This document shows, in pieces, positions 1-64,000 of a DNA stretch of 64,000 bases (positions within the stretch are counted from its first letter, which is position 1; the number at the start of each line of letters is the position of its first letter). The notes under the pieces were generated by a model. The model was not told the DNA's origin. It saw only the letters and a program-made list of their open reading frames with translations, and did not search any database. A program made the position numbers and the translations under genes. The stretch is from NCBI GenBank assembly GCA_048569615.1, contig JBLIRK010000007.1, positions 1,174 through 65,173 on the forward strand. Reading direction: 5' to 3'. This DNA is from Thermoplasmatota archaeon. Lineage in GTDB: Archaea > Thermoplasmatota > Penumbrarchaeia > Penumbrarchaeales > Penumbrarchaeaceae.

Positions 1-67
1 TTCCTACGATTTTATATATTAAAATCGCCGCCTTTATAATGAAAAGATAATAATGAAAGGTGAGCGC

Positions 68-910
68 ATGTCAAAGAAAAGCTATTACCGAGGTGTCGAG
101 GACCCCATCTCAGGAACTTTTCAACTCGCCGAGGAGATCTCCTCGAAAGCTGATAAGGTACTTTCCAGATTCTACTTCTCCCTGTATTTCACATGGTTCA
201 GCATATTTGTTGTCGGGCTCTTGATGCTGACCTTCCTTTTCAGGGGACAGCTATTCATGTTCCTTATCTTCCTCTCGGTATTCATCTCGGGTTTCGTAAC
301 AATATGGCTGCTTGCAACGACCCGGGATTTCCTTAAGAAGGCTTCCTTCAGGTTCAGCGCTGTCCAGGCGATGAGAGAAGGCCCTCCCGCCCACAAGATC
401 CCCTCCGGCAGGACGAAGGCGGAGAGGTTCGTGAAATACCTGCAAAAGGAGAACCGGATGTTCTCAAGACTTCTGAAAAAGAAGCCCGAGGTCCTTAGGA
501 ACGACGCATACATCGTCGGAAGGAAGAGGAGGCACCACTTCGATGCGTTCATAACCATGAAGGCGACCCCTTTCCACAGACTGCATCGAAGGGGATTTCC
601 GGGATATGCCATCTACATAAGGGAATACCGGAAACCCCCGACGAACAGGGATGTAATTGACCTTACAAAGGAGCTCTCCGACATATACAGGAAGAACCGG
701 ATCTACCCCGGCAGGGTTGTGCTCCTTTTCAGGGGATCGAGAAAGTACTCGGGTCTGGAGCCGGAACTTTACGAGGAACTGACGGATACGAAGATCACTC
801 TTCCAGGCGTGCTGGACAGGAAGCTCAACCTCCAGGTTGTGGCAGAGCTTCCCGAGGGTGATTACGATTTCACCCCGTTCATACCGGAACTGAACAACTA
901 CCTTCCCTGA
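68..910 (+). CDS. Hypothetical membrane protein (2 N-terminal TM helices, basic cytoplasmic domain with possible degenerate restriction-endonuclease-like fold)
   Basis: ORF track 53..910; ATG at 68 follows GGTGA at 59-63 and TTTATAA at 33-39. Two hydrophobic segments (FYFSLYFTWFSIFVVGLLMLTFLF, LFMFLIFLSVFISGFVTIWLLA). The fold guess rests only on the pattern HHFDAF..YAIYIREY..RVVLLF. Confidence 0.65.
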   Translation: MSKKSYYRGVEDPISGTFQLAEEISSKADKVLSRFYFSLYFTWFSIFVVGLLMLTFLFRGQLFMFLIFLSVFISGFVTIWLLATTRDFLKKASFRFSAVQAMREGPPAHKIPSGRTKAERFVKYLQKENRMFSRLLKKKPEVLRNDAYIVGRKRRHHFDAFITMKATPFHRLHRRGFPGYAIYIREYRKPPTNRDVIDLTKELSDIYRKNRIYPGRVVLLFRGSRKYSGLEPELYEELTDTKITLPGVLDRKLNLQVVAELPEGDYDFTPFIPELNNYLP

Positions 911-929
911 ACCCAAGGAGGAAAAAAGG

Positions 930-1328
930 TTGGCGAAGAGGAGCTACAAGGACATTAACCTCTATTCCTGCATAGTCCTGAACCTCCTCTCATCGGCCAT
1001 GGAGATAGACCTGTCCCAGAAAGACCTCAAGGATAAGATCGACCTGATAATGCTCAAGGAGAGGGAGGGTCTCTCCAAATCGGAGATCATGCATCACATT
1101 AGGTCTAATCACAACATGACATCACGCATCCTGGAACATCTCGAGGAGCAGGGATGTGTCGAAGTTGTGAAGGATGAAAAGGGTTATTCGGTCCTGCCGA
1201 CCAGGGAAGGCATTCTTCATGTAATGGAGTTCAACAAGTTCTATGCCTCGATCTATTCCAATCAGATAGAGGAGCATTACAGATATCTGGGGCTTCCCGC
1301 TTGGTACAGAAAGTTCTCAATGGGTTAA
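930..1328 (+). CDS. Winged helix-turn-helix protein (putative transcription regulator)
   Basis: TTG start after GGAGG; LSKSEIMHHIRSNHNMTSRILEHLEEQGCVEVVKDEKGYSVLPTREG is a typical wHTH helix-wing-T(x)xG pattern. Confidence 0.7.
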   Translation: MAKRSYKDINLYSCIVLNLLSSAMEIDLSQKDLKDKIDLIMLKEREGLSKSEIMHHIRSNHNMTSRILEHLEEQGCVEVVKDEKGYSVLPTREGILHVMEFNKFYASIYSNQIEEHYRYLGLPAWYRKFSMG

Positions 1329-2470
1329 TTCTCTAAACCGGGTATTGTCCCTGTCATCTCGAAATAGCGCCTTATGGAGCCAATCTTCTCCCGTGCTTCG
1401 GCGGGTATCTCGACCTCGAACTCCCGCATCAGGGACAGGAACCACATCAGGGTCTCCATGAGCTGCTCCAACTCCTCCTGGTTGAGTTCATCCAGACCCT
1501 CTATGCATTTCTTCTGGAAGGAGAGTATCACGTTCTCGTAGTCCGTGATCATCTTCACGGCGAGAAGCTCGATGAAGGGCGTGGGATCGCCCTCGTCCGC
1601 CATCTGCAGCCTTTTGAGATACTCCTCCCTGTCGGCCACTTCGATTATGAGCGGGGGGTAACCGTTCCTTTCAAGGATGAAATTCAGGAGCTCCCTGGCC
1701 GCCCTTCCGTTGCCGTCGGTGAAGGGGTGGATCTGCACGAACCTGTAATGGAATATGCAGGCAAGCTCGAAAGCCGGAAGATCATCGGGGTTCTCCCTAT
1801 ACCATTTTATGAGCCCCTTCAACTCATCCCTGATGAAGATTGCCGGTGGCGGCTCGAACTTCGAACCCACCACCCCCACTCCTATTCTGCGGAGGTTCCC
1901 CGCCTGATCGTCGTCAATGTTGCGCTGGACAAGCGAGTGAAGCTTCAATATCATATCAATGGTAATATCCCCTTTGAAATTCCTGATGAACCTGCTTATC
2001 CGCCTGAAGTTCTCGATCTCGTGGATCTCCCTGAGCCTCTTCCCTCTGGGTGCGATGCCGTCTTCAAGCACCAGAGCGGCTTCCCTGAGTGTCAAAGTGT
2101 TTCCTTCCAGGGCGGTAGTGTGATGGACGTATTTCACCCGCAGGTCATCCTGATATTTCTCCAGCTCAGAGGGATATAGGTCGGATAGATATGATGAATA
2201 GAAGTTCCTGATCATGGCAAGGTAGATCGTATAGAAACGGGGCAGGTATTTCGGTCTGGCCTCCTTGGCTTCCATATACACCTTGTACAATATGGATTTA
2301 AGTTCCATCAGCTCGGTGTAGAATTCCACCTTCCGCTCAAGCTCCTGCTTGTCCATTCCCTTCGGGCCAAGGGATTTCTCGAACCTCCTCTTCTTCCCCT
2401 TGTATGATGACGTCGCGGAGATGTAGAGATATTTTCTTCCGCTTACCGTTCTTTCCTTTATCGAGACCAT
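1325..2470 (-). CDS. Fic family protein (class II, autoinhibited AMP-transferase)
   Basis: Canonical Fic motif HPFTDGNGRAAR; N-terminal inhibitory (S/T)xxxE(G/N) motif in HHTTALEGNTLTL. Confidence 0.92.
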   Translation of the reverse strand: MVSIKERTVSGRKYLYISATSSYKGKKRRFEKSLGPKGMDKQELERKVEFYTELMELKSILYKVYMEAKEARPKYLPRFYTIYLAMIRNFYSSYLSDLYPSELEKYQDDLRVKYVHHTTALEGNTLTLREAALVLEDGIAPRGKRLREIHEIENFRRISRFIRNFKGDITIDMILKLHSLVQRNIDDDQAGNLRRIGVGVVGSKFEPPPAIFIRDELKGLIKWYRENPDDLPAFELACIFHYRFVQIHPFTDGNGRAARELLNFILERNGYPPLIIEVADREEYLKRLQMADEGDPTPFIELLAVKMITDYENVILSFQKKCIEGLDELNQEELEQLMETLMWFLSLMREFEVEIPAEAREKIGSIRRYFEMTGTIPGLEN

Positions 2471-2539
2471 GTCCCACCCAAATTATCCCCCCTATTTTTA
2501 ACTTGCCGGAGAAAAGGCAATGTTCGGGGGGATAAATAT

Positions 2540-5500
2540 TCACTCCTCGATGTCGAACTCATCACTCTGCCTTTGCTTCTTCAGCAGGAAATATCCAATG
2601 GTGAACAGCCCGCCGATCACGACTATGATAAACGGGAGCCAAGGTCCCGGTGAGCCGTCATCCGATCCTCCTCCGGGCTCCAGGTTCTCGAGCACTATCA
2701 CACCCATATCGTACTCGCTGGTGGCCATTATGGATACGACCTTTGAATACGGCTTGTATCCATCAACTAAGATTGTCACTGTGTAATCTCCCGGAGGAAC
2801 CCATATCTCGAAACTGCCGTAACCATCCGTTCTGTCCGTATGGTTCCCTATGCTGACCAGGGCGTTCTGGACCTTTCTGTCCTTGCTATCTATGACGAAC
2901 CCATGGACCCTTATGAGATTTCCGCGGGGCAGGACAGTGAATTCCCAGGAGTAGGGGCCCATGAAATTCCCTGCGGCATCGGAGGCGAACAGGGTAACCG
3001 TATAGGTCAGACCCACTGTCAGATCGGCGTCCGGAACGAACTCAAGCCTGGTTCCGTTGTTGAGTATCTCGAGAGTTCCTTTTACTTCCGGTGTTATTGT
3101 GAGGTCGATCCCGGAAGCTTCCACCGGCTCCCCGAAATCAACATATATCACTGCATCCGGAGGCACCTCCCTCCCCAAGGGCCCTGCATCCAGAACCGAA
3201 GGCGCCGTCCTGTCAACCGTGAAATGGAGGATGGTTGTTCCGTTCCTCCCGCCCACGTCCCATGCTCTTACCATGAATACATGGTTCCCTTCATCAAGGA
3301 GGGGGGAAAAGCAGCTGAGGTCCGAACCGACGTTGATCCAGCTGCCAAGGTCAAGGTTGTACTCGATGAAGTCGATCATCGATCCCGCGGAATGGACCGA
3401 CCACCTGAACTCAACGGTTTCGTTCCTAACGAAAAGGCCGGATGGATCGGTTATCTCCACGACCGGAGGAAGGACATCGATATCCAGGGTAATATTATCC
3501 AATGCGGTAAGTCCCTCCCCCGTAGTGAGCCTGAGATGGATATCGAGAAGCCCGTTTTCCAGACCGGCCATCTCGTATGTGGTTGTATTTCCTATGTTAA
3601 GCCAGCTTGTGTTGCCGAGCCTTATTTCGAATCCCAAGAGCGTTCCATTCTCGAGTGCATAGTCCCAGGTCAACGTGATATTGTCAACGGTAGATCTAGA
3701 GCCCTCGAGGGGATAGGTTATCCACACTCTTGGCTGTCCCAGAGGTTTCGGGGTCAGTACTTGGAAGTTGTTGCTTCTCGAGCTCTCGCCTGCCAGATTT
3801 ACCGCAGTTACCTCATAGGTGTATAGATTGTCGGGGAGCAGTCCCGAATCGCCATATGCGGTCTGCGGGAAAGGAACCTCGGCCAGCCGCTCCTCGATAT
3901 CGAGATGGGAGCGGTAGATCCTGTAATGTGTCAAGGGGGAGCCGCCGTCCCACGTTGGAGGAAGCCATGAGAGGTTGCAATAGTACCGGCCTGACATTCC
4001 GGTTAAAGAGCGGGGAGCCGTTGGAGGAAATATGTCCGGAGGGACCGATACCGAGATCGGACCTGCAGCTTCTCCTTCCACCGGCCAGCTGAAAGCGGAA
4101 AGCCAGTAGGTGTAATCGAGACCGGGGCCCACTTCCGTGTCATTGAATCTTACGGTGAAGGCCGAAAGGTTCCTGTAGATCTCCCTGGGCCCGCTTCCAT
4201 TCTGCCTGTAGAGCCTGTATCCTGCGAAAGGAGGATCGCCAACATCGGAGGGAGGCAGCCAGGCGAGGGAAACAAAGTATCTGCCCTCCTCGGCAGAAAA
4301 CGAGAGCGGTGGTCCGGGAGGCACCGGGATGAAGCTCGATATGGGGAAGGGATCCGAATTGGAGCCTCCGTCGAGCTGGTAAGGGTTGTCAACTATCCCG
4401 TCCTTGTTATCGTCGGGGGTCCTCCAATCGAACCAGGTGTTGCCTCTGTCATTGTAATACCAGGAGTTTGAATTCCCGGAATCATAGCCCTGTATGTTGA
4501 GAGCGTAGTAGGTATCGGTGGAGCCTCTGTTGTACATCAGAATATTGTCGTTGATCCGGTTCAGGTAACCTGAAACGCTGATTCCGTATCCTATGCAGTA
4601 GGAGATGTTGTTGTGGGAAATGGTCTCATGCCGGGACCTGGACCCTAGATTTATTCCGATATCATCGGGGAAGGTGATCCCATTGCCATCCACGGTATTG
4701 TTGGAGGAGAAATCCAGGTTGATCCCCCATATACCTCCGGATATTTTGTTCCCCGAAACGATATTGCGGGAAGCCGAAAGGTCCGCATACGGATTCGATC
4801 CGAAAAATACATCTCCTCCGTTTATCTCGATCCCCGTGTATCTGTTGCCAATTGTATTGTCGAGGACAGAATTGTGGCCGCACCTGCCGATCAAGATGCC
4901 CGACCCGCCAAAACCGTAGATATCGTTTTCGAAGATCGTATTGTTGGATGGTCCGTCCTTCAGAGATATCGCATATCCCTGCTCGTCGGTGAACCTGTTG
5001 CCGCTTATGTTGTTCCAGCGGGAGACCTCGGAGATCATGATGCCGTTGGGATTGGTCAGAATGTGATTGTCGTAAAAGGTGCAGTTGTCCCCGTATTCCA
5101 TTGTCAAACCGCACCATGAATTGGACCTCAGTTCTGTCCCGTTCACCCTGATCCCATTCACGTTCCTTAAAAAAAGTCCGTTGTAATTATCTATGAGCTG
5201 GCACCCCTCAACTGAAGCACGGCTGACATTCACAAGGGCTATCCCGCTCTGCCAGTAGTATGTGTCCCAGCTCCCGGAAGAGTTGTGAACCAGGCAGCTC
5301 CTGATAATGAAGCTGTAGGTGACATTCCCGATATAGATACCCGAACCTGCTCCTCTTGCAAAAATCTGGAAATCAGAGAGTATGAACGGGTCGTTCTGGG
5401 AGCCGTCCCCGGGCCATCCTTCGGCCGTCGAGATGTTCTCCATCTCGCCGTCATTGTTTATCCTGATGGGGGAATGTACGATCCATGTTGAGAATGCCCC

Positions 5501-5593
5501 CGAGGTAGAGCTCTCGGCGTCGTCTGGCAAGAGCAATTCGGTTGCTGATAAGGTCAAGGCCACCAGCAGGAGAAAAGCGGTCGTATTTCTCAT
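2540..5593 (-). CDS. Cell-surface protein: signal peptide, NosD/CASH-type beta-helix, 2 Fn3, Ig-like (Big/SbsA-like), carboxypeptidase-regulatory-like domain, C-terminal TM, short acidic tail
   Basis: Start moved to ATG 5593 (MRNTTAFLLLVAL signal peptide, GGGAG RBS). N-x-I-x-x-N beta-helix repeats; Fn3 motifs LAWLPP..YRLYR and LSWLPP..YRIYR..YTYEVTAVN; TM WLPFIIVVIGGLFTIGYFLLKK. Confidence 0.85.
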   Translation of the reverse strand: MRNTTAFLLLVALTLSATELLLPDDAESSTSGAFSTWIVHSPIRINNDGEMENISTAEGWPGDGSQNDPFILSDFQIFARGAGSGIYIGNVTYSFIIRSCLVHNSSGSWDTYYWQSGIALVNVSRASVEGCQLIDNYNGLFLRNVNGIRVNGTELRSNSWCGLTMEYGDNCTFYDNHILTNPNGIMISEVSRWNNISGNRFTDEQGYAISLKDGPSNNTIFENDIYGFGGSGILIGRCGHNSVLDNTIGNRYTGIEINGGDVFFGSNPYADLSASRNIVSGNKISGGIWGINLDFSSNNTVDGNGITFPDDIGINLGSRSRHETISHNNISYCIGYGISVSGYLNRINDNILMYNRGSTDTYYALNIQGYDSGNSNSWYYNDRGNTWFDWRTPDDNKDGIVDNPYQLDGGSNSDPFPISSFIPVPPGPPLSFSAEEGRYFVSLAWLPPSDVGDPPFAGYRLYRQNGSGPREIYRNLSAFTVRFNDTEVGPGLDYTYWLSAFSWPVEGEAAGPISVSVPPDIFPPTAPRSLTGMSGRYYCNLSWLPPTWDGGSPLTHYRIYRSHLDIEERLAEVPFPQTAYGDSGLLPDNLYTYEVTAVNLAGESSRSNNFQVLTPKPLGQPRVWITYPLEGSRSTVDNITLTWDYALENGTLLGFEIRLGNTSWLNIGNTTTYEMAGLENGLLDIHLRLTTGEGLTALDNITLDIDVLPPVVEITDPSGLFVRNETVEFRWSVHSAGSMIDFIEYNLDLGSWINVGSDLSCFSPLLDEGNHVFMVRAWDVGGRNGTTILHFTVDRTAPSVLDAGPLGREVPPDAVIYVDFGEPVEASGIDLTITPEVKGTLEILNNGTRLEFVPDADLTVGLTYTVTLFASDAAGNFMGPYSWEFTVLPRGNLIRVHGFVIDSKDRKVQNALVSIGNHTDRTDGYGSFEIWVPPGDYTVTILVDGYKPYSKVVSIMATSEYDMGVIVLENLEPGGGSDDGSPGPWLPFIIVVIGGLFTIGYFLLKKQRQSDEFDIEE

Positions 5594-5817
5594 GTCGCTC
5601 CCTTTTCTGCATCTAACTGACTGGGGGGTATAAAAGAATATTCCCGGGAGTCCGGACACACATGTACATGAGAGCTTTAAATAATCCTACCTGTGTTTTT
5701 TTTCCTACCTTGAGCAGGAGGCTGTCAGGGGTCTCGGAGAGAGAAGATTCAGCTGTTTTTCATTGATTTGATTCTCTATGATAAACATTGATCCGACTCC
5801 GATCCAATGGGAGGGAT

Positions 5818-8800
5818 TCAGTACCTTCCGGTGATGCGGAGGATCCTGTCCTGCAGATCTCTTTTATCGCTGTCAAGGAGAATGGTCTTGGCGGCATTTA
5901 TCTCGTGCATCTTCTTGTGGGCTTCCTCCTCGTTGAAATCCTCCCCGTGCATGGCCCTGTCCGGATGATATTTTGCCGCCAGGTTCCGGTAGGCTTTCTT
6001 TATCTCCTTTTGTGAAACTGTCCTCGACACACCTAGAGTTTCGTAGGCATCCACCTGGTCGATCTTGGTAGAGACATCGAAATGTCTGAGTATCTCCAGC
6101 ATATGCTCCCTGTCCTCCTCGGAAATGTAATGCTTGTCATGATGCCGCTTGATGAGGAAGACTCCGATCATGAAGGCGATAAGAAGTGAGACCAGCACAA
6201 CGGCCGTTATTGCTATGATCATCGGCGTATCACTGCCCGAGTCCTTCGATGGTATTGTCAACAGATTTATCGTTCCCAAAGATGTGGTCCTGCCAGCCGT
6301 TATGGTGACGGTGCCGTTGTATTCCTGGTATCCATAGCGGGTGATGTTCAGCGGGTACGTTCCCATATGATATGAGATATTGAACCGTCCGTTCCCGTCC
6401 GTCCTGTCGGAAGCGAGGCCAGCAAGGTTCACTTTTATTCCCACCATGGGAGCTCCGAACTCATCAACAACGATACCCTCGATGTATCCTATGTCAGTTG
6501 TCGTGAAGTTCCAGCTGTGGGGTCTCAGCCTGTTGCCGGCGGTATCCGAACCTCCCACCTCGACCCTGTAAGTGGTCGCGTATTCAAGCTCTCCATCAAT
6601 AATGTAGGTGACCTGCCCGTCGCGCACCGATAGCTCCCCATCCACACCGGGGATCTTGACTTCGATCGAATCGGGATCGAGCAACTCGGAAAATATCAAC
6701 CAGATGTCCTCGTCAACAGCGACCTGCTCACCCGCTGGAAGAAACTGGATCACGTAGGGCTCGGAAGTGTCGATCGTAAAGGAGACCCTCTGAATGATAA
6801 TGTTCCCCGCTCTGTCGTAGGCGGACACGCTGATCTGGTGGGTTCCGTCGGAGATATTGTTGAAGCTGACCGGCATATTGGATTTATATTCAAACGGGAG
6901 GTTTGAATCCATCTGGACCATGAACCTTGAGATCCCGGAAAGGGAATCCTCCGAAGTGAAGGAAAGTTCGAAGGTGGAGGTGTTGAGGTATGAATCCTGG
7001 AGCGGGAAGAGTATATCAAGAGAGGGTTTTGACTTGTCCATCAGGATATCCTTTGTCACCTGTGCGTTGTTCCCGCCCTGATCACGGACCATTACGGAAA
7101 AATGATGAAGACCCTCGGTATGAAGCTGCACCACAAGCTCTGTCACCCTCCCCCGGTCCACCCAATTACCTTCATCTAGACGGGTGAATACCGTGGAGAC
7201 ACCCGAGGTCGAGTCGGCCATCTGCCATTCCACGAGAAGGGAGTCCAGATTGGTATGGGTCAGCTCGGGTTGGTTGAACGTCACGAAGGGGGAGACAGTA
7301 TCCAGGGTGAACCTGACATCATCCTCGCCCCTGAGATCAAGGGCATTCCATGCTTCCACCGAAATTGTATGGTAACCCTCGGAATCCAGCTCGATCTCGA
7401 CGATCTCGGACGGCAGGTATTCCTTCCCTTCCTCATCGTCAACATACACTATTATCCTTGTCAGATCGCTCTCCCTCTCTATTATATTCCATTCCAATCG
7501 GAGGGTGGTGGTATTGACCACGCTTTCGGTCTTCGGGTAGGTTATCGTTATCTCCGGAGGTGTTGTATCAAAAACGATGGATACGGGATCGGAGAGGGGT
7601 CCTTCTCCCGCCTCGGTGATCGCTGATACCATGTAGCTGTACATCAATCCGGGAAATACCTCTCCATCGGTGTAGAAGACCGTATTGGTCTCACTTGTGG
7701 ACCTTATCTCCCAGTCTCCGCCCGATTCGCTCCTGTAGATCCTGTACATGTCGATATTCAGTCCGTAATGCTTGACCGCTCCCTTCCAGGAGAGCCTGAT
7801 CCCGCTTTGACCTGCGGATGCCTCCAGGTCCTTTGGCGGACCCGAGAGGTCCATGGGGGAGCGGAGGAGGGGGAGCGGATCGAAATTGGTACCGCCGGCG
7901 ACGGGATACGGCTCGTCAACGATGCCGTCATCGTCAAGATCGGGGGAGGTCCAGTCGGTCCAGTGATTTCCTCTCTGTGTATCGGAATCGAAGAATTTCA
8001 CAACATTGCCGAGGTCTGCGGCCTGCACGTTCCAGGAGGCGAAGTTGAAGGTCGCACCGTTGTTCTTCGAGAAGGTGTTGTTCCATATCCGAACTCCATC
8101 ACATTCCGATGGGGATGAATAGTAGTAGAGCTGGAGTGGAGCCTTGTTGTTGTAGAACAGATTGCCGGAGATGGAACAGTCCCTGGACCTTTGTATGGTC
8201 ATTGGTTCATCATTCTCTTTTACGAAGCAGTTCGACACGGTCGTATTATCGGCATAATCAAGATTGATCCCTACCGCCGTTTCCCCACCGATGATGTTTA
8301 TATCCTTTAAAACGGTTCTATCGGATTCTCCCACTGCTATTCCATAAGAAAGATCCTGGCCGGTTACCATACCTCCGACCATGAAGCAGTCGAATGATTC
8401 GCTTATACTGATTCCTACTTGCACTGCCCATGTATTCATATCGATCATAGCAACATTGGAAGATCGTATTAGGTAAACACCCGTAAAAGCATTAACCACC
8501 GTGTTCTCCATCAATGTGATGTTCGAGGAAGAGGACAACAGGATTCCACGTTGCGTGTTTTTATCCATCCAGCACTTTTCAATATTAAGCCAGGAGCAGG
8601 AGTGGATGTATATCCCTAACTTGTTATCGTTCATGTAGCTCTCCTTTATGGTGCCGTTTCGGCAGTTGTTCAAATAAAGGGCTTTTCCGGTAAACCAATT
8701 CTGATCGTCGGTCGCACCTGTAAAAGTGCAGGATCGGACCTCGAAATGAAGGGAGACATCGGAGATGCTCAGGCATGTGTCGCCCCCACTGGCATCTATC

Positions 8801-9027
8801 TCGAGGTTGTCGATCGTTACCGGATCATTCTCACTTCCGGTCCCGTTCCAGTTGTAAGTCGTTTTCTTCAACAGAAGATCATCATTCCCGACTATGGTGA
8901 TCGGGGAGCTCTGAAGCCTCGTATCCGATGGAACGTCCTCGGCTGAGGACCTCAAGTTTACTGAGCCGAGGCCGATCAACAAGATGACCGCAGCGGTCAA
9001 TAATGCCCGGGAAAGGCTCTCCTTCAT
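5818..9027 (-). CDS. Cell-surface beta-helix/Fn3/Ig protein with single TM and cytoplasmic C-terminal J-domain
   Basis: Signal peptide MKESLSRALLTAAVILLIGLG; same ectodomain modules as its neighbours; TM IIAITAVVLVSLLIAFMIGVFLI followed by KRHH; tail DAYETLGV..EIKKAYRNLAAKYHPDR..MHEINAAKTILLDSDKR (HPD codons at 5959-5967). Confidence 0.9.
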   Translation of the reverse strand: MKESLSRALLTAAVILLIGLGSVNLRSSAEDVPSDTRLQSSPITIVGNDDLLLKKTTYNWNGTGSENDPVTIDNLEIDASGGDTCLSISDVSLHFEVRSCTFTGATDDQNWFTGKALYLNNCRNGTIKESYMNDNKLGIYIHSCSWLNIEKCWMDKNTQRGILLSSSSNITLMENTVVNAFTGVYLIRSSNVAMIDMNTWAVQVGISISESFDCFMVGGMVTGQDLSYGIAVGESDRTVLKDINIIGGETAVGINLDYADNTTVSNCFVKENDEPMTIQRSRDCSISGNLFYNNKAPLQLYYYSSPSECDGVRIWNNTFSKNNGATFNFASWNVQAADLGNVVKFFDSDTQRGNHWTDWTSPDLDDDGIVDEPYPVAGGTNFDPLPLLRSPMDLSGPPKDLEASAGQSGIRLSWKGAVKHYGLNIDMYRIYRSESGGDWEIRSTSETNTVFYTDGEVFPGLMYSYMVSAITEAGEGPLSDPVSIVFDTTPPEITITYPKTESVVNTTTLRLEWNIIERESDLTRIIVYVDDEEGKEYLPSEIVEIELDSEGYHTISVEAWNALDLRGEDDVRFTLDTVSPFVTFNQPELTHTNLDSLLVEWQMADSTSGVSTVFTRLDEGNWVDRGRVTELVVQLHTEGLHHFSVMVRDQGGNNAQVTKDILMDKSKPSLDILFPLQDSYLNTSTFELSFTSEDSLSGISRFMVQMDSNLPFEYKSNMPVSFNNISDGTHQISVSAYDRAGNIIIQRVSFTIDTSEPYVIQFLPAGEQVAVDEDIWLIFSELLDPDSIEVKIPGVDGELSVRDGQVTYIIDGELEYATTYRVEVGGSDTAGNRLRPHSWNFTTTDIGYIEGIVVDEFGAPMVGIKVNLAGLASDRTDGNGRFNISYHMGTYPLNITRYGYQEYNGTVTITAGRTTSLGTINLLTIPSKDSGSDTPMIIAITAVVLVSLLIAFMIGVFLIKRHHDKHYISEEDREHMLEILRHFDVSTKIDQVDAYETLGVSRTVSQKEIKKAYRNLAAKYHPDRAMHGEDFNEEEAHKKMHEINAAKTILLDSDKRDLQDRILRITGRY

Positions 9028-9077
9028 CCACTGGACCCAAGTGCCAGATTCTAATTAAAAGTTATCAGAACGGTCGC

Positions 9078-12000
9078 TCACGTCTGTTCCGATATCTCAT
9101 CATCAAGGAGGCTCATATCGTACATCTGCCTGCGCACGGGGTTCAGGAGCACGGTCTTTGCATCGTTAATCTCCCTCATGAGATCGGCTATCTCGTCTAG
9201 CTCCATATCCTCTCCCCTCGCAGCCATCCTGTCCGGATGGTATAGGGACGCCATCTTTCTGTATGCCGCCCTGATCTCCTGGGATGTCGCATGCCTGTCG
9301 ACTCCGAGAAGGGTGTAGTAATCACGGTTCTGGTCGAAATATTCGATCTCGAATTCGGCATCCTCCTCGAAGTTCTCCCATCTGACCTTGGGCGGAGGCT
9401 CTTCCACAACGACATAGAAGGCCTCCTTTGTCACGGAACTTCTCCTCCTCTTTATTATGACGAGGATGAGAACCACCGCTATGATCGTGAGGAGGATCGG
9501 AACTGCGGCAATTGCAACTATCAGTATCGAGGAGCCCGATCCCTCCTTCTTCGTCATACTGATCACATCCATCTCCACAGTTCTTCCAGCCTCCACTGTC
9601 ACCACGAACTCCATCATATCGTATCCGTTCTTTCTGATGGTCACCGTGTAAACACCCGGGGGAGCTTCGATCGAAAAACTTCCGTCCGGACCCGTGACTG
9701 TCCCGGCTCCGTTGGAAAGAGCGACCTCCGCACCCTGGACGGGTCTGCCCCTGTTGTCCTTCACTATGCCGGAAATCGCCCCCAGGTACAAAGTGGCGAA
9801 CTCCCAGGTATAGGTAGGGATCTGATTTCCCGCAAGGTCGAATGCCCTGAACCTTACTGTGTAATCCTGGCCGTAATCGAAATTGTCCACGAAATCCACT
9901 AATATTTTTAAGGTGCCGGATGGTCCGATGGAGTAGTCGAACTTGCTCCCGTTCCCCCACCACCGAACTCCCTCCCCATCGAATACTTCGATAAGGATGG
10001 ATTCCTCCTGGAGGGATTCCGAAACCTCAAGGACGATGGGAGCATTGATGGCCACAAGGACGCCGGACGGTGAATGGGAGATTACTTCAGGGACCGTCGT
10101 ATCAACGTATATGGTGATCTCCAGGGTCCTGACATTCCCGGCCCTGTCATATGCCATGAGTTCGATTATGTTTGGTCCTTCCGTCAGGCCTCCAACCAAT
10201 ACTCGGTCGATATAAGGTTCCAGGATCAGGTCCGCCTTGGAAGTCTTCACTCTAAAATGGTGGATGCCCGAAAGAGCGTCAGCGAACTCCCATGAGAGTT
10301 CGATCTCTGTTGTATTTATCAGATTGACCTCCCAAATATCCGGAGAAGCGAATATCAGGCCGGGAGGCTGGATATCGAAGACTATATCCATGTTGCCTTC
10401 CGCGCTGTTTCCGGCAAGGTCCTCCGCCCGAATATGAAGGGTTGTATACTGGCCCTCTATCCAGAGATCGTAGGAAGGTTCAGAGAACAGGGTGGACCAG
10501 TTATCGTCCCTGATCCTGACCCGGTATCCCTTGATGCCGCTTCGCTGGTCCTCTCCATTCCAGGAAATTCGTATGAAGTTGAGATTTACGTAGAGAGGGT
10601 TTGAACCGGAGAGATGGAGGATCGGGTCAGTATGATCGATCTCGAAGACGGTATTGACCTCAGAGACCATTGAGACATTGTTCACCCCCCTTACCCACAC
10701 AGTGTGGGAACCCTCGCTCATCTTCTTTTTGGAATGACCTGTGCTCAATCCCACCGAGGTCCACTGGCCGTCATCTATCCTGATCTCGTAGTGGTCCATA
10801 CCGCTCTCGAGGTCCTCACCTTCCCAGGTTATGAGCACATCGCTCGTATTCACCCAAGAACCCGATTTTGGAGTCAGTATCCTCAACTCGGGTTTCGAAT
10901 CATCCTTGAATCCGGATACTATCTTGGAGAGCTCGCCTTCACCGTAGGCATTCGTGGCCCGTATCCCGTAATAGTATCTGAAGCCGCCAATGACCTCCGT
11001 GTCCGAATATTCCGTGGAAGTCCTGTCGACGGCGTTGAGGAATTCAAGTCTTTCAGGTGAGCTCCCCCTGTAGATGTGGTATTGGTATATTTTACCGGTC
11101 AGACTCTTCAGGGGTTCTTCCCATCTCAGTTCGATCCTTGTGGCACCCGAAAAGCACTTAATATTTCTGGGCTCCGAAACGAGCGGATACGGCGAATGGG
11201 TCAGTGGAAAGTGATCGGCTGACCATCTTTCGGGAAGGCTGTAAACAGTGTAATCTACGATGCCGTCAAAGTCCGAGTCGGAACCCTCGACGTTGGACCA
11301 GTAGTTCCCCCTCGATGAGGTGTTCCAGCTGGTGTATCTGCCCAGGTCCTTGACCTGCCAGACCTGGGGTATGGGGTAGTAGTCGGTGCCGTTGTTCCAG
11401 ATGAAGGAATTCTCGAAGAACTGGTTGTTCTTCCCCCACTCGACGAGGATGGCTTCCCTATGGCTCTCGAGAATGAGGTTATGATCGATCCTTCCGTTAT
11501 CCACATACTTCAGACGGACGGCCTTGTTGCATTCCCTTATGAGGTTCCATTCCATTTCCAGAAAGCTGGAATCGATGATATCGATCCCGGTCTGGGAGCC
11601 CGTTATCTCGTTCCCCGTTATGACGAGTGTGTCCTCTGCGTTGGTGATGAATAGACCGGAGTTGTCCGCATCGATCGTATTGTTCATTATCCGGACATCA
11701 TGACAATAATCAAAGGCCGAACCCGTACCAGCTGAATTCATGGTATTATCCTTCAAGATCACGCCATCCACATTATGGAAACCCGGTGCTCCGCTCAACC
11801 CGCAGGTGAAATCATTCCCTTCCACCAGGATGTCCCCCCCCTCCCAGGCATACAATGAGGGCCAGAGGTCGTCGAAGGTATTTGATTCAATTCTTACGCG
11901 GGAACAGTCCGTTAACCGGATCCCATCCCCGAAAATGCTCAACTCCGAAAATTTGCAGCTCGATATCCTAAGATCCACTGTGGATATCGATTCAACCGCC

Positions 12001-13766
12001 TCTCCGTTGTTGTAGAAATCGGTCCCTTCGATAACGAAACCGCCGCAGTACTTGGTCCACACACCGTTGTCACATCCCCTCAGGTCCGAGGATGCGAGCT
12101 CGATGTTGTGGGAATACAATGCCGCGATTCCGCATGCGGAGGAAACCACGTCGATCCCGGACATCCTGATGTTCTCGCAATCGAAGATGAAGAAGGGAGC
12201 ATCGGCAGGGTACATCGTCATGTCCGAAAATTGGATGTTGCTGGACTGGTACATAATGATCTGGTTGGTATCGGGCGATATCTCTGCGTTTTCAAGGTCG
12301 ATGTTTTTATAGAATTCAATGGGCTTATCCCTGAAAATGTTGTCCTTCATCGCGAGAGTTGATAGCAGGGGGTCGAGCGAGCGGTATTGGTGATATTGAA
12401 AATCCTCGAAGGCCAATCCCTTACCATATAATGTATTCCCTATCAGCGTAATATTTTCATTTTTATAATGAAATAACAGATCGTATTCCGAATCTGAATT
12501 GAAAAAATTGGAATCAAAGCTAACTTTGTCCGACCAATGAACATAAAGCGCATCGGCAAAATATGAACGAAAAACACTGTTCTTGACCTGAATGTTGTTC
12601 CCATGGAAGATATCCAAACTTCTTGATGATGAGCGGATGTTGGAAAGTTCAATGAGGACATCATCGGAAAAACTGACCTCCAATCCATACAGGTCCGATA
12701 GGATCGACACTTCCGAGAGGGTTATTCTCCCTGATTCGAGGATTGCGATCCCAGAAGGATAGGCACCGTTAATTTCGGTATCATATACGACCATGTTCTC
12801 CGAATATTGGATCTCCATTCCGGACCATTCGGGTCTCAAGGTAAACAATACAATCGCGCAGTTTGCGATACCGTTGGCCTTGATCCCGTAACCGCAATCC
12901 AGGATCTGGCCGCTTTGTAATTCCAGATCATGGGAATCCGTCAATTCCATCCCGAAATCATGATAGGAAATGGAATCCAATTCCATCATGACATACTTTG
13001 AATCTTTGATCGACACTCCGGTTCCGGTAACTTCTTCCGGGTCCCCCGTTATGTCATTCCCGAAGGTTGTCAAATTGGAGCAATTATCGATCTGGAATCC
13101 CACGCCCGTGTCATTTACCCAGGATTCACTGATCAGGCTGTTATTGCAATCCAGCAGATGAAAGCCCCACTGACAGTAATCTATAGATGATGTCCTGCAA
13201 ATGGATGTTCCTTCCGATTCCTCTATCCAGATGCCCTTCCAATAAGAATTCGTGATATTGCATCCATCGATATCAGTCAAATAAGAGTTCAGAATGTATA
13301 TCCCTACTGCCTGGGCTTTGATCATTGTTGCTGTTATTTGGGGACCGCGACCGCATCTTTCGGCATAGATCCCTACGGGACCCACATCAATTACGCAGTT
13401 CGCTATGGAGATGTCCATTGAATTGCTGATGAAGATACCGTTGTCCTTCGAATTCTTGAGGGTGCAGTTTTGAACGGATATGCTGTAGGTTGTGTTTGCG
13501 ATGGCTATGCAGAATGAACTCCCCCCTGCATCTATTGTGTAATTGCTGATCAGAATGGGATCCTGTTGGGAGCCGCTCCCGGGCCATCCCTCGGAAGATG
13601 CCGTGTTAAGGAGGTCGGCATTCCCATCGATATCTATGACGGAGTGCGGATTACTACCTGCTGAGGGGAAATCGATTCCGCTTCCATCGATATCGAGCAC
13701 GCCAATGAAGCTGGCACTGAACAATATGATAACTAATGCTGCAGCAGGCCGCCTCGGTATCCTCAT
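9078..13766 (-). CDS. Large cell-surface beta-helix/Fn3/Ig protein (1562 aa) with single TM and cytoplasmic C-terminal J-domain
   Basis: Signal peptide MRIPRRPAAALVIILFSASFIG; long beta-helix; Fn3 LRWEEP..YHIYR..YYYGIRATN; TM ILIVAIAAVPILLTIIAVVLILVII followed by KRRR; tail DYYTLLGV..EIRAAYRKMASLYHPDR..MREINDAKTVLLNPVRRQMYD (HPD codons at 9231-9239). Confidence 0.9.
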   Translation of the reverse strand: MRIPRRPAAALVIILFSASFIGVLDIDGSGIDFPSAGSNPHSVIDIDGNADLLNTASSEGWPGSGSQQDPILISNYTIDAGGSSFCIAIANTTYSISVQNCTLKNSKDNGIFISNSMDISIANCVIDVGPVGIYAERCGRGPQITATMIKAQAVGIYILNSYLTDIDGCNITNSYWKGIWIEESEGTSICRTSSIDYCQWGFHLLDCNNSLISESWVNDTGVGFQIDNCSNLTTFGNDITGDPEEVTGTGVSIKDSKYVMMELDSISYHDFGMELTDSHDLELQSGQILDCGYGIKANGIANCAIVLFTLRPEWSGMEIQYSENMVVYDTEINGAYPSGIAILESGRITLSEVSILSDLYGLEVSFSDDVLIELSNIRSSSRSLDIFHGNNIQVKNSVFRSYFADALYVHWSDKVSFDSNFFNSDSEYDLLFHYKNENITLIGNTLYGKGLAFEDFQYHQYRSLDPLLSTLAMKDNIFRDKPIEFYKNIDLENAEISPDTNQIIMYQSSNIQFSDMTMYPADAPFFIFDCENIRMSGIDVVSSACGIAALYSHNIELASSDLRGCDNGVWTKYCGGFVIEGTDFYNNGEAVESISTVDLRISSCKFSELSIFGDGIRLTDCSRVRIESNTFDDLWPSLYAWEGGDILVEGNDFTCGLSGAPGFHNVDGVILKDNTMNSAGTGSAFDYCHDVRIMNNTIDADNSGLFITNAEDTLVITGNEITGSQTGIDIIDSSFLEMEWNLIRECNKAVRLKYVDNGRIDHNLILESHREAILVEWGKNNQFFENSFIWNNGTDYYPIPQVWQVKDLGRYTSWNTSSRGNYWSNVEGSDSDFDGIVDYTVYSLPERWSADHFPLTHSPYPLVSEPRNIKCFSGATRIELRWEEPLKSLTGKIYQYHIYRGSSPERLEFLNAVDRTSTEYSDTEVIGGFRYYYGIRATNAYGEGELSKIVSGFKDDSKPELRILTPKSGSWVNTSDVLITWEGEDLESGMDHYEIRIDDGQWTSVGLSTGHSKKKMSEGSHTVWVRGVNNVSMVSEVNTVFEIDHTDPILHLSGSNPLYVNLNFIRISWNGEDQRSGIKGYRVRIRDDNWSTLFSEPSYDLWIEGQYTTLHIRAEDLAGNSAEGNMDIVFDIQPPGLIFASPDIWEVNLINTTEIELSWEFADALSGIHHFRVKTSKADLILEPYIDRVLVGGLTEGPNIIELMAYDRAGNVRTLEITIYVDTTVPEVISHSPSGVLVAINAPIVLEVSESLQEESILIEVFDGEGVRWWGNGSKFDYSIGPSGTLKILVDFVDNFDYGQDYTVRFRAFDLAGNQIPTYTWEFATLYLGAISGIVKDNRGRPVQGAEVALSNGAGTVTGPDGSFSIEAPPGVYTVTIRKNGYDMMEFVVTVEAGRTVEMDVISMTKKEGSGSSILIVAIAAVPILLTIIAVVLILVIIKRRRSSVTKEAFYVVVEEPPPKVRWENFEEDAEFEIEYFDQNRDYYTLLGVDRHATSQEIRAAYRKMASLYHPDRMAARGEDMELDEIADLMREINDAKTVLLNPVRRQMYDMSLLDDEISEQT

Positions 13767-13890
13767 ACCTCCCGCTATTAATGACCTTCCAAAGGTCTAT
13801 TAAAATTTGTGGTGCACATATGATAAGCCATATAGGTCTTTTCACGGAGCCATCGTTAATGTTTTATCCTAACGATACCTTGGAAGCCCG

Positions 13891-16485
13891 ATGAGGAGAG
13901 CTTTGGTATTGTCAATGATCTTCTTCATGTTCATTTCATCCTTTGTTTTTATTGCTCTGAAATCCAATTCGGAGACCTTGCCCGAAACCGATGACGACGC
14001 TCCCCGACAGTTCTTCATAGAGGGGAACGACGAGCTGCGAATGATGGCAGAAGAGGAGGGATGGAACGGCACAGGAAACCACGGGGACCCTTTCATCATT
14101 GAAGGCTACACGCTAGGTACGGACGATGTCAACTTCTCCTTGGTCCTTTCCCTTGTCTCCGATCACGTGATTTTCAGAGACTGCAGATTCCTCGATGATC
14201 TTCAGGCGGAATTCTCTGTCATTGGAGCCAACGTTCAGTTGGAACTCTGCTCCAACGTAACCTTTGAGGAATGCAGTTTCTTATCCATGGGTTATGACTG
14301 TCTATTCGTCCTTTTCTCCGATAATATCAGTGTGAAGAGCTGCACATTCCAGGGAGGAGGCGAGAGGGGGAGCCTTGTTATCGCAGAGAGTGCTGACCTC
14401 GAGATAATCGCTAATAACTTTCTCGGACCCGAACCAAGTTATTTGATATTCCATAATTGCCGCAGAGTCCATTTCAAGGACAATATAATGCAAGGCCCAG
14501 ATTCATTCTGCGACTTCAGCATGGTCCGGGATTCGGTCCTATCCAACAATACGGTAACCGATAGCGAGGGTCTCTGCTGGCTCCTGGTCCATTGTCAATA
14601 TATCGATCTAGTGCAGAACCGCTTCACGGGTTACGGATCGATGGAACATTTCCTGGTGCTGGATCAGGCATATGACATACGGATCAAGGGGAACACCATC
14701 GAGGGCTCCTGGCTTGGCATCTACTTTAACAACTGCTTCAGAGGTAAGATATTTGATAACCTGATAGATTGTAACCACATCTCGATAGCTATGAGCTATT
14801 GTGACGGTTTTTCCCTTCAGAGGAATCAAATGACCGGGGGGGGGCTGTTCTTCCTTGGAGATCTTGAATACTATCTAGGGCATGAGATCTCCGATAACAA
14901 CACGGTCAACGGCAAACCCGTCCTCTTCCTGAAGAACGCGGATCTGGATGGAAAGACCATTGGCGGTGGGGCCGGCCAGATATTCCTGGTGAACATATCG
15001 GATTGCGCCGTCGAAGGTGCAAGGATCGAGGATACTTTGTCTCCCATCAATCTTGTCGGGTGCAGAGATGTTGCGGTCAGGTTTAGTATTTTAGCAGGAA
15101 ACAGCAGAGGCATCAGGTGTGTCCTCAGCGAGGAATTGGACCTGTCAGGGAACAAAATAACCAATTGCGAGGACGGAATCGAGATAGAAGCCTCCCGGAA
15201 GGTCACTATCTCAGAAAATCAGATAAACGTCCTCATGAAAGGGGTGGACCTTGGAGGATCCTATGACTGCATCGTGAAGGAGAACAATATATCTGGATCG
15301 ATTAGGGATGTCGTGGTCCTGCTTTCGGAAAGGAGCAGGATAGAGGGTAACACGCTCAACGGACCAAATGGCTTGAGGATTGTCGATTCGGTGGATACGG
15401 TCATCACAAATAACATCGTCAATAACGGGATCATCAGCATACCGGAGTCTGTTCTGCTTTCGGGTGAGCAGCCCGAACCTGCTGGAAATATCGTTGACGG
15501 GAAAGAATGGGTCTATCTTTTAAACCGCAGGGGATTCGAGGTGGATCTTCCTGAAGATATCGGATATCTGGGGATATTCAATTCATCGGGAGGCATCATC
15601 AGGGGGATCGAGATGAGCCGATGCTCCGGGATCGATATGGTCAGGACGAAGGATATCCTGATAGAGGATGTCCGGATGGAACGCATGGAAAATGGGCTCA
15701 GGATCTCCGAGAGCACCGATATCGTTGTTAACGAATGCTCGTTTGCTGACGAATGGTGGACCCTTGAGGACGGCTCCATAGTGTCAAGTTTCATACCATC
15801 CATCAGGGCTATCAGATCTGGCAACTGCTTCCTGACTAATTCCACATTCGATCATCCATTTACCGCCCTTTCTCTCGATGGCTGCTCAAGATGGACCGTG
15901 GAGAATAACCGGATCAACGGTTCCCTGGACAAGTCCATTAGCGTTTTCAACCGGAGCAGGTCGAACTTATTCAAGGATAATGTGATAGAAGGTTCCAGGA
16001 CGACAGGGATCGCATTTGATTTTTCCCTAGAGAACATCGTCATGAAGAACAGGATAGAGAACTGTACAAGGTGGGGGGTCAGCTGCAGCGTGGGAGCTTA
16101 TGAAAATCTGATCTATCTCAATATCTTCAAGTCCAACAATGGTGCCGGCGAGCGGTTCCAGGATGAGAATAAGCAGGTCCACGATTCGGATGGTGTGAAC
16201 TACTGGTGCTTTGACGGCCCCCAGGGAGAGTACGGCAACTTCTGGAGCGACCTCAGAGGGCCCGATGAGGACGAGGACCTGGTTGCGGATGATCCCTATC
16301 CGATATGGGGACAGGGAAAGGTGGCTGATCGTTATCCAATGATGGAGGAAGAATACAGAAATGTAGATCCCAGGGATGACCAGACAGATGATGAATTTGA
16401 CCTGGTACTTTCGATAATACTCCTTGCAGTTATGCTTGGAATGGTGCTCCTGCTGACCGGATGGATGTTGTTTAGAAGAAATTGA
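13891..16485 (+). CDS. Cell-surface NosD-type right-handed beta-helix protein with C-terminal membrane anchor
   Basis: Signal peptide MRRALVLSMIFFMFISSFVFIAL; N-cap GWNGTGNHGDPFII and C-cap GNFWSD..D..DDPY..DRYPM shared with the three paralogs; C-terminal TM followed by RRN. Confidence 0.85.
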   Translation: MRRALVLSMIFFMFISSFVFIALKSNSETLPETDDDAPRQFFIEGNDELRMMAEEEGWNGTGNHGDPFIIEGYTLGTDDVNFSLVLSLVSDHVIFRDCRFLDDLQAEFSVIGANVQLELCSNVTFEECSFLSMGYDCLFVLFSDNISVKSCTFQGGGERGSLVIAESADLEIIANNFLGPEPSYLIFHNCRRVHFKDNIMQGPDSFCDFSMVRDSVLSNNTVTDSEGLCWLLVHCQYIDLVQNRFTGYGSMEHFLVLDQAYDIRIKGNTIEGSWLGIYFNNCFRGKIFDNLIDCNHISIAMSYCDGFSLQRNQMTGGGLFFLGDLEYYLGHEISDNNTVNGKPVLFLKNADLDGKTIGGGAGQIFLVNISDCAVEGARIEDTLSPINLVGCRDVAVRFSILAGNSRGIRCVLSEELDLSGNKITNCEDGIEIEASRKVTISENQINVLMKGVDLGGSYDCIVKENNISGSIRDVVVLLSERSRIEGNTLNGPNGLRIVDSVDTVITNNIVNNGIISIPESVLLSGEQPEPAGNIVDGKEWVYLLNRRGFEVDLPEDIGYLGIFNSSGGIIRGIEMSRCSGIDMVRTKDILIEDVRMERMENGLRISESTDIVVNECSFADEWWTLEDGSIVSSFIPSIRAIRSGNCFLTNSTFDHPFTALSLDGCSRWTVENNRINGSLDKSISVFNRSRSNLFKDNVIEGSRTTGIAFDFSLENIVMKNRIENCTRWGVSCSVGAYENLIYLNIFKSNNGAGERFQDENKQVHDSDGVNYWCFDGPQGEYGNFWSDLRGPDEDEDLVADDPYPIWGQGKVADRYPMMEEEYRNVDPRDDQTDDEFDLVLSIILLAVMLGMVLLLTGWMLFRRN

Positions 16486-16508
16486 AATTAAAAAGGGTAG
16501 AACCGATA

Positions 16509-16751
16509 TCAGATGATATCGAAGACCCTTAGAAGGATTACCACGAGGACAACTATTACAACTACGGCGATGGGGAGCAGGCAGCAGATGCCTATCCACA
16601 GGGCCACTGCGAATCCTATGACCTCCCAGCTTACAAAACCCAGTATGGCTAGTATAATGAGTACGATTATCAGCGTCCCGAAGAAGCCCGGTCCTATCTG
16701 GATCCTGCGGTGTTCGTGCTCCCTGTCTCTCAAGGGAGGTAAAAAGGACAT
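16509..16751 (-). CDS. Small hydrophobic membrane protein (about 2 TM)
   Basis: 80-aa ORF almost entirely hydrophobic after residue 20; fits cleanly between convergent gene end 16485 and the tRNA region; start uncertain. Confidence 0.55.
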   Translation of the reverse strand: MSFLPPLRDREHEHRRIQIGPGFFGTLIIVLIILAILGFVSWEVIGFAVALWIGICCLLPIAVVVIVVLVVILLRVFDII

Positions 16752-16795
16752 TAACCGATATATTGGTTTGGTTAGGCGGATTAGCCCAAAATAAA

Positions 16796-16913
16796 TGGCG
16801 GACCCAGAGGGATCGACTGCGCATCAACTCCTTCGGAGTTATGCTAGCCTTTGAACACTGTGTAAAAGTGGTGTTCAAAGGACCAAGGTTCGAATCCCAA
16901 GTTTCAAGGGCCC
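16796..16913 (-). ncRNA. Structured tRNA-like element containing a copy of the tRNA-Arg 3' end with encoded CCA
   Basis: Minus strand: GGGCCC...GGGATTCGA..CCTTTGAACAC-12 nt-GTGTTCAAAGG..GCATAACTCC-GAA-GGAGTTGATGC..TCGATCCC TCT GGGTCC GCCA. Plus-strand 16798-16813 matches the tRNA 3' end at 16958-16973 in 15/16 nt. Expression is unknown. Confidence 0.45.
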
Positions 16914-16958
16914 GATATTCTATCTCATCCGAGAATAATTGAAATTCGATAGAATAAG

Positions 16959-17032
16959 CGGACCCAGGGGGATTCGAACCCCCGTCACCGGCTCCGAAGG
17001 CCAGCAGGATATCCAGGCTACCCTATGGGCCC
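16959..17032 (-). tRNA. tRNA-Arg (anticodon TCG), no intron, CCA not encoded
   Basis: Reverse complement GGGCCCATAGGGTAGCCTGGATATCCTGCTGGCCTTCGGAGCCGGTGACGGGGGTTCGAATCCCCCTGGGTCCG folds as a cloverleaf: acceptor GGGCCCA/TGGGTCC, anticodon loop CTTCGGA, T-loop TTCGAAT, discriminator G. Confidence 0.95.
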
Positions 17033-17060
17033 ATGATTTGTAGAGTGAACGTAGTGAACT

Positions 17061-17067
17061 CTATAAA
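17061..17067 (-). promoter_or_regulatory. Putative TATA box of tRNA-Arg
   Basis: TTTATAG on the minus strand, 29-35 nt upstream of the tRNA 5' end. Confidence 0.55.
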
Positions 17068-17195
17068 TCCTTTGAGGGCAGGCTGGCATATACTCCCGAA
17101 AGGAAGGGGTGGGTCGGGGGTTACACTTCGAAGGAATTCGAAGAATGAAGGAGAAGATGCGGATGCTCACCCTGTTTTTCTCTTGGGGAGAGAAA

Positions 17196-17227
17196 CAGCA
17201 GGATAATACAGGCTACCCTACGGACCC
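17196..17227 (-). pseudogene. Degenerate 5'-half copy of tRNA-Arg (acceptor 5' strand plus D-arm)
   Basis: cagcaggataatacaggctaccctacggaccc aligns to tRNA positions 17002-17032 with 28 of 32 columns identical. It is also preceded by TTTATAG (17258-17264, minus strand). Confidence 0.7.
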
Positions 17228-17300
17228 AAATCTACATTTTTAGGGGTTCATTAAATGCTATAAACACTTCTGAACATATCCGCAACAGAGGTGTAACCCC

Positions 17301-18650
17301 ATGCCACCGGCTGACATAGAAGCATTGATGGATGCCTGCCAAGCGGATCCCGCCTGCAGCTACGATGAGCTTTCATTAGAGAGGGAGAGCGTTATCCACA
17401 ACGTTGCGACGAGGCTCCCCACTGAGGACGGTTATTTCCACATCCATCTCTTCACCGACTCACACGGCAAGGAGCACATAGCACTGGTCAAGGGAGATGT
17501 CTTCCAGGGTGAGAACGTGCTCACCAGGGTCCATTCGGAATGTCTCACGGGCGATCTCTTCGGATCGCTGAGATGCGATTGCGGACCCCAACTGCATCAC
17601 GCCATGAGGATGATAGAGGAGGAGGATAGGGGACTGATCCTGTACCTTCGGCAGGAAGGAAGAGGGATCGGGCTCAAGGAGAAATTGAAGACCTACAACC
17701 TCCAGGATCAGGGATTCGATACCGTCGATGCCAACATAGAGCTGGGCCATAGGGCGGAGGAGAGGAAATACGATGTCGCCGCAAGGATGCTTGAAACCCT
17801 TGGTGTCCTATCGATCCGACTGCTCTCCAACAACCCAGACAAGGTCAGGAAGCTGCAGTCGCTGGGGGTCAGGATAACCGATAGGATACCCATAGAACCG
17901 AAGGTAAACACCGAGAACCTGAAGTACCTCAGGACAAAGGTCCAGAGGATGGGGCATATCCTTGACACACGGGAGCTCCATCCTCACCTTCCCGAGATAG
18001 ATGATGTGGTAAGGTTCATAAGGAGGGCCCAGGAGAATAAGGAAGGAACGCCCGAGATCACAGTTCTGAACATCAGGACCCTCAACGGCAGGTATCCCTA
18101 CTTAAGGGGAATAAAAGCCGGAGAGCGCGAACTCTCCGTCCGGGTCCTGAAGGAAAGGCTCGGAACCCTGCATGACGCCCTTCTCATAGGATCCGAGGAT
18201 CTCGAGACCTATCATGGGTTCAAGGACCTTGTAGGACCGATCAGAAATGTATTAATCTACGACCCCAGAGGAGAGGTGAACCTCTCCAACTCCGAGCACA
18301 TCCATGATGAACTGGACGTGGTCTTCCTCCACCTGGGCAATATGGATGACGGGAAGCTGCGGGAACTGGAAGGAAAGGGATTCGGCATTTACGACATTGG
18401 AAACGGAAGCGGTAGGCTCTCCGAAGAGAAGCTTCTCGAGCTCCACCCCGCCCTGGGCATATCATCTTTGATCACGGAGGGGACCAACGACGTAGGGGCA
18501 TTTTTCCTGGAAAAAGGGATGGCAGATATGAAGGTCCATGTCATCCTCCCGACCTTTGACGGCCACGAACTCCACCGGATCGATATCGGTCCGAACCTGG
18601 TCTCTCCCCGAATGGTCTCCCTGGGAGATGTGACAGTTTACTACAGCTAG
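17301..18650 (+). CDS. ribA: GTP cyclohydrolase II (bacterial-type RibA) fused to a degenerate RibD-C/reductase-like domain
   Basis: RVHSECLTGDLFGSLRCDCGPQL, YLRQEGRGIGL, LLSNNPDK, YLRTKVQRMGH are RibA motifs. The C-terminal half has weak RibD-C remnants (IRTLNGR, HDALLIG, SSLITEG). GAGGTG RBS. Confidence 0.88.
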   Translation: MPPADIEALMDACQADPACSYDELSLERESVIHNVATRLPTEDGYFHIHLFTDSHGKEHIALVKGDVFQGENVLTRVHSECLTGDLFGSLRCDCGPQLHHAMRMIEEEDRGLILYLRQEGRGIGLKEKLKTYNLQDQGFDTVDANIELGHRAEERKYDVAARMLETLGVLSIRLLSNNPDKVRKLQSLGVRITDRIPIEPKVNTENLKYLRTKVQRMGHILDTRELHPHLPEIDDVVRFIRRAQENKEGTPEITVLNIRTLNGRYPYLRGIKAGERELSVRVLKERLGTLHDALLIGSEDLETYHGFKDLVGPIRNVLIYDPRGEVNLSNSEHIHDELDVVFLHLGNMDDGKLRELEGKGFGIYDIGNGSGRLSEEKLLELHPALGISSLITEGTNDVGAFFLEKGMADMKVHVILPTFDGHELHRIDIGPNLVSPRMVSLGDVTVYYS

Positions 18651-18706
18651 GTCGGCAAATGATCCCCATAAGGACCCCTTAAATCCCAAGAAGAGCATAC
18701 CGCACC

Positions 18707-19654
18707 ATGGGAGAGGTTGTTGATTGGCTGATGAACGGACCAGCCTATGTCAAGTATCGTACAATGGTCGATATCCTGAAGGAAAGGGATGAGTCAAGTC
18801 TCCTTTCAGCGAAGGATACCATGCTTCGGGATCCTCTGATACAAGAACTCCTGTATGAGGTCAAAGGATGGCCGTGGGAGCCCCTGGCAAAACACAACGA
18901 TGCAAAGCATCCGCTCCATAAACTTGTATTCCTCTCCGAACTCGGGAAGATGGACGCGCTGGAAGAGGTCCTCGTCAGCATCCTCTCCAATGTCTCCGAC
19001 GAGGGGCCTCCGCAGATCTATACCAAGCTATACAAGAGATGGATGGGGAGGGACGGGGAGGAATATCTCTGGATCCTCTGTGATGCCCCTCTCCTACTCT
19101 ACGCTCTTGCTCTGCAGGGATACAGCGATGATACGCGGATGAGAAAGGGAGTGGATTTTCTGGCATCCCAGGTCAGGGAGAACGGATGGAGGTGCATCGC
19201 TTCCAGGGAACTGGGGAATTTCAGGGGACCGGGTCCGAAAGAGAGCATCTGTCCGTATTCCACACTGCTGATGATGAGGCTCCTTGCCACCCAGGAGAGA
19301 TATCTTGACTCCAAACCTGCAAGGCTGGGGGCGGAGTCTCTGCTTCAAAGATGGGAATACAAAGGGCGGGAGAAGCCATTCCTCTTCGGGGTCGGATCCG
19401 ATTTCAAGAAGTTAAAGTCTCCATTGATATGGTATGACATCCTCCATGTCACGGATGTGCTCTCACATTTCCCCTTCGTCCGGAGGGATGAGAGGTTCGA
19501 GGAGATGGTAAACATAGTCAGGTCCAAGAACATTAATGGAAGATACACCCCCGAGTCCATATGGATGGCCTGGAAGCAATGGGATTTCGGTCAGAAGAAG
19601 GAGCCCTCCTATTGGTTGACCTTCATGGTGCAAAGAATGCTGAACCGGATCTAA
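18707..19654 (+). CDS. Conserved hypothetical protein, prenyltransferase/terpene-cyclase-like alpha-helical barrel
   Basis: Trp/Cys-containing helical repeats (QVRENGWRC, CPYSTLLMMRLL, FKKLKSPLIWYDILHVTDVLS, GQKKEPSYWLT) resemble QW-type barrel repeats; function not assignable. Confidence 0.55.
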   Translation: MGEVVDWLMNGPAYVKYRTMVDILKERDESSLLSAKDTMLRDPLIQELLYEVKGWPWEPLAKHNDAKHPLHKLVFLSELGKMDALEEVLVSILSNVSDEGPPQIYTKLYKRWMGRDGEEYLWILCDAPLLLYALALQGYSDDTRMRKGVDFLASQVRENGWRCIASRELGNFRGPGPKESICPYSTLLMMRLLATQERYLDSKPARLGAESLLQRWEYKGREKPFLFGVGSDFKKLKSPLIWYDILHVTDVLSHFPFVRRDERFEEMVNIVRSKNINGRYTPESIWMAWKQWDFGQKKEPSYWLTFMVQRMLNRI

Positions 19655-19660
19655 GGATGA

Positions 19661-20107
19661 TCAGCCTTCATCCTCTTCCTCATCTTCCTTATCTTCGTCA
19701 TCATCTTCTTCACTTTCGATATTCGATGAGGATGCAGGGCCAGTCTTATCAAGGATCTTGACCAGGTTGGAATTGACGTCCTTGAGCTCGTTCTCCACCG
19801 ATGCCGTTATCTCGTGGAGGGAGAAGAACAGGATCGCCTGCTCGCAGATCATCCTCCATCCGATGTTCACAAGGAAGAACGAGACAATTCCCCCGAGGAT
19901 TATTACGACTATACCAAGTGCCAAGTAACCCCCTTCAAGATCGATCGCAGAGGAACCCATCACAACGAGAATGATGCTTCCCACGAAACCTCCGAGGAGC
20001 AGGAGGTTCAGTACGATTATACCGATGACATGAATTACCCTGATTATGCCGGGTGTTATCAGCCATCGGAACGAGAAGTAGTTCTTGAAATTCCTTTGAT
20101 TCGCCAT
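19661..20107 (-). CDS. DUF4282-like membrane protein with acidic tail
   Basis: YFSFRWLITPGIIRVIHVIG..2 TM..WRMICEQAILFFSLHE pattern; Asp/Glu-rich C-terminus. Confidence 0.75.
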   Translation of the reverse strand: MANQRNFKNYFSFRWLITPGIIRVIHVIGIIVLNLLLLGGFVGSIILVVMGSSAIDLEGGYLALGIVVIILGGIVSFFLVNIGWRMICEQAILFFSLHEITASVENELKDVNSNLVKILDKTGPASSSNIESEEDDDEDKEDEEEDEG

Positions 20108-20235
20108 TCTGACCCCTGAAACAGTATTATTAAGATTGAGATATTAATTTTTTCTATTATATTCTAATTGAAGGAATTAACTTCTCTTCGATGCTTCCAT
20201 CGACTTTAATAAAGGTAATCATCATTCACTCCACG

Positions 20236-22947
20236 ATGGCAGCGGGGGGATGGAAGCCGGAGCCGCATCTTGCCGATATTGATGAATTAATGGCTCAGCT
20301 CGGTTCATCCAGGGAAGGATTGATGGAGAGCGATGTCCCTACGATCAGGGAGCGCTTCGGCGAGAACAAATTGAAGGAAGGAAAGAAGACCCCCAAGTGG
20401 CTGAAGTTCCTGAGGCAGTTCACGGATGTTCTTGTTATCGTTCTTCTCATAGCCGCAGTAATAACGGCGATCATAGATCCCACCGGTATCGACTGGCTTG
20501 TAATAGCCGCCATCGTTCTGATCAATGCGACCATCGGCTACGTTCAGGAGGAGAAGGCGGAGGACGCCATCGAGAAACTGAAGAAGATGTCGGCTCCCAG
20601 GGCAATCGTTTTCAGGGACGGCAAGAAGAAGGAGATCCCGGCCCAGGAGCTCGTTCCCGGTGATGTTGTCCATTTGGAGAGCGGGATGAGGATCCCCGCT
20701 GATTCGAGGGTGATCGAGGCCCATTCCATCAAGGTCAACGAATCGGCGCTCACGGGCGAGTCCATGTCCGTTGAGAAGGGATCGAGGAGAATGGAGGGTG
20801 ACATCCCCCTTGCCGAGAGGGAGAACATGGTCTACATGTCCACCACCGTGGAGACCGGGAGGGGGCTGGCGGTTGTAATCGGAACAGGCATGTCAACCGA
20901 GATAGGCAAGATTGCCGGGATGATACAGGAAGTGCAGGGAACCGACACGCCGCTCCAGAAGAGGTTGAGAAAACTTGGGAAGGCACTTGGGGTCCTTGTC
21001 CTCGGCATCTGCGTTCTGATACTTGGTCTCGAGTTATGGAGGGAATGGGACCATATGTCCTTCGAGATAGCGGTCGAGCTATTCGAGACCGCGGTTTCCC
21101 TTGCCGTGGCAGCGATCCCCGAGGGACTTCCTGCTGTGGTTACGATATCCCTTGCGATTGGTTTGAAGACCATGGCTTCCAGGAACGTGATAATAAGGAA
21201 GCTCCCGGTCGTCGAGACCCTTGGTTCGGCAACCATCATCTGCAGCGATAAGACCGGGACCCTGACAACAGGAACCATGACCGCCGATGTTCTCTACATC
21301 GGGAATGAAAGGATCGACATCACCGGCGCCGGATACGAGCCAAATGGGGATTTCAAGGTCAAGGGGGAAACGAAGGATCCTGGTCACCTCGGAGAGGGCT
21401 TCAGGAACATCATGTACGCTTCACTGCTGTGTTCGGATGCCACCATGGAGGTTGAGGAAGGGCAGAGGAAAGTGATCGGCGATACCACGGAAGGCGCGCT
21501 CATAGTGATGGCCGAGAAGGCCGGATACGATCTGAAGAAGCAGAGGGACATGGACCCCAGGGAGGACGAGCTCCCTTTCGATGCGGACAGGAAGATGATG
21601 TCAACGGTCCATGACATGGACGGAAGGCTTGTCGGATTCACAAAAGGCGCCCCAGAGGCGGTTTTGGGAATTTCCGTAAAGGAGTTCACAAGCGACGGAG
21701 AGGTCGAACTTGGAGCTGAGAGAGAGAAAGAGATCAGGAGATTGACGGAGAGGATGGCAAGGCGGGGATACAGGACCCTGGGTTTTGCCTACAGCCCCGA
21801 CGGGAGAATGGAGGACAGGATGGTCTTCCTCGGTATCGTCGGGATAAAGGATAAGGTGAGGCAGGAAGCGAAGGATGCCGTTCATACGGCAAAGACCGCC
21901 GGGATAAGACCGGTGATGATCACCGGGGACCACAAACTGACGGCGGCTGCGATCGCGAAGGAAGTGGGATTGATAACAAGGGATTCGGAGGCAATAAACT
22001 GCAGGGACCTGGACGACATGGACGACTCGGAGTTCAAGATGACCCTGAAGACCGTATCGGTCTACGCGAGGGCCTCACCCGAGCACAAGGTCCGTATCGT
22101 CAGAGGTTTCAAGGAGATGGGGGAGATCGTCTCCATGACCGGGGACGGCGTTAACGATGCTCCCGCACTCAAGATCGCAGATATCGGTGTTGCTATGGGA
22201 ATAACGGGGACCGATGTCTCCAAGGAGGCGTCGGAGATGATCATCACCGACGACAACTTCGCCTCCATCGTCGCGGCGGTGGAGGAGGGGAGGGCCATCT
22301 ACGACAACATCCGGAAGGTGATCCAGTTCCTGCTCTCCTGCAACATGGGGGAGGTGATGCTGATGCTCATAGCAATACTTCTGGGCTGGCCTCTTCCTCT
22401 GATCGCGCTCCAGATCCTGTGGATGAACCTTGTAACGGATTCATTCCCGGCGCTCGCCCTGGTTACGGAGCCGAAGGAGCCCGGCATAATGAAAAGAAAG
22501 CCCCGGGATCCGAAGGAGAGCGCCATCACCAAGGACATGATCGTCTCCATCCTTGTCTCGGCGGGGATAATCACCATAGGTACACTAGCAGTTTTCTGGT
22601 ACGACCACTTCTTCCTGGAGCGCTCCGTTCCTCATGCAAGGACCATGGCCTTGACGACAATGGTCTTCTTCCAGATGTGGACCGCCATTGCGACTAGATC
22701 GACGACACACACCATGGCGGAGATCGGCTGGTTCTCCAACAGGAGGCTTCTCTTCGCCATAGCCGGATCGGTCCTGCTGATGCTCCCCATCATCTATGTC
22801 CCCTATGTCCAGGATGTCTTCGGAACGACGAGCCTGGGACTCATTGAGTGGGCTGAGATAGTGGTGATATCGATGTTCGGCTTGATAGCTGTCGAGTTCT
22901 GGGAGCTCCTGAACAAGAGATACTTCCACTACGGGGCTACGGCTTAA
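20236..22947 (+). CDS. Cation-transporting P-type ATPase, type IIA (Ca2+-like)
   Basis: TGES, VAAIPEGLP, DKTGT, KGAPE, MITGDH, GDGVNDAPAL, ILWMNLVTD. Start moved from 20191 to ATG 20236. Confidence 0.95.
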   Translation: MAAGGWKPEPHLADIDELMAQLGSSREGLMESDVPTIRERFGENKLKEGKKTPKWLKFLRQFTDVLVIVLLIAAVITAIIDPTGIDWLVIAAIVLINATIGYVQEEKAEDAIEKLKKMSAPRAIVFRDGKKKEIPAQELVPGDVVHLESGMRIPADSRVIEAHSIKVNESALTGESMSVEKGSRRMEGDIPLAERENMVYMSTTVETGRGLAVVIGTGMSTEIGKIAGMIQEVQGTDTPLQKRLRKLGKALGVLVLGICVLILGLELWREWDHMSFEIAVELFETAVSLAVAAIPEGLPAVVTISLAIGLKTMASRNVIIRKLPVVETLGSATIICSDKTGTLTTGTMTADVLYIGNERIDITGAGYEPNGDFKVKGETKDPGHLGEGFRNIMYASLLCSDATMEVEEGQRKVIGDTTEGALIVMAEKAGYDLKKQRDMDPREDELPFDADRKMMSTVHDMDGRLVGFTKGAPEAVLGISVKEFTSDGEVELGAEREKEIRRLTERMARRGYRTLGFAYSPDGRMEDRMVFLGIVGIKDKVRQEAKDAVHTAKTAGIRPVMITGDHKLTAAAIAKEVGLITRDSEAINCRDLDDMDDSEFKMTLKTVSVYARASPEHKVRIVRGFKEMGEIVSMTGDGVNDAPALKIADIGVAMGITGTDVSKEASEMIITDDNFASIVAAVEEGRAIYDNIRKVIQFLLSCNMGEVMLMLIAILLGWPLPLIALQILWMNLVTDSFPALALVTEPKEPGIMKRKPRDPKESAITKDMIVSILVSAGIITIGTLAVFWYDHFFLERSVPHARTMALTTMVFFQMWTAIATRSTTHTMAEIGWFSNRRLLFAIAGSVLLMLPIIYVPYVQDVFGTTSLGLIEWAEIVVISMFGLIAVEFWELLNKRYFHYGATA

Positions 22948-22976
22948 TACATGGTTGATAAAATCAGAGGTAGCCA

Positions 22977-23270
22977 TCACTCCTCTATCTCGCCCTCTGT
23001 ATCGACGACCCATGAGACATATTCGGGGCCCATCTCTGAGAATATGCGCTCCTTGAGCTCGGGGGAGATGTACATGTTCGTCAGGATGAAATCCAGTGCC
23101 TCATCCTCGTGGACCTTCCAGATGTGGAGATAGAGCTCCTCCTCAACGCTCTCCCTCATCCCCTGGAACACTATGGGGCAGTGGGGGCATTTGACTGAAA
23201 CATGGATGTCGTATTCCGGATCGTCAGGATCATCCTCGACACCCATGGGGAACTGCTGATCATCGGTCAT
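22977..23270 (-). CDS. Small acidic protein with C2H2-type zinc-binding motif
   Basis: CPHC..LYLHIWKVH spacing; GAGG RBS upstream. Confidence 0.65.
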   Translation of the reverse strand: MTDDQQFPMGVEDDPDDPEYDIHVSVKCPHCPIVFQGMRESVEEELYLHIWKVHEDEALDFILTNMYISPELKERIFSEMGPEYVSWVVDTEGEIEE

Positions 23271-23348
23271 TCGTCAACCTCGGGGGCAATAGGTGAAGAA
23301 CATCTGATAGAAAAGGTTTGCCATCCCACAAATAACCGATAGAGAGCT

Positions 23349-23395
23349 ATGGACCAAATATGGTCCATCAACGGTCTTTTTTCATTGGACCAATG
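23349..23395. repeat. Clustered short inverted repeats (ATGGACCA-AATA-TGGTCCAT; CATTGG-A-CCAATG)
   Basis: Perfect 8-bp IR at 23349-23368 and 6-bp palindrome at 23383-23395, with three TGG(A/T)CCA copies, in the intergenic region. Confidence 0.6.
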
Positions 23396-23427
23396 GATCA
23401 TCTATTCGCAAAATGCAGGATTCATAT

Positions 23428-24744
23428 TCATATCCTATCGAAGTCGGAGAGATCGAAGATCGTCCCGTCCTTGAAGCTCGACCTCTTGCATACGATCCCG
23501 TAATGAAGCTCGTATTCATTGAGGCCGAGGAGGGCCCCCTTCTCTCTAGTTCTTTCTATTATCCTTTCTGCATCGGTCCTGTTCAGATCCTGCCATTTGA
23601 ACTCCATCAACAAAGCCTTCTTTTCCCTTCGGTTTAAACATACCAGGTCGATCTCATCTCCCTTATGCCACCACCTGCCTGCCTCGTTGAACCTCAACGG
23701 CAGGGAATCGTTCAGATTAAGGTCCATCACTAGCTCCCTAGCTATCCTTTCGAAGACGTCGCCCATGTATGTGTTGAACTCATCTTTTATCTGGTTCACT
23801 TCGAAGATATCCTCCTGTATTGCGGAGCGGTTGGGTAAAATGAATTTGAACCAGAACTTCATCATGTTGTCGGTAATGAAATATCTACCCTTCCTAGAAC
23901 CTTCATTCTCGGTTATTGGGACTTCCCTTTTCACCATCTTCAATTCCGTCAGGTTCCTCAGGTACGGCGTAAGGTCGGAATGCTTCATGCCGGTCCGGTC
24001 CTTGATATCCTTAGGGACATTGTTTCCGGAGGAGATCGCTTCGAGTATACGCCTGTAGGTTCTGGAATCTGTGAATTCGTACCGTAACAGGAAATCGACC
24101 TCCTCCCTGAGGAAGGAATCAGGCCTTTTGATTTCATTTTCCAGCCAATCGAACACTGGTGCGGTTGTTTTCAGGATATAGTGGGGAATTCCATCCGTAA
24201 TCGCGAATATCCGACATCTTTCCTCCCATGACGTATCGGGGAAGAATTCCTTTAAGTGCTTGAATTTCAAGGGTCCAAGCTCCATGGAGGAGGTTCTCCT
24301 TCCATAGAGGGGACTCTTGTACCCGAGTACCTGATCGGTCATCATGGATATGGAGGACCCCAGAAGTATGACCTTGGTCCTGGTCGAGGCCAGATGGAGA
24401 TCCACGATCTTTTGGAACCTGGAAAGCACCGTTCGATCTTCTGTGATCAGGTTGGGAAACTCATCCAATATTATTATCCGATCCTTGAGATTTCGCAGTA
24501 GGGATTCCCAATCGTCGGCTGAATGGAGGACCCCCTCGACCTTCTGTCCCACCTCCTGTTTGAAATGGTAGATGTTATCACTTTCGGTTGCCAGAAAGAA
24601 TACATGGTCCAGATCCTTGACCGATTCCACGACCATCCTGGTCTTTCCAATCCTCCTTCTGCCGTATATCACTATCAGTTCGAATCGGTCGCTTTGGAGC
24701 TTCTCCCCGATGGAGTCCAATTCATCAGCACGGTCCACAAACAT
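23428..24744 (-). CDS. Archaeal AAA-type ATPase (ATPase_2) with wHTH and C-terminal DUF234-like nuclease-fold domain
   Basis: MFVDRADEL..IYGRRRIGKT (Walker A), IIILDEF (Walker B), SPLYGRRT, FWFKFI, GRWWHKGDEIDLV..EFKW. Confidence 0.9.
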   Translation of the reverse strand: MFVDRADELDSIGEKLQSDRFELIVIYGRRRIGKTRMVVESVKDLDHVFFLATESDNIYHFKQEVGQKVEGVLHSADDWESLLRNLKDRIIILDEFPNLITEDRTVLSRFQKIVDLHLASTRTKVILLGSSISMMTDQVLGYKSPLYGRRTSSMELGPLKFKHLKEFFPDTSWEERCRIFAITDGIPHYILKTTAPVFDWLENEIKRPDSFLREEVDFLLRYEFTDSRTYRRILEAISSGNNVPKDIKDRTGMKHSDLTPYLRNLTELKMVKREVPITENEGSRKGRYFITDNMMKFWFKFILPNRSAIQEDIFEVNQIKDEFNTYMGDVFERIARELVMDLNLNDSLPLRFNEAGRWWHKGDEIDLVCLNRREKKALLMEFKWQDLNRTDAERIIERTREKGALLGLNEYELHYGIVCKRSSFKDGTIFDLSDFDRI

Positions 24745-24840
24745 GATAATCTCAATTATCATAATACGAATTATCATATTTAATCGCTTGGTGGTCCGGG
24801 TCCCAAAAAGATAATTATTTGCTTTTCACTAGGGCCCCCC

Positions 24841-25332
24841 ATGACCCTCCTCTCCGACCAGGACATCATCTACAAGCTCGAGAACCGGTCGATGAAAATA
24901 GACCCGTTCAGGGAGCGCAACCTCACCCCCAACGGATACGACCTCACGATATCCGAGGTCTATACCCGGAATCCGGAAGGCAAGGTGACGATCGGGGCTG
25001 TATACCTTGAACACGGTGACTGGTGCCTTGTCTCCACCAGGGAGTTCCTGGAGATACCGCCGAACATCTGCGGGTCGCTGCATCTCAGGTCATCCTTCGT
25101 CAGGAAGGGTCTATTGGCAGGTTTCGGACTGGTTGATGCCGGGTTCAAGGGAACACTGACCTTTTCAATTACCAATGTCGGACCGGAGAGGGTCGCTCTG
25201 CCCATCGGGGAGCGCATCTGCCAGATAGCCCTGCACCAGCTCTCTTCAGATCCGCAGCACCTCTACGGGAGCCGCTCCGGAACCTATCAGGGGCAGAGGG
25301 GAGTGACCCTGGACGGTGGAAAGAGGGTCTGA
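24841..25332 (+). CDS. dcd: dCTP deaminase/dUTPase family protein (possibly a monofunctional dUTPase)
   Basis: PNGYDLTI, LRSSFVRKG, VDAGFKGTLTF, ERICQ, YQGQRGVT. The position of the deaminase catalytic Glu appears to be Ser. Confidence 0.85.
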   Translation: MTLLSDQDIIYKLENRSMKIDPFRERNLTPNGYDLTISEVYTRNPEGKVTIGAVYLEHGDWCLVSTREFLEIPPNICGSLHLRSSFVRKGLLAGFGLVDAGFKGTLTFSITNVGPERVALPIGERICQIALHQLSSDPQHLYGSRSGTYQGQRGVTLDGGKRV

Positions 25333-25334
25333 GC

Positions 25335-25700
25335 ATGAAGGGGGATATCTGCAGGGACCGGGGATGCAGCTTCTGCTGTCATGAAACGGAGATGATCCTG
25401 ACCGAGGATGATATCTCGAGACTGATGGAGGCCGGCCGCAGGGATTTCTGCGACAGAAGTACGAAGCAGCTCAGGAACAGGAACGGGAAATGCGTGTTTC
25501 TGACGGAAAAGGGAGACTGCTCCGTTTATCCTTTGAGACCGCAGGGTTGCAGGCTCTACCCACTCATAATGAAGCTGCCGGGCAGGAAACCGATCATGGA
25601 CAAGGTATGCCCCCACCACGGCAGATTCTCCATGGACCCCGAGGACGTGATATCGCTCGAATGCCTGATAGCCACCTTGGAGAAGGAAGGGTCCTTATGA
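25335..25700 (+). CDS. YkgJ family cysteine-cluster protein
   Basis: CRDRGCSFCC, CVFL..CSVY..RP.GCRLYP, C-terminal CP. Confidence 0.85.
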   Translation: MKGDICRDRGCSFCCHETEMILTEDDISRLMEAGRRDFCDRSTKQLRNRNGKCVFLTEKGDCSVYPLRPQGCRLYPLIMKLPGRKPIMDKVCPHHGRFSMDPEDVISLECLIATLEKEGSL

Positions 25701-26329
25701 AGCTCGTCTCGCTGATGTCCGGAGGGATCGACTCACCGGTTGCCACTTATCTGATGCTCAGGGCCGGGGCCGAAGTGATCGTTCTGAACATGGACACCAG
25801 GCCGCTCGGCGGGGATGACGAATTAATAAAAGTTGAGGAGCTAGTCAAAAAACTACATTCCCACTTCCCGGGAAAGGTCAAACTCCTAAGAGCGCCCCAC
25901 GGCCTTCTGCTGGGATCGTTCAGGGAACACAGCAATCCCAAATACACCTGCATTCTCTGCAAACGGTCAATGCTCTCACTGGCGGACAGACTATGCGATA
26001 GATACGGGGCCGGGGGCATAATCATGGGGGATTCCCTGGGCCAGGTCGCAAGCCAGACCCTCCAGAACCTGGCCGCGGTGAGCGCCGGCATCAAACACCC
26101 GATTATCAGACCGCTCATAGGATTCGACAAGCTGGAGATAGAGAAGATAGGGAGGGAGATCGGGACCTTCGAGATCTCCATCAAGCAGACAATGGGGTGC
26201 CAGGCGGCACCCAGATTTCCTATAATCAAGGCTGAGCTCGAGCGTCTGAACGAAGAGGCGAAGAAGGGTAGGCTCGGGGAAGTCCTCGAAGAGGTGCTGA
26301 AAAAGGTCGAGGAAGTTCCCATCCGTTAG
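25697..26329 (+). CDS. thiI: ThiI-like tRNA sulfurtransferase catalytic (PP-loop) domain lacking THUMP
   Basis: True start is ATG 25697, overlapping the YkgJ stop (ATGA). SGGIDS, CILCKR, GDSLGQVASQTLQNL, RPLIGFDK; 210 aa. Confidence 0.82.
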   Translation: MKLVSLMSGGIDSPVATYLMLRAGAEVIVLNMDTRPLGGDDELIKVEELVKKLHSHFPGKVKLLRAPHGLLLGSFREHSNPKYTCILCKRSMLSLADRLCDRYGAGGIIMGDSLGQVASQTLQNLAAVSAGIKHPIIRPLIGFDKLEIEKIGREIGTFEISIKQTMGCQAAPRFPIIKAELERLNEEAKKGRLGEVLEEVLKKVEEVPIR

Positions 26330-26371
26330 ATTAATGATATAGCGGAGTGATACGGTTTTTCAGGTGATACC

Positions 26372-26728
26372 TTGGAATACGCCGACTGCAAGATGTGCGG
26401 CTGCGGCCAGCTGCTCCCCTTCACAAGTCCCGATGGATTCCTTGTTTACTTCTGCACATACTGCAGGGCCAAGTTCTCCGGCTACGTTGACGACCCGATG
26501 TTCGAAGGCAGCCCCATCTTCGCCGAGATGGCATATTATTCCATGAGGGACACCTCGGACCACGGGGAATCCTTCACAAGGGGAGAGCTCATGGACGCCT
26601 ACAAATCCATCCTCGACGAGTTCCCTCCCCAACCATCGGAGGAGAATGTCCCGGAGTGCCCGAAGTGCAGCAAGGAGCTGCTGATCCAGTACGACCTTAT
26701 CGACCTTGCCTGGCTCCCCGAGGTTTGA
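26372..26728 (+). CDS. Zinc-ribbon-like protein with three CxxC motifs
   Basis: TTG start after AGGTGA; CKMC, CTYC, CPKC. Confidence 0.65.
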   Translation: MEYADCKMCGCGQLLPFTSPDGFLVYFCTYCRAKFSGYVDDPMFEGSPIFAEMAYYSMRDTSDHGESFTRGELMDAYKSILDEFPPQPSEENVPECPKCSKELLIQYDLIDLAWLPEV

Positions 26729-26822
26729 GGAATATTATCGATAATACATTATTTATATTCAGGGATGCAATTCTGAAGAGACTCACCAGGGAGGGATCGG
26801 TCTGGCCAGCAAGTATCTGACA

Positions 26823-27443
26823 GTGTCGATTATATCTTTTATCATCATGGCGACAGGCATATTGCTTGGAATCGTTCTCATTGTTATGTCGCTTGCGATC
26901 ACCTCAGATGTGGCCTACGAAGGGGATTTCGAATACGATTATACGGATGGTTATTACTACCTTGAACTGGACGGGGGGGACCTCGGCAGCAGACTGGACA
27001 TATACATCGAGAGCAGGTCCTCAAATGACATCGAGATGGGCATCTATGTTTACCAGGATTACGAAGAAACAGGATCCTACGAGGGAGAAACAACTATAGA
27101 TGAGTCATTCTCCATAACCTCAACCGGGACCGTGACCATCGAAATCTGGATATGGTCTCTTGGGTTTGACATCTCGGACCTAGATATTACCATAGAGACG
27201 AATTCATACGTCGGATTGATTTGTTTCGGGATCGTTCTTCTGCCTCTGTCTTTCATTCTGGGAGCCGGTCTGGGAATTGCCTTCCTTGTTGTCCATTTCA
27301 AGACCAGGGGAGACAAGAAGAAGGTTGACAGCAAGTACAAGCAGGAGATAATCGATCTGGAGAAGAAGATCAAGGAGATGGACAAGCTGGGGATAGACAC
27401 TTCCAAGGAGAGAAAGCTCCTAGAAGAATATAAGAAAGGATGA
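26823..27443 (+). CDS. Two-TM membrane protein with acidic extracellular beta domain and charged cytoplasmic tail
   Basis: Hydrophobic N-terminal segment, acidic beta-rich middle, second TM (LICFGIVLLPLSFILGAGLGIAFLVV), coiled tail; stop overlaps the kinase ATG. Confidence 0.7.
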   Translation: MSIISFIIMATGILLGIVLIVMSLAITSDVAYEGDFEYDYTDGYYYLELDGGDLGSRLDIYIESRSSNDIEMGIYVYQDYEETGSYEGETTIDESFSITSTGTVTIEIWIWSLGFDISDLDITIETNSYVGLICFGIVLLPLSFILGAGLGIAFLVVHFKTRGDKKKVDSKYKQEIIDLEKKIKEMDKLGIDTSKERKLLEEYKKG

Positions 27444-29587
27444 CAGGATTACGAGACATTCCGGGAGAGTTTGCGATGTCCCCCGACAAGAGCGCAAAAT
27501 TGAAGGACCTCCACAAGGCCAACGTTGACCTTGAATACGTCATCAAGATGCACAAGGAGCTCTCAGCCAGACTCGAGATGCTTCAGGCAAAGCATGACAC
27601 CCTGGTCGCCCAGAAGATATCGTCGAAGGAAATGGACAGGTCGTCAAGAGTGCAAAATCACCTGAAGAACAGGGAATACGAGAATGCCCATAGGGAGTTG
27701 AACAGGTTCGAGAAGTATATTGCAGAATGCGAGGTGAGGCTTTCCCGGACAAAGGGTGTGAGGGACAGGTTCCTCGAGATCAAGGACAGATGGTCCTCCT
27801 TTATCTGGGAGAACGAGGTCGAGGACGGAGAGCGGCTGCTGGACGATGTGTCAAAGGCCATAAACGATATGGATCTCCAGAAGGCCGAAGCCCTGATGAA
27901 CAAGATGGAGCAGAGGATGAAAAAAGGAGAGGTGGAAAAGGACAGGCTTACATCGCTTCGGAGCCGGTTCAAGGAGCTCATCGACTTCAATCAGGAGATG
28001 ATCGACGAGGAGGTCATCGACAAAAGGGAGCTCGTTGACAGGAACAAGGTCGAGAGGCTCTTCGAGGAAAAGAAACTCGATGAGCTGGATGCCCTCCTGA
28101 CCGAGAAAATGGAGATGATGGAGGACATCAAGGTGAATTTCGAGAGGTCAACCGAGCTCTACGAAGAACTGGACGACATGATCGACAAGTTCAGCGGTAA
28201 GGGGATGCTGAAGATCCCCCCGTCCTTCGAGGGTGCGATCCGCTACTACGAGGAGTGCGATTACAGGAATGCATACAAGAGTTTCAAGCAGGCCAAGGCG
28301 GAGCTCGATGAATACTTCGGAGGGGCCGAGACGAAGTTCTCCTTCAAGCTGGATATGAGGGGAACATCGGTTAAAATGAGCAGGTGGGAAGAGGGTTTCC
28401 TCGTATTGAAGAACGAAGGACCGCTTCATTTGGAGAATATCAGGATTACCAAGGCATCGGATAACTTCAAAATCGATGTGGACGAGGAGAAGGTGACGGT
28501 GAAGGCGGGAAAGGAGGAGAGGATACCCATCAGGATCCAGATGCAGGAGGAGGGAGTTGTCCCGATCAAAGTCAAGATTTCCTACAAGGATCCCATGACC
28601 AAGGACCTCAAGGAGAAATTGAAGAAGTTCAGGGTGGATGTTGCCGAGGCGCCCGGACAGATGGAAGAGGAGACAAAGGCCAGACCTCCTCTTTCAAAGA
28701 GGGATTCCATCAAGGGCAGGGTGGAAGAGGTCTACAAGATCAAGGACGAGGAGCAGGCGGGGTTCAGGGAGGGGGATTTCTACTCCTACCGGATAGTTGA
28801 TAAACTGGGCGCCGGCGGTTTTTCGACCGTTTACAAGGTGTCCGATGGGAAATATCATTACGCCATGAAGACACCGAAGGACATAGGTATCGAGGGCGAC
28901 GAGACGATCGCCATACAGAAGAAGGACATGCTGAAGTTCAAGAAGGAGGCGTCCATCTGGGCCACCCTCACCGACACAATTCCGGAAGATGTGGTCATGC
29001 TCATCGACATGGGACTGGAGCCTTTCCCATGGTTCGTTATGGAGCTTGCCGACGGCTCCTTGAGGGACCACCTCGAGGGGGCCAATTCGAGAAAGCGTTT
29101 GGACACCGCAATGGAGATACTGACCAAGTTCGACAGGATACACCATCTCGGTGTTGTTCACAGGGATATCAAACCCGAGAACATCCTCTACATAGACGGT
29201 AAGGCAAAGGTCACGGACTTCGGGATATCGAAACTCGTCAACTCCACGACCAAATCCACCGTGGGCATGTCCGGGACCTGCTTCTACATGTCTCCCGAGC
29301 AGATCTCCAAGTCAAGGTTCGGCACGGTGGACTGGAGGACGGACATATGGCAGCTCGGGGTGCTGACCTACGAGATCCTCACGGACCATCTTCCCTTCGA
29401 TGCCGAGGACCCCTACGAGATCACATCCAACATCCTCCACGATGAGCCGGAACCCATATCCAGCTATGCTCCCAAGCTCGAACCCATCGATGAGATCCTG
29501 TTCAAGGCGCTTGACAAGGACAAGACCAAGAGGTACCAGTCGGCCATCGAACTGAAGTTCGCCATAGAATATGCCCTCAAGGATTGA
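27440..29587 (+). CDS. Hanks-type Ser/Thr protein kinase with N-terminal coiled-coil and central Ig-like domain
   Basis: LGAGGFSTVYKV, YAMK, HRDIKPEN, DFG, GTCFYMSPEQ, DIWQLG; no TM segment. Confidence 0.93.
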   Translation: MTGLRDIPGEFAMSPDKSAKLKDLHKANVDLEYVIKMHKELSARLEMLQAKHDTLVAQKISSKEMDRSSRVQNHLKNREYENAHRELNRFEKYIAECEVRLSRTKGVRDRFLEIKDRWSSFIWENEVEDGERLLDDVSKAINDMDLQKAEALMNKMEQRMKKGEVEKDRLTSLRSRFKELIDFNQEMIDEEVIDKRELVDRNKVERLFEEKKLDELDALLTEKMEMMEDIKVNFERSTELYEELDDMIDKFSGKGMLKIPPSFEGAIRYYEECDYRNAYKSFKQAKAELDEYFGGAETKFSFKLDMRGTSVKMSRWEEGFLVLKNEGPLHLENIRITKASDNFKIDVDEEKVTVKAGKEERIPIRIQMQEEGVVPIKVKISYKDPMTKDLKEKLKKFRVDVAEAPGQMEEETKARPPLSKRDSIKGRVEEVYKIKDEEQAGFREGDFYSYRIVDKLGAGGFSTVYKVSDGKYHYAMKTPKDIGIEGDETIAIQKKDMLKFKKEASIWATLTDTIPEDVVMLIDMGLEPFPWFVMELADGSLRDHLEGANSRKRLDTAMEILTKFDRIHHLGVVHRDIKPENILYIDGKAKVTDFGISKLVNSTTKSTVGMSGTCFYMSPEQISKSRFGTVDWRTDIWQLGVLTYEILTDHLPFDAEDPYEITSNILHDEPEPISSYAPKLEPIDEILFKALDKDKTKRYQSAIELKFAIEYALKD

Positions 29588-30125
29588 GAGTTTCGAGATA
29601 TGTCATTATCCTCGAAGGGGCAGCACCTATTGCTGTGCAGGTCTCCATGCTGATCCCCCTTCCCGTGAGGTCCATATGGTGCTCCCCGAACTTCATTATC
29701 TTATCAGGTAGCCCTCTGGGCCCAAGACCGAACACGAGGAGAACGGACCTTCCCTCCTTCAGCATCGATGCGACATCGCGGGGAGAGACGGAGAGCTTCT
29801 CCTCTGGGCTCCTCGTTGCGATCACGACCTTCCCCAACTGGGGCGGGAAGCCCCCCTTGGGGAGCGGGAAATGGTTGAACCTCCCCTCCTCCGCCAGCTT
29901 CACGATCCAGTCCCCTCCCTGCCCGATCGAAGTGGTTCCGACGAGCCATTCCGCTACCTCCCTGGGGGTTCTGAGCTCCCTGTCGAATGGAAATCCGAAG
30001 ACGCATAGGTTGCAGTCGAAGGCGGCCGCCACCGGGGCCGCCCTCGCAAGGGCTCTCCGGTGGGCCTCAGCAAGCTTGACGGGGTCCAGCGAGTTATACA
30101 GACCCATCGTCAGCCTTCCCGGCAT
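29577..30125 (-). CDS. DUF531 family (SPOUT-like) archaeal protein
   Basis: RLTMGLYNSLD..EAHRRALARAAP..AF..GFP..TTSIG.GG..FGLG..GLP..HHMD.TG..METCTAIG. Confidence 0.82.
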   Translation of the reverse strand: MPGRLTMGLYNSLDPVKLAEAHRRALARAAPVAAAFDCNLCVFGFPFDRELRTPREVAEWLVGTTSIGQGGDWIVKLAEEGRFNHFPLPKGGFPPQLGKVVIATRSPEEKLSVSPRDVASMLKEGRSVLLVFGLGPRGLPDKIMKFGEHHMDLTGRGISMETCTAIGAAPSRIMTYLETLNP

Positions 30126-30720
30126 CCTTGAACCCCCTGAAAACAAGATAGATCTCTATGGACTTCTTGAGCGACGACCTGGGTTTGATCCTGTCTACAT
30201 TCGTGAAAGATCCGGAGAATTCCTCCATCAGCTCGTTCATCTCGTCCCCCTGGAACATCTTCACCACGATCGATCCCCCCGGTCTCAGCACCTGCACACC
30301 GAGCTTGAGAACGGCCCAGCTGAGTGCGAACCCCCTCCCCCTGTCCAGGGTCCGGTTCCCGGAGAGGCTGGGGGAGGCGTCGGATATGACAGCATGGAAG
30401 GAGTCACACTTCTCCGTTATCCTTTCCAGGGTCTCGGGATCCTCTATGTCGCCCCTGATGAAGTCCACACCGTCGATCGGCTCCATGCTGACAAGGTCCA
30501 CGGCAACGACCTTGCCACCCCCTCCCACTATATTCAGGGCGACCTGGCTCCATCCACCCGGAGCCGCCCCCAGGTCAAGCACCCGGTAGCCTCTCCTCAG
30601 GAGATGGGTCCTGCCGTTGATCTCCTTGAGCTTGTAGGAAGCCCTAGACCTATAGCCCTCGGATTTGGCTCTCCTGTAGAAAGGATCCCTCTTTCTCTGT
30701 TTGATCCATTCCTTGGACAA
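30094..30720 (-). CDS. rlmE: 23S rRNA 2'-O-methyltransferase RlmE/FtsJ
   Basis: YRSRASYKL, VLDLGAAPGGWSQ, ISDASP, VVKMFQG, KPRSS..SIEIY (K-D-K-E tetrad). Confidence 0.95.
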   Translation of the reverse strand: MSKEWIKQRKRDPFYRRAKSEGYRSRASYKLKEINGRTHLLRRGYRVLDLGAAPGGWSQVALNIVGGGGKVVAVDLVSMEPIDGVDFIRGDIEDPETLERITEKCDSFHAVISDASPSLSGNRTLDRGRGFALSWAVLKLGVQVLRPGGSIVVKMFQGDEMNELMEEFSGSFTNVDRIKPRSSLKKSIEIYLVFRGFKDAGKADDGSV

Positions 30721-30732
30721 TGGACCGCACCT

Positions 30733-31608
30733 TCAGATGGGTTTTATGATTCCGATGGTCGGTTCGTATACCTGGCCCTCGTCAAGGAGCTCCTGGATGG
30801 TCTCCTCCAGCTGGATCTTGTCGATACCCTTCTCCTCGCATTTCGTAATGATATCCCTGTAGAGGGCGCCCTTTTCACCCGAAAGCCCTTTGATCATCTC
30901 GAGTATCTCCTCCTTCACATCCTCCCTGGGTTCGGGCGCTTCCTCCGCAGGGGCCTCCTCCTGGACCTCCGGGATTGGTTCCCCGCTGCCTTCCATGACC
31001 AGCCCGATCGCGGACCTCAGGCCCTCCTTGTAAGGCTCGAGATCGATATTGCCGTAGAGACCCACACCGCTGACGGCTCCCTCGGCCGCCCTCTTAGGAT
31101 GCCCCTTTTCCATCAGCTTATCGACCTCCGGGGTCTCCTCCTCCAATGCATCCTTCATTGCCCTCAGGCGCTCCATGGTGAACCTTGCCGTCTGAATGAT
31201 CCATCTATCCCTCTGGGAAACGGACACCGGGAACACAGTTTCGGGCTTCACGGAGGCGTAGAATGTCCCGTCCTCCCTGACGAATGTCCTGACCTTACCA
31301 ACGACCCCGACAAGGGCAGGGGTGTCGAGCTTCATTATGGCCGAGATGGCCTCGGGCTGGAACTGGCCGGCATAGAGGTAGAAGGTCCCTGTGGGATCCC
31401 TCACCTCGACCCTGAACTGGGGGGAATCCTCCGTTCCTGTATTGGTCTTGGACATCATCACCCCGATGAAATAGAGCCTGTTCACGCTTGTCCCAAGGGG
31501 AGTGATCACATAATTGGGCGCATTCTCCTCCAGTCCCCGGTCCTCGTGCTGGGACCTGTTGTATTCCAGTGCGAAAACCCTCCTCGCCACCTCTCTCATC
31601 CTCGCCAT
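30733..31608 (-). CDS. RPA-associated OB-fold protein with C-terminal winged helix
   Basis: REVARRVFALE..TPLGTSVNRLYFIG..DPTGTF..AGQFQPEA..VGKVR; C-terminal LLDEGQVYEP; 1-nt overlap with rpa. Confidence 0.85.
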   Translation of the reverse strand: MARMREVARRVFALEYNRSQHEDRGLEENAPNYVITPLGTSVNRLYFIGVMMSKTNTGTEDSPQFRVEVRDPTGTFYLYAGQFQPEAISAIMKLDTPALVGVVGKVRTFVREDGTFYASVKPETVFPVSVSQRDRWIIQTARFTMERLRAMKDALEEETPEVDKLMEKGHPKRAAEGAVSGVGLYGNIDLEPYKEGLRSAIGLVMEGSGEPIPEVQEEAPAEEAPEPREDVKEEILEMIKGLSGEKGALYRDIITKCEEKGIDKIQLEETIQELLDEGQVYEPTIGIIKPI

Positions 31609-32906
31609 CAGAGCACCTCCAGAATGTCGTTCAAGGCCTTGACCTCGTCCATGTATTCCTCCTTTTCCTCCCTTACCAGGGATGGGAGCATGGTTGGTCC
31701 GAAATCATCCCTGATGACGTTTCCCCTCATGGAAACATCCATCCCCAGGAGCTTTTCGTTCAGGAGCTTGATTATCTTCTCCTGGTCGTCGCAGAACTCG
31801 TCCATGCAGTTGCTGACGCTCATTCCCAGGACCTCCTCGGTGATCTCGGTGTTCAACACCGCGAAGAGGGCCCCGGTTCCGTCATCCATTATCACCTTTG
31901 TCCTTAGGTCGGCGAAACCCTCCTGCTGGGCGTGGACGGAGCAGCTGCCATTGACCAGAGCCCTGTTGCATTCGGGGCACCTGAAGATGAGGCCGGAGCC
32001 GTCCCTTATCTCGATTATTGTCCCGGAGACCTCTATATCCGTGGCCCCGGCGTTGATCAGGTCCTCCGCAAAGAGTTTCGGTGTGGACATCACATCGAAG
32101 TCCTTGTCCTTCTCCTTCTTCAGCTCCACCCTCTCGTCGAAATTTATCTGGGGGATCCCCCTCCAATCCTTCACATAGGCCCCCTTGACCGTGATCACAT
32201 CGCCAATCTCGAGGGAGAGGTCGCTCCACACCGTGAACCTGACCCTCTTCGTGTCATCGGCCAGCATGCCGTCGTAGATCGTCTTCTTTCCCGTTTCAGT
32301 CTCGATGGACCTCTGCTCCAGATTGATTATCTTGGCTGTGAACTGGATGTTTCCCATGCCGGGTCTAAGGTCCTTGAGCTTGAGCTCCTGCAAGTTTCCG
32401 AATCTGGGGAGCTTTGAAACATCCAGTCCTTCGAGGGCTCCGCCCTCAAGCTCCTCTACCTTGGAGAATTGGTTGAGGTTAATCTCGACCTCGCCGCGGA
32501 AGGTCTTTGCCGAGGCGCCCTTTATCAGGTAATCCCTCCCCTTCTCGAGGAGGTGGCCTTCCCAGGAAACGAACCTGCGGATCATGGTCTTGTCCGCAAC
32601 AAGACCGGAGATGAGCGTCTTGTCGCCGTTCTGTGTCTTCTGGACCCGCTCCTTGGAGGCGATGCATCTGACGGTGAGGTCGATGTTCATCTCCCCTCCC
32701 TTGAGCTCCTCGAGGGTCTTCTCCCCCAGTGGCGTGAAGGTTACCGGCGTCCCGCCGAACTTCCTTATGATGGCCTTCTTCGCCTCCTGGGGTATTATCC
32801 CGTATTTCAGATATCTGTCCATCTCTTCCTTTATCCTGTCCTCTTCTATGTCCGGTAGCGCCTCCCTTATCTCTCGGATAACAGGCGCGATCTGTTCTTC
32901 TTGCAT
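31608..32906 (-). CDS. rpa: Replication protein A (multi-OB-fold ssDNA-binding protein with zinc finger)
   Basis: Repeated OB motifs (LVADKT..RFVSW; LADDTKRVRFTVW; MDDGTG); CPEC..CSVH zinc finger. Confidence 0.88.
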   Translation of the reverse strand: MQEEQIAPVIREIREALPDIEEDRIKEEMDRYLKYGIIPQEAKKAIIRKFGGTPVTFTPLGEKTLEELKGGEMNIDLTVRCIASKERVQKTQNGDKTLISGLVADKTMIRRFVSWEGHLLEKGRDYLIKGASAKTFRGEVEINLNQFSKVEELEGGALEGLDVSKLPRFGNLQELKLKDLRPGMGNIQFTAKIINLEQRSIETETGKKTIYDGMLADDTKRVRFTVWSDLSLEIGDVITVKGAYVKDWRGIPQINFDERVELKKEKDKDFDVMSTPKLFAEDLINAGATDIEVSGTIIEIRDGSGLIFRCPECNRALVNGSCSVHAQQEGFADLRTKVIMDDGTGALFAVLNTEITEEVLGMSVSNCMDEFCDDQEKIIKLLNEKLLGMDVSMRGNVIRDDFGPTMLPSLVREEKEEYMDEVKALNDILEVL

Positions 32907-33010
32907 ATGGCACCCTCCGCGCCCCTGCGGGGTAGTTTCGATGAATGAACTTGATGGTTAAAAGGGTTCCTTTGACCCATTGAAAGGCTCCATTTCCATT
33001 GGAGGTGGGG

Positions 33011-33820
33011 TCAATGCATCTGGCCGGGTGTCATCGGGGGCTGTTGAGGCGGCGCGGCCGCATATGGAACCTGCATAGGCTTCTTGGGGACTATCGGTAT
33101 GCCCAGCCTCAGCTTGTCCTCATCCGAAAGTGATTCAAGGTCAAGGGTTAAAAGCACCCTCAGCTCCTTCTTCTTCTGGGAGACGACGTAGAGTCTGATT
33201 ATGGCGATAGGAAGGACGATGATGAAGGCAATTATGAAGAATATGGGGACAACCGGGAGCATCGGCTCGTAATGGGTCTTGAAGTTCAGGATGACATCCT
33301 TGTCATCGTAGGGATCATTTGGATCATCGGGGTTGTAGATGATTATGTAGTAGGTGTTCGCATCGCAGTCCCTGAAGGCCAGGTTCCACTCGTGCTCCCT
33401 GTTGATATTGTTCAGGGTCACGTTCCTGAAGGACTTTGATTTCAGGTATTCGTGGAGGGTCAGATCGCCCTGCGCATCAAGGGATATCTCGGGAGCCTCG
33501 TTCTTGTAAATGTAAACATAGACAGAAGAATGCTCGTCCGCGAAATCCGGTTCGAGCTCGAAATAGAAGTACAAGAAATACAGATTTGGGATCGCAACGG
33601 TATCCACCCTATTGGCCGGTGTGTTGGTATTCCAAGGGATGACAAACTGTTTTTCCTCTTCGGTGCTGAGCTCCATCACAGGGGCGAGGTAAACTCCAAG
33701 CACCACGGCGAAGAGGAAGACGGAGAATATTATCCCGAATATCCACCTGTTCCTGGCAGCATCCAGGTCCGCAACGCGGTCCATGAGCTTTTCCTGTATG
33801 GTGTCGCTGTCATCCATCAT
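33011..33820 (-). CDS. Two-TM membrane protein with extracellular beta domain and Pro/Gln-rich tail
   Basis: Start moved to ATG 33820; TM WIFGIIFSVFLFAVVLGVYL and LPVVPIFFIIAFIIVLPIAII. Confidence 0.65.
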   Translation of the reverse strand: MMDDSDTIQEKLMDRVADLDAARNRWIFGIIFSVFLFAVVLGVYLAPVMELSTEEEKQFVIPWNTNTPANRVDTVAIPNLYFLYFYFELEPDFADEHSSVYVYIYKNEAPEISLDAQGDLTLHEYLKSKSFRNVTLNNINREHEWNLAFRDCDANTYYIIIYNPDDPNDPYDDKDVILNFKTHYEPMLPVVPIFFIIAFIIVLPIAIIRLYVVSQKKKELRVLLTLDLESLSDEDKLRLGIPIVPKKPMQVPYAAAPPQQPPMTPGQMH

Positions 33821-33903
33821 CTGTAGAGGCCCCCAGAGTAGGTCGGAACACTGCCTGATGGAAATTGAATGTTTTAATCTTTTGTATATGGGAGAGGCCG
33901 CTC

Positions 33904-36900
33904 TCACTCTTCCATCTCACCGTATTCCGCCCTCCTCCCCATGTTCCTGAGCACAATGAGCAGGACCAGTATGACGAGGAATAGAATGACGGATGCGATA
34001 ATGGCCCCGGTTCTGAGGTACCCGTTATGGACCCTGGGAAAGATGTCGGCATTGTCTCCTATCCCGTCTCCGTCCCGATCCCTCCACTCCGAGCTGTCGT
34101 AGGGGAACTCGTCACCGTTGTCCCCATGCCCGTCACCGTCGGAATCCATCCATTCGCGGGGATCTTCGGGGAACCTATCGAGCTTCAACCCGGTTGTCGA
34201 ATCAAGGTGGTTGTAGCCGGCATTCCAACGGTCGGGGTAGCCGTCCCTGTCCGAGTCGAGGGAAGCGGAGATGTCGTTGGGGAAGGCGTCGTACCGGTTC
34301 TTCACCCCGTCCCCGTCGTTATCCATCTCATCCCACCTGTCCCTGATGTCCATGACCTCTATCCGGATCGCAATCTTTTCGCTCGAGAACTCCCCGTCCT
34401 CGACCCACATCTGAGCGGTCTTAAATCCCTTCGTTCCGTATGTATGGTTGACATGCATGCCCATACCTGTGACCCCGTCCCCGAAGTCCCAGTGGTAGGT
34501 CAATACGTCCCCGTCCGGATCGTACACAGGCTCGGTCCAGAAATGAACGGGCTCCCCGTCCCCTGGATACCTTGGTGCATAGTAGATCACCACCGGAGAG
34601 TCGGGTTCCTGGTTTACATCACGGAGAACCATGGTGATCCGTGCCGTATCGTTGGCCCCGCACGTGTCGGTGGCCATGAATACGATGGTGATCTCGATCT
34701 CGTCGAGGAAACCCATGTCGCCTCTCCATATATCCTGGTCATCCAAGTTGAAAAAGAACTGCCCGGTGATCGGATTGATGTCCCAATCGATCCCGTCCCT
34801 CAGACCCGCATAAGGGAGCTGCTCCCTAACGGAGCCGTATTGATAACTGAAGTTCTCGTTGAAATTCACCGAAAACACGACCCTGTCTCCCGGGTCCGGG
34901 TCCGTGCAGACGGGCCGTATATTGATCCTCGAGAACTGCGACCAGGTCGGTGTTATCGTCGGTATCGTTATGGTCGGCGGATCGTTGACATTCTGGACCT
35001 CAACAAGGATACCCAGTTCGACCTCAGATCCCGATCCATCCGTGATCATGAAGCTCATGAGCTGGCAATCGTTTAGCACATCATCGTTGTCGGGAACAAT
35101 AGTTACGGTCCCGTCAGAGATCGCGGGTGTGCTGGACCAGGTGGATGACATATTTGGAACCCACTCGATGAAGATCTCTTCCCCGTCCGGATCGCAGACG
35201 CCGACCTCGAAGATGAGGGTCTCATCCTCCATGACATCCACCAAACCCCTGAGGTCCGCTTCATAGGAGTCGGAGCTTCTCCTCTTTGCCGTGAATACCC
35301 GATCACCGATCGAAATGTTATGGACTATGGGAAGATCGTTGACGGGGTAGATCTGCTGCCTCAACATCCTTGTGGCATATGAATGCTCGTCGAAGACCCG
35401 GACCTCGAAATCCAGGTAGCCGAACTGCTCCTCCTTCGGCTCGATGGAGAGGACCTTCACACCGTCCAGCTCCTGGATGGTAATGTGTGCCATCTCGAGG
35501 TCCATCTCATGCGTCCATTCATCGTCCCCGCCCCCCCTGATAAGGACCTCGACAGGGTCCTCCCCTTCGGGATCGATGAAGGGACCGGTGCTGTCCAGAA
35601 GCCGTAAGATCCTGTTCTCCTCCTCCGCGATGGAGGGTAATCCCTCCCAATCGGCATTTATCCGTATAGGGTCATCGTCCCATATGTAGAACGCCTCGTT
35701 GAAATAGTATGTCTCGGATGTCAACTGGGGCATGACTGAAGCGGCCGGCAGGTTCTCTTTTGCAGATACCTGGACAGCATGGGGATACGGTCTTTCCGTG
35801 AATCTAACTCCTTCAAAAGTGTACTTATAGACCTTTCCGTCGGTGACATCTACATCGAATACATCCACTGGAGATCCCTCTATATAGACAATATATCCGG
35901 GACGGCCGTCATCAACCTGGACCCTGATCCAAGCGGGCATGTGGCCTTCGGCATCCATATAGGTCACATAGAGCGTGAACACCGTTCCGTAATATCCGCC
36001 GAAGCTGTAATCGTTGCAGGGGAAGTCCGTCTCTACCCATACATCCATTATGACAGGAGGGGTGGTCGGGATCTCTTCCACTATGTTGACCTCAATAGTG
36101 TAATCGGAGAAGGCTGACCAGTCGGCCAACGTGAAACCGGCAACCTGACCACCTGACACCCATCCGTTCTTCGGCTCCTCGTACAATCCTATATATGCTC
36201 CTCGGCGGTCACTACGACCGCCAAAATTAAGGTCGGGAAATACCAAATGGACACTATCCACCTGTGCAATGACCGCCGAGATCCGGTGCTTCTCGATCGT
36301 CCAGCCGTCATCCGGGGTGTTCCAAAGCCCGTCCGATCCCTTGTCCCTGGATGCCAGGACCACCCAGACCCAGTTGTCCCAGAATTGGGTTGTCGTGGGA
36401 TTGCTCTTCAGGTTGCAGTCCGTCCTGTTGACATGAATATCGAACCGCCAGACCCTTGATCCGTTGCTTCCTGTTATTCTATACCAGTCGACTGGATTGG
36501 TCTCAGTGTCGATACGGCCGGAGGCGGGGAGCTCCGAGGTAGCGTTTAATATGTCGTTCGAAACTTGATCGTTGTCGACCCGGGCGGTGGCATCCACTTC
36601 CAGTTCGTAATGGGCCGTGAAGTCCGGTCTGGTAACCGAAGCCTCAGGACTGATGTGGAAATTGAACGATATTCCGATATAGTAGAATCCGGTCTCGGAC
36701 AGCCCGTCGGTGAAACCGTTGTTGTCGATCGTTCCGAATGACGGCCCGGGCGTCCTGAATGAGAAGGTCCAGTTCTCATCATACGATATGCCGTCGGTAT
36801 CGTCCCTGTCATCATAATACCATTCGTTCCCGCCCAGCTCGTGCTTTCCGATCACAGGGTCCTGGTAAATAGCAAACACCATGAGAAAGTCCGCCCAATC

Positions 36901-37305
36901 ATGTTCCAGCTGATGGTTCGTCTTGTTGATCTCGAGCTCGTAGAGGTCCCCGGTGTTGTTCGTGTAGTTCAGCAGGTTCAATCTGACGTCCCGGACGCCA
37001 TTCGGGGACCCCGCCCTGGGGTCCACATCCGGGAGCCTCAGCTTGTACCAGTCGATGGTGTCCAATGTCATCGGATCGCTGGACCAGGTGAGGTTCCCGT
37101 ACAATATCTCATAGTCCGAGGATATCAGGGATCCGTTGGCATAATCGAAGAAGTCCCGCTCCCCCTCCGCATCCGAGGCAAAGGGCGAGCTGTCCGGGAG
37201 TATAATGGCCGGTCTATGCTCGCCTTTTCCCTTATCCAGAGGCGGCCCCGAAAAGAGCAGTAATAGGGCAAGGAATGCGATCATCATGGCTCTCCTCATC
37301 TTCAC
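33904..37305 (-). CDS. Large surface protein with cadherin/Ig-like repeats, PKD domain, thrombospondin type-3-like Ca-binding repeats and C-terminal TM
   Basis: Signal peptide; VNDLP/VNDPP/VNQEP motifs; PKD WDFGDG..NHTY; DxDxDG..D.FP repeats; TM followed by RNMGRR. Confidence 0.85.
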   Translation of the reverse strand: MKMRRAMMIAFLALLLLFSGPPLDKGKGEHRPAIILPDSSPFASDAEGERDFFDYANGSLISSDYEILYGNLTWSSDPMTLDTIDWYKLRLPDVDPRAGSPNGVRDVRLNLLNYTNNTGDLYELEINKTNHQLEHDWADFLMVFAIYQDPVIGKHELGGNEWYYDDRDDTDGISYDENWTFSFRTPGPSFGTIDNNGFTDGLSETGFYYIGISFNFHISPEASVTRPDFTAHYELEVDATARVDNDQVSNDILNATSELPASGRIDTETNPVDWYRITGSNGSRVWRFDIHVNRTDCNLKSNPTTTQFWDNWVWVVLASRDKGSDGLWNTPDDGWTIEKHRISAVIAQVDSVHLVFPDLNFGGRSDRRGAYIGLYEEPKNGWVSGGQVAGFTLADWSAFSDYTIEVNIVEEIPTTPPVIMDVWVETDFPCNDYSFGGYYGTVFTLYVTYMDAEGHMPAWIRVQVDDGRPGYIVYIEGSPVDVFDVDVTDGKVYKYTFEGVRFTERPYPHAVQVSAKENLPAASVMPQLTSETYYFNEAFYIWDDDPIRINADWEGLPSIAEEENRILRLLDSTGPFIDPEGEDPVEVLIRGGGDDEWTHEMDLEMAHITIQELDGVKVLSIEPKEEQFGYLDFEVRVFDEHSYATRMLRQQIYPVNDLPIVHNISIGDRVFTAKRRSSDSYEADLRGLVDVMEDETLIFEVGVCDPDGEEIFIEWVPNMSSTWSSTPAISDGTVTIVPDNDDVLNDCQLMSFMITDGSGSEVELGILVEVQNVNDPPTITIPTITPTWSQFSRINIRPVCTDPDPGDRVVFSVNFNENFSYQYGSVREQLPYAGLRDGIDWDINPITGQFFFNLDDQDIWRGDMGFLDEIEITIVFMATDTCGANDTARITMVLRDVNQEPDSPVVIYYAPRYPGDGEPVHFWTEPVYDPDGDVLTYHWDFGDGVTGMGMHVNHTYGTKGFKTAQMWVEDGEFSSEKIAIRIEVMDIRDRWDEMDNDGDGVKNRYDAFPNDISASLDSDRDGYPDRWNAGYNHLDSTTGLKLDRFPEDPREWMDSDGDGHGDNGDEFPYDSSEWRDRDGDGIGDNADIFPRVHNGYLRTGAIIASVILFLVILVLLIVLRNMGRRAEYGEMEE

Positions 37306-37449
37306 ACCACCTGGAAAGTATCGGTCTCCGGTTATTAACGAAGAATGGTACAGGTTTTTTATAATATGGTCTCACAAGTGCGTTGCCGGTGCACGTTCCA
37401 ATCAAAAAAGCAAAATATGAAAAAGGGCGGTCAAGGGCGAGGTGTCCGA

Positions 37450-38046
37450 ATGAGAAAGATACCAATCATCACAACAGCGGCCCTATCGCTCCTACTGATC
37501 GCCCTTGTCCTCCCCCAGGGAGCGAAGGGCGCTGCGGTCGCCGTGGACGAGCAGAGCCTTGCGTACACCCCCGAGACCATCACCAATACCGATGCGGTGA
37601 CAGTGACCGTGGATATCATATTCGTCGATGCGGAGCCGCAGGAGAACGGTGTTGTCCTCCTCTGGAGCCTCTGCACCGATTACATCTGCGAGTCCGCCAA
37701 CGACGCCGTCATGACCGAGGTCTCAAACGGTACATGGTCGGCAACCATCGGACCCTTTCCCGAAGAGAGCGGAACAGGGGATCCCTATGTCGAAGTGAAG
37801 TTCCACGTTGAGGTCACCGCAGATCCGACCGACGGAACGACTGATCCCGTGGAGGCCACATCAGGGGATCCCATCGTACTCGAATTCACCGCCACTGCGG
37901 ATGATGATGACGCGGGAGACGATGACACAACAGATGATGACAGCGATGATGATGACGATGATTCTCCCCTCGGCGCCGAAGTGATTCTGGGAGCCTTGGT
38001 CATCTTCCTGGCGGTTGCCATCATCCACAGAAGGAAAAAGCTCTAG
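37450..38046 (+). CDS. Secreted acidic protein with poly-Asp linker and C-terminal TM/basic anchor
   Basis: Start moved to ATG 37450 (GAGGTG RBS); signal peptide ending AKGA; DDDDAGDDDTTDDDSDDDDDD-SPLG-TM-HRRKKL. Confidence 0.75.
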   Translation: MRKIPIITTAALSLLLIALVLPQGAKGAAVAVDEQSLAYTPETITNTDAVTVTVDIIFVDAEPQENGVVLLWSLCTDYICESANDAVMTEVSNGTWSATIGPFPEESGTGDPYVEVKFHVEVTADPTDGTTDPVEATSGDPIVLEFTATADDDDAGDDDTTDDDSDDDDDDSPLGAEVILGALVIFLAVAIIHRRKKL

Positions 38047-39047
38047 ATCGGAGGGTTCCAGCCGTCCTCGATGACCTGGTAGATCCTCTCCTTGAGGTCT
38101 CCGCTCTCCAGCAAGGAGATCCCTACCTTGCTACCGGGCACGAAGACACCCACACCGTTCGTCTCATCGCTTGAGGTCTTTCTCTCCATTACGGTATCGA
38201 TGGCAAGCTTTCCGGTACCGTCCCCCTCGCTCGCTGCCATGAGTATTGGTCGAATATCACCGAAGTCCTCGAAGACCTGCACAACATCCAGGCTGTAGCA
38301 GTCAAGTGTCGGCGAGATGATACTGGCTGATAGTATTCCCTGGGACCCCGTTACCATCCTTGCCGCCTTATTCAATCCGTAGAGACCCCCTCTCCCGACA
38401 CCGATAAATGCGGCGTTCATGTTCGCATCGGTATTGGGATTACCTTCGGGGTCCTCTCCGTGCACCCAATTGTAGCATACCTGGATGTCGTTCTCGAACC
38501 TCAGGAAGTCCTTATGTCCCATCTCCCTCCAGTCCAGTATATCAACGTCCGGATATATTGACTGGGTGGATTCACCGTGGCCCCTCATGTCCGGTGCCAT
38601 TACATTGTAGCCCATGGACTGGAGCTCCCTGGCGAAATCCTCCCACACAGTCCTGTCCTGGCCTATATCGTGGACGAGATAAATGGTCTCAGATCCGGAT
38701 CCAGGGGCCTGGTAGAAGGTGGCGTTTATGACCACTCCGTCGCTGGCCGCCATGAAGATATCCCTTCTGTCCTCCCTCGCTTCCCCGCTCTTGTCAAGCA
38801 ATGAAATTGTTACCAGGGCGGCGATGATTATCAACAACGCAACCATCACAGCAAAAGCCAATCCGAGAAGCCAGGGCTTCGGTGACTCCCTCGAATAGGA
38901 GAGCTTCTCCTTCCTCTCCCTGGTCTCCTTCAATCTCTTATAGGGGTCCAGACCGGGATGGATCTTCCGGTAGTGCTTAGCCAGGTTCTTCCTGTCGATG
39001 ACCAGCTGACAGTCCGGGCACTCCACTTTCGAAGAGGTTTTGGGCAT
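38043..39047 (-). CDS. C2H2 zinc finger, TM, alpha/beta-hydrolase-fold protein (nucleophile Ser apparently absent)
   Basis: CPDC..KHYRKIH; TM WLLGLAFAVMVALLIIIAALVTI; YLVHDIG, GYNVMAPDMRGHGES; elbow GVGRG instead of GxSxG. Confidence 0.75.
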   Translation of the reverse strand: MPKTSSKVECPDCQLVIDRKNLAKHYRKIHPGLDPYKRLKETRERKEKLSYSRESPKPWLLGLAFAVMVALLIIIAALVTISLLDKSGEAREDRRDIFMAASDGVVINATFYQAPGSGSETIYLVHDIGQDRTVWEDFARELQSMGYNVMAPDMRGHGESTQSIYPDVDILDWREMGHKDFLRFENDIQVCYNWVHGEDPEGNPNTDANMNAAFIGVGRGGLYGLNKAARMVTGSQGILSASIISPTLDCYSLDVVQVFEDFGDIRPILMAASEGDGTGKLAIDTVMERKTSSDETNGVGVFVPGSKVGISLLESGDLKERIYQVIEDGWNPPI

Positions 39048-39107
39048 CTTATCCGTCCTTCATTCATCCTTGGTTATTTATTGTTTTTTTGATTGGGATT
39101 TGAATTG

Positions 39108-40241
39108 TCAGATCCTCGACCGGTACCCGATCAGCAGAGCCATGAGGGCGCTTTCGACGTCCTGCTGGCCGAGGGCTCCCAGCTTGACCGGGTCCATGGA
39201 GCCCAGATATGAGAGCATCCCAGGACTGCCCTTGACCGCAGCCCATAGCTCTCCGGATATCGCAGGGTCCAGACCTTGTTTCCCAGCGGTCTTGATGAAA
39301 TCGTCCTTGCCCACGCCGATCATGCGAAGCAGCGCCTCCCCTTCCATACCGATATCCCCATCCTGTATGGCTACTGCCGGCAGTGACATCAGCTGCCTGG
39401 GCCAGCTGTCATCCCTGGGGTCCATTATGGCAAGCCTTCCCCCCGAGGAGAGCGTTGAGTGCTTGTCGACCGCCTGAACACCTGTGAGGACGAGGAGGTC
39501 GTATCCCGATTCCTCCAGGCAGATATCCCTGTCCTGGCTGCCCTTGGCAAGCCACAGGCATCTCCTCCCGGAATCACGCACCCACTTGGCAACGAGGGTC
39601 CTCTTTCCGGTTCCGGACTCCCCCGCCAGAACTATCGTTTTCTCCTTCCGGAGGAGCTCACCGAGCCTCACCTCCAGCGAGGGCCGGGGTATGTAGCCCG
39701 AAGGTATCTCGGGGGGATTCACGGGCTCCCATCCCTCGGGGATGCATACGCCAACAGCCTCATCGCCCCTGACAGAGCTCGAAAGCCACAGTATATCGCT
39801 CCATGTGAGGGTCTCCTTCTCCAGGGTCAGCATCAGCGAGAGCGGGACCGCCTTGAGAGAAAGCTGCCCGAGCCGGTCGTTTATCCTTCGGACAGAATCC
39901 ACGAACCTGTCCATGTACTCATTCCCGGTCTCGTCCCTCCATCGGAGCTCGTGCTCGTTGACCTTGTGTCTTAATTCCCTGGCAGTCCCGGAGCCGGTCT
40001 GGGTGAGAAAGTAGAGCTTGACCCTCCGGGGGCGTCCCGGAACCCTCCCCATGTCCTCCCTGACCAAGCCGTCGGACATGAGCGGCCGGAGTGTCCTGTG
40101 AACGTGTGTCCTTCCAATCCCGCAGAACGATGAGATCTCGTCCTGATCGGCTCCGCCCCCCGAGACCTCATCCCTTTCGGCCTTGTGCAGAAGATAGACA
40201 AGGACCCTGTCGGCGGAGGAGAAGATCCCCGTGGGGATCAC
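39108..40241 (-). CDS. Winged-HTH protein fused to a degenerate P-loop domain
   Basis: [35 protein letters not shown] (wHTH); GESGTGKRT; GTG start overlaps the pyrG stop (GTGA). Confidence 0.7.
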
Positions 40242-41863
40242 CTCCGTCCCCTGCCGTATTCCTTGGCGGCGCTCACAAGCCCTTTGAAAAGCGGTGCGGG
40301 ATCCTGCGGATGGGAGAGGAACTCGGGGTGGAACTGGCTTCCTATATGATAGCTGTTGGACCGGAGCTCCCCGATCTCCATCTTGATATTGTCTTCGGAC
40401 ACCGCCGAGAATATGAAACCTCCGGATTCGATCCTCTCGATGTAATCGGGATTGATCTCGTAGCGGTGCCGGTGGCGCTCCCAGATCTCGTCCGCTCCGT
40501 AGAGTCCGTAGGCAAGCGTATCCTTCCTCAGTTTTGCCTTCTGTGCTCCCAGCCTCATGGTCGCTCCCATCTGGGTGATCCTCAACTGCTCAGGAAGGAT
40601 ATCGACGACCGGGTGGGGGGTCTCCTTGTCGAACTCAGTGGAGTTGGCGCCTTCGAGGCCGATGACGTTCCGGCAGTACTCGATCACGGCAAGCTGGAGC
40701 CCCAGACAAATTCCCAGGAATGGGATGTTGTTCTCACGTGCGAATCGAATAGCCTCGATCTTGCCCTCGGTACCTCTAACCCCAAAACCACCCGGTACGA
40801 GGATCCCATCGCACCGTGCCAGCTCCTGCTTCATCTGCGTTATGTCGCCTTCCCAGTCGTTTCCCTTCTCCGGGGCATCGATCCATACTATATCGACGTT
40901 GACCCCAACCTCAGCTCCGGAATGCTCGAAGGCCTTGTAATGGGAGATGTAGGAATCCTTCAAACCCGTGTACTTGCCCACCAGGGCGATCCTTATTGTT
41001 TCCCCGGGGGATTCTATCCTGAAAACGAAATCGTTCCAGCTCTCCAGGTCCGTGGGATTCCTCTCCATCCCGAGCCTGTCCCTCACCCTGTCAGTGATAC
41101 CCTGGTCGTGGAGGAGTTTTGGAACGGAATATACCGTACCCACATCGTGGGCTGAGAAAATGGCGCCCACGGGGACATTGCAGAACAGTGCTATCTTCCT
41201 CTTCGTTGATTCCTCGAGGGGCTCCGTGCATCTTCCTACTATGATGTCAGGCTGGATGCCGATGGACCTCAGCTCCTTCACGCTGTGCTGGGTCGGCTTA
41301 GTCTTCTGCTCCCCCACCACCCCCATGATGGGAACCAGGGTGGTGTGAAGAAACATGACGTTCTCATTCCCCTCGTCCATCTGGAACTGCCTGGCAGCCT
41401 CCAGGAAGGGCATGGATTCCATGTCGCCCACGGTCCCTCCGAGCTCGATGAGGCATACATCGGCCCCGGAATCGGAGGCGACCCTCCTTATCGTGTTCTT
41501 GATCTCGTTAACGATATGGGGAATGATCTGGACGGTCTTGCCCAGGTAGTCCCCCCTTCTCTCCTTGTCAATGACGGAACGGTATATCTTTCCCGTCGTG
41601 ATGTTGTGGTCCGAGGAGAGATGAACCCCGAGGAACCTCTCGTAGTTGCCGAGGTCCAGGTCCACCTCGCCGCCGTCCTTGAGGACGAAGACCTCACCGT
41701 GTTCATAGGGATTCATCGTCCCCGCATCGCAGTTGAGGTAAGGGTCCACCTTGATGGCGGTGACCTTGAGACCTGAACGTTTGAGAAGGAGTCCGATGGA
41801 GGAAGTGGTGATGCCTTTTCCCAATCCCGATAATACCCCGCCAGAGACGAAGATATATTTCAT
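40238..41863 (-). CDS. pyrG: CTP synthase
   Basis: [64 protein letters not shown]. Start moved to ATG 41863. Confidence 0.98.
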
Positions 41864-41934
41864 CACTACCACTTCATAGGGTATGCACACCAGGTACATA
41901 AAGGGTGTCAGGGGCTCGATAAGACTACGGATTC

Positions 41935-43413
41935 TCAGGGGCCTATGATGGTCTCGTCCTTGGGGGAGAGGCGCCCGAGGAATGCATCCATCATCCATTC
42001 CGGTTCGCCCGTTTTCGTCCTCCTGATCCAGAAGGGCATCATCAACCTCTTTGAGCTGATTATCCTGATGGACCCCTTCTTGAAATTGTACTTGATCTCC
42101 CTGTAGATCGTTGACATCAGGGTCTCCCTAACCTTCCTGTCCCTTGCCAGGTTCTTGACCGAGATGGACTTCCTTAGGGACGCCATGGCCGTATTGTAAT
42201 CCTCCTTGGGGTCCGAAAGGACCTTCGGGGGATCCCTGCCGTCCCATTTGTCCGGGTATGTCTGGATCTCCTCGAATAGATTGGGCGGGAGGTCGGTCAC
42301 GGTTCCTCCCAGGCTGTTGAACAGGAAGGTCCCCTCCTGCTTCAGGTCCTCGTTCGTTTCGCTGGATTTGAGCTCGTAATCGGCCCTGATAAGAAGGAAG
42401 GGCAGATAGCTCATATCAAGCTTCTCGTCCTCGGATGATCCCGCCATTGATCTCGCATCTGTCTCAGAATACTTCACGGGGAGCATCACCGATCCCAGCC
42501 ACGGATCGGCCGCTGGTTCCGCCTTCTCCTTCCTTGGGGACTCCTTGTACTCAGGAGCGGCGGACTTGACCTCCTCCTTCCATTCCTCGAATCCCGCCCA
42601 GGGGTCCAGCAGTATTTCGTCAGGGACCCTGTTCGGCTCCTTTTTCCGCTCTTTTTCCTTCCTTTCCTCCTCCCTGGGAGGGGCATCCTCCGGAGGTGTT
42701 TCAACTGGAATTCCAGGCAAGTCGAATAATGGCATCTCCTCCTGGACCTTTTCATCTGGATCGGGCCTCTCCTCGACCTTTTCCGGTGCTTTCTCCATCC
42801 GAGGCTTGGGAGCGGCGGGTGCGGGTATGTCCTCCCAGATGTCCAGCTCCTCTTCTTCCTCGGTATTTCCAAATGATATGTTGTAGACCTTGAAGCCCGC
42901 AGTCTCCTGCTCCTCCACGAGCCTGTGGTATGATCGGAGTTCGGAAACGGGATCGAAGTCGTCCTCCTGGAAGAGGTCCATGATGCTCCCGGACCCCAAC
43001 CTGGTCGATCCGGATGCCTTTTCCTCCTCTTCCAGAACGTGCTCCCCGATGGATATCACAAGTGCCGTTCTGTCCCATACGGCCGCCCCCTCCCTGTCCA
43101 GAAGCTTTTTCACCTTCCCCGGGACCTTGGATGGGGAGATGAAGAGCATTGAGTCAGCGGAATCGTTCATTGCCATGGATACGAACATGTCCGCCTCCCC
43201 TTCCGTCACCTTGTGCCCGGGGACCGAATATCCCACGGACATCTTCGAGCTTCCTTTCCTGAGAAATATGTAGCGGTTGTCCTGGGAGCTCGTTAGGACG
43301 GAATAACCCCTCCCCTTGAATATGGATTCCAGAGTGTCGTGAAGGGACGTCTCATCACCCCGGGGAGGAAAACGGGCTCTGGAGATTAATAGTTTCTTGA
43401 AGGGAGCGCTCAA
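41935..43413 (-). CDS. Hypothetical protein: N-terminal Mrr/restriction-endonuclease-like fold (degenerate), acidic Pro-rich linker, C-terminal domain
   Basis: [44 protein letters not shown] resembles Mrr_cat topology but lacks D and (E/Q)xK residues. Confidence 0.55.
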
Positions 43414-44912
43414 TCGTCGAGGTGGGAGAGCACGTCCAGCATCTCCTTCTCGACGTCCTTGGGCTTCTTCTTCCCTCCACCGAAGGAGAGCAGGGGAGCG
43501 GTCTTCATTGCTTCCTTCTTCCCGGGCTTGTTCAGGTTCGGTATCTCTATGTCGAAGTCGTCATCCTGCCTCTTGAGGTCTAGGACGGCTGGCTCCCTTC
43601 TCGGAGGCGCATGCTTCGCGGGAGCAGGGGTCGGGAGCTCCTTCATCCTGGTCTCCTGGAAGCGCTTCTTCTCCTGCTCCTGCTTCCTCTTGAACTCCTG
43701 CTTCTCGGCATCGTACTGCGACTTCAAGACCTTCCGCCGCTCCTTCCTCTCCATCCTTCTCCGCTTCCACCTCTCCCTCCTCTCGGGCTTGTTGGCAAAA
43801 TGGTAGAGGGCAATGAAACCGGGGTCCTTGCCCGGCGGTAGTTTCCTCTTCCTCAGTGTCAGGGGATTGACTCCGAAGTTGAAGAAGAACACGGCGAGCA
43901 GGATCCAGAAAACGATGGCCCACATGTACGGGATGTAGACGAAATCGACACCTGTGATCTGGACGAGGAGTCCCTCCTGGTCATATACGAACTCCATCAA
44001 GTAGTCATTGTCCTGGACGTTGTACTTGGAGAAATAGGAGTTGAGATGGACAGGGATTATTATCGTCTCACCATGGAGCTTGGCCTGGAAGGTCCTGGGC
44101 GAGGTTATCTTTATGGTGGTGTAGGCGCGCTCCCCCGGTCCGATATCGAGGACGGTCTCCTCCATCTCTATGACCCAACCTCCCTTTGTCAAGGCGTGCA
44201 TGGTGGGGATATCTATCTCAACTCTCTCGTAGCCGTTGCCCTGGTTGAACACACTGCATTTCAACGTGCCCTTGCCTCCGGAAAGCACGGAGAGCATGGG
44301 GGGATCGGTCTCGAACCTGAGCTGGTGGAAGGGTCTGACATTGATATATATGGGATAGTCTGGGATCGCTCCCGTGCTCCGGGAACCTCCCGCTTGGTAC
44401 TTCATCAGCCACTCGCCCTTGACCGTGACCTTGATGAGGTCGTTGGGCCCGGTGGAATACCTCGTGAAGGGAGAGATCCTGACGAATACCTTGACGGCGA
44501 TGGCCTCGTACTTGAATCCGGGCCTGAACTCCCATATCGGCTTGTCGATGGAATGGGTGAGCTCGGGATGCTCGCATTCGGTCCACATCCTCAGAAAAAC
44601 CGCGGTCCTCTCGAACTTGGCCGATCGGTAGATGGACACGTATCCCGAAATATTGGACTGCCCCGGAATCGTGCTCTTGTCCGCCAGATAGGCCTGGGGC
44701 CCCGTCCAAAGGTCAATAACATTGCCGTCCCTCTCGTTTCTCTGGGCTTCGTTCGAGGGCTCGAAGTTGAAGGTGACATTGATGGGCCTTACCGCCCGGG
44801 CGTCCTCGGTAAAGGGGCCGTATAGTACGAGGGTGGCTCCCAGCATGATGACAAGCATTCCCATTACAAGGGGGAGCCTCGTGCGGGATAACTTCCATCT
44901 GCCTTCCAGCAT
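43410..44912 (-). CDS. Membrane protein with extracellular Ig-like domains and basic coiled-coil cytoplasmic tail
   Basis: ATG 44912 after GAGGTG; N-terminal hydrophobic segment; VFNQGNGYE Ig motif; TM YMWAIVFWILLAVFFFNFG; Arg/Lys/Glu-rich tail. Confidence 0.7.
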   Translation of the reverse strand: MLEGRWKLSRTRLPLVMGMLVIMLGATLVLYGPFTEDARAVRPINVTFNFEPSNEAQRNERDGNVIDLWTGPQAYLADKSTIPGQSNISGYVSIYRSAKFERTAVFLRMWTECEHPELTHSIDKPIWEFRPGFKYEAIAVKVFVRISPFTRYSTGPNDLIKVTVKGEWLMKYQAGGSRSTGAIPDYPIYINVRPFHQLRFETDPPMLSVLSGGKGTLKCSVFNQGNGYERVEIDIPTMHALTKGGWVIEMEETVLDIGPGERAYTTIKITSPRTFQAKLHGETIIIPVHLNSYFSKYNVQDNDYLMEFVYDQEGLLVQITGVDFVYIPYMWAIVFWILLAVFFFNFGVNPLTLRKRKLPPGKDPGFIALYHFANKPERRERWKRRRMERKERRKVLKSQYDAEKQEFKRKQEQEKKRFQETRMKELPTPAPAKHAPPRREPAVLDLKRQDDDFDIEIPNLNKPGKKEAMKTAPLLSFGGGKKKPKDVEKEMLDVLSHLDD

Positions 44913-44923
44913 GGTGATGCACC

Positions 44924-45214
44924 TCATCGGTCCTGGGGGGTGTCCACTTCTTCCACTATCTCCTCACCAGCATAGATCGCATCTATGGAGTGGACCGATC
45001 CAGCCATCTCCTCGATGGCCTTTCGGATCTGCACATAGTTGAGATTGAAGCCCTCGACTATCACCTTGATGTTCTCGGTCTCCTGGTCCACCTCATTCAG
45101 GAATATGGAGACTCCCGACACGTGTTTTATGGCTGACAGCTTCTCGGAGTATTCGACTATATCCGGCTTGTGGGGTTTGAGAACATCGAGAACTATTTTC
45201 CTTAGGTTGGTCAA
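44924..45214 (-). CDS. DUF211 family protein
   Basis: RKIVLDVLKPHKP..VDQET..GSVHSID; TTG start after GGAGG. Confidence 0.88.
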   Translation of the reverse strand: MTNLRKIVLDVLKPHKPDIVEYSEKLSAIKHVSGVSIFLNEVDQETENIKVIVEGFNLNYVQIRKAIEEMAGSVHSIDAIYAGEEIVEEVDTPQDR

Positions 45215-45347
45215 CCCTTTGCCTCCCTGTCCGAAATGTATTTGTGTTTATGTTGTGTATTGGGAGGCGCTATATAAAAGGGTTGGGTCAACACCCTAGA
45301 AACTTGAATGACTGGCTCTGGCCAGCAACATGAAGGATTGATGAAGG

Positions 45348-45740
45348 ATGGAGGAAAAGAGACCGTCGTTCATAAGGGCAGCCCTAATCACGATGGGGCT
45401 TTATCTGCTGTCCGTCCCCTTCATCATCATACCTTTGATAGGGCCCATACTCGCGGTCACCTTCGTCCCTTATTTGGCTTCGGCAATGGGCTCCAGGTCG
45501 GCCCATCCCAAGGAGCGGCTCCCTCTTGCTTTCACCTGTGCATTTATATGGTCGGCCATTCAAACCCTTGTCATCATCCTGGTAATGAGCAGGATCGCGG
45601 AGCTCTCCCCAATGGGTTTCAGGCTGGACAGCATTGCAATATGGCTGCTTTTAATGATATGGCTCCTCAACACGCTTTTCACGGTGCTTGGGGCGCTTCA
45701 TCCCTGGAAGGACCCCTTCAAGGGGCCGCAGGAACCGTAA
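45348..45740 (+). CDS. Small multi-TM membrane protein
   Basis: About four hydrophobic segments in 130 aa. Confidence 0.6.
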   Translation: MEEKRPSFIRAALITMGLYLLSVPFIIIPLIGPILAVTFVPYLASAMGSRSAHPKERLPLAFTCAFIWSAIQTLVIILVMSRIAELSPMGFRLDSIAIWLLLMIWLLNTLFTVLGALHPWKDPFKGPQEP

Positions 45741-45744
45741 CGTT

Positions 45745-46932
45745 TCACTGCTGGGGCGGAGGCGTCCGGGGCTGCATCTGCTGACCCTGGGGAGCTGGAG
45801 GCTTCTGCGGCTGGGTCATTTGAGGCTGCTGGTATTGCGGAGCGGGAGCCTGTGCGGGCTGAGGTTGGGCATACTGGACCTGACCAGGTTGCTGTACCGG
45901 TTGAGGTTGTGCATATTTTACCTGGGCAGGCTGCTGAGCAGGCTGTACCTGGCCGCCGGCAGCTGCGGGAGGTTGAGCACGCATCTGCGGCGGCTGCTCC
46001 TCCCATGAAGGAGCGAAGGCCCCCATCTGGGCAACGGCCTTGTCCAGATCCGGATCCTCCTCAGGATAGGCGGCTTCCATGGCCTCTTTCTGCTCCTCGG
46101 AATAGGACTGCCACTGCTGCATCCTCTGCTGCTCCGCCATCTTCTTCCTTGCGGCTTCCCGAAGCATCAGCTGCTGTCTTCTCAGCTCCTTGTCCTCCTC
46201 CATCAGGCGCTCCATGGACCTGTCCGCCTTTCCAACTGCCCCGATCGTAAGAAGTGTCGCCCCGATCAGAAGCACTAGGAGACCAGGTAAAGTGAATACC
46301 CATCCGGATATCCAGCCCTTTCCGCCCCATACGGGCTCTGCAGTGGCCACGGCCCTCATCTCCCCCCACTCGTTTGGCTTTGCCTCGACTATGACCAGGA
46401 CCCGGTCTCCGCGGTCCCCAAGATCCTTTGCGGAATAGATCCAAACGTGGGGCTCCAGATTGACGTTGCTCGTACTGTGGGCGTTTGCCCTGTTGTCAAC
46501 ACCATCCCCGTTTATCTCATAGGCGGTCATCTTCATATAACCGGCGCTGTCGCCCTGCCATCCGGTATCCTCATCGGTGACCTCCTTGGTTATCTCGCCG
46601 AATATCCACTCCTCGCCGCCGGGGACCTCGTAGTGCCATGCATCGTTATAATAGGGCTTGATCGAATCCGGGTTGAAAACTGCCACCATCATGATCATGA
46701 AGATGAGGATCATCAGGAAGAATCCCACGACCGCCGTGATACCTCCCGCCCCAATCAGTAGGGGATTTCTGATTCGCTGGACCTTTACCTTTGACATCTT
46801 CTCCTGGATGTCTTCCTCCGTGATCTCGGGAACCTCCTCCCCCGGAATGAAAACGAGAGGGGATCCGCAGTGTGAGCATTTCTGGATATCGCCGTAGTTG
46901 TTCTTACCGCATTTCGGGCACCGGGTTGCCAT
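45745..46932 (-). CDS. Zinc-ribbon, TM, extracellular domain, TM, Gln/Pro-rich tail protein
   Basis: CPKC..CSHC at the N-terminus; two TMs; tail with QV(K/Q)YAQPQP twice and Q/P/A low complexity. Confidence 0.75.
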   Translation of the reverse strand: MATRCPKCGKNNYGDIQKCSHCGSPLVFIPGEEVPEITEEDIQEKMSKVKVQRIRNPLLIGAGGITAVVGFFLMILIFMIMMVAVFNPDSIKPYYNDAWHYEVPGGEEWIFGEITKEVTDEDTGWQGDSAGYMKMTAYEINGDGVDNRANAHSTSNVNLEPHVWIYSAKDLGDRGDRVLVIVEAKPNEWGEMRAVATAEPVWGGKGWISGWVFTLPGLLVLLIGATLLTIGAVGKADRSMERLMEEDKELRRQQLMLREAARKKMAEQQRMQQWQSYSEEQKEAMEAAYPEEDPDLDKAVAQMGAFAPSWEEQPPQMRAQPPAAAGGQVQPAQQPAQVKYAQPQPVQQPGQVQYAQPQPAQAPAPQYQQPQMTQPQKPPAPQGQQMQPRTPPPQQ

Positions 46933-47026
46933 GTCCACACCCCGACCAGCATAATGCTAATGGATATAATAGATTTCGTCAGGATGGGGCATCGCTCACT
47001 CAAGGAGCCGATCCGAAAAAAAGGTT

Positions 47027-47290
47027 CTACTTTATACTTTCCAGAATGGATGTCGCATTCCATATGAGGGTCCTTGCATGGAGGGGTATGTTCGGATCGT
47101 TTGACAGCTCCTCCAGCGTTGAAACGACGCTTGCGCACCTGAGGTCAAGGGCCTCTCTATTGTCAAAGAGCCTCTCCTTGGAGTCCTTTGCTCCCTTCCT
47201 GATGTTCCTTGGAACGGACGTGTCCTCGGAAAGCATATCGAGGTACGCGGAAACCTGCTCTAGCTTCTTCTCTGTGGAGTGGTCGACCAT
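47027..47290 (-). CDS. UPF0147 family protein
   Basis: DTSVPRNIR..LEELSNDPNIPLHARTLIW..LES; start moved to ATG 47290 after GGAGG. Confidence 0.9.
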   Translation of the reverse strand: MVDHSTEKKLEQVSAYLDMLSEDTSVPRNIRKGAKDSKERLFDNREALDLRCASVVSTLEELSNDPNIPLHARTLIWNATSILESIK

Positions 47291-47439
47291 GATCATTCCT
47301 CCTTTACCCAGCTCTACGGACGGTGCATGTGATTGACGTGCTGTATAAAAACATTTCCACAAAAAGGGTTCCCTGATCAGAGTAATTATTAATAAAAAAA
47401 GGAGAGGGAAGAGTCTCCCTCTCCGCATCTACATTGGCA

Positions 47440-50400
47440 TCACTTCTTCTCTGGTATGACCAGAGTCACACCGCATTCCTTGCAAGGCACCTCGGCGGGC
47501 CTCTTGTCGATGGAGACGACCTGCTGGGTCATGCACTTGGGGCACTGGACCTTCACATTCTCCTTCGATGCGGGCTTCTTGTCAGAGACCGGTGCGAGTT
47601 TTCCGGGAGCCGAGGGGAGACCGGCAGCAGCTCCGCTCGGGGCCATGGGGGCGCCGGCGGCTTCCTTGATGACCTTCCTGGGACCGCCCGGACCTCCTTC
47701 GGCCTTTAGCTTGCTTATTATCTCCTCCAGCTCCTTGACCTCCCTGTTCTTGTTCATAGACAGCAATACAGCGGCTATTATCGCCAGCAGAGCGACAAGT
47801 GCAAGGGCTCCTATGAACCATATACTGCCAAGTATCGAGCTGAAATTGAAGCGGGATACGCTCAATTTCTTTGCCTTGGCCTCGTTGTTGGAGGTCGAGG
47901 TTTCGATTATGGCATCACCCTCGTTGATCCTCACCTCGAGCTTGTGGTCTCCCGCTGTTGCCTCCCACTCGAAGACGAAGGTGGTGTTGTCGCCCGCCCC
48001 TATGTTGTCCGGATCGGTCCTGATGGCCTTGTTGCCGTCATAGAGCGTCACCTCGACATCCTCGGCTAGGGCGGACCCTTCGTTGAATACCGTAACCTCC
48101 ACTTCGTAGATCTCGCCGTCCACCGGGTTCGAGGGCAGCCTGATGTCCTTGGCAGCCAATGTCAGATCGGGGACAAGAGCTGTCACGTGGATGGTGAAGT
48201 AGATCCTCTCCTGCTTCCCGGCACTGGAGCCGTCATCGGGGATGACCTCGAACCTGAGGTCCTTGTAGCCGGAATAGAAGCCGTCGGTCGGCTGGAACCT
48301 GATGGTAACGGTGATCTCCTCCTCGTCTCCCATGGGTATCGCCACATGGGCCTTGGACACGGTAATCTCCCATCCGGCAGGATTCGAGGGCTTCTTTATC
48401 TCGAAGGTGTCGTCCTTGTTGCCGAGGTTTTCCAGGGTCACCTTGATCTCAAGGTCCTCGTCGTCATTGACCTCCCACCTTTCGGGACTTGCTGCCTCCG
48501 CACCCTTGCTTACATCCGCCACTTCCGCCTTGAAGACCTGCTCCACATCCACCGTGAAATCCAACTCCTCGGGGGCCTTGTCCCTGTCTCCCTTGGAAGA
48601 CACTTCGACGGTGAATTCGTAGCTGTCCGCCTCTACGTCCCGCGGCTCCCTTACCTCATCGAGATCGGGTATGGTGACGTTGAAAAATACATATATCTCC
48701 TCGTCGGGCAGGAGAGTGATCGCCCGGTATTGGTTCGGGATATCCACCCAGTTGTCCTTGTTGCCCTTCACATCGACCTCGAATGTATCTTCGGTGTTTG
48801 CCCTGTTGTGCAGCTTGAACCTGAAGGTGATCCTGTCTCCCGGTTCCGCTTCCTCTGTGTCCTTGTCCGTTTCGAGTGTGTGCTCGAAGGATTCCTCTAT
48901 CTCGATGCGGAGAAGTATCCAGTCGGTTGCCTTCTCCCTCTCGGTCTTGGAGGTGGAGTCCCTCATCACGGAGATGTTGAAGTAGTAGAAGCCTGCAAGG
49001 GCATCCTGGTTGTCGTCCGGGACCCTGATGGTAAGGGTGAAGCCCTTCTCGTCCGATGTCCTCCCCTTTGCGTCAAGTGAGAGCTTGGAATTGGAAAGGG
49101 TTGCCCAGTTGTCGGTATCCTCCTCCCGGACCTCGATCCTGAATGTGTCGTCCTCGTTGCCGAGATTGGCCAGGGTCAGGTCGAAGACTATGTCGTCACC
49201 TACCCTGCTCTTCTTCTCCTCGGATTCCGCCGTCACCTCGACGCCGTAGGTCTGCTGGACGTCGATGGTGAACTCCTTCCAAGCCGTCACGTAGTCTTCA
49301 GAGGTCCGGAAACCGGTAGTTTCTCCCTCGGATATCCATCTCGCCTTGAAGCTGTACCTTCCCGTGAGAGTGTCGGCGGGCATCTCTACCTTGATCCTTA
49401 GAGAGACCAGCTTGCCCTTTCCTACCTCGTATATCTCCTTACCGCCAAAATAGAGGAACTGGAAATCCTCGGGCAGGCTCTCGTCTATCTCCAGCTGGAA
49501 ATTGTCGTTACCGGTTCCGGTATTCTTTACCTGTATGTCGAAGTAGACCTCCATCTTCGTTGGATCGGTCTTGTTGAGGAAGGTCGGGAACAGATCGTTA
49601 CCCCTGATGTCGGCGCCATAGGCCTGCTTGACCTTTGTGATGAGCTTGAGGGGCTCGGAGTATTTGTTATCCGCAGCGACATCGCCCTCCGAATAGGCCC
49701 ATATGGTGGTGTTGAAGTCGAATACCCGGTAGCTCGAATCCGGGATCTTCACGCTAACGGTTATGGTCTCGGACTGGCCCTTGGGGATCTGTGTCGTTAC
49801 CTTCTTGCTGAGGGTCACCCATTCCGGATACTGTGAGAATTCGATGTTGTCCCATACCTCCTGGGAAACGGCAGCCGGGCGCGTCATGCCCGACTTCAGC
49901 ACCTCAAGCTTGAAGGTGTCCGCGTCCTCACCCTTGTTCCTGACCTGGACCTCGTAGAGGACTTCGGTGGTTCTTTCATCGACGTCCGGCGTGATCTCCT
50001 TTGTCTCCTCGCTGGAGACAAGCTCAAGGTCCCTCCTGGGCTCCACCTTGACCCTCAGCGGCTGCTGGTCGGTCTTGTCCGTGTCGCCCTTGGAGATCGC
50101 CTTTATCGTAAAGGTTACCTCCTCCGCGGCAGCGGATTCAGGTATGTCTATCTCGACCCAGATGGTCTTGTCACCGTCTATAGCCAGATCATCGACCGAT
50201 GTCTCCAGGGTATTGACCCCTCCAGTGACGAAACCGAAGTCCGCCCATTGGGATTTGCTCGAGGAGAGCTCGATATCGAAACCGTCAAGCGTGTTGCCCT
50301 TGTTCTTCAGCTTGACGCTGAAGGTAACCAATTCGGTGGGTTCGGCCTCCTTCAGGGTGGTCCCCGTCGGAACAGTGAGATCCGGGAGGAACTCCTCGTT

Positions 50401-53400
50401 CACGTCAACATCGAAGCCGGTCAGTGTGTATGCGCTCTTCCCCGACACCGAAGCGTTGAATGTGAAGGTTATCTTTCCCGCAATGGCAGAGCTCTTGACA
50501 TCGATGGTCGCGATAATGTCGGTGGCGCTGTTTGGTTTCAGGCCCGACACCGTTGAGGGGGATATGGATACCCAATTGGAATAACCAGTCGGATTTGTTG
50601 TCTGCAATTTCACATTGATCGTGGCCGGCTCGTTGCCCTTGTTGGTTATATTGAGCTTTATGTTGGTGAGCTTGGTGCCCGGATCGGCGCTTGCCGACCC
50701 TTGGGGTATTATGAACTGGACCTTGTAGACCGGCATTACCTTCACCTTGATGGTGAAAGTGTCGACCACGATATCGTCCAGGTCCTGTGTGGTCTCTCCC
50801 TCCGATGTTGCCTTGACGCTCAATTCGTAGGTCCCGGTCTCTATGATCTTGTCATCGATGGAGGGAACGGTCACGTTCACCCATATGGATGCCCTTGCCT
50901 CGGAGGCAAGGACGATCAGTGATGGCGATATCTCGATGTTGTCGAAGAGCTCGGAGACCGATGTCTTTTCCACCTCGATGGAGAATGTGTCAGATGTCCT
51001 GGTTCCCCTGTTCTGAAGACTCATCAGGAAGGAGGCTGCCTCGCCCGGGAGGGCCTGCTCGAAATCGTCATTGGTGGCAAGGTTCCCGGCATAGGCATCC
51101 GCGAATACGGCGGTGAAGTACCTCTCGTCAAATATGGTCTCATCCTCCGAGTGAGTGGCCTTTACCTTGACCCAGACAGAGCCCCAGTCGGTGTTCACAT
51201 CCTGTGCGATGGTGGCCGTGAGGGTGATCACTTCCTGCTCCAGGGGAGCGAGGACCCTTGTCGTCTGGTTCGCTGTCGGAATGCTCCAGCTCACTTTAGT
51301 GCCGTAATCCGGGTGCTGTATGCTTAGACCATAATAATCGTTCGTGGTTCCCCTGTTCTGGATCACAACGCTGAACTTGACGTTGCTTCCCAGTGCCACC
51401 TGGCTGCTGTTTATTCCGGAGAGTATCCTCACTCTATGGACCGGATCAAGGACCAGGTTGAGGGTTATGGTCTTGATCTTGTCGTCAGCCGTGTTGGTCA
51501 GGGTTCCGTTGTCGGACCTGGTCTCAACGGTGAACTGATAGGTCCCTGCGCTGATGCCGGAGCTTATCTTTGGCATGTCCATTGTCATCCTGGCTGCCTT
51601 GGATTCACCTCCGTTTATTGTGATCTGGCTCTTGCTGTTCTCCACGAAATTGATGGTGTAAAGGCCGGCGAAGCCGCTGGGTGCCTGCTTCACGCTCACC
51701 TTGATGGATGTGTCGGTCCCCGACCCTCTATTGAAGACGTCCATATCGAAATAGACCTTCCTGGCGGGTCCCGTATCGTTGGAGAACTGTCCCCTCATGC
51801 TCTCCCTGTTGGCAGTTATGTCCACGGCGTAGAGCTGGGGGATCCTCACGGAGAGCCAGATGGTCTTGAACACGTTGCTGTTCTGGGAGCTTGCGTTCAC
51901 CATGAACCGGTATGTTCCCTCGGTCGACGTGGAGGGAGCCGAAACGGTTATGTTGAAGTAATAGACCTGGTCCGAATCGAGCAGCGGGGTGGTCGCCGCG
52001 GAGATCAGAGGGCTCCAGTCGGTCTGGATCTGCTGTGTTTCCCCGTTGACGGCCAGGTTGAAGGCATCCCTTCCGTTCCCTTTGTTCTGGAGTCTCACCA
52101 TTATGCTGTATGTGTTCCCGGGCTGGCCCCGGGATATGATGGCGCCGTTGGGCGCATCCAGGAACGCTCCGTAGTCCTTGTTTATCTTCGCCTGGAAGCT
52201 GGATGATACCGAGGGACCATGGGTGGAGTTGGCGTAGATCTTCAGTGTATAGGTCTGGGCAAGGACTATGTCGGCATCGGGGGTCACAGTGACGGTGACG
52301 AGCTGCTTGCCGTCCCTGGGAAGGGTGATGGAGGAGGGCTCCACGGAGGTATCCTGGAATCCGTCGGGATACTGGACCTCAAAGTCGAAATCGTCCTGGT
52401 CGTTCCCGATGTTCGTAACGTTGAATGTGAAGGTGATGGTCCCGTCCGGGTCCACTGTCTTAAGGGATGAGCCCGTGTTCAGAATCCTGACATCATAGAA
52501 AGGCTGGACGACGCAGGAGACCTTGACAGACCTCTTGATGTTGCCATCCCCAACGGAGGTGGCGTTGATGTAGAACTCTCCCTTGGAGTTCACCGCCGGC
52601 CTCAGGGATTTTGAGGGCGGATAGGCGAAGAAGGTGACGTTCACCTTCCCGTCAGCCACGACCTTGGAGGTCGTGGTCGTTGAAAGGTCTCCGCCCCATC
52701 CCGCTGTAATGTACTGTGGCGGGATGTAATATTGAAGGTTGAACTGGTCCTCTCCGTTTCCAAGGTTCGTTATCTGGACGTTGAAGTTCACAACGGTCTG
52801 TGTCGTGATGTCCACCTGTTTGACACCCTCGGACTGAATGGAGAGCTTGTATTCCTGCTTCACATTGGTGGTTATCGTCCTTGTTGCCGAGGTGGTGTTG
52901 TCGGTAAGGGACCGGGCCCTTACCGTGACCTGGTACGTCTGGGCCTTGGCATTGGATGGGGATTGGATCGTAACTATCGCCTGTTTCTTGGTGTTGGGTT
53001 CGAACTTTCCGGTATCGAAATCTATGGATGCCGACCATCCTGTGGGCACTGTGGTGGCCTCGAGGTTGTATCCGTCCAGATCGTTCCCGCTGTTGGTCAC
53101 GTTGAACCTGTAGGTGACGGCGTCGCCCGGATAGACGTTCTTGATTCCGGGGGATTCCAGCAGAACCCCGTAGGTCCTCTTGATTATCGTGGAAAGAAGA
53201 ACAGACTGGGATGAGTTGATGGGATCGTTCTGGGACGTCGCTTTGATGGTGGCATAGCAGTAAGCGGAGATGTTCACCCCCGTTGGAGCCCTGACGCTCA
53301 CGGTGAAGGTGTCGGTCCCGCCACTGGCTATGTTGGACGTGGTGGTCTTGGATAATGTGACCTGCCATCCGGTCGGTGAAGTGGAGACCGTGCTGCTGAT

Positions 53401-53634
53401 GGTGTACCTGTCCCCGTTGTTGCCCTCGTTGGTTAGTGTGAAGGCGTAGGTGACCTGCTGGCCGGCGCTTACCTCCTTGCTGGCCTTGTCCACCGTCAAG
53501 CTTACATCGTATGCCTGAACGGAGTTTCCAACGGGCATGTTGTAAACGAAAACCGCAAGCCCGCTTGCCACAAGAATGATGATCGCAAAGATCTGGAAGA
53601 GCCTCTTCCATTCGCTCGAAGATTTGGCTTTCAT
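47440..53634 (-). CDS. Giant surface protein (2064 aa): about 16 tandem NEW3/CARDB-like Ig repeats, C-terminal TM, cytoplasmic zinc ribbon
   Basis: N-terminal hydrophobic segment; 16 N-x-G-x-x-x-D-type motifs counted by eye at roughly 110-120 aa spacing; TM IWFIGALALVALLAIIAAVLL; tail CPKC..CKEC. Confidence 0.88.
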   Translation of the reverse strand: MKAKSSSEWKRLFQIFAIIILVASGLAVFVYNMPVGNSVQAYDVSLTVDKASKEVSAGQQVTYAFTLTNEGNNGDRYTISSTVSTSPTGWQVTLSKTTTSNIASGGTDTFTVSVRAPTGVNISAYCYATIKATSQNDPINSSQSVLLSTIIKRTYGVLLESPGIKNVYPGDAVTYRFNVTNSGNDLDGYNLEATTVPTGWSASIDFDTGKFEPNTKKQAIVTIQSPSNAKAQTYQVTVRARSLTDNTTSATRTITTNVKQEYKLSIQSEGVKQVDITTQTVVNFNVQITNLGNGEDQFNLQYYIPPQYITAGWGGDLSTTTTSKVVADGKVNVTFFAYPPSKSLRPAVNSKGEFYINATSVGDGNIKRSVKVSCVVQPFYDVRILNTGSSLKTVDPDGTITFTFNVTNIGNDQDDFDFEVQYPDGFQDTSVEPSSITLPRDGKQLVTVTVTPDADIVLAQTYTLKIYANSTHGPSVSSSFQAKINKDYGAFLDAPNGAIISRGQPGNTYSIMVRLQNKGNGRDAFNLAVNGETQQIQTDWSPLISAATTPLLDSDQVYYFNITVSAPSTSTEGTYRFMVNASSQNSNVFKTIWLSVRIPQLYAVDITANRESMRGQFSNDTGPARKVYFDMDVFNRGSGTDTSIKVSVKQAPSGFAGLYTINFVENSKSQITINGGESKAARMTMDMPKISSGISAGTYQFTVETRSDNGTLTNTADDKIKTITLNLVLDPVHRVRILSGINSSQVALGSNVKFSVVIQNRGTTNDYYGLSIQHPDYGTKVSWSIPTANQTTRVLAPLEQEVITLTATIAQDVNTDWGSVWVKVKATHSEDETIFDERYFTAVFADAYAGNLATNDDFEQALPGEAASFLMSLQNRGTRTSDTFSIEVEKTSVSELFDNIEISPSLIVLASEARASIWVNVTVPSIDDKIIETGTYELSVKATSEGETTQDLDDIVVDTFTIKVKVMPVYKVQFIIPQGSASADPGTKLTNIKLNITNKGNEPATINVKLQTTNPTGYSNWVSISPSTVSGLKPNSATDIIATIDVKSSAIAGKITFTFNASVSGKSAYTLTGFDVDVNEEFLPDLTVPTGTTLKEAEPTELVTFSVKLKNKGNTLDGFDIELSSSKSQWADFGFVTGGVNTLETSVDDLAIDGDKTIWVEIDIPESAAAEEVTFTIKAISKGDTDKTDQQPLRVKVEPRRDLELVSSEETKEITPDVDERTTEVLYEVQVRNKGEDADTFKLEVLKSGMTRPAAVSQEVWDNIEFSQYPEWVTLSKKVTTQIPKGQSETITVSVKIPDSSYRVFDFNTTIWAYSEGDVAADNKYSEPLKLITKVKQAYGADIRGNDLFPTFLNKTDPTKMEVYFDIQVKNTGTGNDNFQLEIDESLPEDFQFLYFGGKEIYEVGKGKLVSLRIKVEMPADTLTGRYSFKARWISEGETTGFRTSEDYVTAWKEFTIDVQQTYGVEVTAESEEKKSRVGDDIVFDLTLANLGNEDDTFRIEVREEDTDNWATLSNSKLSLDAKGRTSDEKGFTLTIRVPDDNQDALAGFYYFNISVMRDSTSKTEREKATDWILLRIEIEESFEHTLETDKDTEEAEPGDRITFRFKLHNRANTEDTFEVDVKGNKDNWVDIPNQYRAITLLPDEEIYVFFNVTIPDLDEVREPRDVEADSYEFTVEVSSKGDRDKAPEELDFTVDVEQVFKAEVADVSKGAEAASPERWEVNDDEDLEIKVTLENLGNKDDTFEIKKPSNPAGWEITVSKAHVAIPMGDEEEITVTIRFQPTDGFYSGYKDLRFEVIPDDGSSAGKQERIYFTIHVTALVPDLTLAAKDIRLPSNPVDGEIYEVEVTVFNEGSALAEDVEVTLYDGNKAIRTDPDNIGAGDNTTFVFEWEATAGDHKLEVRINEGDAIIETSTSNNEAKAKKLSVSRFNFSSILGSIWFIGALALVALLAIIAAVLLSMNKNREVKELEEIISKLKAEGGPGGPRKVIKEAAGAPMAPSGAAAGLPSAPGKLAPVSDKKPASKENVKVQCPKCMTQQVVSIDKRPAEVPCKECGVTLVIPEKK

Positions 53635-53700
53635 GGTATGACCTCTGCTGGAGGGAAATTTTGAATGTTATTTAATACTTGTTGATGAATACTCTAGATA

Positions 53701-53805
53701 TTATCGATTTTTTGTATTAAAAATGTTAATATTTTTAATATTAATGTATTATATAATTATTATTTTTTTTCCAATTAGTATTATATATGGATTAAATATA
53801 TAAGG
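53701..53805. promoter_or_regulatory. Extremely AT-rich divergent promoter region with 9-bp inverted repeat
   Basis: 10 G/C in 53701-53800 (counted); ATTAAAAAT-GTTAAT-ATTTTTAAT at 53716-53739; several TATA-like runs. Confidence 0.65.
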
Positions 53806-53827
53806 ATTCTCATAGGTGGAATGACCA

Positions 53828-54580
53828 ATGGGCGACCTGCTTACCATTCGATTGCCGGATTATGAAAAGGATGCGCTGGACTTCTCATCCCACCTGAGCG
53901 AGATGCCCGTGTCGAAGGTAATACTTCCCTTCATTTCCGAGGGGGTGAAGGTGAGCCTCGGCGCAGTCCTCATACAGAGAATAGACAGATCATACGTCTA
54001 TGGCAGGAGGAATCACGAACAGTTCGTGGAGCTAATGATGTCCATCGTGAGCTCGACCAATCCGGGGAGCGCCGTGGGCATGATGGAAAACACCCATGAA
54101 AGAGTGCCCAAGATAATCTGGGATTTCTTCGACCTTCTGGAAGAGACGAGGGCAGTGGGGAGAATAAATACGGCACTTGAAGAGGTCGCACTTACCCCGG
54201 ATGCAAGCTTCATCACCCCCGAGAACCTCAGGTCGCTGTGTTATTCCATTGGTGATTCATACCTTATGCACGGCGGCTCCCTGGAGTCCATGAACTACCA
54301 GCTGGCAAACGAGATATTCTTCAAGAGGATGCTGTATCTGCTCTACCGATGCAACGCCACGGGAACCGCCAAATCGCTCTCCACCCAATGGTATGCCCAC
54401 CAGGACATGATATCAAGGCTCGCTAACGAGATGAACGACCGTTACTCCGAAAAGTCAAAATCCAGACCTGTTGAGGCCATAGTTGTGACCGGAAGCAAGA
54501 AAAAGAGAGGGCGCCCCCCGAAAAGGAAGAAGAAAGCCCTTCCCCCCGCTCCCCAGGTAATGGCAAAGGAGATCAAATAG
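53828..54580 (+). CDS. Putative DNA-binding protein: N-terminal ribbon-helix-helix-like motif and C-terminal AT-hook
   Basis: DLLTIRLPDYEKDALDFSSHLSEMPVSKVILPFISEG (RHH-like); KKKRGRPPKRKKK at 54497-54535. Confidence 0.6.
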   Translation: MGDLLTIRLPDYEKDALDFSSHLSEMPVSKVILPFISEGVKVSLGAVLIQRIDRSYVYGRRNHEQFVELMMSIVSSTNPGSAVGMMENTHERVPKIIWDFFDLLEETRAVGRINTALEEVALTPDASFITPENLRSLCYSIGDSYLMHGGSLESMNYQLANEIFFKRMLYLLYRCNATGTAKSLSTQWYAHQDMISRLANEMNDRYSEKSKSRPVEAIVVTGSKKKRGRPPKRKKKALPPAPQVMAKEIK

Positions 54581-54582
54581 GC

Positions 54583-55428
54583 CTATCCGTACATCGAGGG
54601 CAGGGGGGCCGAGCTCTTGCCCCCGGGTTTGGAAACCTGCTGGTATCCCCTCATCTTTGCCTCCAGGAGGTCCGCTTCGGCATATAAAGGTCCCAGATCG
54701 ATCTCGAGATACGGGATTATTTTACGGAGAACTTCGATGATACCCGCCGCGGCCCTGGCGTCAGGGATGTTGTCGCGGGCCTCCGCCAGAAGGCAGGTCA
54801 CCTCGAAGTTCCGTTTCTTGCCCTCGTTCAATAGGACTCCGGGGATCCCAGATATCAGCCCTTCGGGGAAGATCGGAACGCCCGCCTTGGAAAGCCTCTC
54901 CTTACCTGATGTGACCGAAGAGAGACCGAAGATGCTCTTGTCATGGTTGAGCTGCTTGGGCGCTACCTCCTCCATGGGCCCCTCATCCTCCTCGCCATCT
55001 TCATCTACATCGCCCTTCTGCGCTTTGGGCCCGGGGCCTTCACCCTCGATGACAAGCCCCTCAGGGGAGATCAGGCAGCTGCATTTCTGCTCATCGGCCC
55101 ACTCGAGCATGGAATTGCATATCATCTTGATCAGGTTCGAAGGGGGCTGGAACTCCGAAAGGAACACAACAAGCCTTGTCCAGTCGCCGTCCGGACCCTC
55201 CAGATCGCCGGCGTAGAAGCGGACGGGATGGTGGGGCTCCCCGTCCCTCACTACAGAAACGGTGGGGAAATAGACGGAATCCATGACGCCGATGAGTTCC
55301 ATGTCAAGGGCCGCCACTATGTAGCTTGCTGTTATCGTGCTCACCAAACCCACGGAGGGAAATCCGTCAATGATGAAGGAATCCCTAAGGTCCAGGCGTC
55401 TGTACTCGAATATCTCTATATCGTCCAT
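54583..55428 (-). CDS. Proteasome assembly chaperone (PAC2) family protein
   Basis: IIDGFPSVGLVST..YIV..P.RFY..G.ISGIPGVLL..LAEA..PDARAAA..L..EA..LE. Confidence 0.88.
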   Translation of the reverse strand: MDDIEIFEYRRLDLRDSFIIDGFPSVGLVSTITASYIVAALDMELIGVMDSVYFPTVSVVRDGEPHHPVRFYAGDLEGPDGDWTRLVVFLSEFQPPSNLIKMICNSMLEWADEQKCSCLISPEGLVIEGEGPGPKAQKGDVDEDGEEDEGPMEEVAPKQLNHDKSIFGLSSVTSGKERLSKAGVPIFPEGLISGIPGVLLNEGKKRNFEVTCLLAEARDNIPDARAAAGIIEVLRKIIPYLEIDLGPLYAEADLLEAKMRGYQQVSKPGGKSSAPLPSMYG

Positions 55429-55539
55429 TGGTGCCCCTTCCTTATGGCGGTGACATCGTTAGCGGGAAGCTTCCTTTTAATTCTGTCGCAGGTTCTTCTC
55501 TTATTTCATTATATACTAGATACAACTACTGCAGGAACC

Positions 55540-56244
55540 ATGGAGCGTCCCGTTATCCACATCAACTGCGCGGCCACCGTGGACGGGAAGATCTCAAAAC
55601 CGGACGGATCCCGCCTCCGCATCTCGGGCGAATGGGACATGGGGAGGGTTCACCGGCTGAGGGCGTCCCTTGGGGCAGTCCTGGTAGGGTCCGGGACCAT
55701 CATCAAGGACGACCCGAAGCTCACGGTCAAGGAAGTCCATGTTCCGGATCCTCCATCCATTTTCAAGGTTGTGATCGACGGAAGGGGGCGAATTCCTTCC
55801 GCTTCGAGGTTCCTAAGGACCAGAGGCCATTCCATAATCGCAACAAGGAGCGACTGCTCCCCAGATTGGAAAAGAAATATTCTGGAATCCATCGAGGACG
55901 AGGGCCTCGATGCTCGGATCATGGAATTCGAACCCTCTGAGAACACCATCGACATCGAAGTCCTTCTCAGGAAGCTTGCGGACCTGGGGGTGGACGGCAT
56001 CCTTGTCGAAGGGGGAAGCAGGACCATATGGGAATTCGTTTCCGGGGGGTTTTTCGACAAGTTCACCATCTATCTGGGTCCTATGGTGGTCGGAGGGAAC
56101 GGTCCCACGGTCATGTCGGGTCCTGGATTTGATGAGGCCCCGCTCAATGTGAAGATCATGAATGTGCAGGAAACCCCCGACGGAGGTCTGCTTGTCGAGA
56201 TGGAGCCTTCCGGTCAATATGCGAACCTGCTCCTTTCACCCTGA
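55540..56244 (+). CDS. 2,5-diamino-6-ribosylamino-4(3H)-pyrimidinone 5'-phosphate reductase (RibD-C/Rib7 type)
   Basis: [53 protein letters not shown]; real start is ATG 55540 inside track ORF 54943..56244. Confidence 0.9.
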
Positions 56245-57332
56245 ACCTCGAGGAGCTTCTTAATCGCCTTCTTCTCCCTGATACCGGGATGCTTCGGGAC
56301 CTCGACCCTTACCTGGACGTAAAGATCCCCGAACCGGTTGGGATTGTGGATGTTCGGCATTCCCTTGCCCTTGATCCTGAGAATGGTATTGGGCTGCGTC
56401 CCCGCGGGCACCTTCATCTCCAAGGGTCCGTAGAGGGTGGGAACCTCCACCTTGGAGCCGAGGACCGCCTGGGGGTACGTTATCGAGATCTCGCACCTTA
56501 TATCGTTGCCGGCCCTTTCGAAGAACTTGTGAGGTTTCACTCCCACGGTCACGAACAGGTCCCCGGCGGGTGCCCCCTTCTCTCCTTCGTCCCCAAGACC
56601 GGAGATCCTGAGTCTTGTGTCCGTATCCACTCCCGGAGGGATGTTGATGGATTTCTTCAGCGTCTCCCGCACCTTCTTCTTGCCCCGGCATTTCTTGCAG
56701 GGATCGCCGATGACCTGTCCCTCGCCGCTGCACCTCGGACATGCCCTTGTTGTGACATACTGCACCGGGCCCAGGTTCTTGACCATCCTGAGGGAACCGG
56801 ACCCGTGGCACTCCGGGCATTCCTGGGGCTCTTCACCCTTCTCGGATCCTGTACCCAGGCATTTGGGGCATCTTATGAGATGGGCCACATCGAGGTCCTT
56901 CTCAACTCCAAGGGCGGCCTCTTCAAGGGTTATATTCACCGCCGCAACCCTGTCATCACCGGGTGCCGGGCCCCTTCTCCTGAAGGAACGCTCCTCGAAG
57001 GGATCCCCTCCGCCGAAGAAGGAACCGAATCCGCCTCCGAAGGACCTCATGAACATCCTAAGTGCCTCATCGAGGTCAACGTGGTGGTACTGGTAATTGG
57101 GCATACCGCCTTCCTCGGCTGCGAATCCGAACTGGTCGTACTGGGACCTCTTATCCTCGTCCGAGAGCACCTCGTAGGCTTCGGTCACCTCGGTGAACTT
57201 CTTTGCAGACGATGGGTCATCCGGATTCCTGTCGGGATGATACTTGAGGGCCAGCTTCCTGTATGCTTTCTCGATATCGGACTTGGTAGCGTCCTTCTGG
57301 ACGCCCAGAACCTCGTAGTAGTCCTTCTTCAT
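56214..57332 (-). CDS. dnaJ: Chaperone DnaJ (class A)
   Basis: [17 protein letters not shown]-rich region, four CxxCxGxG-type repeats, C-terminal substrate-binding domains. Confidence 0.97.
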
Positions 57333-57366
57333 GGTAAGCACTGCCCTCAAGCATCATATTCAGCGT

Positions 57367-59205
57367 TTATTCGGCATCCTCTGCATCGACGTCGATGTAG
57401 TCCTCGTCCGAATCCTTTGTCGTCGATGCCTGCTCTTCATCCGCGTCCATATCCGATCTCTTCGTTCCGGAGGCCTGCTGGTACATCTTGGCAAAGAGCT
57501 TCTGGGAGGCCTCGGAAAGCTCCTCGGTCTTCTCCTTCATATCCTCGACGTCGTCTCCCTTTGCTACCTCCTCCACCTCCTTGAGGAGCTTCTTGACCTC
57601 CTCGACCTCGTCGGGATCCAGCTTGTCCTTGTGGTCCTTGATTGCCCTCTCGGTGGCAAATACAAGCGATGTGGCGTTGTTCCTCGCCTCGGCAAGCTCC
57701 AGCTTCTTCTTGTCGTCGTCGGCAAACCTGTCGGCGTCCTCCATCATCCTCTCGATCTCGTCATCCGAGAGAGCTCCGGTACCTGATACGACGATGTTCT
57801 GGGAATTGCCGGTCGCCAGGTCCTTCGCCGTCACATGCACGATGCCGTTGGCATCTATCTCGAAGGTGACCTCGATCTGCGGAATGCCTCTCGGCGCCGG
57901 CGGGATACCGGTCAATGTGAATACGCCTAGTGTCTTGTTGTCCATCGCCATGGGACGCTCGCCCTGCAGAACATGTATCTCCACCTGCGGCTGGTTGTCC
58001 GAGGCCGTGGAGAAAATCTTCGATTTCTTGGTGGGTATCGTGGTATTCCTGTTGATAATCCTTGTCATCACCCCTCCCAGGGTCTCTATACCGAGGGAGA
58101 GCGGAGTAACGTCGAGGAGCACCATGTCCTTTCCAACCTCTCCGGACAGAACTCCAGCCTGGATGGCTGCCCCTATCGCGACGCATTCGTCAGGATTGAT
58201 GTTCTTGGTCGGGTCCTTCTTCATTATCTCTTTGATCTTGGACTGGACCATTGGAACCCTGGTGGACCCCCCCACCAGGAGGATCTTGTCTATGTCCTTG
58301 GGATCGAGCTTGGCATCCTTCATGGCCTGCTTCACGGGTTTGATGGTTTTCTCCACGAGATCGCTAATCAGCGTCTCGAACTGGGACCTGGATAGCTCGA
58401 TATCAACATGCAGCGGTCCATCGTCGCTCTGGGCTATGAAGGGGATGCTGATCTGTGTGGTTGGCGTGCCGGAAAGCTCGATCTTGGCCTTCTCCGAAGC
58501 ATCCTTGAGCCTCTGGACCGCCTGCTTGTCCTTGAGCAGGTCCACCCCGTGGTCCTTCTTGAAATCATCGGCGATCCATTCCATGACCCTCCTGTCGAAA
58601 TCGTCGCCACCGAGGTGGTTGTTCCCCGATGTCGCCTTGACCTGGAAGACGCCGTCGCCGATCTGAAGTATGGATACGTCGAAGGTACCTCCGCCCAGGT
58701 CGTAGACCAGGATGGTCATGTCCCCTTCCTTGTCCAGGCCGTAGGCGAGTGCGGATGCCGTGGGCTCGTTGATGATCCTCTTGACCTCGAGCCCTGCGAT
58801 CTTGCCTGCATCCTTCGTTGCCTGGCGCTGGGCATCCTCGAAATAGGCAGGAACGGTGATCACCGCCTCGGTGACCTTCTCTCCGAGATAGGCCTCCGCA
58901 TCCTCCTTGAGCTTCTGGAGGACCATGGCGGATATCTCCTGGGGAGTGTACTTCTTTCCGGCCATCGCCACCTTGGTCTTCTGGCCCATCTTCCTCTTGA
59001 TGGAAGCTATCGTGTTCTCCGGATTGGCAACAGCCTGCCTCTTGGCAAGCTCGCCTACCAGCCTGTCGCCCTTCTTCGTGATCCCGACCACAGACGGGGT
59101 GGTCCTGGCTCCTTCCTTGTTCGGTATGACCACCGGCTGACCGCCCTCCATGACGGCAACAACCGAGTTCGTCGTTCCGAGATCTATTCCAATTACTTTT
59201 CCCAT
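57367..59205 (-). CDS. dnaK: Chaperone DnaK (Hsp70)
   Basis: [55 protein letters not shown]; lacks the proteobacterial N-terminal insertion. Confidence 0.99.
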
Positions 59206-59224
59206 TCATATCACCTCGTTACCG

Positions 59225-60106
59225 TTATTTCTTCTTCCTGCCGCCGTCTTTGGTATTACTTTCAACAGGCGGTTTCTTGTTGACTATGACCTGGGAAGGC
59301 CTGACGGCTTTTCCCTTGTAGATGTACCCCTTTCTGATCTCCTCCGCCACCATATCATCCTCGAGATCGCTCCTCTCCACGAAGCCTACCGCTTCGTGAT
59401 ATTCGGGATCGAAGGGCTGGCCCTTCGAGGTTATCGGAGAGATGCCTATCCGGTTGAACATGTTCTTTACCTGGAGCTCCACCATCTCGATGCCCTTGAG
59501 GATCGACCCATGATTGGTCTCGGACCCGACGGGTCCTTTTATCGATCCCTTTGCGTATGAGAAGGTATCCAGCACTTCGATGAGGCCAAGGGCGACCTCC
59601 TGGATCCTGGTGTCAGCCAGGGCCTCCTTCTCCTCCTCGTGCCTCCTCTTGATGTTTCTGAAATCCCTCTGGAGCAGGTGGACCCTGTCCTCCAGCGAGG
59701 ACCTCTCGACCGATACCCTGGAAAGTTCGGCCTTCATCCTCTCCAGCTCCTGCTCCATGGATTCGAGAGATATCGACATCTGGGCCTCCTCGACGGGGCC
59801 TGCCTTCTCATCCACTGGGGAGCCGGCCTCCGGATCCCTCTTTCTTAGGATCACTTCAAGAACTCCCTGGGAAAAGGTGACGGATATCCTGTCAGGGTCA
59901 GGTTCGAAGGGGAGCGCCTGTATCGTGCTGAACTTCCCGCGGCTGCCGTCGGCATCCAGCTTGAGTATGTCGCCGGAAACCGCCATCCTGATGGCATCCT
60001 GTGGCACTCCGGGTAGTTCGACGGTCAGCCTGACGCCTCCGTCTAGCTCCGAAATGTCAGAAAGGGGCTCCCTCGTGTTCTTGTCCTCTCCTGGCATCTT
60101 TATCAT
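59225..60106 (-). CDS. grpE: Nucleotide exchange factor GrpE with N-terminal HSP20/alpha-crystallin-like domain
   Basis: Residues about 12-90: EPLSDI..LTVELPGV..LP..DPD..FSQGVLEVILRK (HSP20-like). C-terminal DFRNIKRR..VLDTF..FDPEYHEAV..KGY..AVRPSQV (GrpE). First gene of grpE-dnaK-dnaJ. Confidence 0.88.
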   Translation of the reverse strand: MIKMPGEDKNTREPLSDISELDGGVRLTVELPGVPQDAIRMAVSGDILKLDADGSRGKFSTIQALPFEPDPDRISVTFSQGVLEVILRKRDPEAGSPVDEKAGPVEEAQMSISLESMEQELERMKAELSRVSVERSSLEDRVHLLQRDFRNIKRRHEEEKEALADTRIQEVALGLIEVLDTFSYAKGSIKGPVGSETNHGSILKGIEMVELQVKNMFNRIGISPITSKGQPFDPEYHEAVGFVERSDLEDDMVAEEIRKGYIYKGKAVRPSQVIVNKKPPVESNTKDGGRKKK

Positions 60107-60223
60107 CTTCCTCTATACAACCTTAAGTTGTTATCTTCTTGTGTAGATAAATGCGAGGTAGTATTTATAATTTGGTCATTGACCGGTAGAAATCCAATTA
60201 TAAACGCTTGCATCTGAAGGGTC

Positions 60224-60400
60224 ATGGCCTCGGTGCCCTGGATAGTATATGTTCTCCTGCTGATGACGGCCATAGTGTCAGCGGTGATGACCCGGATAGC
60301 CAGGGATGGGTGGAGAAGCAGGGGGTGGACGTGGTTCTTCGCCCTGCTGGGTTCCGGATCCGTGCTGGCTCTCATGATCATCGTGTTCCTGAGCGGATGA
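60224..60400 (+). CDS. Small two-TM protein (58 aa), below the ORF-track cutoff
   Basis: Translated by hand: MASVPWIVYVLLLMTAIVSAVMTRIARDGWRSRGWTWFFALLGSGSVLALMIIVFLSG; TTATAAA at 60198-60204; its stop overlaps the next ATG (ATGA). Confidence 0.7.
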   Translation: MASVPWIVYVLLLMTAIVSAVMTRIARDGWRSRGWTWFFALLGSGSVLALMIIVFLSG

Positions 60401-60843
60401 AAATGACAGGCAAGGACAAGATTCTGGACAGCCCCGCTGCAAAGGGGCCGGACCCTCGATATATTTTCCCGATCAGGTCCGAGGTCGATTGGACCTATAG
60501 GGAAAGCTTGATCGTACTGGAATACCCCAAGAACTTCAACCGGATGGAGAGAGCCCTGAACAAGGTCCTGAAGGGTCCCGAGAACATCAAGCGCCCCCTA
60601 GATAATGTGGGCACACTCCTATGGGAACTGAGCGACGGCGACCACAGCCTGCTCGAGATCTACATCAGGGAGCAGGAAAGGTTCCACGAGAGGGTCGAGC
60701 CGGTGGACAAGGTCGTGGGGGGCCTTCTGGAGACCATGCTGAAGCTCGGGCTGATGCGGCTTGAATACCACCCAGAAGGACAAAAGCGAAGCGGAGAGAG
60801 GAGGAGGGGTAAAAAAGTGGTGGTCCGTGCACTGGAGAAGTAG
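60397..60843 (+). CDS. PqqD-like (RRE-fold) protein
   Basis: IKRPLDNVGTLLWELSDGDHSLLEI..ERFHERVE..VGGLLETMLKLGLM; real start is ATG 60397. Confidence 0.7.
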   Translation: MKMTGKDKILDSPAAKGPDPRYIFPIRSEVDWTYRESLIVLEYPKNFNRMERALNKVLKGPENIKRPLDNVGTLLWELSDGDHSLLEIYIREQERFHERVEPVDKVVGGLLETMLKLGLMRLEYHPEGQKRSGERRRGKKVVVRALEK

Positions 60844-60954
60844 GAGCGGACCTTGTCATGGTCCGACGACAATGTTTTTATTTCCAGGAACATAATGGGG
60901 TCCAGAGTACCTGCTGTACGGGGAGCTCCCCGCAACGCGGCAATAGGTGATAAA

Positions 60955-63900
60955 ATGGACGGAAACTCTGGCCAATGGCGGAAGCTTCTAATGGGCATGC
61001 TGGTCCTGTCGCTGGTGGCTCCCCTTTCGGGGCAGACGGTATCGGGAGCGGCCAAGCTTCCGGAGGGCTACGACGGGGTATCGTACAGGGACATGACACC
61101 CATAGACAAGGTCGTCCTCATATCCCATGACAGGGACGGTATAAACGATGATTTCGCTTATCTTGCGGAGGTTCCGGCCTCGGTCTTCCATTCCAGGTCC
61201 GATCAGAGGGTCCTGATGAACCCGGTCCTGTTCTACGAGCCCCCAAGGGAGACCTCGGACGAGGAGAGGGTCCAGAACACGTATCCGGCAGTGAGCTACT
61301 TCATGGAGGATATGATGACGATCTCCGACGGAGAGCTGGACAAGATGGAGCTTGTTGGATTCGAGGGTTCCATACCCGGCGACGTGGGTTCCAGATGGAC
61401 AGCTTCAAAGGTATCCTATCTGGATGCAGGCGATCCTTTCTCGATGGCAAGCCGGATCGCTCTGGAGAACTGGGAATACTCCAACGAGGCGGTCCTTGCC
61501 GTCATTGACCATGATCCGAAGGAACTCGATGAGATGTACAACGGCCAGTTAAAGGGAGCGACCCCGGACTCCTCACCCAGGTCCGGCTCCATGAGCGGGA
61601 CCAAGGAACCCTCTCCTGTAAATCCCAACACGCATCCCTTCACAATCGATCCCGATTACAAGTTCATCACTTCCCAGCTCACCTGGGGGCAGTCATGGAA
61701 TCCCCTTTCGGAACTTACAGAGAGGGGGAAGGACCCGGACCTGCAGCTCTACGACATGCAGCTGGGAATGGTCGGGGCAAGCGAGAAATGGAATGTCCTG
61801 GAGGGGGCCTCCGAGGAGATCAGCTCCTACATCTACAACTCCGGGGAATGGGAGTTCGCGGTGAGCTACATGCCCACGGAGAATTCCCTGGTCCATTCCG
61901 ACGAACCAGACAGCTGGTCCTCGGTGCCGCTCCCCTCCGAGGCAACACCCACCCAGAGAGATGAGTGGCGAAAGACCAGGATCAGGGATGTTATGGAGCA
62001 GAGGGCGGAGGAGGGGCTTCAACCCGATGCGCCCTTCGGATCCGAGGTGGAGTACGTTATCGACTACACGCTGTATCCTGGCACCGATGTTCCGGAGAGG
62101 GTCGCAACTCCGTTCTACTGCAGGGAGGCGAAATTCACCCTGGAATGGGACGATGCAAGTGTTGACCTCGGATTGATCCTCAGGGGTCCTGAAGGAGCGG
62201 AGATCGCAACTGCCACGGGAGCGACCTCCGGCAATACACAGGTCCTGGAGGTTTCTGAGCTCGGACAGGGCGAATACCAGGTCTCCGTGGTGAAGCTCGC
62301 AGGTAGCTCCGGGGCCACGCAGTTCACCGTCGATTACGAGTTCAAGCAGAAGAAGGATTACCGGGAGGGTACCAGCTGGGCCGGTGCGGCCAACGGGGCT
62401 GTCATTGCCGCTGCCATCAACGCTCCGCTCCTTTATACTTCAACAAAAGACCTGGGCCGGAGCACGGGGGATGCAATGAACACCCTTGGAGTGAAGAAGG
62501 TCTACGTTGTGGATATCGACAGCCATGCCTCCTCCAAGGTCTACGACGGTATTGACGACCTAAGGGGATTCATCATGCCGGACATCGAAGTGGAGAAGCT
62601 CGAAACCTTCGATGATGTGTATTCAATGGTCAAGGATACGACCATGAAGAACAATGCGGCCACAGGGGATATCGTATTTACCACCATAAATCCGTGGACC
62701 TCATGGAACGTGCTCCTGGGCAGGGACGCCTCCGGAAATCCAAGGGAGGAGGAGCCGGGAGCATTGTTCGTTGGCCCTGCCGCCCTCGCAGCCGCATACC
62801 ACGGGGCTCCCGTCTTCATCACGGACGTCCACAGTGAGCTCTCCTGCGCCCAGGCATGGCACAACGAGTTCTGGGTATATGCCTACCACCATGGCAGAGC
62901 GCCTCCGTCAGTGGCCTGCATGGTGCTGACGGCCAAGGATACGTACAAGGTCCTTAACAGATACGGCTTCGACAAGAAGGCGCCGGTGAACGAGGAGGGG
63001 AAGGCGAAGGAGTCCATCATCACCGTTGCGGACCAGTTCGACATAGGATCTTCATGGGACAGGGGGCTGGTTGGAGGTGCGGATTCTGGCAGGATCATGG
63101 GCACGCCCGTGGACACCGCCGTGTGGATCTCCCGCAACGGCTTATACCCAAAGGTCATATATGCCAATCCGGCGGTGGATCCGTCCCTGGACGAGACCGG
63201 TGGAATGAGGATCCAGGGATCCGAATCCACCCGGGGGCTCTCCGGACGCCTGATAATCGAGACCGAAGAGAGAGAGGAGAAGGTGGACTTCCCCGTTGTG
63301 CAATCATGGGTCTCCTATCAATACAAGTTCAACGAGCAGGCCTCGGAATACTGGGGCTGCGAATACACCACAAGGACCGGGATCACCCCCTATTTTGACA
63401 TGTCCGATGCATCCTCCGATCCCGACGGTATAGATCCCGAGGGCAGATATCCTGACCTTGACTCGTCCGAGATCATCCCCCACTACCTGGACAAGTGTGG
63501 ATACGGCAATGTCTTCTCAACGACCTTCGAGAAGACCACCGAGAACCTGAACCGCGGGGCCATCATGTGGCTTGAAGTGATGCACGGAGGGCATACTTAT
63601 TCCGGCGTCGTGGGTTGGTGGGACGAGAGGGGAGCCCAGGAGGAGAATCCCTGGAGGGGATACGAGGAGACCGGGATACCAACAGGGACCGACACCATGA
63701 GGCTCCGGGGAGCCACCGACGATCCGGATGTTGTCACCATGTCGAAACACGTAGGCCTGGACATCGTTCCGGGAACGGGGAGCGGCCCCCTCGGCATTCT
63801 CCCGGAGAGGCACGACGGCGTTATCATCGCCATCGCCCAGCAGGGCCAGACCGAGTACAGCGAGACCGGGCTTGTCATGGACGAGCACTTCGAGAACCTG

Positions 63901-64000
63901 CATTCCATCGGCTTCTCGGCCGGCAGCTGCCTCATAGCCAACACCTATCTTCATCTGATGATGGTAAGGCACGGCTCGATCTTCCAGGTCATTGACCCAT
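60955..64000 (+). CDS. Large secreted protein, 3'-partial (>1000 aa): cell-wall-binding-2-like motifs, PPC-like domains, putative gingipain-like (clan CD/C25) peptidase domain
   Basis: Not in the ORF track because it has no stop in the window. Frame read by hand and open from ATG 60955 (AGGTGA RBS) to 64000. Signal peptide; GAVIAAAINAPLLYT; ENLNRGAIMWLEVMHGG (His 63583-85); ENLHSIGFSAGSC (Cys 63928-30). Confidence 0.8.
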   Translation, partial: MDGNSGQWRKLLMGMLVLSLVAPLSGQTVSGAAKLPEGYDGVSYRDMTPIDKVVLISHDRDGINDDFAYLAEVPASVFHSRSDQRVLMNPVLFYEPPRETSDEERVQNTYPAVSYFMEDMMTISDGELDKMELVGFEGSIPGDVGSRWTASKVSYLDAGDPFSMASRIALENWEYSNEAVLAVIDHDPKELDEMYNGQLKGATPDSSPRSGSMSGTKEPSPVNPNTHPFTIDPDYKFITSQLTWGQSWNPLSELTERGKDPDLQLYDMQLGMVGASEKWNVLEGASEEISSYIYNSGEWEFAVSYMPTENSLVHSDEPDSWSSVPLPSEATPTQRDEWRKTRIRDVMEQRAEEGLQPDAPFGSEVEYVIDYTLYPGTDVPERVATPFYCREAKFTLEWDDASVDLGLILRGPEGAEIATATGATSGNTQVLEVSELGQGEYQVSVVKLAGSSGATQFTVDYEFKQKKDYREGTSWAGAANGAVIAAAINAPLLYTSTKDLGRSTGDAMNTLGVKKVYVVDIDSHASSKVYDGIDDLRGFIMPDIEVEKLETFDDVYSMVKDTTMKNNAATGDIVFTTINPWTSWNVLLGRDASGNPREEEPGALFVGPAALAAAYHGAPVFITDVHSELSCAQAWHNEFWVYAYHHGRAPPSVACMVLTAKDTYKVLNRYGFDKKAPVNEEGKAKESIITVADQFDIGSSWDRGLVGGADSGRIMGTPVDTAVWISRNGLYPKVIYANPAVDPSLDETGGMRIQGSESTRGLSGRLIIETEEREEKVDFPVVQSWVSYQYKFNEQASEYWGCEYTTRTGITPYFDMSDASSDPDGIDPEGRYPDLDSSEIIPHYLDKCGYGNVFSTTFEKTTENLNRGAIMWLEVMHGGHTYSGVVGWWDERGAQEENPWRGYEETGIPTGTDTMRLRGATDDPDVVTMSKHVGLDIVPGTGSGPLGILPERHDGVIIAIAQQGQTEYSETGLVMDEHFENLHSIGFSAGSCLIANTYLHLMMVRHGSIFQVIDP

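What the first reader, a model, noticed from the sequence alone, without database searches (positions are those of the whole stretch)
5818..13766. Two tandem giant surface proteins with intact cytoplasmic J-domains: possible transmembrane receptors that recruit Hsp70
Seen: both ORFs have a signal peptide, a large beta-helix/Fn3/Ig ectodomain, one TM followed by basic residues (KRHH, KRRR), then a full J-domain with helix-I (D/A)YxxLGV, helix-II EI(K/R)xAYR, intact HPD(R) and helix-III INxAK. Established: HPD J-domains stimulate DnaK ATPase, and known membrane J-proteins (DjlA, Sec63, Pam18) lack a large adhesin-like ectodomain. Inference: this N-out/J-in topology couples an extracellular binding module to cytoplasmic DnaK. 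The J-domain is made after the ectodomain is exported, so it is unlikely to assist its own translocation; signalling, remodelling of membrane complexes, or localising DnaK at contact sites are the alternatives. dnaK-dnaJ-grpE are encoded in the same window. I am not aware of this architecture being characterised.
Basis: partly seen in the sequence, partly recalled or inferred. Interest (0 to 1): 0.9.

Follow-up and report, generated by a model that had tools for sequence, protein, structure and literature searches.

The report
Archaeal surface proteins with cytoplasmic J-domain tails
Two neighbouring genes of an uncultured sediment archaeon encode large stalked cell-surface proteins whose short inner end is an intact J-domain, the module that switches on the Hsp70 chaperone DnaK. 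They belong to an undescribed family in which this chaperone-recruiting tail is the best-conserved part.

Summary
**Observation: confirmed in every detail.**
- ORF A (5818-9027, minus strand, 1069 aa) and ORF B (9078-13766, minus strand, 1562 aa) share one layout: signal-like N-terminus, NosD-type beta-helix head, fn3/Ig-like/CarboxypepD_reg stalk, one strong TM helix, a basic cluster, and a C-terminal J-domain.
- The J-domains score 63.5 and 57.5 bits on Pfam PF00226 (cut-off 27.8).
- The AlphaFold2 tail model (pLDDT 86.5) best matches the J-domain bound to DnaK in 5NRO.
- grpE-dnaK-dnaJ lie in the same window.
- Independent assemblies from four studies span all junctions.

**Family.**
- An exhaustive profile search finds about 60 cluster representatives with the same TM, basic cluster and C-terminal HPD J-tail.
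- The tail sits on at least four ectodomain types, on a polytopic membrane protein, and on minimal TM-only forms.
- Every member with a source name is Thermoplasmatota or "Euryarchaeota".
- HPD was present in every member analysed (it was a selection criterion in the wider set).
- Between orthologues the J-domain is 59-78% identical and the ectodomains 30-41%.
- The B-then-A tandem is kept in all four closely related genomes examined.

**Reading.**
- These are type-I membrane-anchored class-C J-proteins that recruit and fire DnaK under the membrane.
- The most likely purpose is assembly, maintenance or quality control of giant surface structures. A signalling role is not excluded.
- No curated family model or paper describes this architecture.
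- Function is inferred, not shown.

The parts
5818..9027 (-). ORF A, 1069 aa: type-I surface protein with cytoplasmic J-domain tail
8941..9027 (-). A residues 1-29: signal-like N-terminus MKESLSRALLTAAVILLIGLGSVNLRSSA
7933..8910 (-). A residues 40-365: right-handed beta-helix head (NosD/Beta_helix), ending in a DxDxDG-type acidic motif
   Evidence: AlphaFold2 pLDDT above 90
6253..7863 (-). A residues 389-925: stalk of beta-sandwich domains (fn3, Big_7/13/5, CarboxypepD_reg)
6148..6222 (-). A residues 936-960: single TM helix
6052..6147 (-). A residues 961-992: basic cluster (KRHHDKH) and conserved amphipathic juxtamembrane helix EDREHMLEILRHFD
   Evidence: 59-81% identical between orthologues
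5821..6051 (-). A residues 993-1069: J-domain; HPD at 5959-5967
9078..13766 (-). ORF B, 1562 aa: larger paralogue with the same layout
9528..13682 (-). B residues 29-1413: ectodomain (long NosD beta-helix, fn3, Ig-like domains, CarboxypepD_reg)
9453..9527 (-). B residues 1414-1438: single TM helix
9324..9452 (-). B residues 1439-1481: KRRR cluster, hydrophobic motif AFYVVV, acidic spacer, second motif FEIEYF abutting the J-domain
9081..9323 (-). B residues 1482-1562: J-domain; HPD at 9231-9239
2540..5659 (-). Paralogue C (1039 aa): same ectodomain plan and TM, 13-aa tail, no J-domain. The orthologous position is conserved in L001 and L090
13891..16485 (+). Paralogue D (864 aa), divergent: beta-helix ectodomain, TM, 8-aa tail, no J-domain
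56214..60106 (-). grpE-dnaK-dnaJ operon: the presumed Hsp70 partner system

Best explanation
A and B are type-I, single-pass membrane proteins. A beta-helix head sits on a stalk of Ig-like domains outside the cell. A 110-125-residue tail inside the cell ends in a functional class-C J-domain, held 30-45 residues below the membrane. By the established J-domain mechanism, the HPD loop docks on ATP-bound DnaK and triggers hydrolysis, so DnaK clamps onto whatever polypeptide segment is nearby. The tail therefore acts as a fixed, membrane-proximal DnaK recruiting and firing site. The most likely clients are the cytoplasmic segments of these proteins themselves, of their partner (B with A), or of neighbouring giant surface proteins. 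The likely purpose is assembly, maintenance or quality control of a surface structure rather than general protein folding. Shown here: the architecture, the topology signals, J-domain integrity and fold, strong purifying selection on the tail, the family's spread, and its gene contexts. Inferred: DnaK recruitment, from established J-domain function. Speculative: the identity of the client and the purpose.
For: 1. J-domain integrity. Pfam scores are 63.5 and 57.5 bits against a 27.8 cut-off. The closest solved sequences are E. coli DnaJ J-domains. The AlphaFold2 tail model has pLDDT 86.5 and its top fold hit is 5nro_B, TM-score 0.88. In the hand-picked alignments HPD and the Y..L, AYR and N..K..L positions are invariant (14 tails, 32 tails); all 62 classified members carry HPD, which was a criterion of that classification.
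2. Selection. The J-domain is 59-78% identical between orthologues and the A-type linker 59-81%, against 30-41% for the ectodomains.
3. Topology. There is a signal-like N-terminus and one TM. K/R counts average 4.06 after the TM and 1.88 before it; 42 of 49 members have more after and none has fewer. The tails have no N-glycosylation sequons and a cytoplasm-like composition, while the ectodomains are N/S/T-rich.
4. Partner. dnaK, dnaJ and grpE are in the window, and DnaK keeps the [11 protein letters not shown] docking segment.
5. Portable module. About 60 representatives carry the tail, on NosD+Ig, Ig-only, NosD+unknown-stalk and an unrecognised ~690-aa ectodomain, on a polytopic protein (P0110) and on minimal TM-only forms (P0082, P0092). 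Tail J-domains cluster on a tree, and one clade is not rejected (AU p = 0.51).
6. Context. The B-then-A tandem is kept in 4 of 4 close genomes (window, L001, L004, L090). The ~690-aa subfamily always sits directly upstream of a 2200-2500-aa giant adhesin with a pilin-type signal, followed by two pilin-like genes.
7. Precedent. DjlA shows that a membrane-tethered J-domain with intact HPD directs DnaK/GrpE to remodel cytoplasmic parts of membrane proteins (PMC11709261).
Against: No experiment or co-fold shows that these tails bind or stimulate DnaK. The client is unknown. One NosD-type member (P0054, L085/L086) stands alone among housekeeping genes, and P0011 (L002) lacks the tandem partner, so a dedicated locus is not universal. 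The minimal TM-only forms suggest the ectodomain may be irrelevant to what the J-tail does. Transcript evidence is one perfect 158-nt metatranscriptome contig, which could be DNA carry-over.
Confidence: 0.55

Rival explanations
1. Outside-in signalling receptor. Ligand or contact at the ectodomain changes clustering or exposure of the J-tail. DnaK is then directed to a cytoplasmic signalling partner, as DjlA does with IgaA-RcsD, or is titrated away from a stress regulator.
For: DjlA is a precedent for J-domain-dependent control of a signalling complex. The ectodomain resembles adhesion and receptor ectodomains built of tandem Ig/fn3 domains. The conserved, subfamily-specific linkers could be partner sites. 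Earlier scan notes report other archaeal surface giants with cytoplasmic cassettes; these are leads only.
Against: No signalling gene is conserved next to family members. Fic is present in 3 of 4 close genomes and absent from L090, L002 and L085. Fast-evolving ectodomains of several unrelated types, plus ectodomain-less forms, argue against a specific ligand-sensing role as the common function.
Confidence: 0.18
2. Generic membrane anchor for DnaK. The tail merely concentrates DnaK at the membrane for general membrane proteostasis or turnover, comparable to eukaryotic DNAJB12/HLJ1-type membrane J-proteins. The ectodomain is just one of several carriers.
For: The same tail occurs on minimal TM-only proteins and on a polytopic protein. 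B-type and 690-type linkers combine a basic flank with a 4-5-residue hydrophobic core, which resembles DnaK's peptide preference (own knowledge, Rudiger et al. 1997). Such a site could park ADP-DnaK on the tail.
Against: It does not explain why two paralogues keep the tail while their neighbours C and D consistently lack it, why the B-A pair is conserved, or why the ~690-aa subfamily is locked to a pilin-like adhesin operon.
Confidence: 0.15
3. Cis-acting export chaperoning. The J-domain recruits DnaK to keep the protein's own giant ectodomain unfolded before post-translational translocation.
For: Archaea lack SecA, so a cytosolic holdase for very large secreted proteins is conceivable (general knowledge).
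Against: The J-domain is the last 70-80 residues made, after the signal peptide, the ectodomain and the TM helix have left the ribosome. The tail-less paralogues C and D and the 2064-aa giant are of the same kind and manage without it.
Confidence: 0.05
4. Artefact or dead domain: a mis-assembled or mis-called fusion, or a degenerate J-like domain without Hsp70 function.
For: None found.
Against: Independent contigs from four studies span all junctions. There are dozens of independent homologues. Every member examined carries HPD (invariant in the alignments), and the tail is the most conserved region.
Confidence: 0.02

Closest known systems
DjlA (E. coli membrane-anchored DnaK co-chaperone)
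   Same: N-out/C-in single-pass topology with the J-domain at the cytoplasmic C-terminus. It has no DnaJ-type client-binding domains. Its function depends on membrane tethering and an intact HPD (PMC11709261).
   Different: DjlA has only a few periplasmic residues, no signal peptide and a TerB-like domain between the TM and the J-domain. A and B have 900-1400-aa ectodomains and their own linkers. The NCBIfam DjlA model scores 34.5 and 32.4 bits against a 162 cut-off, through the J-domain only. DjlA is bacterial; this family is archaeal.
Eukaryotic membrane J-proteins with a cytosolic J-domain (DNAJB12/B14, yeast Hlj1)
   Same: A J-domain held at the cytosolic face of a membrane recruits Hsp70 for membrane-protein quality control (own knowledge; the DNAJB12 J-domain 2ctp is among the sequence and fold hits).
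   Different: Opposite orientation (N-terminal J-domain, small lumenal part), eukaryotic, and no adhesin-like ectodomain.
Sec63 / Pam18 (translocon-associated J-proteins)
   Same: A membrane-embedded J-protein positions Hsp70 right at a membrane (own knowledge; Sec63 appears as a weak sequence hit).
   Different: Their J-domain faces the trans side, where the chain emerges, and Hsp70 pulls the chain in. Here the J-domain is on the cis (cytoplasmic) side of an exported protein.
TopJ (Mycoplasma pneumoniae terminal-organelle J-protein)
   Same: A J-protein dedicated to an adhesin-bearing surface organelle in a wall-less prokaryote (PMC4923136).
   Different: TopJ is a soluble cytoplasmic protein with an N-terminal J-domain. 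The NCBIfam TopJ model scores 51 and 58 bits against a 300 cut-off. This is analogy only.
NosD-like / right-handed beta-helix surface proteins of archaea (tail-less paralogues C and D)
   Same: Same ectodomain plan: beta-helix head, fn3/Ig stalk, CarboxypepD_reg, C-terminal TM.
   Different: Those end a few residues after the TM. TIGR04247 NosD scores 64 and 116 bits against a 300 cut-off, so none of these is a true NosD.

Membership tests
J-domain proteins (PF00226) | Match to the J-domain profile above the curated cut-off | tested here: met
   A 63.5 bits, B 57.5 bits, cut-off 27.8
J-domain proteins (PF00226) | HPD tripeptide in the loop between helices II and III | tested here: met
   HPD at A 1021-1023 and B 1510-1512. 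It is invariant in the 14-tail and 32-tail alignments and lies in the loop in the model. HPD was a selection criterion for the 62-member set.
J-domain proteins (PF00226) | Four-helix J fold | tested here: met
   AlphaFold2 pLDDT 86.5; best PDB match 5nro_B, TM-score 0.88, rmsd 2.0 A
J-domain proteins (PF00226) | Stimulates Hsp70 ATPase | not testable with these tools
   Needs purified tails and DnaK. Only indirect support: the basic helix II is kept and DnaK keeps the KRIINEPT segment.
Class A/B DnaJ (type I/II Hsp40) | G/F region, CXXCXGXG zinc-finger domain, DnaJ_C client-binding domains | tested here: not met
   No PF00684 or PF01556 in A or B, although both are found in the window's own DnaJ. 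A and B are therefore class C.
DjlA | NCBIfam NF006948 equivalog cut-off; short periplasmic N-terminus; TerB-like domain | tested here: not met
   34.5 and 32.4 bits against 162, J-domain only. There is a large ectodomain with a signal peptide and no TerB hit.
TopJ | NCBIfam NF037946/TIGR03835 cut-offs | tested here: not met
   51 and 58 bits against 300; 39 and 51 bits against 512
NosD (nitrous-oxide reductase maturation) | TIGR04247 cut-off | tested here: not met
   64 and 116 bits against 300. Only the beta-helix fold is shared.
PGF-CTERM / archaeosortase-processed surface proteins | PGF motif and TM helix at the extreme C-terminus with a very short basic tail | tested here: not met
   No PGF or PEF motif in the last 200 residues, and 110-125 folded residues follow the TM
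Sec63/ERdj-type (trans-side J-domain) | J-domain on the extracytoplasmic side | tested here: not met
   Positive-inside bias and composition place the tail in the cytoplasm. This is a prediction, not an experiment.

The most novel reading that the evidence does not exclude
The J-tail makes these proteins Hsp70-coupled transmembrane devices. DnaK, fired by the tail and clamped on the juxtamembrane linker, would exert entropic pulling on the TM helix, or would gate tail-tail contacts between A and B. In this way ATP energy or information would be passed across the membrane, either to reposition, retract or extract a giant surface protein, or to report its state. That would be the first Hsp70-linked surface receptor or actuator in prokaryotes, evolved in archaea that acquired Hsp70 by horizontal transfer.
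Probability: 0.15. Interest if true: 0.9.

Novelty: new variant of a known kind. Interest (0 to 1): 0.7.

Why it matters
Class-C J-proteins determine where and on what Hsp70 acts. Known prokaryotic examples are few (DjlA, HscB, CbpA-like proteins, phage Rki). For archaea, the surveys I could read discuss only the canonical DnaJ and the thaumarchaeal DnaJ-Fer.

This finding adds a whole family of about 60 clusters at 50% identity in which archaea wired Hsp70 to the inner end of cell-surface proteins. The tail is conserved about twice as strongly as the exposed part.

It offers a concrete, testable handle on two questions: how uncultured Thermoplasmatota build or maintain giant surface structures, and what specialised jobs horizontally acquired Hsp70 took on in archaea. 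The tails are small, soluble and easy to test in vitro with HPD mutants.

Tried and rejected
- **Whole-genome tools.** I could not count J-proteins genome-wide, place the organism below phylum level, or test co-occurrence with dnaK.
- **GTDB scan.** A related-loci scan of genome contigs with the tail profile was swamped by ordinary bacterial DnaJ genes. It gave no information on this family.
- **Word-based search with B's tail.** It found only the L001 orthologue.
- **Transcripts.** Six metatranscriptomes from the same studies were listed. In the four that I laid on the locus, I found only one perfect 158-nt contig inside B and a 32-nt edge match. This is too little to claim expression.
- **Whole-protein fold search.** It returned only generic tandem Ig/fn3 stalks.
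- **Fic as a functional partner.** Fic is a canonical class II enzyme, but it is present in only 3 of 4 close loci and in none of the distant ones. Inherited synteny explains that equally well.
- **Literature.** Six searches and five papers read gave no description of this architecture. Barriot et al. 2020 on bacterial JDPs is not in the library.
- **Rejected readings.** NosD function, S-layer Kustd1514 membership (31 bits against 1400), PGF-CTERM sorting, and an extracellular J-domain.
Full report
**1. What is there**

The window's minus strand carries two adjacent ORFs exactly at the stated coordinates. A is 5818-9027 (1069 aa) and B is 9078-13766 (1562 aa). They are separated by 50 bp, and neither has an internal stop.

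Pfam finds the same plan in both:
- a right-handed beta-helix region (NosD/Beta_helix)
- an fn3 domain
- several bacterial Ig-like domains
- a CarboxypepD_reg domain
- at the very C-terminus, a DnaJ J-domain (A 993-1058, 63.5 bits; B 1482-1550, 57.5 bits; cut-off 27.8)

NCBIfam hits to DnaJ, DjlA, TopJ, HscB and CbpA models all run through the J-domain only and lie far below the family cut-offs.

Each protein has a signal-like N-terminus and a single very hydrophobic helix near the C-terminus, followed by KRHHDKH in A and KRRR in B.

Two neighbouring paralogues share the ectodomain plan and the TM helix but stop 13 and 8 residues after it. These are C (2540-5659, minus strand) and D (13891-16485, plus strand). 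A and C are collinear at 26% identity right through the TM helix. A and B are 28% identical over about 1000 residues, including the tail.

grpE, dnaK and dnaJ lie at 56214-60106 on the minus strand.

**2. Is the J-domain real?**

- By sequence, the closest solved structures are the E. coli DnaJ J-domains, including chain B of 5NRO, the DnaJ-DnaK complex (E about 1e-12).
- An AlphaFold2 model of A's tail, built on 32 family tails, has mean pLDDT 86.5. It shows a TM helix, a juxtamembrane helix, and then the four-helix J pattern with HPD in the II-III loop.
- The model's best PDB fold match is 5nro_B (TM-score 0.88 on the target, rmsd 2.0 A, 48% identity).
- Helix II keeps its basic face: K, K, K and R at the positions of DnaJ R19, R22, K23 and K26 (alignment; numbering from my own knowledge).
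- The family has a 5-residue insertion after HPD and a characteristic IN.AK.ILL helix III.
- The window's DnaK is a canonical Gram-positive-type Hsp70. It keeps the [11 protein letters not shown] segment that carries the J-docking residues R167, N170 and T173 (residue roles from Suh et al. 1998 and Kityk et al. 2018, own knowledge).

**3. Topology**

A signal-like N-terminus plus one further TM helix puts the C-terminus in the cytoplasm whether or not the signal is cleaved.

- Across 49 family members, the 15 residues after the TM helix hold on average 4.06 K/R, against 1.88 before it. 42 members have more after, 7 are equal and none is reversed.
- The ectodomains are N/S/T-rich, with 1.2-2.4 N-glycosylation sequons per 100 residues.
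- The tails have no sequons, and their composition is indistinguishable from DnaK, DnaJ, GrpE, CTP synthase and other cytoplasmic proteins of the window.
- There is no PGF-CTERM-type signal.

These are predictions, not experiments, but they all agree.

**4. Not an artefact**

The locus occurs in mangrove, marine-sediment and other sediment or soil metagenomes from at least seven studies. Contigs from four of them span every junction at 99-100% identity, with no indels or joints:
- J-domain through the TM helix of A (5901-6228)
- TM helix into the ectodomain (6118-6337)
- the A/B boundary and B's J-domain (8549-9429)
- B's TM region (9394-9604)

**5. The family**

A word-based search with A's tail found 11 proteins with the same architecture. 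All are from Thermoplasmatota MAGs, and sources name them only "NosD domain-containing" or "DnaJ domain-containing".

An exhaustive HMM search of 1.84 billion cluster representatives with a tail profile gave 162,556 J-domain hits. The top of that list is populated by proteins that match the whole profile, TM helix included, at their extreme C-terminus. Classifying the listed sequences gives 62 with the order TM, then HPD within 130 residues, then the C-terminus. Four more have a longer acidic linker.

The carriers differ:
- NosD beta-helix with fn3, Ig and CarboxypepD_reg domains (1060-1560 aa)
- Ig and CarboxypepD_reg only (about 610-750 aa)
- NosD beta-helix with an unannotated stalk (about 1250-1290 aa)
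- a class of about 690 aa with no recognisable ectodomain domain
- a polytopic membrane protein (P0110)
- minimal proteins with a few N-out residues, one TM helix and the tail (P0082, P0092)

Every cluster that carries a source name is "Thermoplasmatota archaeon" or "Euryarchaeota archaeon".

On a tree of 140 J-domains, the tail label needs 6 changes, against about 48 for shuffled labels. 49 of 53 tails fall in one clade, and a single clade is not rejected (AU p = 0.51). With only 77 columns this is compatible with one origin but does not prove it.

**6. Selection**

Between orthologues, the J-domain is 59-78% identical and the A-type linker 59-81%. The beta-helix head, the stalk and B's ectodomain are only 30-41% identical. 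The cytoplasmic end is therefore the most constrained part of these proteins. HPD was present in every member analysed: it is invariant in the 14-tail and 32-tail alignments, and it was a selection criterion for the 62-member set.

Linkers are subfamily-specific:
- A-type and P0011-like tails have an amphipathic helix (EDREQMLEILRHFD / MKEIMSGFG).
- B-type and ~690-aa-type tails have a short hydrophobic/aromatic motif directly after the basic cluster (AFYVVV, FEFYI, DFIID). After an acidic spacer, a second motif (FEIEYF, FDFDY) abuts helix I.
- A basic flank followed by a 4-5-residue hydrophobic core resembles DnaK's peptide preference (own knowledge). That makes a cis DnaK-binding site a testable idea, nothing more.

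**7. Gene context**

- The order B-like (J) then A-like (J) is kept in all four close genomes: the window, L001, L004 and L090. This holds even in L004, where the A-type protein has lost its beta-helix.
- A tail-less C-like paralogue follows in three of the four.
- More distant NosD-type members stand alone: P0011 among other surface proteins and an HSP20 gene, and P0054 among housekeeping genes.
- The ~690-aa subfamily shows one arrangement in four loci drawn from three different 50%-identity clusters. There is an FG-GAP membrane protein; two divergent cytoplasmic zinc-ribbon/coiled-coil proteins; the J-tail gene; then, immediately downstream, a 2200-2500-aa CARDB/VWA giant that starts with an archaeal class III pilin-type signal (KGVSEAVGTVLLLGISV); then two pilin-like proteins.

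In both branches, therefore, the J-tail gene is usually embedded in a locus for giant surface structures.

**8. Mechanism**

Established knowledge says that a J-domain with HPD docks on ATP-bound Hsp70 and triggers hydrolysis, which locks Hsp70 onto a nearby segment. Class-C J-proteins act by location.

DjlA shows this at a prokaryotic membrane. With a membrane tether and an intact HPD, it makes DnaK/GrpE loosen the cytoplasmic IgaA-RcsD contact, and the H233Q mutant is inactive (PMC11709261).

I therefore read A and B as surface proteins that carry their own DnaK recruiting site under the membrane. I favour clients in or next to the complex itself, for assembly, maintenance or quality control. 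The reasons are that the tail travels with particular paralogues, the B-A pair is conserved, and the ~690-aa type is tied to an adhesin operon.

A signalling role and a generic DnaK-anchor role remain open. Self-export chaperoning is unlikely, because the J-domain is the last part synthesised and the tail-less paralogues do without it.

**9. Novelty**

- No Pfam or NCBIfam model covers the tail or the whole protein.
- The main text of the 2023 survey of about 280,000 JDPs lists no such architecture.
- The 2026 and 2012 surveys of the archaeal DnaK system mention no membrane J-proteins.
- The other searches gave nothing.

I rate this a new variant of a known kind: a membrane-tethered class-C J-protein of a new, archaeal, large-ectodomain form.

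**10. Limits**

- No biochemical evidence.
- Expression evidence is minimal.
- Taxonomy is known only to phylum level.
- The GTDB scan was uninformative.

Noticed in passing
window 1325-2470 (-): A cytoplasmic class II Fic enzyme with the active site HPFTDGNGRAAR and the N-terminal inhibitory motif TTALEG lies downstream of the array. A Fic gene is also near the array in L001 and L004, but not in L090, L002 or L085.
   Followed up: partly
window 47440-53634 (-): The 2064-aa Ig-repeat giant (NPCBM_assoc/CARDB/FixG_C) is also type I. It has a TM helix at 1940-1958 and a ~106-aa cytoplasmic tail ending in a zinc-ribbon-like CPKC...CKEC. Surface giants of this organism carry different cytoplasmic tails: J-domain, zinc ribbon, or only a few residues.
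   Followed up: partly
L003 3629-12543; L087 2208-21589; L088 2584-20618; L089: A ~690-aa J-tail subfamily with an unrecognised ectodomain heads a conserved operon. The operon has a 2200-2500-aa giant adhesin with a pilin-type (class III) signal and VWA/CARDB domains, then two pilin-like proteins (one DUF7289). Opposite lie two cytoplasmic zinc-ribbon/coiled-coil proteins and an FG-GAP membrane protein.
   Followed up: partly
proteins P0082, P0092 (215-221 aa) and P0110 (408 aa): Minimal forms (tiny N-out stub, one TM helix, the same J-tail) and a polytopic membrane protein with the same J-tail nest inside the tail J-domain clade. P0074 is a soluble relative with an N-terminal J-domain and a C-terminal zinc ribbon.
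   Followed up: partly
window 9028-9077 and 13767-13890: TATA-like AT-rich boxes (TTTTAATT, ATTTTAATA) lie about 30-40 nt upstream of the A and B start codons, and GGGAGGT lies directly before B's ATG. Each gene may have its own promoter despite the 50-bp spacing.
   Followed up: no
window 57367-59205 (-): DnaK is of the Gram-positive type. Its best solved match is Geobacillus DnaK 2v7y, collinear over 511 residues. This fits the accepted bacterial origin of archaeal Hsp70.
   Followed up: no
window 27440-29587 (+): A 715-aa protein with a eukaryote-type Ser/Thr protein kinase domain (450-699) and no predicted TM helix. It is followed by an 864-aa ORF (29584-32178, +) that has no Pfam match and overlaps two minus-strand ORFs, so it may not be a real gene.
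   Followed up: no
protein P0015 (679 aa): An unrelated protein with six tandem HPD J-domains was the top-scoring hit of the tail profile.
   Followed up: no

Follow-up and report, generated by a model that had tools for sequence, protein, structure and literature searches.

A family of structured, geneless elements behind tRNA genes of uncultured Thermoplasmatota, most likely small mobile DNA cassettes

Introduction

Tyrosine integrases that target tRNA genes reportedly include a T-loop sublocation class, described by Williams in 2002. Integrative elements of the T-loop class are marked by a direct repeat that runs from the T-loop to the 3' end of the tRNA, by an intact tRNA gene, by a fixed orientation, by tandem build-up at tRNA genes and by integrase-bearing relatives in the same arrays. 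The element family presented here, named type A, has all of these traits but differs from T-loop-class elements in several ways: its units are about 165 bp long and geneless, they contain an antisense arm matched to the tRNA together with three covarying hairpins, one family serves at least 20 tRNA species, and no cognate integrase was identified for it.

One copy of type A lies in the window, which is the whole stretch of 64,000 nucleotides of a Thermoplasmatota archaeon contig (JBLIRK010000007.1) that was analysed. An earlier note, made from the letters of this stretch, had described a tRNA-mimicking element with a CCA end downstream of tRNA-Arg and had left two readings side by side, a co-transcribed tRNA-like small RNA and a miniature tRNA-anchored element or attachment-site scar. 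The analysis favoured mobile DNA: most likely, the element is a small cassette and not a gene for a tRNA-like RNA.

Results

Structure of the element at the tRNA-Arg(TCG) locus

The element measured 119 nt (16914-16796, minus strand) and was located 44-45 nt downstream of tRNA-Arg(TCG); the distance of 45 nt given in the earlier note was reproduced when the tRNA was placed with ARAGORN and Rfam. The whole unit at this tRNA gene was 163 bp long and contained no genes. The parts of the unit, and the integrase found elsewhere in the same genome, are shown in Table 1.

Table 1. Parts of the type A unit at the tRNA-Arg(TCG) locus (positions in the window) and the tyrosine integrase of a unit on contig C12
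Feature	Position	Strand	Basis or remark
tRNA-Arg(TCG), intact	16959..17032	minus	ARAGORN; Rfam RF00005, 55.5 bits
Copy 1 of the repeated 3' segment (tRNA-Arg(TCG) positions T55-G73)	16977-16959	minus	
Spacer hairpin, 9-bp stem (16956-16948 with 16924-16916), A+T-rich loop	16916..16956	minus	Sequence
5' arm: acceptor-complement CGGGCCC, 9-nt internal loop, antisense T-arm GGGATTCGAACC	16887..16914	minus	
Conserved junction; reads AACCTTGGT together with the arm end	16882..16886	minus	
Hairpin A, 11-bp stem	16848..16881	minus	
Hairpin B (core); stem-loop 16844-16821, loop C-GAA-G	16817..16847	minus	
Copy 2: direct repeat of the tRNA 3' end, T-loop to discriminator, plus CCA	16796..16816	minus	
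T-rich run beyond copy 2, probably the original terminator of the tRNA gene	16788..16795	minus	Sequence
Tyrosine integrase, 242 aa	C12:68150-68880 (L172:553-1281)		Contig ends before the far boundary of the unit

All the helices that had been read from the letters were found again on the minus strand. GGGCCC (16913-16908) pairs with GGGTCC (16805-16800), which is followed by G at 16799 and CCA at 16798-16796, and this gives the acceptor-like stem that had been described. The inner pairing of GGGATTCGA (16898-16890) with TCGATCCC (16816-16809), the perfect 11-bp hairpin, the bulged hairpin of about 10 bp and the inverted, antisense T-arm (16887-16898) were likewise present. A CCA is encoded after copy 2 and none after tRNA-Arg, as had been claimed for this copy. 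The statement that the 3' 16 nt repeat the tRNA end exactly was true in part: the offset of 160 bp and an exact run of 10 nt, CTGGGTCCGC, stood, while identity over the 16 nt was 13/16. Copy 2 of the window element is slightly decayed; it matched the tRNA end at 15 of 19 positions and contained a 1-nt deletion in its T-loop part, and the element had the lowest covariance-model score among the seven copies that share the core. The window was also confirmed to contain no integrase, the sole Pfam Phage_integrase match of the genome being on another contig.

Folding of the 119 nt as RNA, one of the checks that had been suggested, gave -47.9 kcal/mol and z = -4.8 against 200 shuffles. When the whole region was folded as RNA or DNA, the T-arm and acceptor 3' strand of the tRNA, the spacer hairpin and the arm formed one long hairpin beside hairpins A and B. 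The spacer hairpin is part of this long hairpin (H0) and prolongs the palindrome made by the tRNA tail and the arm. In the minimum-energy fold of the whole transcript, the tRNA 5' end was paired with copy 2 and the rest was packed in hairpins. ARAGORN and Rfam detected the real tRNA-Arg as the only tRNA-like structure, and no cloverleaf was detected in the element.

A separate and unrelated mini-element was observed upstream of tRNA-Arg(TCG) (17081..17227, minus strand). It consists of a diverged duplicate of tRNA positions 1-32 (17227-17196) and then a conserved module of about 115 nt, after which the TATA-like box of tRNA-Arg(TCG) is found at 17067-17060. Near-identical upstream modules are present before tRNA-Arg(CCG) and tRNA-Arg(GCG) on other contigs, the duplicate upstream of tRNA-Arg(GCG) also taking in the TATA-like box and leader, and analogous upstream units were observed in genomes G001 and G002 (loci L035 and L036).

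Copies, architecture and distribution of the family

The genome-wide search for similar cassettes beside other tRNAs that the earlier note had proposed was carried out with a covariance model built from 32 copies. With this model, 11 full copies and 1 truncated copy were detected in this genome; every one followed a tRNA gene of its own, in the same orientation. Partial BLAST matches within the genome were located on six further contigs, in each case 35-65 nt downstream of another tRNA gene and on the strand of that gene. In 6 of the copies here the 24-nt core of hairpin B was the same, and one more copy deviated from it at 3 positions.

Members of the family are non-coding and hairpin-rich and about 165 bases long (range roughly 140-190 bp). 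The order within a unit is tRNA, palindromic spacer, antisense arm, junction, hairpin A, hairpin B and direct repeat. The spacer hairpin is conserved in the family, 52 of 60 elements having a spacer fold of 6 bp or more, and in 46 of 73 distinct copies the junction together with the arm end read AACCTTGGT. A large proportion of the distinct elements (72 of 87) had a same-strand tRNA gene within 330 nt upstream. The remaining 15 were array-internal copies, copies at contig ends, minus-strand or overlapping sub-hits of adjacent units, and about four elements for which neither a tRNA gene nor an upstream repeat was found (L045, L109, L142 and L165), with L045 sitting behind a degenerate tRNA fragment instead of a tRNA gene. 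Among model hits with a recognised partner, none was placed on the strand opposite to the tRNA. The one family spans at least 20 different tRNA species.

The model produced hits in all sampled genomes of the same taxonomic family (16/16) and of the sister family (2/2), both uncultured Thermoplasmatota, with 2-22 copies in each genome. Outside these two families, five further genomes were the only ones hit in the sample of 151 genomes of the phylum, and roughly 200 recurrences were counted in 24 of the 151. An architecture-pattern scan over one genome per species gave 95 hits in total, 80 of them listed. Among the matches listed, about 40 were in Thermoplasmatota MAGs, and 27 of these had a same-strand tRNA 25-60 nt upstream. 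Bacterial pattern hits proved to be antisense real tRNA genes and were set aside as noise. A pattern match behind a same-strand tRNA-Val was also observed at L059, in a record titled as a Planctomycetota bacterium MAG, and it may be due to chance, to a binning error or to a true outlier.

Neither the species-representative genome collection nor 40 relatives contained the exact core motif, and the family was visible with the architecture pattern and the covariance model only. A scan of Rfam at the gathering score and at E up to 10 gave no family for the element; permissive cmscan overlaps were all sub-threshold (tmRNA_permuted, 12.6 bits against 47; mir-7385, 14.2 against 69). A search of viral contigs gave no match, and no extrachromosomal or viral copy was found. 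The family is provisionally considered undescribed, as no paper on it was found in the literature covered, which represents part of the field.

Covariation and strand of folding

Covariation analysis showed that 95% of the cells were paired across 73 distinct sequences. Double-sided changes were present in 23 of 28 pairs (429 cells), a level reached by none of 500 shuffles and approached by no slid register, and the question of covariation in relatives, raised in the earlier note, is answered by a strong signal. The sequence of hairpin A varies between copies with the pairing kept, and all 11 of its pairs had double-sided changes. In hairpin B, compensatory changes were found in nearly every pair across many genera.

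Mismatched pairs of the G.T type numbered 39 and those of the A.C type 9, and the folding strand is therefore taken to be the tRNA-sense strand. The loop of hairpin B was C-GNA-G in 31 of the 73 copies. This motif is said to be a classic and exceptionally stable DNA triloop, described by Hirao and colleagues, and it is a hint of single-stranded DNA, not proof.

Arm, copy 2 and CCA across the family

The arm is the antisense of the T-arm (GGATTYGAACC) and is usually joined through an internal loop to a complement of the acceptor 3' strand. Pairing of its acceptor part was stronger with the element's own tRNA (-10.0 kcal/mol) than with other tRNAs (-6.5 kcal/mol), and values at -8 kcal/mol or below were obtained for 68% and 30%, respectively. 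The arm matched even the odd T-loop of tRNA-Thr(CGT), and where copy 1 and copy 2 differ, it fitted copy 1, the real tRNA. The paired acceptor stretch starts and ends at different positions between copies, and about 32% of the elements had no good acceptor arm. At the same tRNA in two congeners, the arms paired with different parts of the acceptor strand.

In most elements, copy 2 agreed with the tRNA 3' end at 17-19 of 19 positions; it began at T54, T55 or C56, and at least 5 elements had a truncated form. A CCA after copy 2 only was observed once, in the window element, against 11 cases with a CCA after copy 1 only. The window copy is thus peculiar in its encoded CCA and its exact acceptor-like stem, neither of which is a family trait. 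The idea that an encoded CCA marks element-borne copies was rejected by count, as no correlation with the presence of an element was found in this genome.

Runs of at least 4 T were found behind copy 2 in 42 of 60 elements and behind copy 1 in 19 of 60. Since the T-runs are mostly behind copy 2, the original tail and terminator of the gene seem to be the distal copy. The distance from the tRNA end to the T-arm motif of the arm had a median of 51 nt, compared with about 25 nt in other units.

Tandem units, turnover and neighbouring arrays

Four identical 143-bp type A units were found in tandem behind tRNA-Arg(GCG) in genome G010 (L149, G010:C20, about 24840-25390). At least two tandem units were present in a related species (L111), and tandem units were also found in G001, in G004 and on contig C16 of this genome. 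Occupancy differed between congeners: this genome and G001 had 5 occupied tRNA species in common and more than 15 that differed, and tRNA-Arg(TCG) of G001 carried no type A element. Of 29 elements whose inner modules were compared, 20 had their nearest neighbour within their own genome, and only 4 had it at the same tRNA species. One subfamily occurred at Thr-CGT and Arg-CCG in this genome and at Leu-TAA and Thr-TGT in G001. At locus L215 (G001:C70, element 261-387), an element behind tRNA-Gly(TCC) had a copy 2 that matches the tail of tRNA-Gly(GCC), possibly the trace of a move between two tRNA genes.

Type A units also stood at the head of longer arrays, in which the tRNA is followed by the type A unit and then by units bounded by 14-16-bp repeats of the tRNA end. 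Tyrosine integrases were found in such neighbouring units on contig C12 of this genome and at locus L191 of G007. The C12 unit lies directly behind the type A unit of tRNA-Val(GAC) and holds the only tyrosine integrase detected in the genome (a weak match), and a geneless mini version of the same unit is present at tRNA-Val(CAC). The order in G007 was tRNA-Gly, type A, mini unit and integrase unit. On contigs C25, C65, C47 and C8 (L134-L137), arrays behind tRNA-Met, Ala, Ile and Glu contained units bounded by 14-16-bp tail repeats, with one or two cargo genes per unit: HTH_10 with GNAT acetyltransferase, AbiEi/AbiEii, methyltransferase and AAA_14/DUF4143 ATPase. The layout of these arrays resembles that of gene cassettes. 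At least 16 of the 34 intron-free tRNA genes of this genome carried a nearby same-strand duplicate of the tail.

Among the 87 elements no autonomous type A unit was found, and none that contained a recombinase gene or cargo of its own. A Xer-like recombinase, strong in relatives, was not found in this assembly (90% complete), and searches of this genome for serine recombinases and Y1 transposases gave no hits. At the syntenic site within the genus the flanking genes differ and the exact boundary is unreadable; with no precise empty site to align, the inserted segment is therefore delimited from the repeats and T-runs only.

Other features of the genome

At C4:77047-78252 (L221:9045-10253, minus strand), a solo Cas1 was observed that measures 402 aa and is extended at its C-terminus by about 100 aa. 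No CRISPR array, Cas2 or polymerase was present nearby, the neighbours being a clostripain/PKD protein, a serpin and a peroxiredoxin, and the gene may be a casposase remnant. A casposase was considered as the mobiliser of type A and rejected, since no orthologue of the solo Cas1 was found in G001, which has 22 elements, or in most of the family. A casposon-derived element was rejected as well, on a repeat of 19-22 bp compared with the 14-15-bp target duplication of casposons.

In its intron mode, ARAGORN reported that several tRNAs (Trp, Tyr, Ser and Ala) on several contigs of this genome have introns, which measure 20-110 nt. Calls of kilobase 'introns' are implausible and are probably artefacts of duplicated tRNA fragments.

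Discussion

The window element is best explained, at a rough probability of 0.55, as a slightly decayed copy of type A, a non-autonomous integrative mini-cassette at tRNA 3' ends in which the folded single strand is under selection. The inserted DNA starts with a tRNA 3' segment, which often includes CCA, and continues through the palindromic spacer, the antisense arm and hairpin A to hairpin B; the tRNA is left intact, and the second copy of its 3' end and a T-run terminator are at the far side. The cassette would insert into the segment of tRNA genes between the T-loop and the 3' end. A site-specific recombinase would insert and excise it in trans, with a crossover at or near T54/T55, and the candidate enzymes are a tyrosine integrase, for example that of neighbouring units, or the host Xer. 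Such an enzyme would read the folded tRNA-sense single strand, in which the arm and the copy of the tRNA tail may form a duplex that mimics the double-stranded target, presumably capped by the spacer hairpin at one end and by hairpins A and B at the other. By analogy, the reaction could be a folded-site recombination like that of the integron attC site or of the folded attachment site of the CTX phage.

Several points stand against the cassette reading. Neither an autonomous type A unit nor an extrachromosomal or viral copy was found, and no syntenic empty site could be aligned exactly. A fixed attachment sequence cannot alone explain arms that are matched to each tRNA, and at the same tRNA in two congeners the arms differ in the part of the acceptor strand with which they pair. 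For the core site of an ordinary tyrosine recombinase, tail and arm stand too far apart. RNA would account just as well for the strand asymmetry and the covariation.

The last of these points leads to a functional non-coding RNA co-transcribed with the tRNA, with the arm and copy 2 as its ends or with the spacer taken in as well, which is a possible though rather doubtful explanation. Its fold could neutralise the duplicated tail and so let the real tRNA fold and be processed correctly. Another option is that tRNAs or tRNA precursors are the targets of its arm, which has complementarity to the T-arm of nearly every tRNA. As strong T-runs are mostly behind copy 2, the tRNA promoter could plausibly drive co-transcription, and a role as RNA also agrees with the constant position of the element downstream and on the tRNA strand, with the strong covariation and the excess of G.U over A.C (39 vs 9), with the stable fold (z = -4.8) and with conservation of the family over the whole order-level group. 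The tRNA-like small RNA with a CCA end, as the earlier note had pictured it, was weakened, however: the tRNA-like traits are unconserved, the ends of the arm vary or the acceptor part is missing (in about 32% no good acceptor arm was present), at least 5 elements have a truncated copy 2, and the CCA confined to copy 2 is a quirk seen once. The arm fits the real tRNA over copy 2 and, in a transcript, would compete with the cloverleaf. Identical tandem units, differing occupancy between congeners and modules common to different tRNAs are the behaviour of mobile DNA. The element also had no Rfam match, and by eye the spacer had no conserved TATA-like box of the tRNA-gene type.

A wider form of the cassette reading is an integron-like system on tRNA genes, in which tRNA 3' ends would be the places of capture and release for small circular cassettes, either empty or with genes for defence or modification. 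Recombination would use a folded single-stranded site that resembles the double-stranded tRNA gene, and the arm would be re-templated for each tRNA. It is put forward as a speculation that is improbable in this full form.

The reading as a tRNA-anchored mini-element or attachment-site scar held up as the better supported of the two earlier readings, but not as a neutral scar, since a structured, repeated family with strong covariation was found. According to the neutral version, the copies are leftover attachment-site duplications of larger integrase-bearing elements with no selection on their structure. In its favour, integrative elements that target tRNA genes classically leave a direct repeat of the tRNA 3' end as their footprint, the same arrays hold integrase-bearing elements, and the window copy is somewhat decayed (15/19 in copy 2 and the lowest score of the seven core-sharing copies). 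This version is nevertheless very unlikely, being contradicted by the compensatory changes in hairpins A and B with 95% pairing over 73 distinct sequences, by the conserved junction motifs and by the 2-22 copies in every sampled genome of the family. The earlier note had named a lack of other copies and of compensatory changes as what would leave a neutral scar, and because many of both exist, that argument falls away.

An intron in the T-loop, with copy 2 as an alternative 3' exon, is hardly credible. The archaeal splicing endonuclease would then remove the stretch from position 54 to copy 2, and the tRNA body would be joined to copy 2. The minimum-energy transcript fold does pair the tRNA 5' end with copy 2, but the tRNA is complete without splicing (ARAGORN, Rfam), no bulge-helix-bulge (3-4-3) motif was seen on inspection of the two junctions, and copy 2 is often truncated or mutated, so that the window copy would give a mismatched T-stem.

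If the mini-cassette reading is true, a structured cassette without genes has colonised many tRNA genes throughout an uncultured lineage of Thermoplasmatota, and the family would represent a rare archaeal recombination site that is defined by structure, not sequence. It would then have to be asked how a mobile unit gains an antisense copy of each new target. If the RNA reading is true instead, the family would be a new and widespread tRNA-linked RNA family in archaea. For annotation, such units are a warning, as the tRNA fragments, pseudo-acceptor stems and CCA ends to which they give rise may be mistaken for tRNA-like genes.

Comparison with known systems

Tyrosine-integrase elements apart, four other kinds of systems resemble type A in part. 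The window copy has in common with tRNA-like RNAs of the mascRNA type an acceptor-like stem, a discriminator, a CCA and a probable tRNA transcription unit. Type A differs from these RNAs in having no cloverleaf, an unconserved tRNA-like end and no match to the Rfam models, and it has no free T-loop because the T-loop bases pair with the arm.

The MITEs and PATEs of the IS200/IS605 group are, like type A, small, non-coding, repeated, hairpin-rich and non-autonomous. In type A, unlike in these elements, the terminal inverted repeat comes from the target and differs for each tRNA, and copies insert strictly downstream of tRNA genes. In the searches that covered Y1 and serine recombinases, no transposase that would suit a MITE reading was found.

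The folded site that the CTX phage uses with Xer is similar in that the inverted half-sites of type A, about 70-90 nt apart, could fold into a duplex that mimics the target, with the middle unpaired. The target of type A is a tRNA gene and not dif, however, and no phage genome is involved; a single-stranded intermediate is only inferred here.

Type A differs from integrons in that attC core sites (R boxes), an IntI-type integrase and attI are absent, the base of its stem reading GGATTYGAACC with TCRAATCC and not the RYYYAAC/GTTRRRY of attC. It also differs in its many tRNA-gene anchors per genome, its 19-22-bp tRNA repeat and its archaeal host. The likenesses to integrons, including ORF-less cassettes and integrase-less attC clusters, are an imperfect inverted repeat in which structure is conserved over sequence, strand-specific folding, unpaired bases in the stem, arrays at a fixed chromosomal site, repeats that are homogeneous within a genome, and neighbours with toxin-antitoxin, acetyltransferase and methyltransferase cargo.

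Follow-up and report, generated by a model that had tools for sequence, protein, structure and literature searches.

Why would an archaeal GrpE carry the domain of a small heat-shock protein (sHSP) at its N-terminus? Work on how Hsp70 receives sHSP-held clients still uses the components one by one, and the GrpE of bacteria and organelles is, to our knowledge, regarded as the sole exchange factor and as having no client-targeting domains. The question is raised by a gene in the window, the whole 64,000-nucleotide (64-kb) stretch of archaeal DNA analysed here. A first-pass annotation had described this gene as an alpha-crystallin domain (ACD) fused to a complete GrpE at the head of a grpE-dnaK-dnaJ operon, and had read its product as a holdase that hands clients to Hsp70. 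The sequence motifs and coordinates given for the open reading frame (ORF) proved correct, and the sHSP-GrpE architecture is borne out for both domains by profile HMMs, an AlphaFold model and Foldseek searches.

The fusion gene is an uninterrupted ORF on the minus strand (59225–60106) that encodes 293 amino acids from the ATG at 60106. Its true start is probably the second ATG (60097), giving 290 residues, because orthologues begin at the position equivalent to M4; the spacing of this ATG from a GAGG motif is also more usual than that of the first. The protein opens with a short ACD (residues 8–92; 59831–60085, minus strand, like all segments that follow), marked out by the NCBIfam model NF041800, the solved structure 4RZK, Foldseek and conservation among the close orthologues that we call group A. 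A variable, acidic and disordered linker comes next (residues 93–113; 59768–59830), and at its end stands an IXI-like motif, I112-S-L114 (59765–59773). The remainder is a complete GrpE (residues 115–277; 59276–59764), made up of stalk helix, four-helix bundle and beta domain, and a Lys/Arg-rich C-terminal tail (residues 278–293; 59228–59275). An AlphaFold2 model built with 24 homologues (pLDDT 81.5 overall) has the same layout: a seven-strand sandwich at residues 11–89, a disordered stretch at 94–111 with pLDDT below 50, a 76-residue helix at 114–189, and then the GrpE bundle and beta domain.

Production of a plain GrpE from an internal start was rejected as a general feature of these genes. 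The candidate start is the in-frame ATG at codon 110, with a GAGGAGG 5 nt before it (59777–59794). The linkers of three related loci (L001, L004 and L081) contain no in-frame start codon, and other orthologues have no consistent Shine-Dalgarno sequence. The GAGGAGG in the window is probably incidental, because the arrangement is absent from orthologues as a conserved feature.

The junction between the two domains is genuine. A search of 5.8 billion proteins returned about 55 clusters of 279–311 amino acids from independent assemblies, which cover the whole query at 43–80% identity, have both domains in every case and constitute group A. The public names of group A members, where they have one, go no further than "nucleotide exchange factor GrpE" of Thermoplasmatota metagenome-assembled genomes, and precomputed Pfam matches list both domains for these proteins. 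A 481-nt contig of a public run, possibly the source sample itself, spans the ACD, linker and stalk (59552–60032) with zero mismatches. Dozens of independent full-length homologues, together with this junction-spanning contig, rule out a misassembly or chimera. The fusion sequence was also found in marine, estuary and mangrove sediment metagenomes, and a marine-sediment metatranscriptome includes one contig that exactly matches the ACD-coding part (59858–60051) and another that matches dnaK. One apparent natural split form was rejected: a 97-residue protein (P0332) and a 200-residue protein (P0333) of the P0044 cluster, on 1-kb ENA contigs, are separated by a frameshift inside strand beta9, and the pair most probably reflects a sequencing error or a pseudogene.

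Only a few archaeal lineages have the fusion. Eight of the GTDB species representatives do, all Thermoplasmatota, including one isolate labelled EX4484-6, and a further match is named "Thermoplasmatales archaeon ex4484_6"; the host is an EX4484-6-type Thermoplasmatota archaeon. Among 80 GTDB loci with GrpE relatives, eight have an ACD, all eight of them from Thermoplasmatota, and none of the 72 bacterial GrpE ORFs examined carries one. Two further and more distant groups, at about 35% identity, lie beyond group A. P0134, which shares 35% identity with the window protein from end to end, defines group B, with seven clusters, and a 325-residue form (the P0216 cluster and two further members) makes up group C. 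Both can be placed in the archaea because of their neighbouring genes: group B contigs carry fusion, dnaK and dnaJ beside an archaeal HTH_HVO_0163 gene, and the group C contig (L083, 256–4893) carries thermosome, fusion and dnaK. The nearest named matches of the group B DnaK are Bacillota and Thermoplasmatota proteins at about 70% identity. On the group C contig the thermosome (Cpn60_TCP1) gene lies 45 nt upstream of the ACD-GrpE gene, and all three chaperone systems stand in one cluster.

How often the fusion arose can be asked of the GrpE domain. In a tree of this domain, group A forms one clade (support 99) with a long stem; outside it, in the company of archaeal and Bacillota GrpEs that lack an ACD, fall groups B and C. 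A single clade uniting every fusion is not rejected by an AU test (p 0.74), and one origin or several are both compatible with the tree and the test. We found no description of the fusion in the literature searched by keyword, in a review of archaeal sHSPs or in the EX4484-6 genomics paper. Neither these sources nor the narrow distribution suggest a common, documented form. GrpE and sHSPs are each well known; their covalent union is apparently new, as we found no paper on it.

The N-terminal domain is a bare ACD of a compact archaeal type. The Pfam HSP20 profile PF00011 scores the whole protein at 20.8 bits, exactly its gathering score, and residues 1–95 alone at 24.3 bits. NF041800, which models archaeal Hsp20, aligns residues 8–91 to its positions 68–151 of 162 (E 4e-16). 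The match reaches 58.9 bits against an equivalog cutoff of 140 because the N-terminal two fifths of the model find no counterpart, the ACD alone being present. By sequence, the best solved relative is 4RZK, the ACD of Sulfolobus solfataricus Hsp20.1 (E 7e-7), which aligns with a single two-residue gap, whereas the long-loop sHSP 3W1Z requires about 18 gap positions. The fusion therefore carries the compact type of ACD that lacks the long beta6 loop. Foldseek also places 4RZK first for the N-terminal part (TM 0.87, rmsd 1.2 Å, 83 columns), followed by dozens of other sHSP structures, with model pLDDT at 81–87 over residues 11–89. The ELPGV and GVLEV motifs are present as well.

Set beside Hsp20.1 and the short-loop archaeal sHSPs of NF041800, the fusion has the same ACD, aligned almost without gaps, and in most fusions an IXI-like motif lies downstream of it. 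The two differ at both ends. The N-terminal region of Hsp20.1-type proteins, about 65 residues, is missing from the fusion; in group A only 7–10 residues precede the ACD, and the sHSP N-terminal arm is absent. The C-terminal extension, which ends the chain in Hsp20.1-type sHSPs, continues into GrpE in the fusion.

Does this domain belong to sHSP biology at all? It might instead only promote dimerisation or solubility, or be an adaptor of the p23/CS kind for another partner. HSP20-like folds are generic interaction modules, the N-terminal domain also gives weak matches to ArsA_HSP20, SHQ1-CS and CS domains, and the window protein reaches PF00011 just at threshold. A phmmer search with residues 1–100 against 1.84 billion representatives points the other way. 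It returned 626 matches at E ≤ 1e-3, with the group A fusions first and then stand-alone sHSP-sized proteins (E 1e-11 and weaker) together with one fusion, P0134. Apart from fusions, fragments and a few multi-ACD proteins, the matches listed are sHSP-sized and aligned near their C-terminal end, and Pfam searches of eight of the matches included five HSP20 proteins. The nearest sequence relatives (P0065, P0080 and P0097) belong to the true sHSP type and terminate in IXI motifs, the structure that fits best is the ACD of an sHSP, and the fusion has been kept in three deeply diverged groups next to dnaK. We consider a domain without any tie to sHSPs improbable.

The multi-ACD proteins deserve a brief description. 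P0064 (1286 amino acids), P0081 (1252), P0067 (590), P0112 (609) and P0207 (320) each contain 3 to 8 stretches that match the ACD query. P0067 and P0207 have three PF00011 repeats each; Pfam matches in P0064 include fn3 and others, with PF00011 not found.

The C-terminal domain is a full GrpE. PF01025 matches residues 115–277 over model positions 7–165 of 165 at 126 bits (cutoff 25.8; E 1.4e-36), and Foldseek retrieves the GrpE structures 1DKG, 4ANI and 9BLS with a probability of 1.00. Like canonical GrpE from E. coli (the GrpE-DnaK complex 1DKG) and Geobacillus (4ANI), the protein has the complete domain, with predicted stalk, four-helix bundle and beta domain all present in the secondary structure of the model, and its gene stands in a grpE-dnaK-dnaJ operon. 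What sets it apart is the N-terminus, short and disordered in canonical GrpE, but here an 85-residue folded ACD plus a linker ahead of the stalk. The suggestion that the ACD replaces the disordered GrpE N-terminus was not borne out, in that a variable, disordered linker of 20 residues is still present. The fusion gene is the sole grpE within the 64-kb window and, with dnaK and dnaJ directly downstream, its product is predicted to serve as nucleotide-exchange factor for the cognate DnaK. The GrpE part sits on a long branch of the domain tree and evolves much faster than the adjacent DnaK (49–59% against 80–88% identity).

The genomic setting is that of a conserved chaperone operon, and the head position assigned to the fusion gene is upheld by syntenic gene order in relatives. 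On the minus strand, dnaK (57367–59205; PF00012, E 7e-245) begins 19 nt downstream of the fusion gene and is followed by a type I dnaJ (56214–57350) with J domain, zinc finger and C-terminal domain (PF00226, PF00684 and PF01556). After dnaJ comes a PAC2-family gene (54583–55428, minus strand) that resembles a proteasome assembly chaperone. Group A loci read, in order, divergent upstream gene, fusion, dnaK, dnaJ and, where the locus reaches so far, PAC2; dnaK adjoins the fusion in all related loci that have DNA downstream of it. The PAC2 gene is also found in L001 and L003, 96–98% identical over its first 53–56 residues; with it the conserved block becomes a small proteostasis cluster. The C-terminal tail of the fusion (GGRKKK in the window protein) varies in sequence and keeps its basic character across group A, and the C-terminus of DnaK (57367–57420) is a strongly acidic tail. 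The two may be electrostatic partners.

Several neighbouring genes were characterised alongside the operon. Divergent from it, a 58-residue ORF (60224–60400, plus strand; MASVPWIVYVLLLMTAIV...) with two predicted membrane helices, which is missing from the ORF list, is ATGA-coupled to a 148-residue ORF (60397–60843, plus strand) with a weak PqqD-like match (E 0.098). This pair is syntenic in all group A loci that have upstream DNA. A 211-residue ORF from the TTG at 60208 is an over-extension and was discarded. Farther off, two giant proteins have a J domain at their end: one of 1069 residues (5818–9027, minus strand; PF00226, E 9e-19) and one of 1562 residues (9078–13766, minus strand; PF00226, E 4e-17). 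DnaK therefore has unusual extra J-domain partners besides DnaJ. In a different setting, a Sumerlaeota bacterium (L055) has three stand-alone sHSP ORFs (ACD E 1e-10 to 4e-17) on the opposite strand beside an unfused grpE, a gene-neighbourhood counterpart of the fusion.

The segments of the fusion protein differ widely in conservation. Mean pairwise identity within group A is 65% for the ACD, 57% for the GrpE stalk, 39% for the loop of the GrpE bundle and 54% for the GrpE beta domain; it is 18% for the linker and 21% for the C-terminal tail. Judged by these identities, the ACD is the most constrained segment of the protein. The fusion is old and under strong purifying selection.

Within the variable linker one element recurs. 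We found an [IV]-x-[IVL] motif in 27 of 35 non-redundant linkers of fusions, where shuffles that preserve composition predict 11.7. No simulation out of 20,000 gave as many as 27 motif-bearing linkers, a frequency that cannot be read as a true probability because the sequences are related. Roughly one linker in four, some from group A among them, has no such motif. Where group A has one it takes the form LSISL, ISVSL, VPI/VPV or VKI, and the motif is clear in both other groups, as IDI or ILI in group B and INI in group C. Stand-alone relatives terminate in comparable IXI/V motifs (ITV, IKI and VQV). In the window protein, I-S-L is found just where the predicted stalk helix begins, and the AlphaFold2 model leaves it undocked; a group B model has a two-residue beta bridge directly before V-D-I, at low confidence (pLDDT ~53).

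What does an ACD do on an exchange factor? The proposal that the fusion physically connects the sHSP system with Hsp70 holds up, and by analogy we suggest that the fusion may tether nucleotide exchange to sHSP/client assemblies or to clients, a function on which we are close to evenly divided, leaning slightly towards doubt. GrpE is a dimer held together by its stalk, which is also a reversible thermosensor (PMC4753570). Dimerisation through the stalk would give two ACDs per dimer, placed at the stalk end near the substrate-binding domain of DnaK. In sHSPs, IXI motifs bind the beta4–beta8 groove of neighbouring dimers and so build oligomers (PMC4359974). The beta4/beta8 groove of the ACD and the IXI-like motif of the linker would be the elements that normally knit sHSP dimers together, and through them the fusion could insert itself into assemblies of sHSPs with clients, or directly bind segments that clients expose. 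Nucleotide exchange, and hence DnaK cycling, would then be concentrated where DnaK must take over sHSP-held clients. In its favour stand the ACD as the best-conserved segment, the enrichment of the IXI-like motif in linkers, dnaK beside the fusion in all related loci with downstream DNA, the beta bridge of the group B model and the sHSP genes next to grpE in L055. DnaK has to outcompete sHSPs on aggregates (PMC10708888). The geometry is sensible: GrpE binds DnaK in part through its flexible N-terminus, which seems to be in competition with substrate (PMC4753570). Several considerations weigh against a tether. The missing N-terminal arm is what gives sHSPs most of their client binding, some linkers lack the IXI-like motif, the model of the window protein leaves it undocked, and no sHSP to dock onto was seen within the 64-kb window or around the group A loci. 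An exchange factor sitting on aggregates could also be counter-productive by shortening the dwell time of DnaK.

The missing arm also bears on the hand-off module of the first-pass annotation. Its holdase role is not supported as written: the protein has a bare ACD with about ten residues ahead of it, and canonical sHSPs bind clients through their N-terminal region (PMC4359974). A self-contained version would have the ACD dimer capture clients and pass them to DnaK on the same GrpE dimer, with no stand-alone sHSP involved. The strong conservation of the ACD would fit, as would its position at the GrpE end that faces the DnaK substrate-binding domain (PMC4753570). Sulfolobus Hsp20.1, which among solved structures is the closest relative, still counters aggregation as a dimer and in smaller forms (PMC4359974, PMC9133787), and no stand-alone sHSP was seen within the 64-kb window or in the DNA that flanks the eight loci of group A. 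Yet the client-binding arm that would precede strand beta2 is reduced to those few residues. GrpE binds ADP-bound DnaK that is already loaded with substrate, which makes the timing of such a hand-off awkward, and a retained IXI-like motif would be superfluous. We judge a self-contained holdase unlikely. The motif in the linker speaks for docking on sHSP assemblies, or for self-regulation, no less than for a direct hand-off of clients.

Self-regulation could take the form of a built-in sensor. The ACD and the IXI-like linker would form a lock, within one chain or within the dimer, by which the GrpE stalk is stabilised or gated, and clients would compete with the IXI-like motif for the groove, so that exchange varies with temperature or with the load of unfolded protein. 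The GrpE stalk is a known reversible thermosensor (PMC4753570), and the IXI-like motif is immediately adjacent to the opening turn of the stalk helix. The beta bridge beside V-D-I in the group B model would fit such a lock, but it is predicted at low confidence, and the window protein is modelled undocked. The linker also varies greatly in length and sequence, which fits a tether better than a precise lock. A regulatory lock of this kind seems to us an unlikely account of the fusion.

Tethered exchange has a precedent in function, if not in homology. BAG3 joins sHSPs to Hsp70 by means of its IPV motifs and its BAG domain (PMC6297355). The complexes of BAG3 with HSPB8 or HSPB6 follow the same functional logic as the fusion, an Hsp70 exchange factor physically joined to an sHSP ACD (PMC6297355, PMC4753570), and they are held together by the IXI/IPV-groove interaction that we invoke for the fusion. 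The components differ. The exchange domains, GrpE here and BAG there, are not homologous, and no BAG domain appeared among the Pfam matches of the fusion at E ≤ 10. In the archaeal protein the ACD is covalently part of the exchange factor, whereas the IPV motifs of BAG3 bind a separate sHSP.

Upstream of the fusion gene lies a candidate control element. A TATA-box-like ttataaata (60162–60170, minus strand) was read in the sequence within a conserved alignment block, and between it and the start codon stands the palindrome aACAAC-N5-GTTGTa (60116–60132, minus strand). The 17-nt consensus is TACAAC-N5-GTTGTA, from which the window copy departs by one mismatch. The palindrome occupies the same place in seven group A loci (L001–L006 and L031; 3975–3991 in L001) and is kept in both group B loci (L081, 1385–1401; L082, 987–1003). 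In group C (L083, 194–210) a near-match with two mismatches precedes the thermosome gene, the first of the cluster, by 46 nt. The window copy is the only exact core site within the 64 kb.

The palindrome resembles a known archaeal operator. In Archaeoglobus fulgidus the HSR1 operator, CTAAC-N5-GTTAG, lies downstream of the BRE/TATA element (PMC2396416). The two sites share an xxAAC-N5-GTTxx layout and a position downstream of the TATA box of a heat-shock gene (PMC2396416). They differ in their half-sites, TACAAC here and CTAAC in HSR1. We regard the palindrome as a candidate heat-shock operator of the HSR1/Phr type. Its HSR1-like layout and position would therefore make the fusion gene the first gene of a putative repressor-controlled heat-shock unit, and the conserved operator opens a way into the study of heat-shock control in a class of archaea that has not been cultured.

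Exchange factors with a targeting function, BAG3 and Hsp110 among them, are regarded as an innovation of eukaryotes. In the broadest reading of our results, ACD-GrpE would be a targeted exchange factor through which the archaeal DnaK system extracts clients from sHSP assemblies, or disaggregates, possibly without ClpB, as a prokaryotic counterpart of the BAG3/Hsp110 logic. The module and its HSR1-like operator would have persisted in three or more archaeal lineages that diverged deeply, or have spread between them, and in the present host the module would be part of an unusually elaborate Hsp70 network that includes membrane-anchored J-domain surface proteins. We offer this reading as speculation, with little confidence in it as a whole. 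The fusion amounts to a natural experiment on what happens when sHSPs are coupled to Hsp70, and the compact two-domain protein is an in vitro test case for their physical coupling. If the reading is true, a natural, conserved and covalent ACD-GrpE would mean that targeted exchange factors evolved in prokaryotes too.
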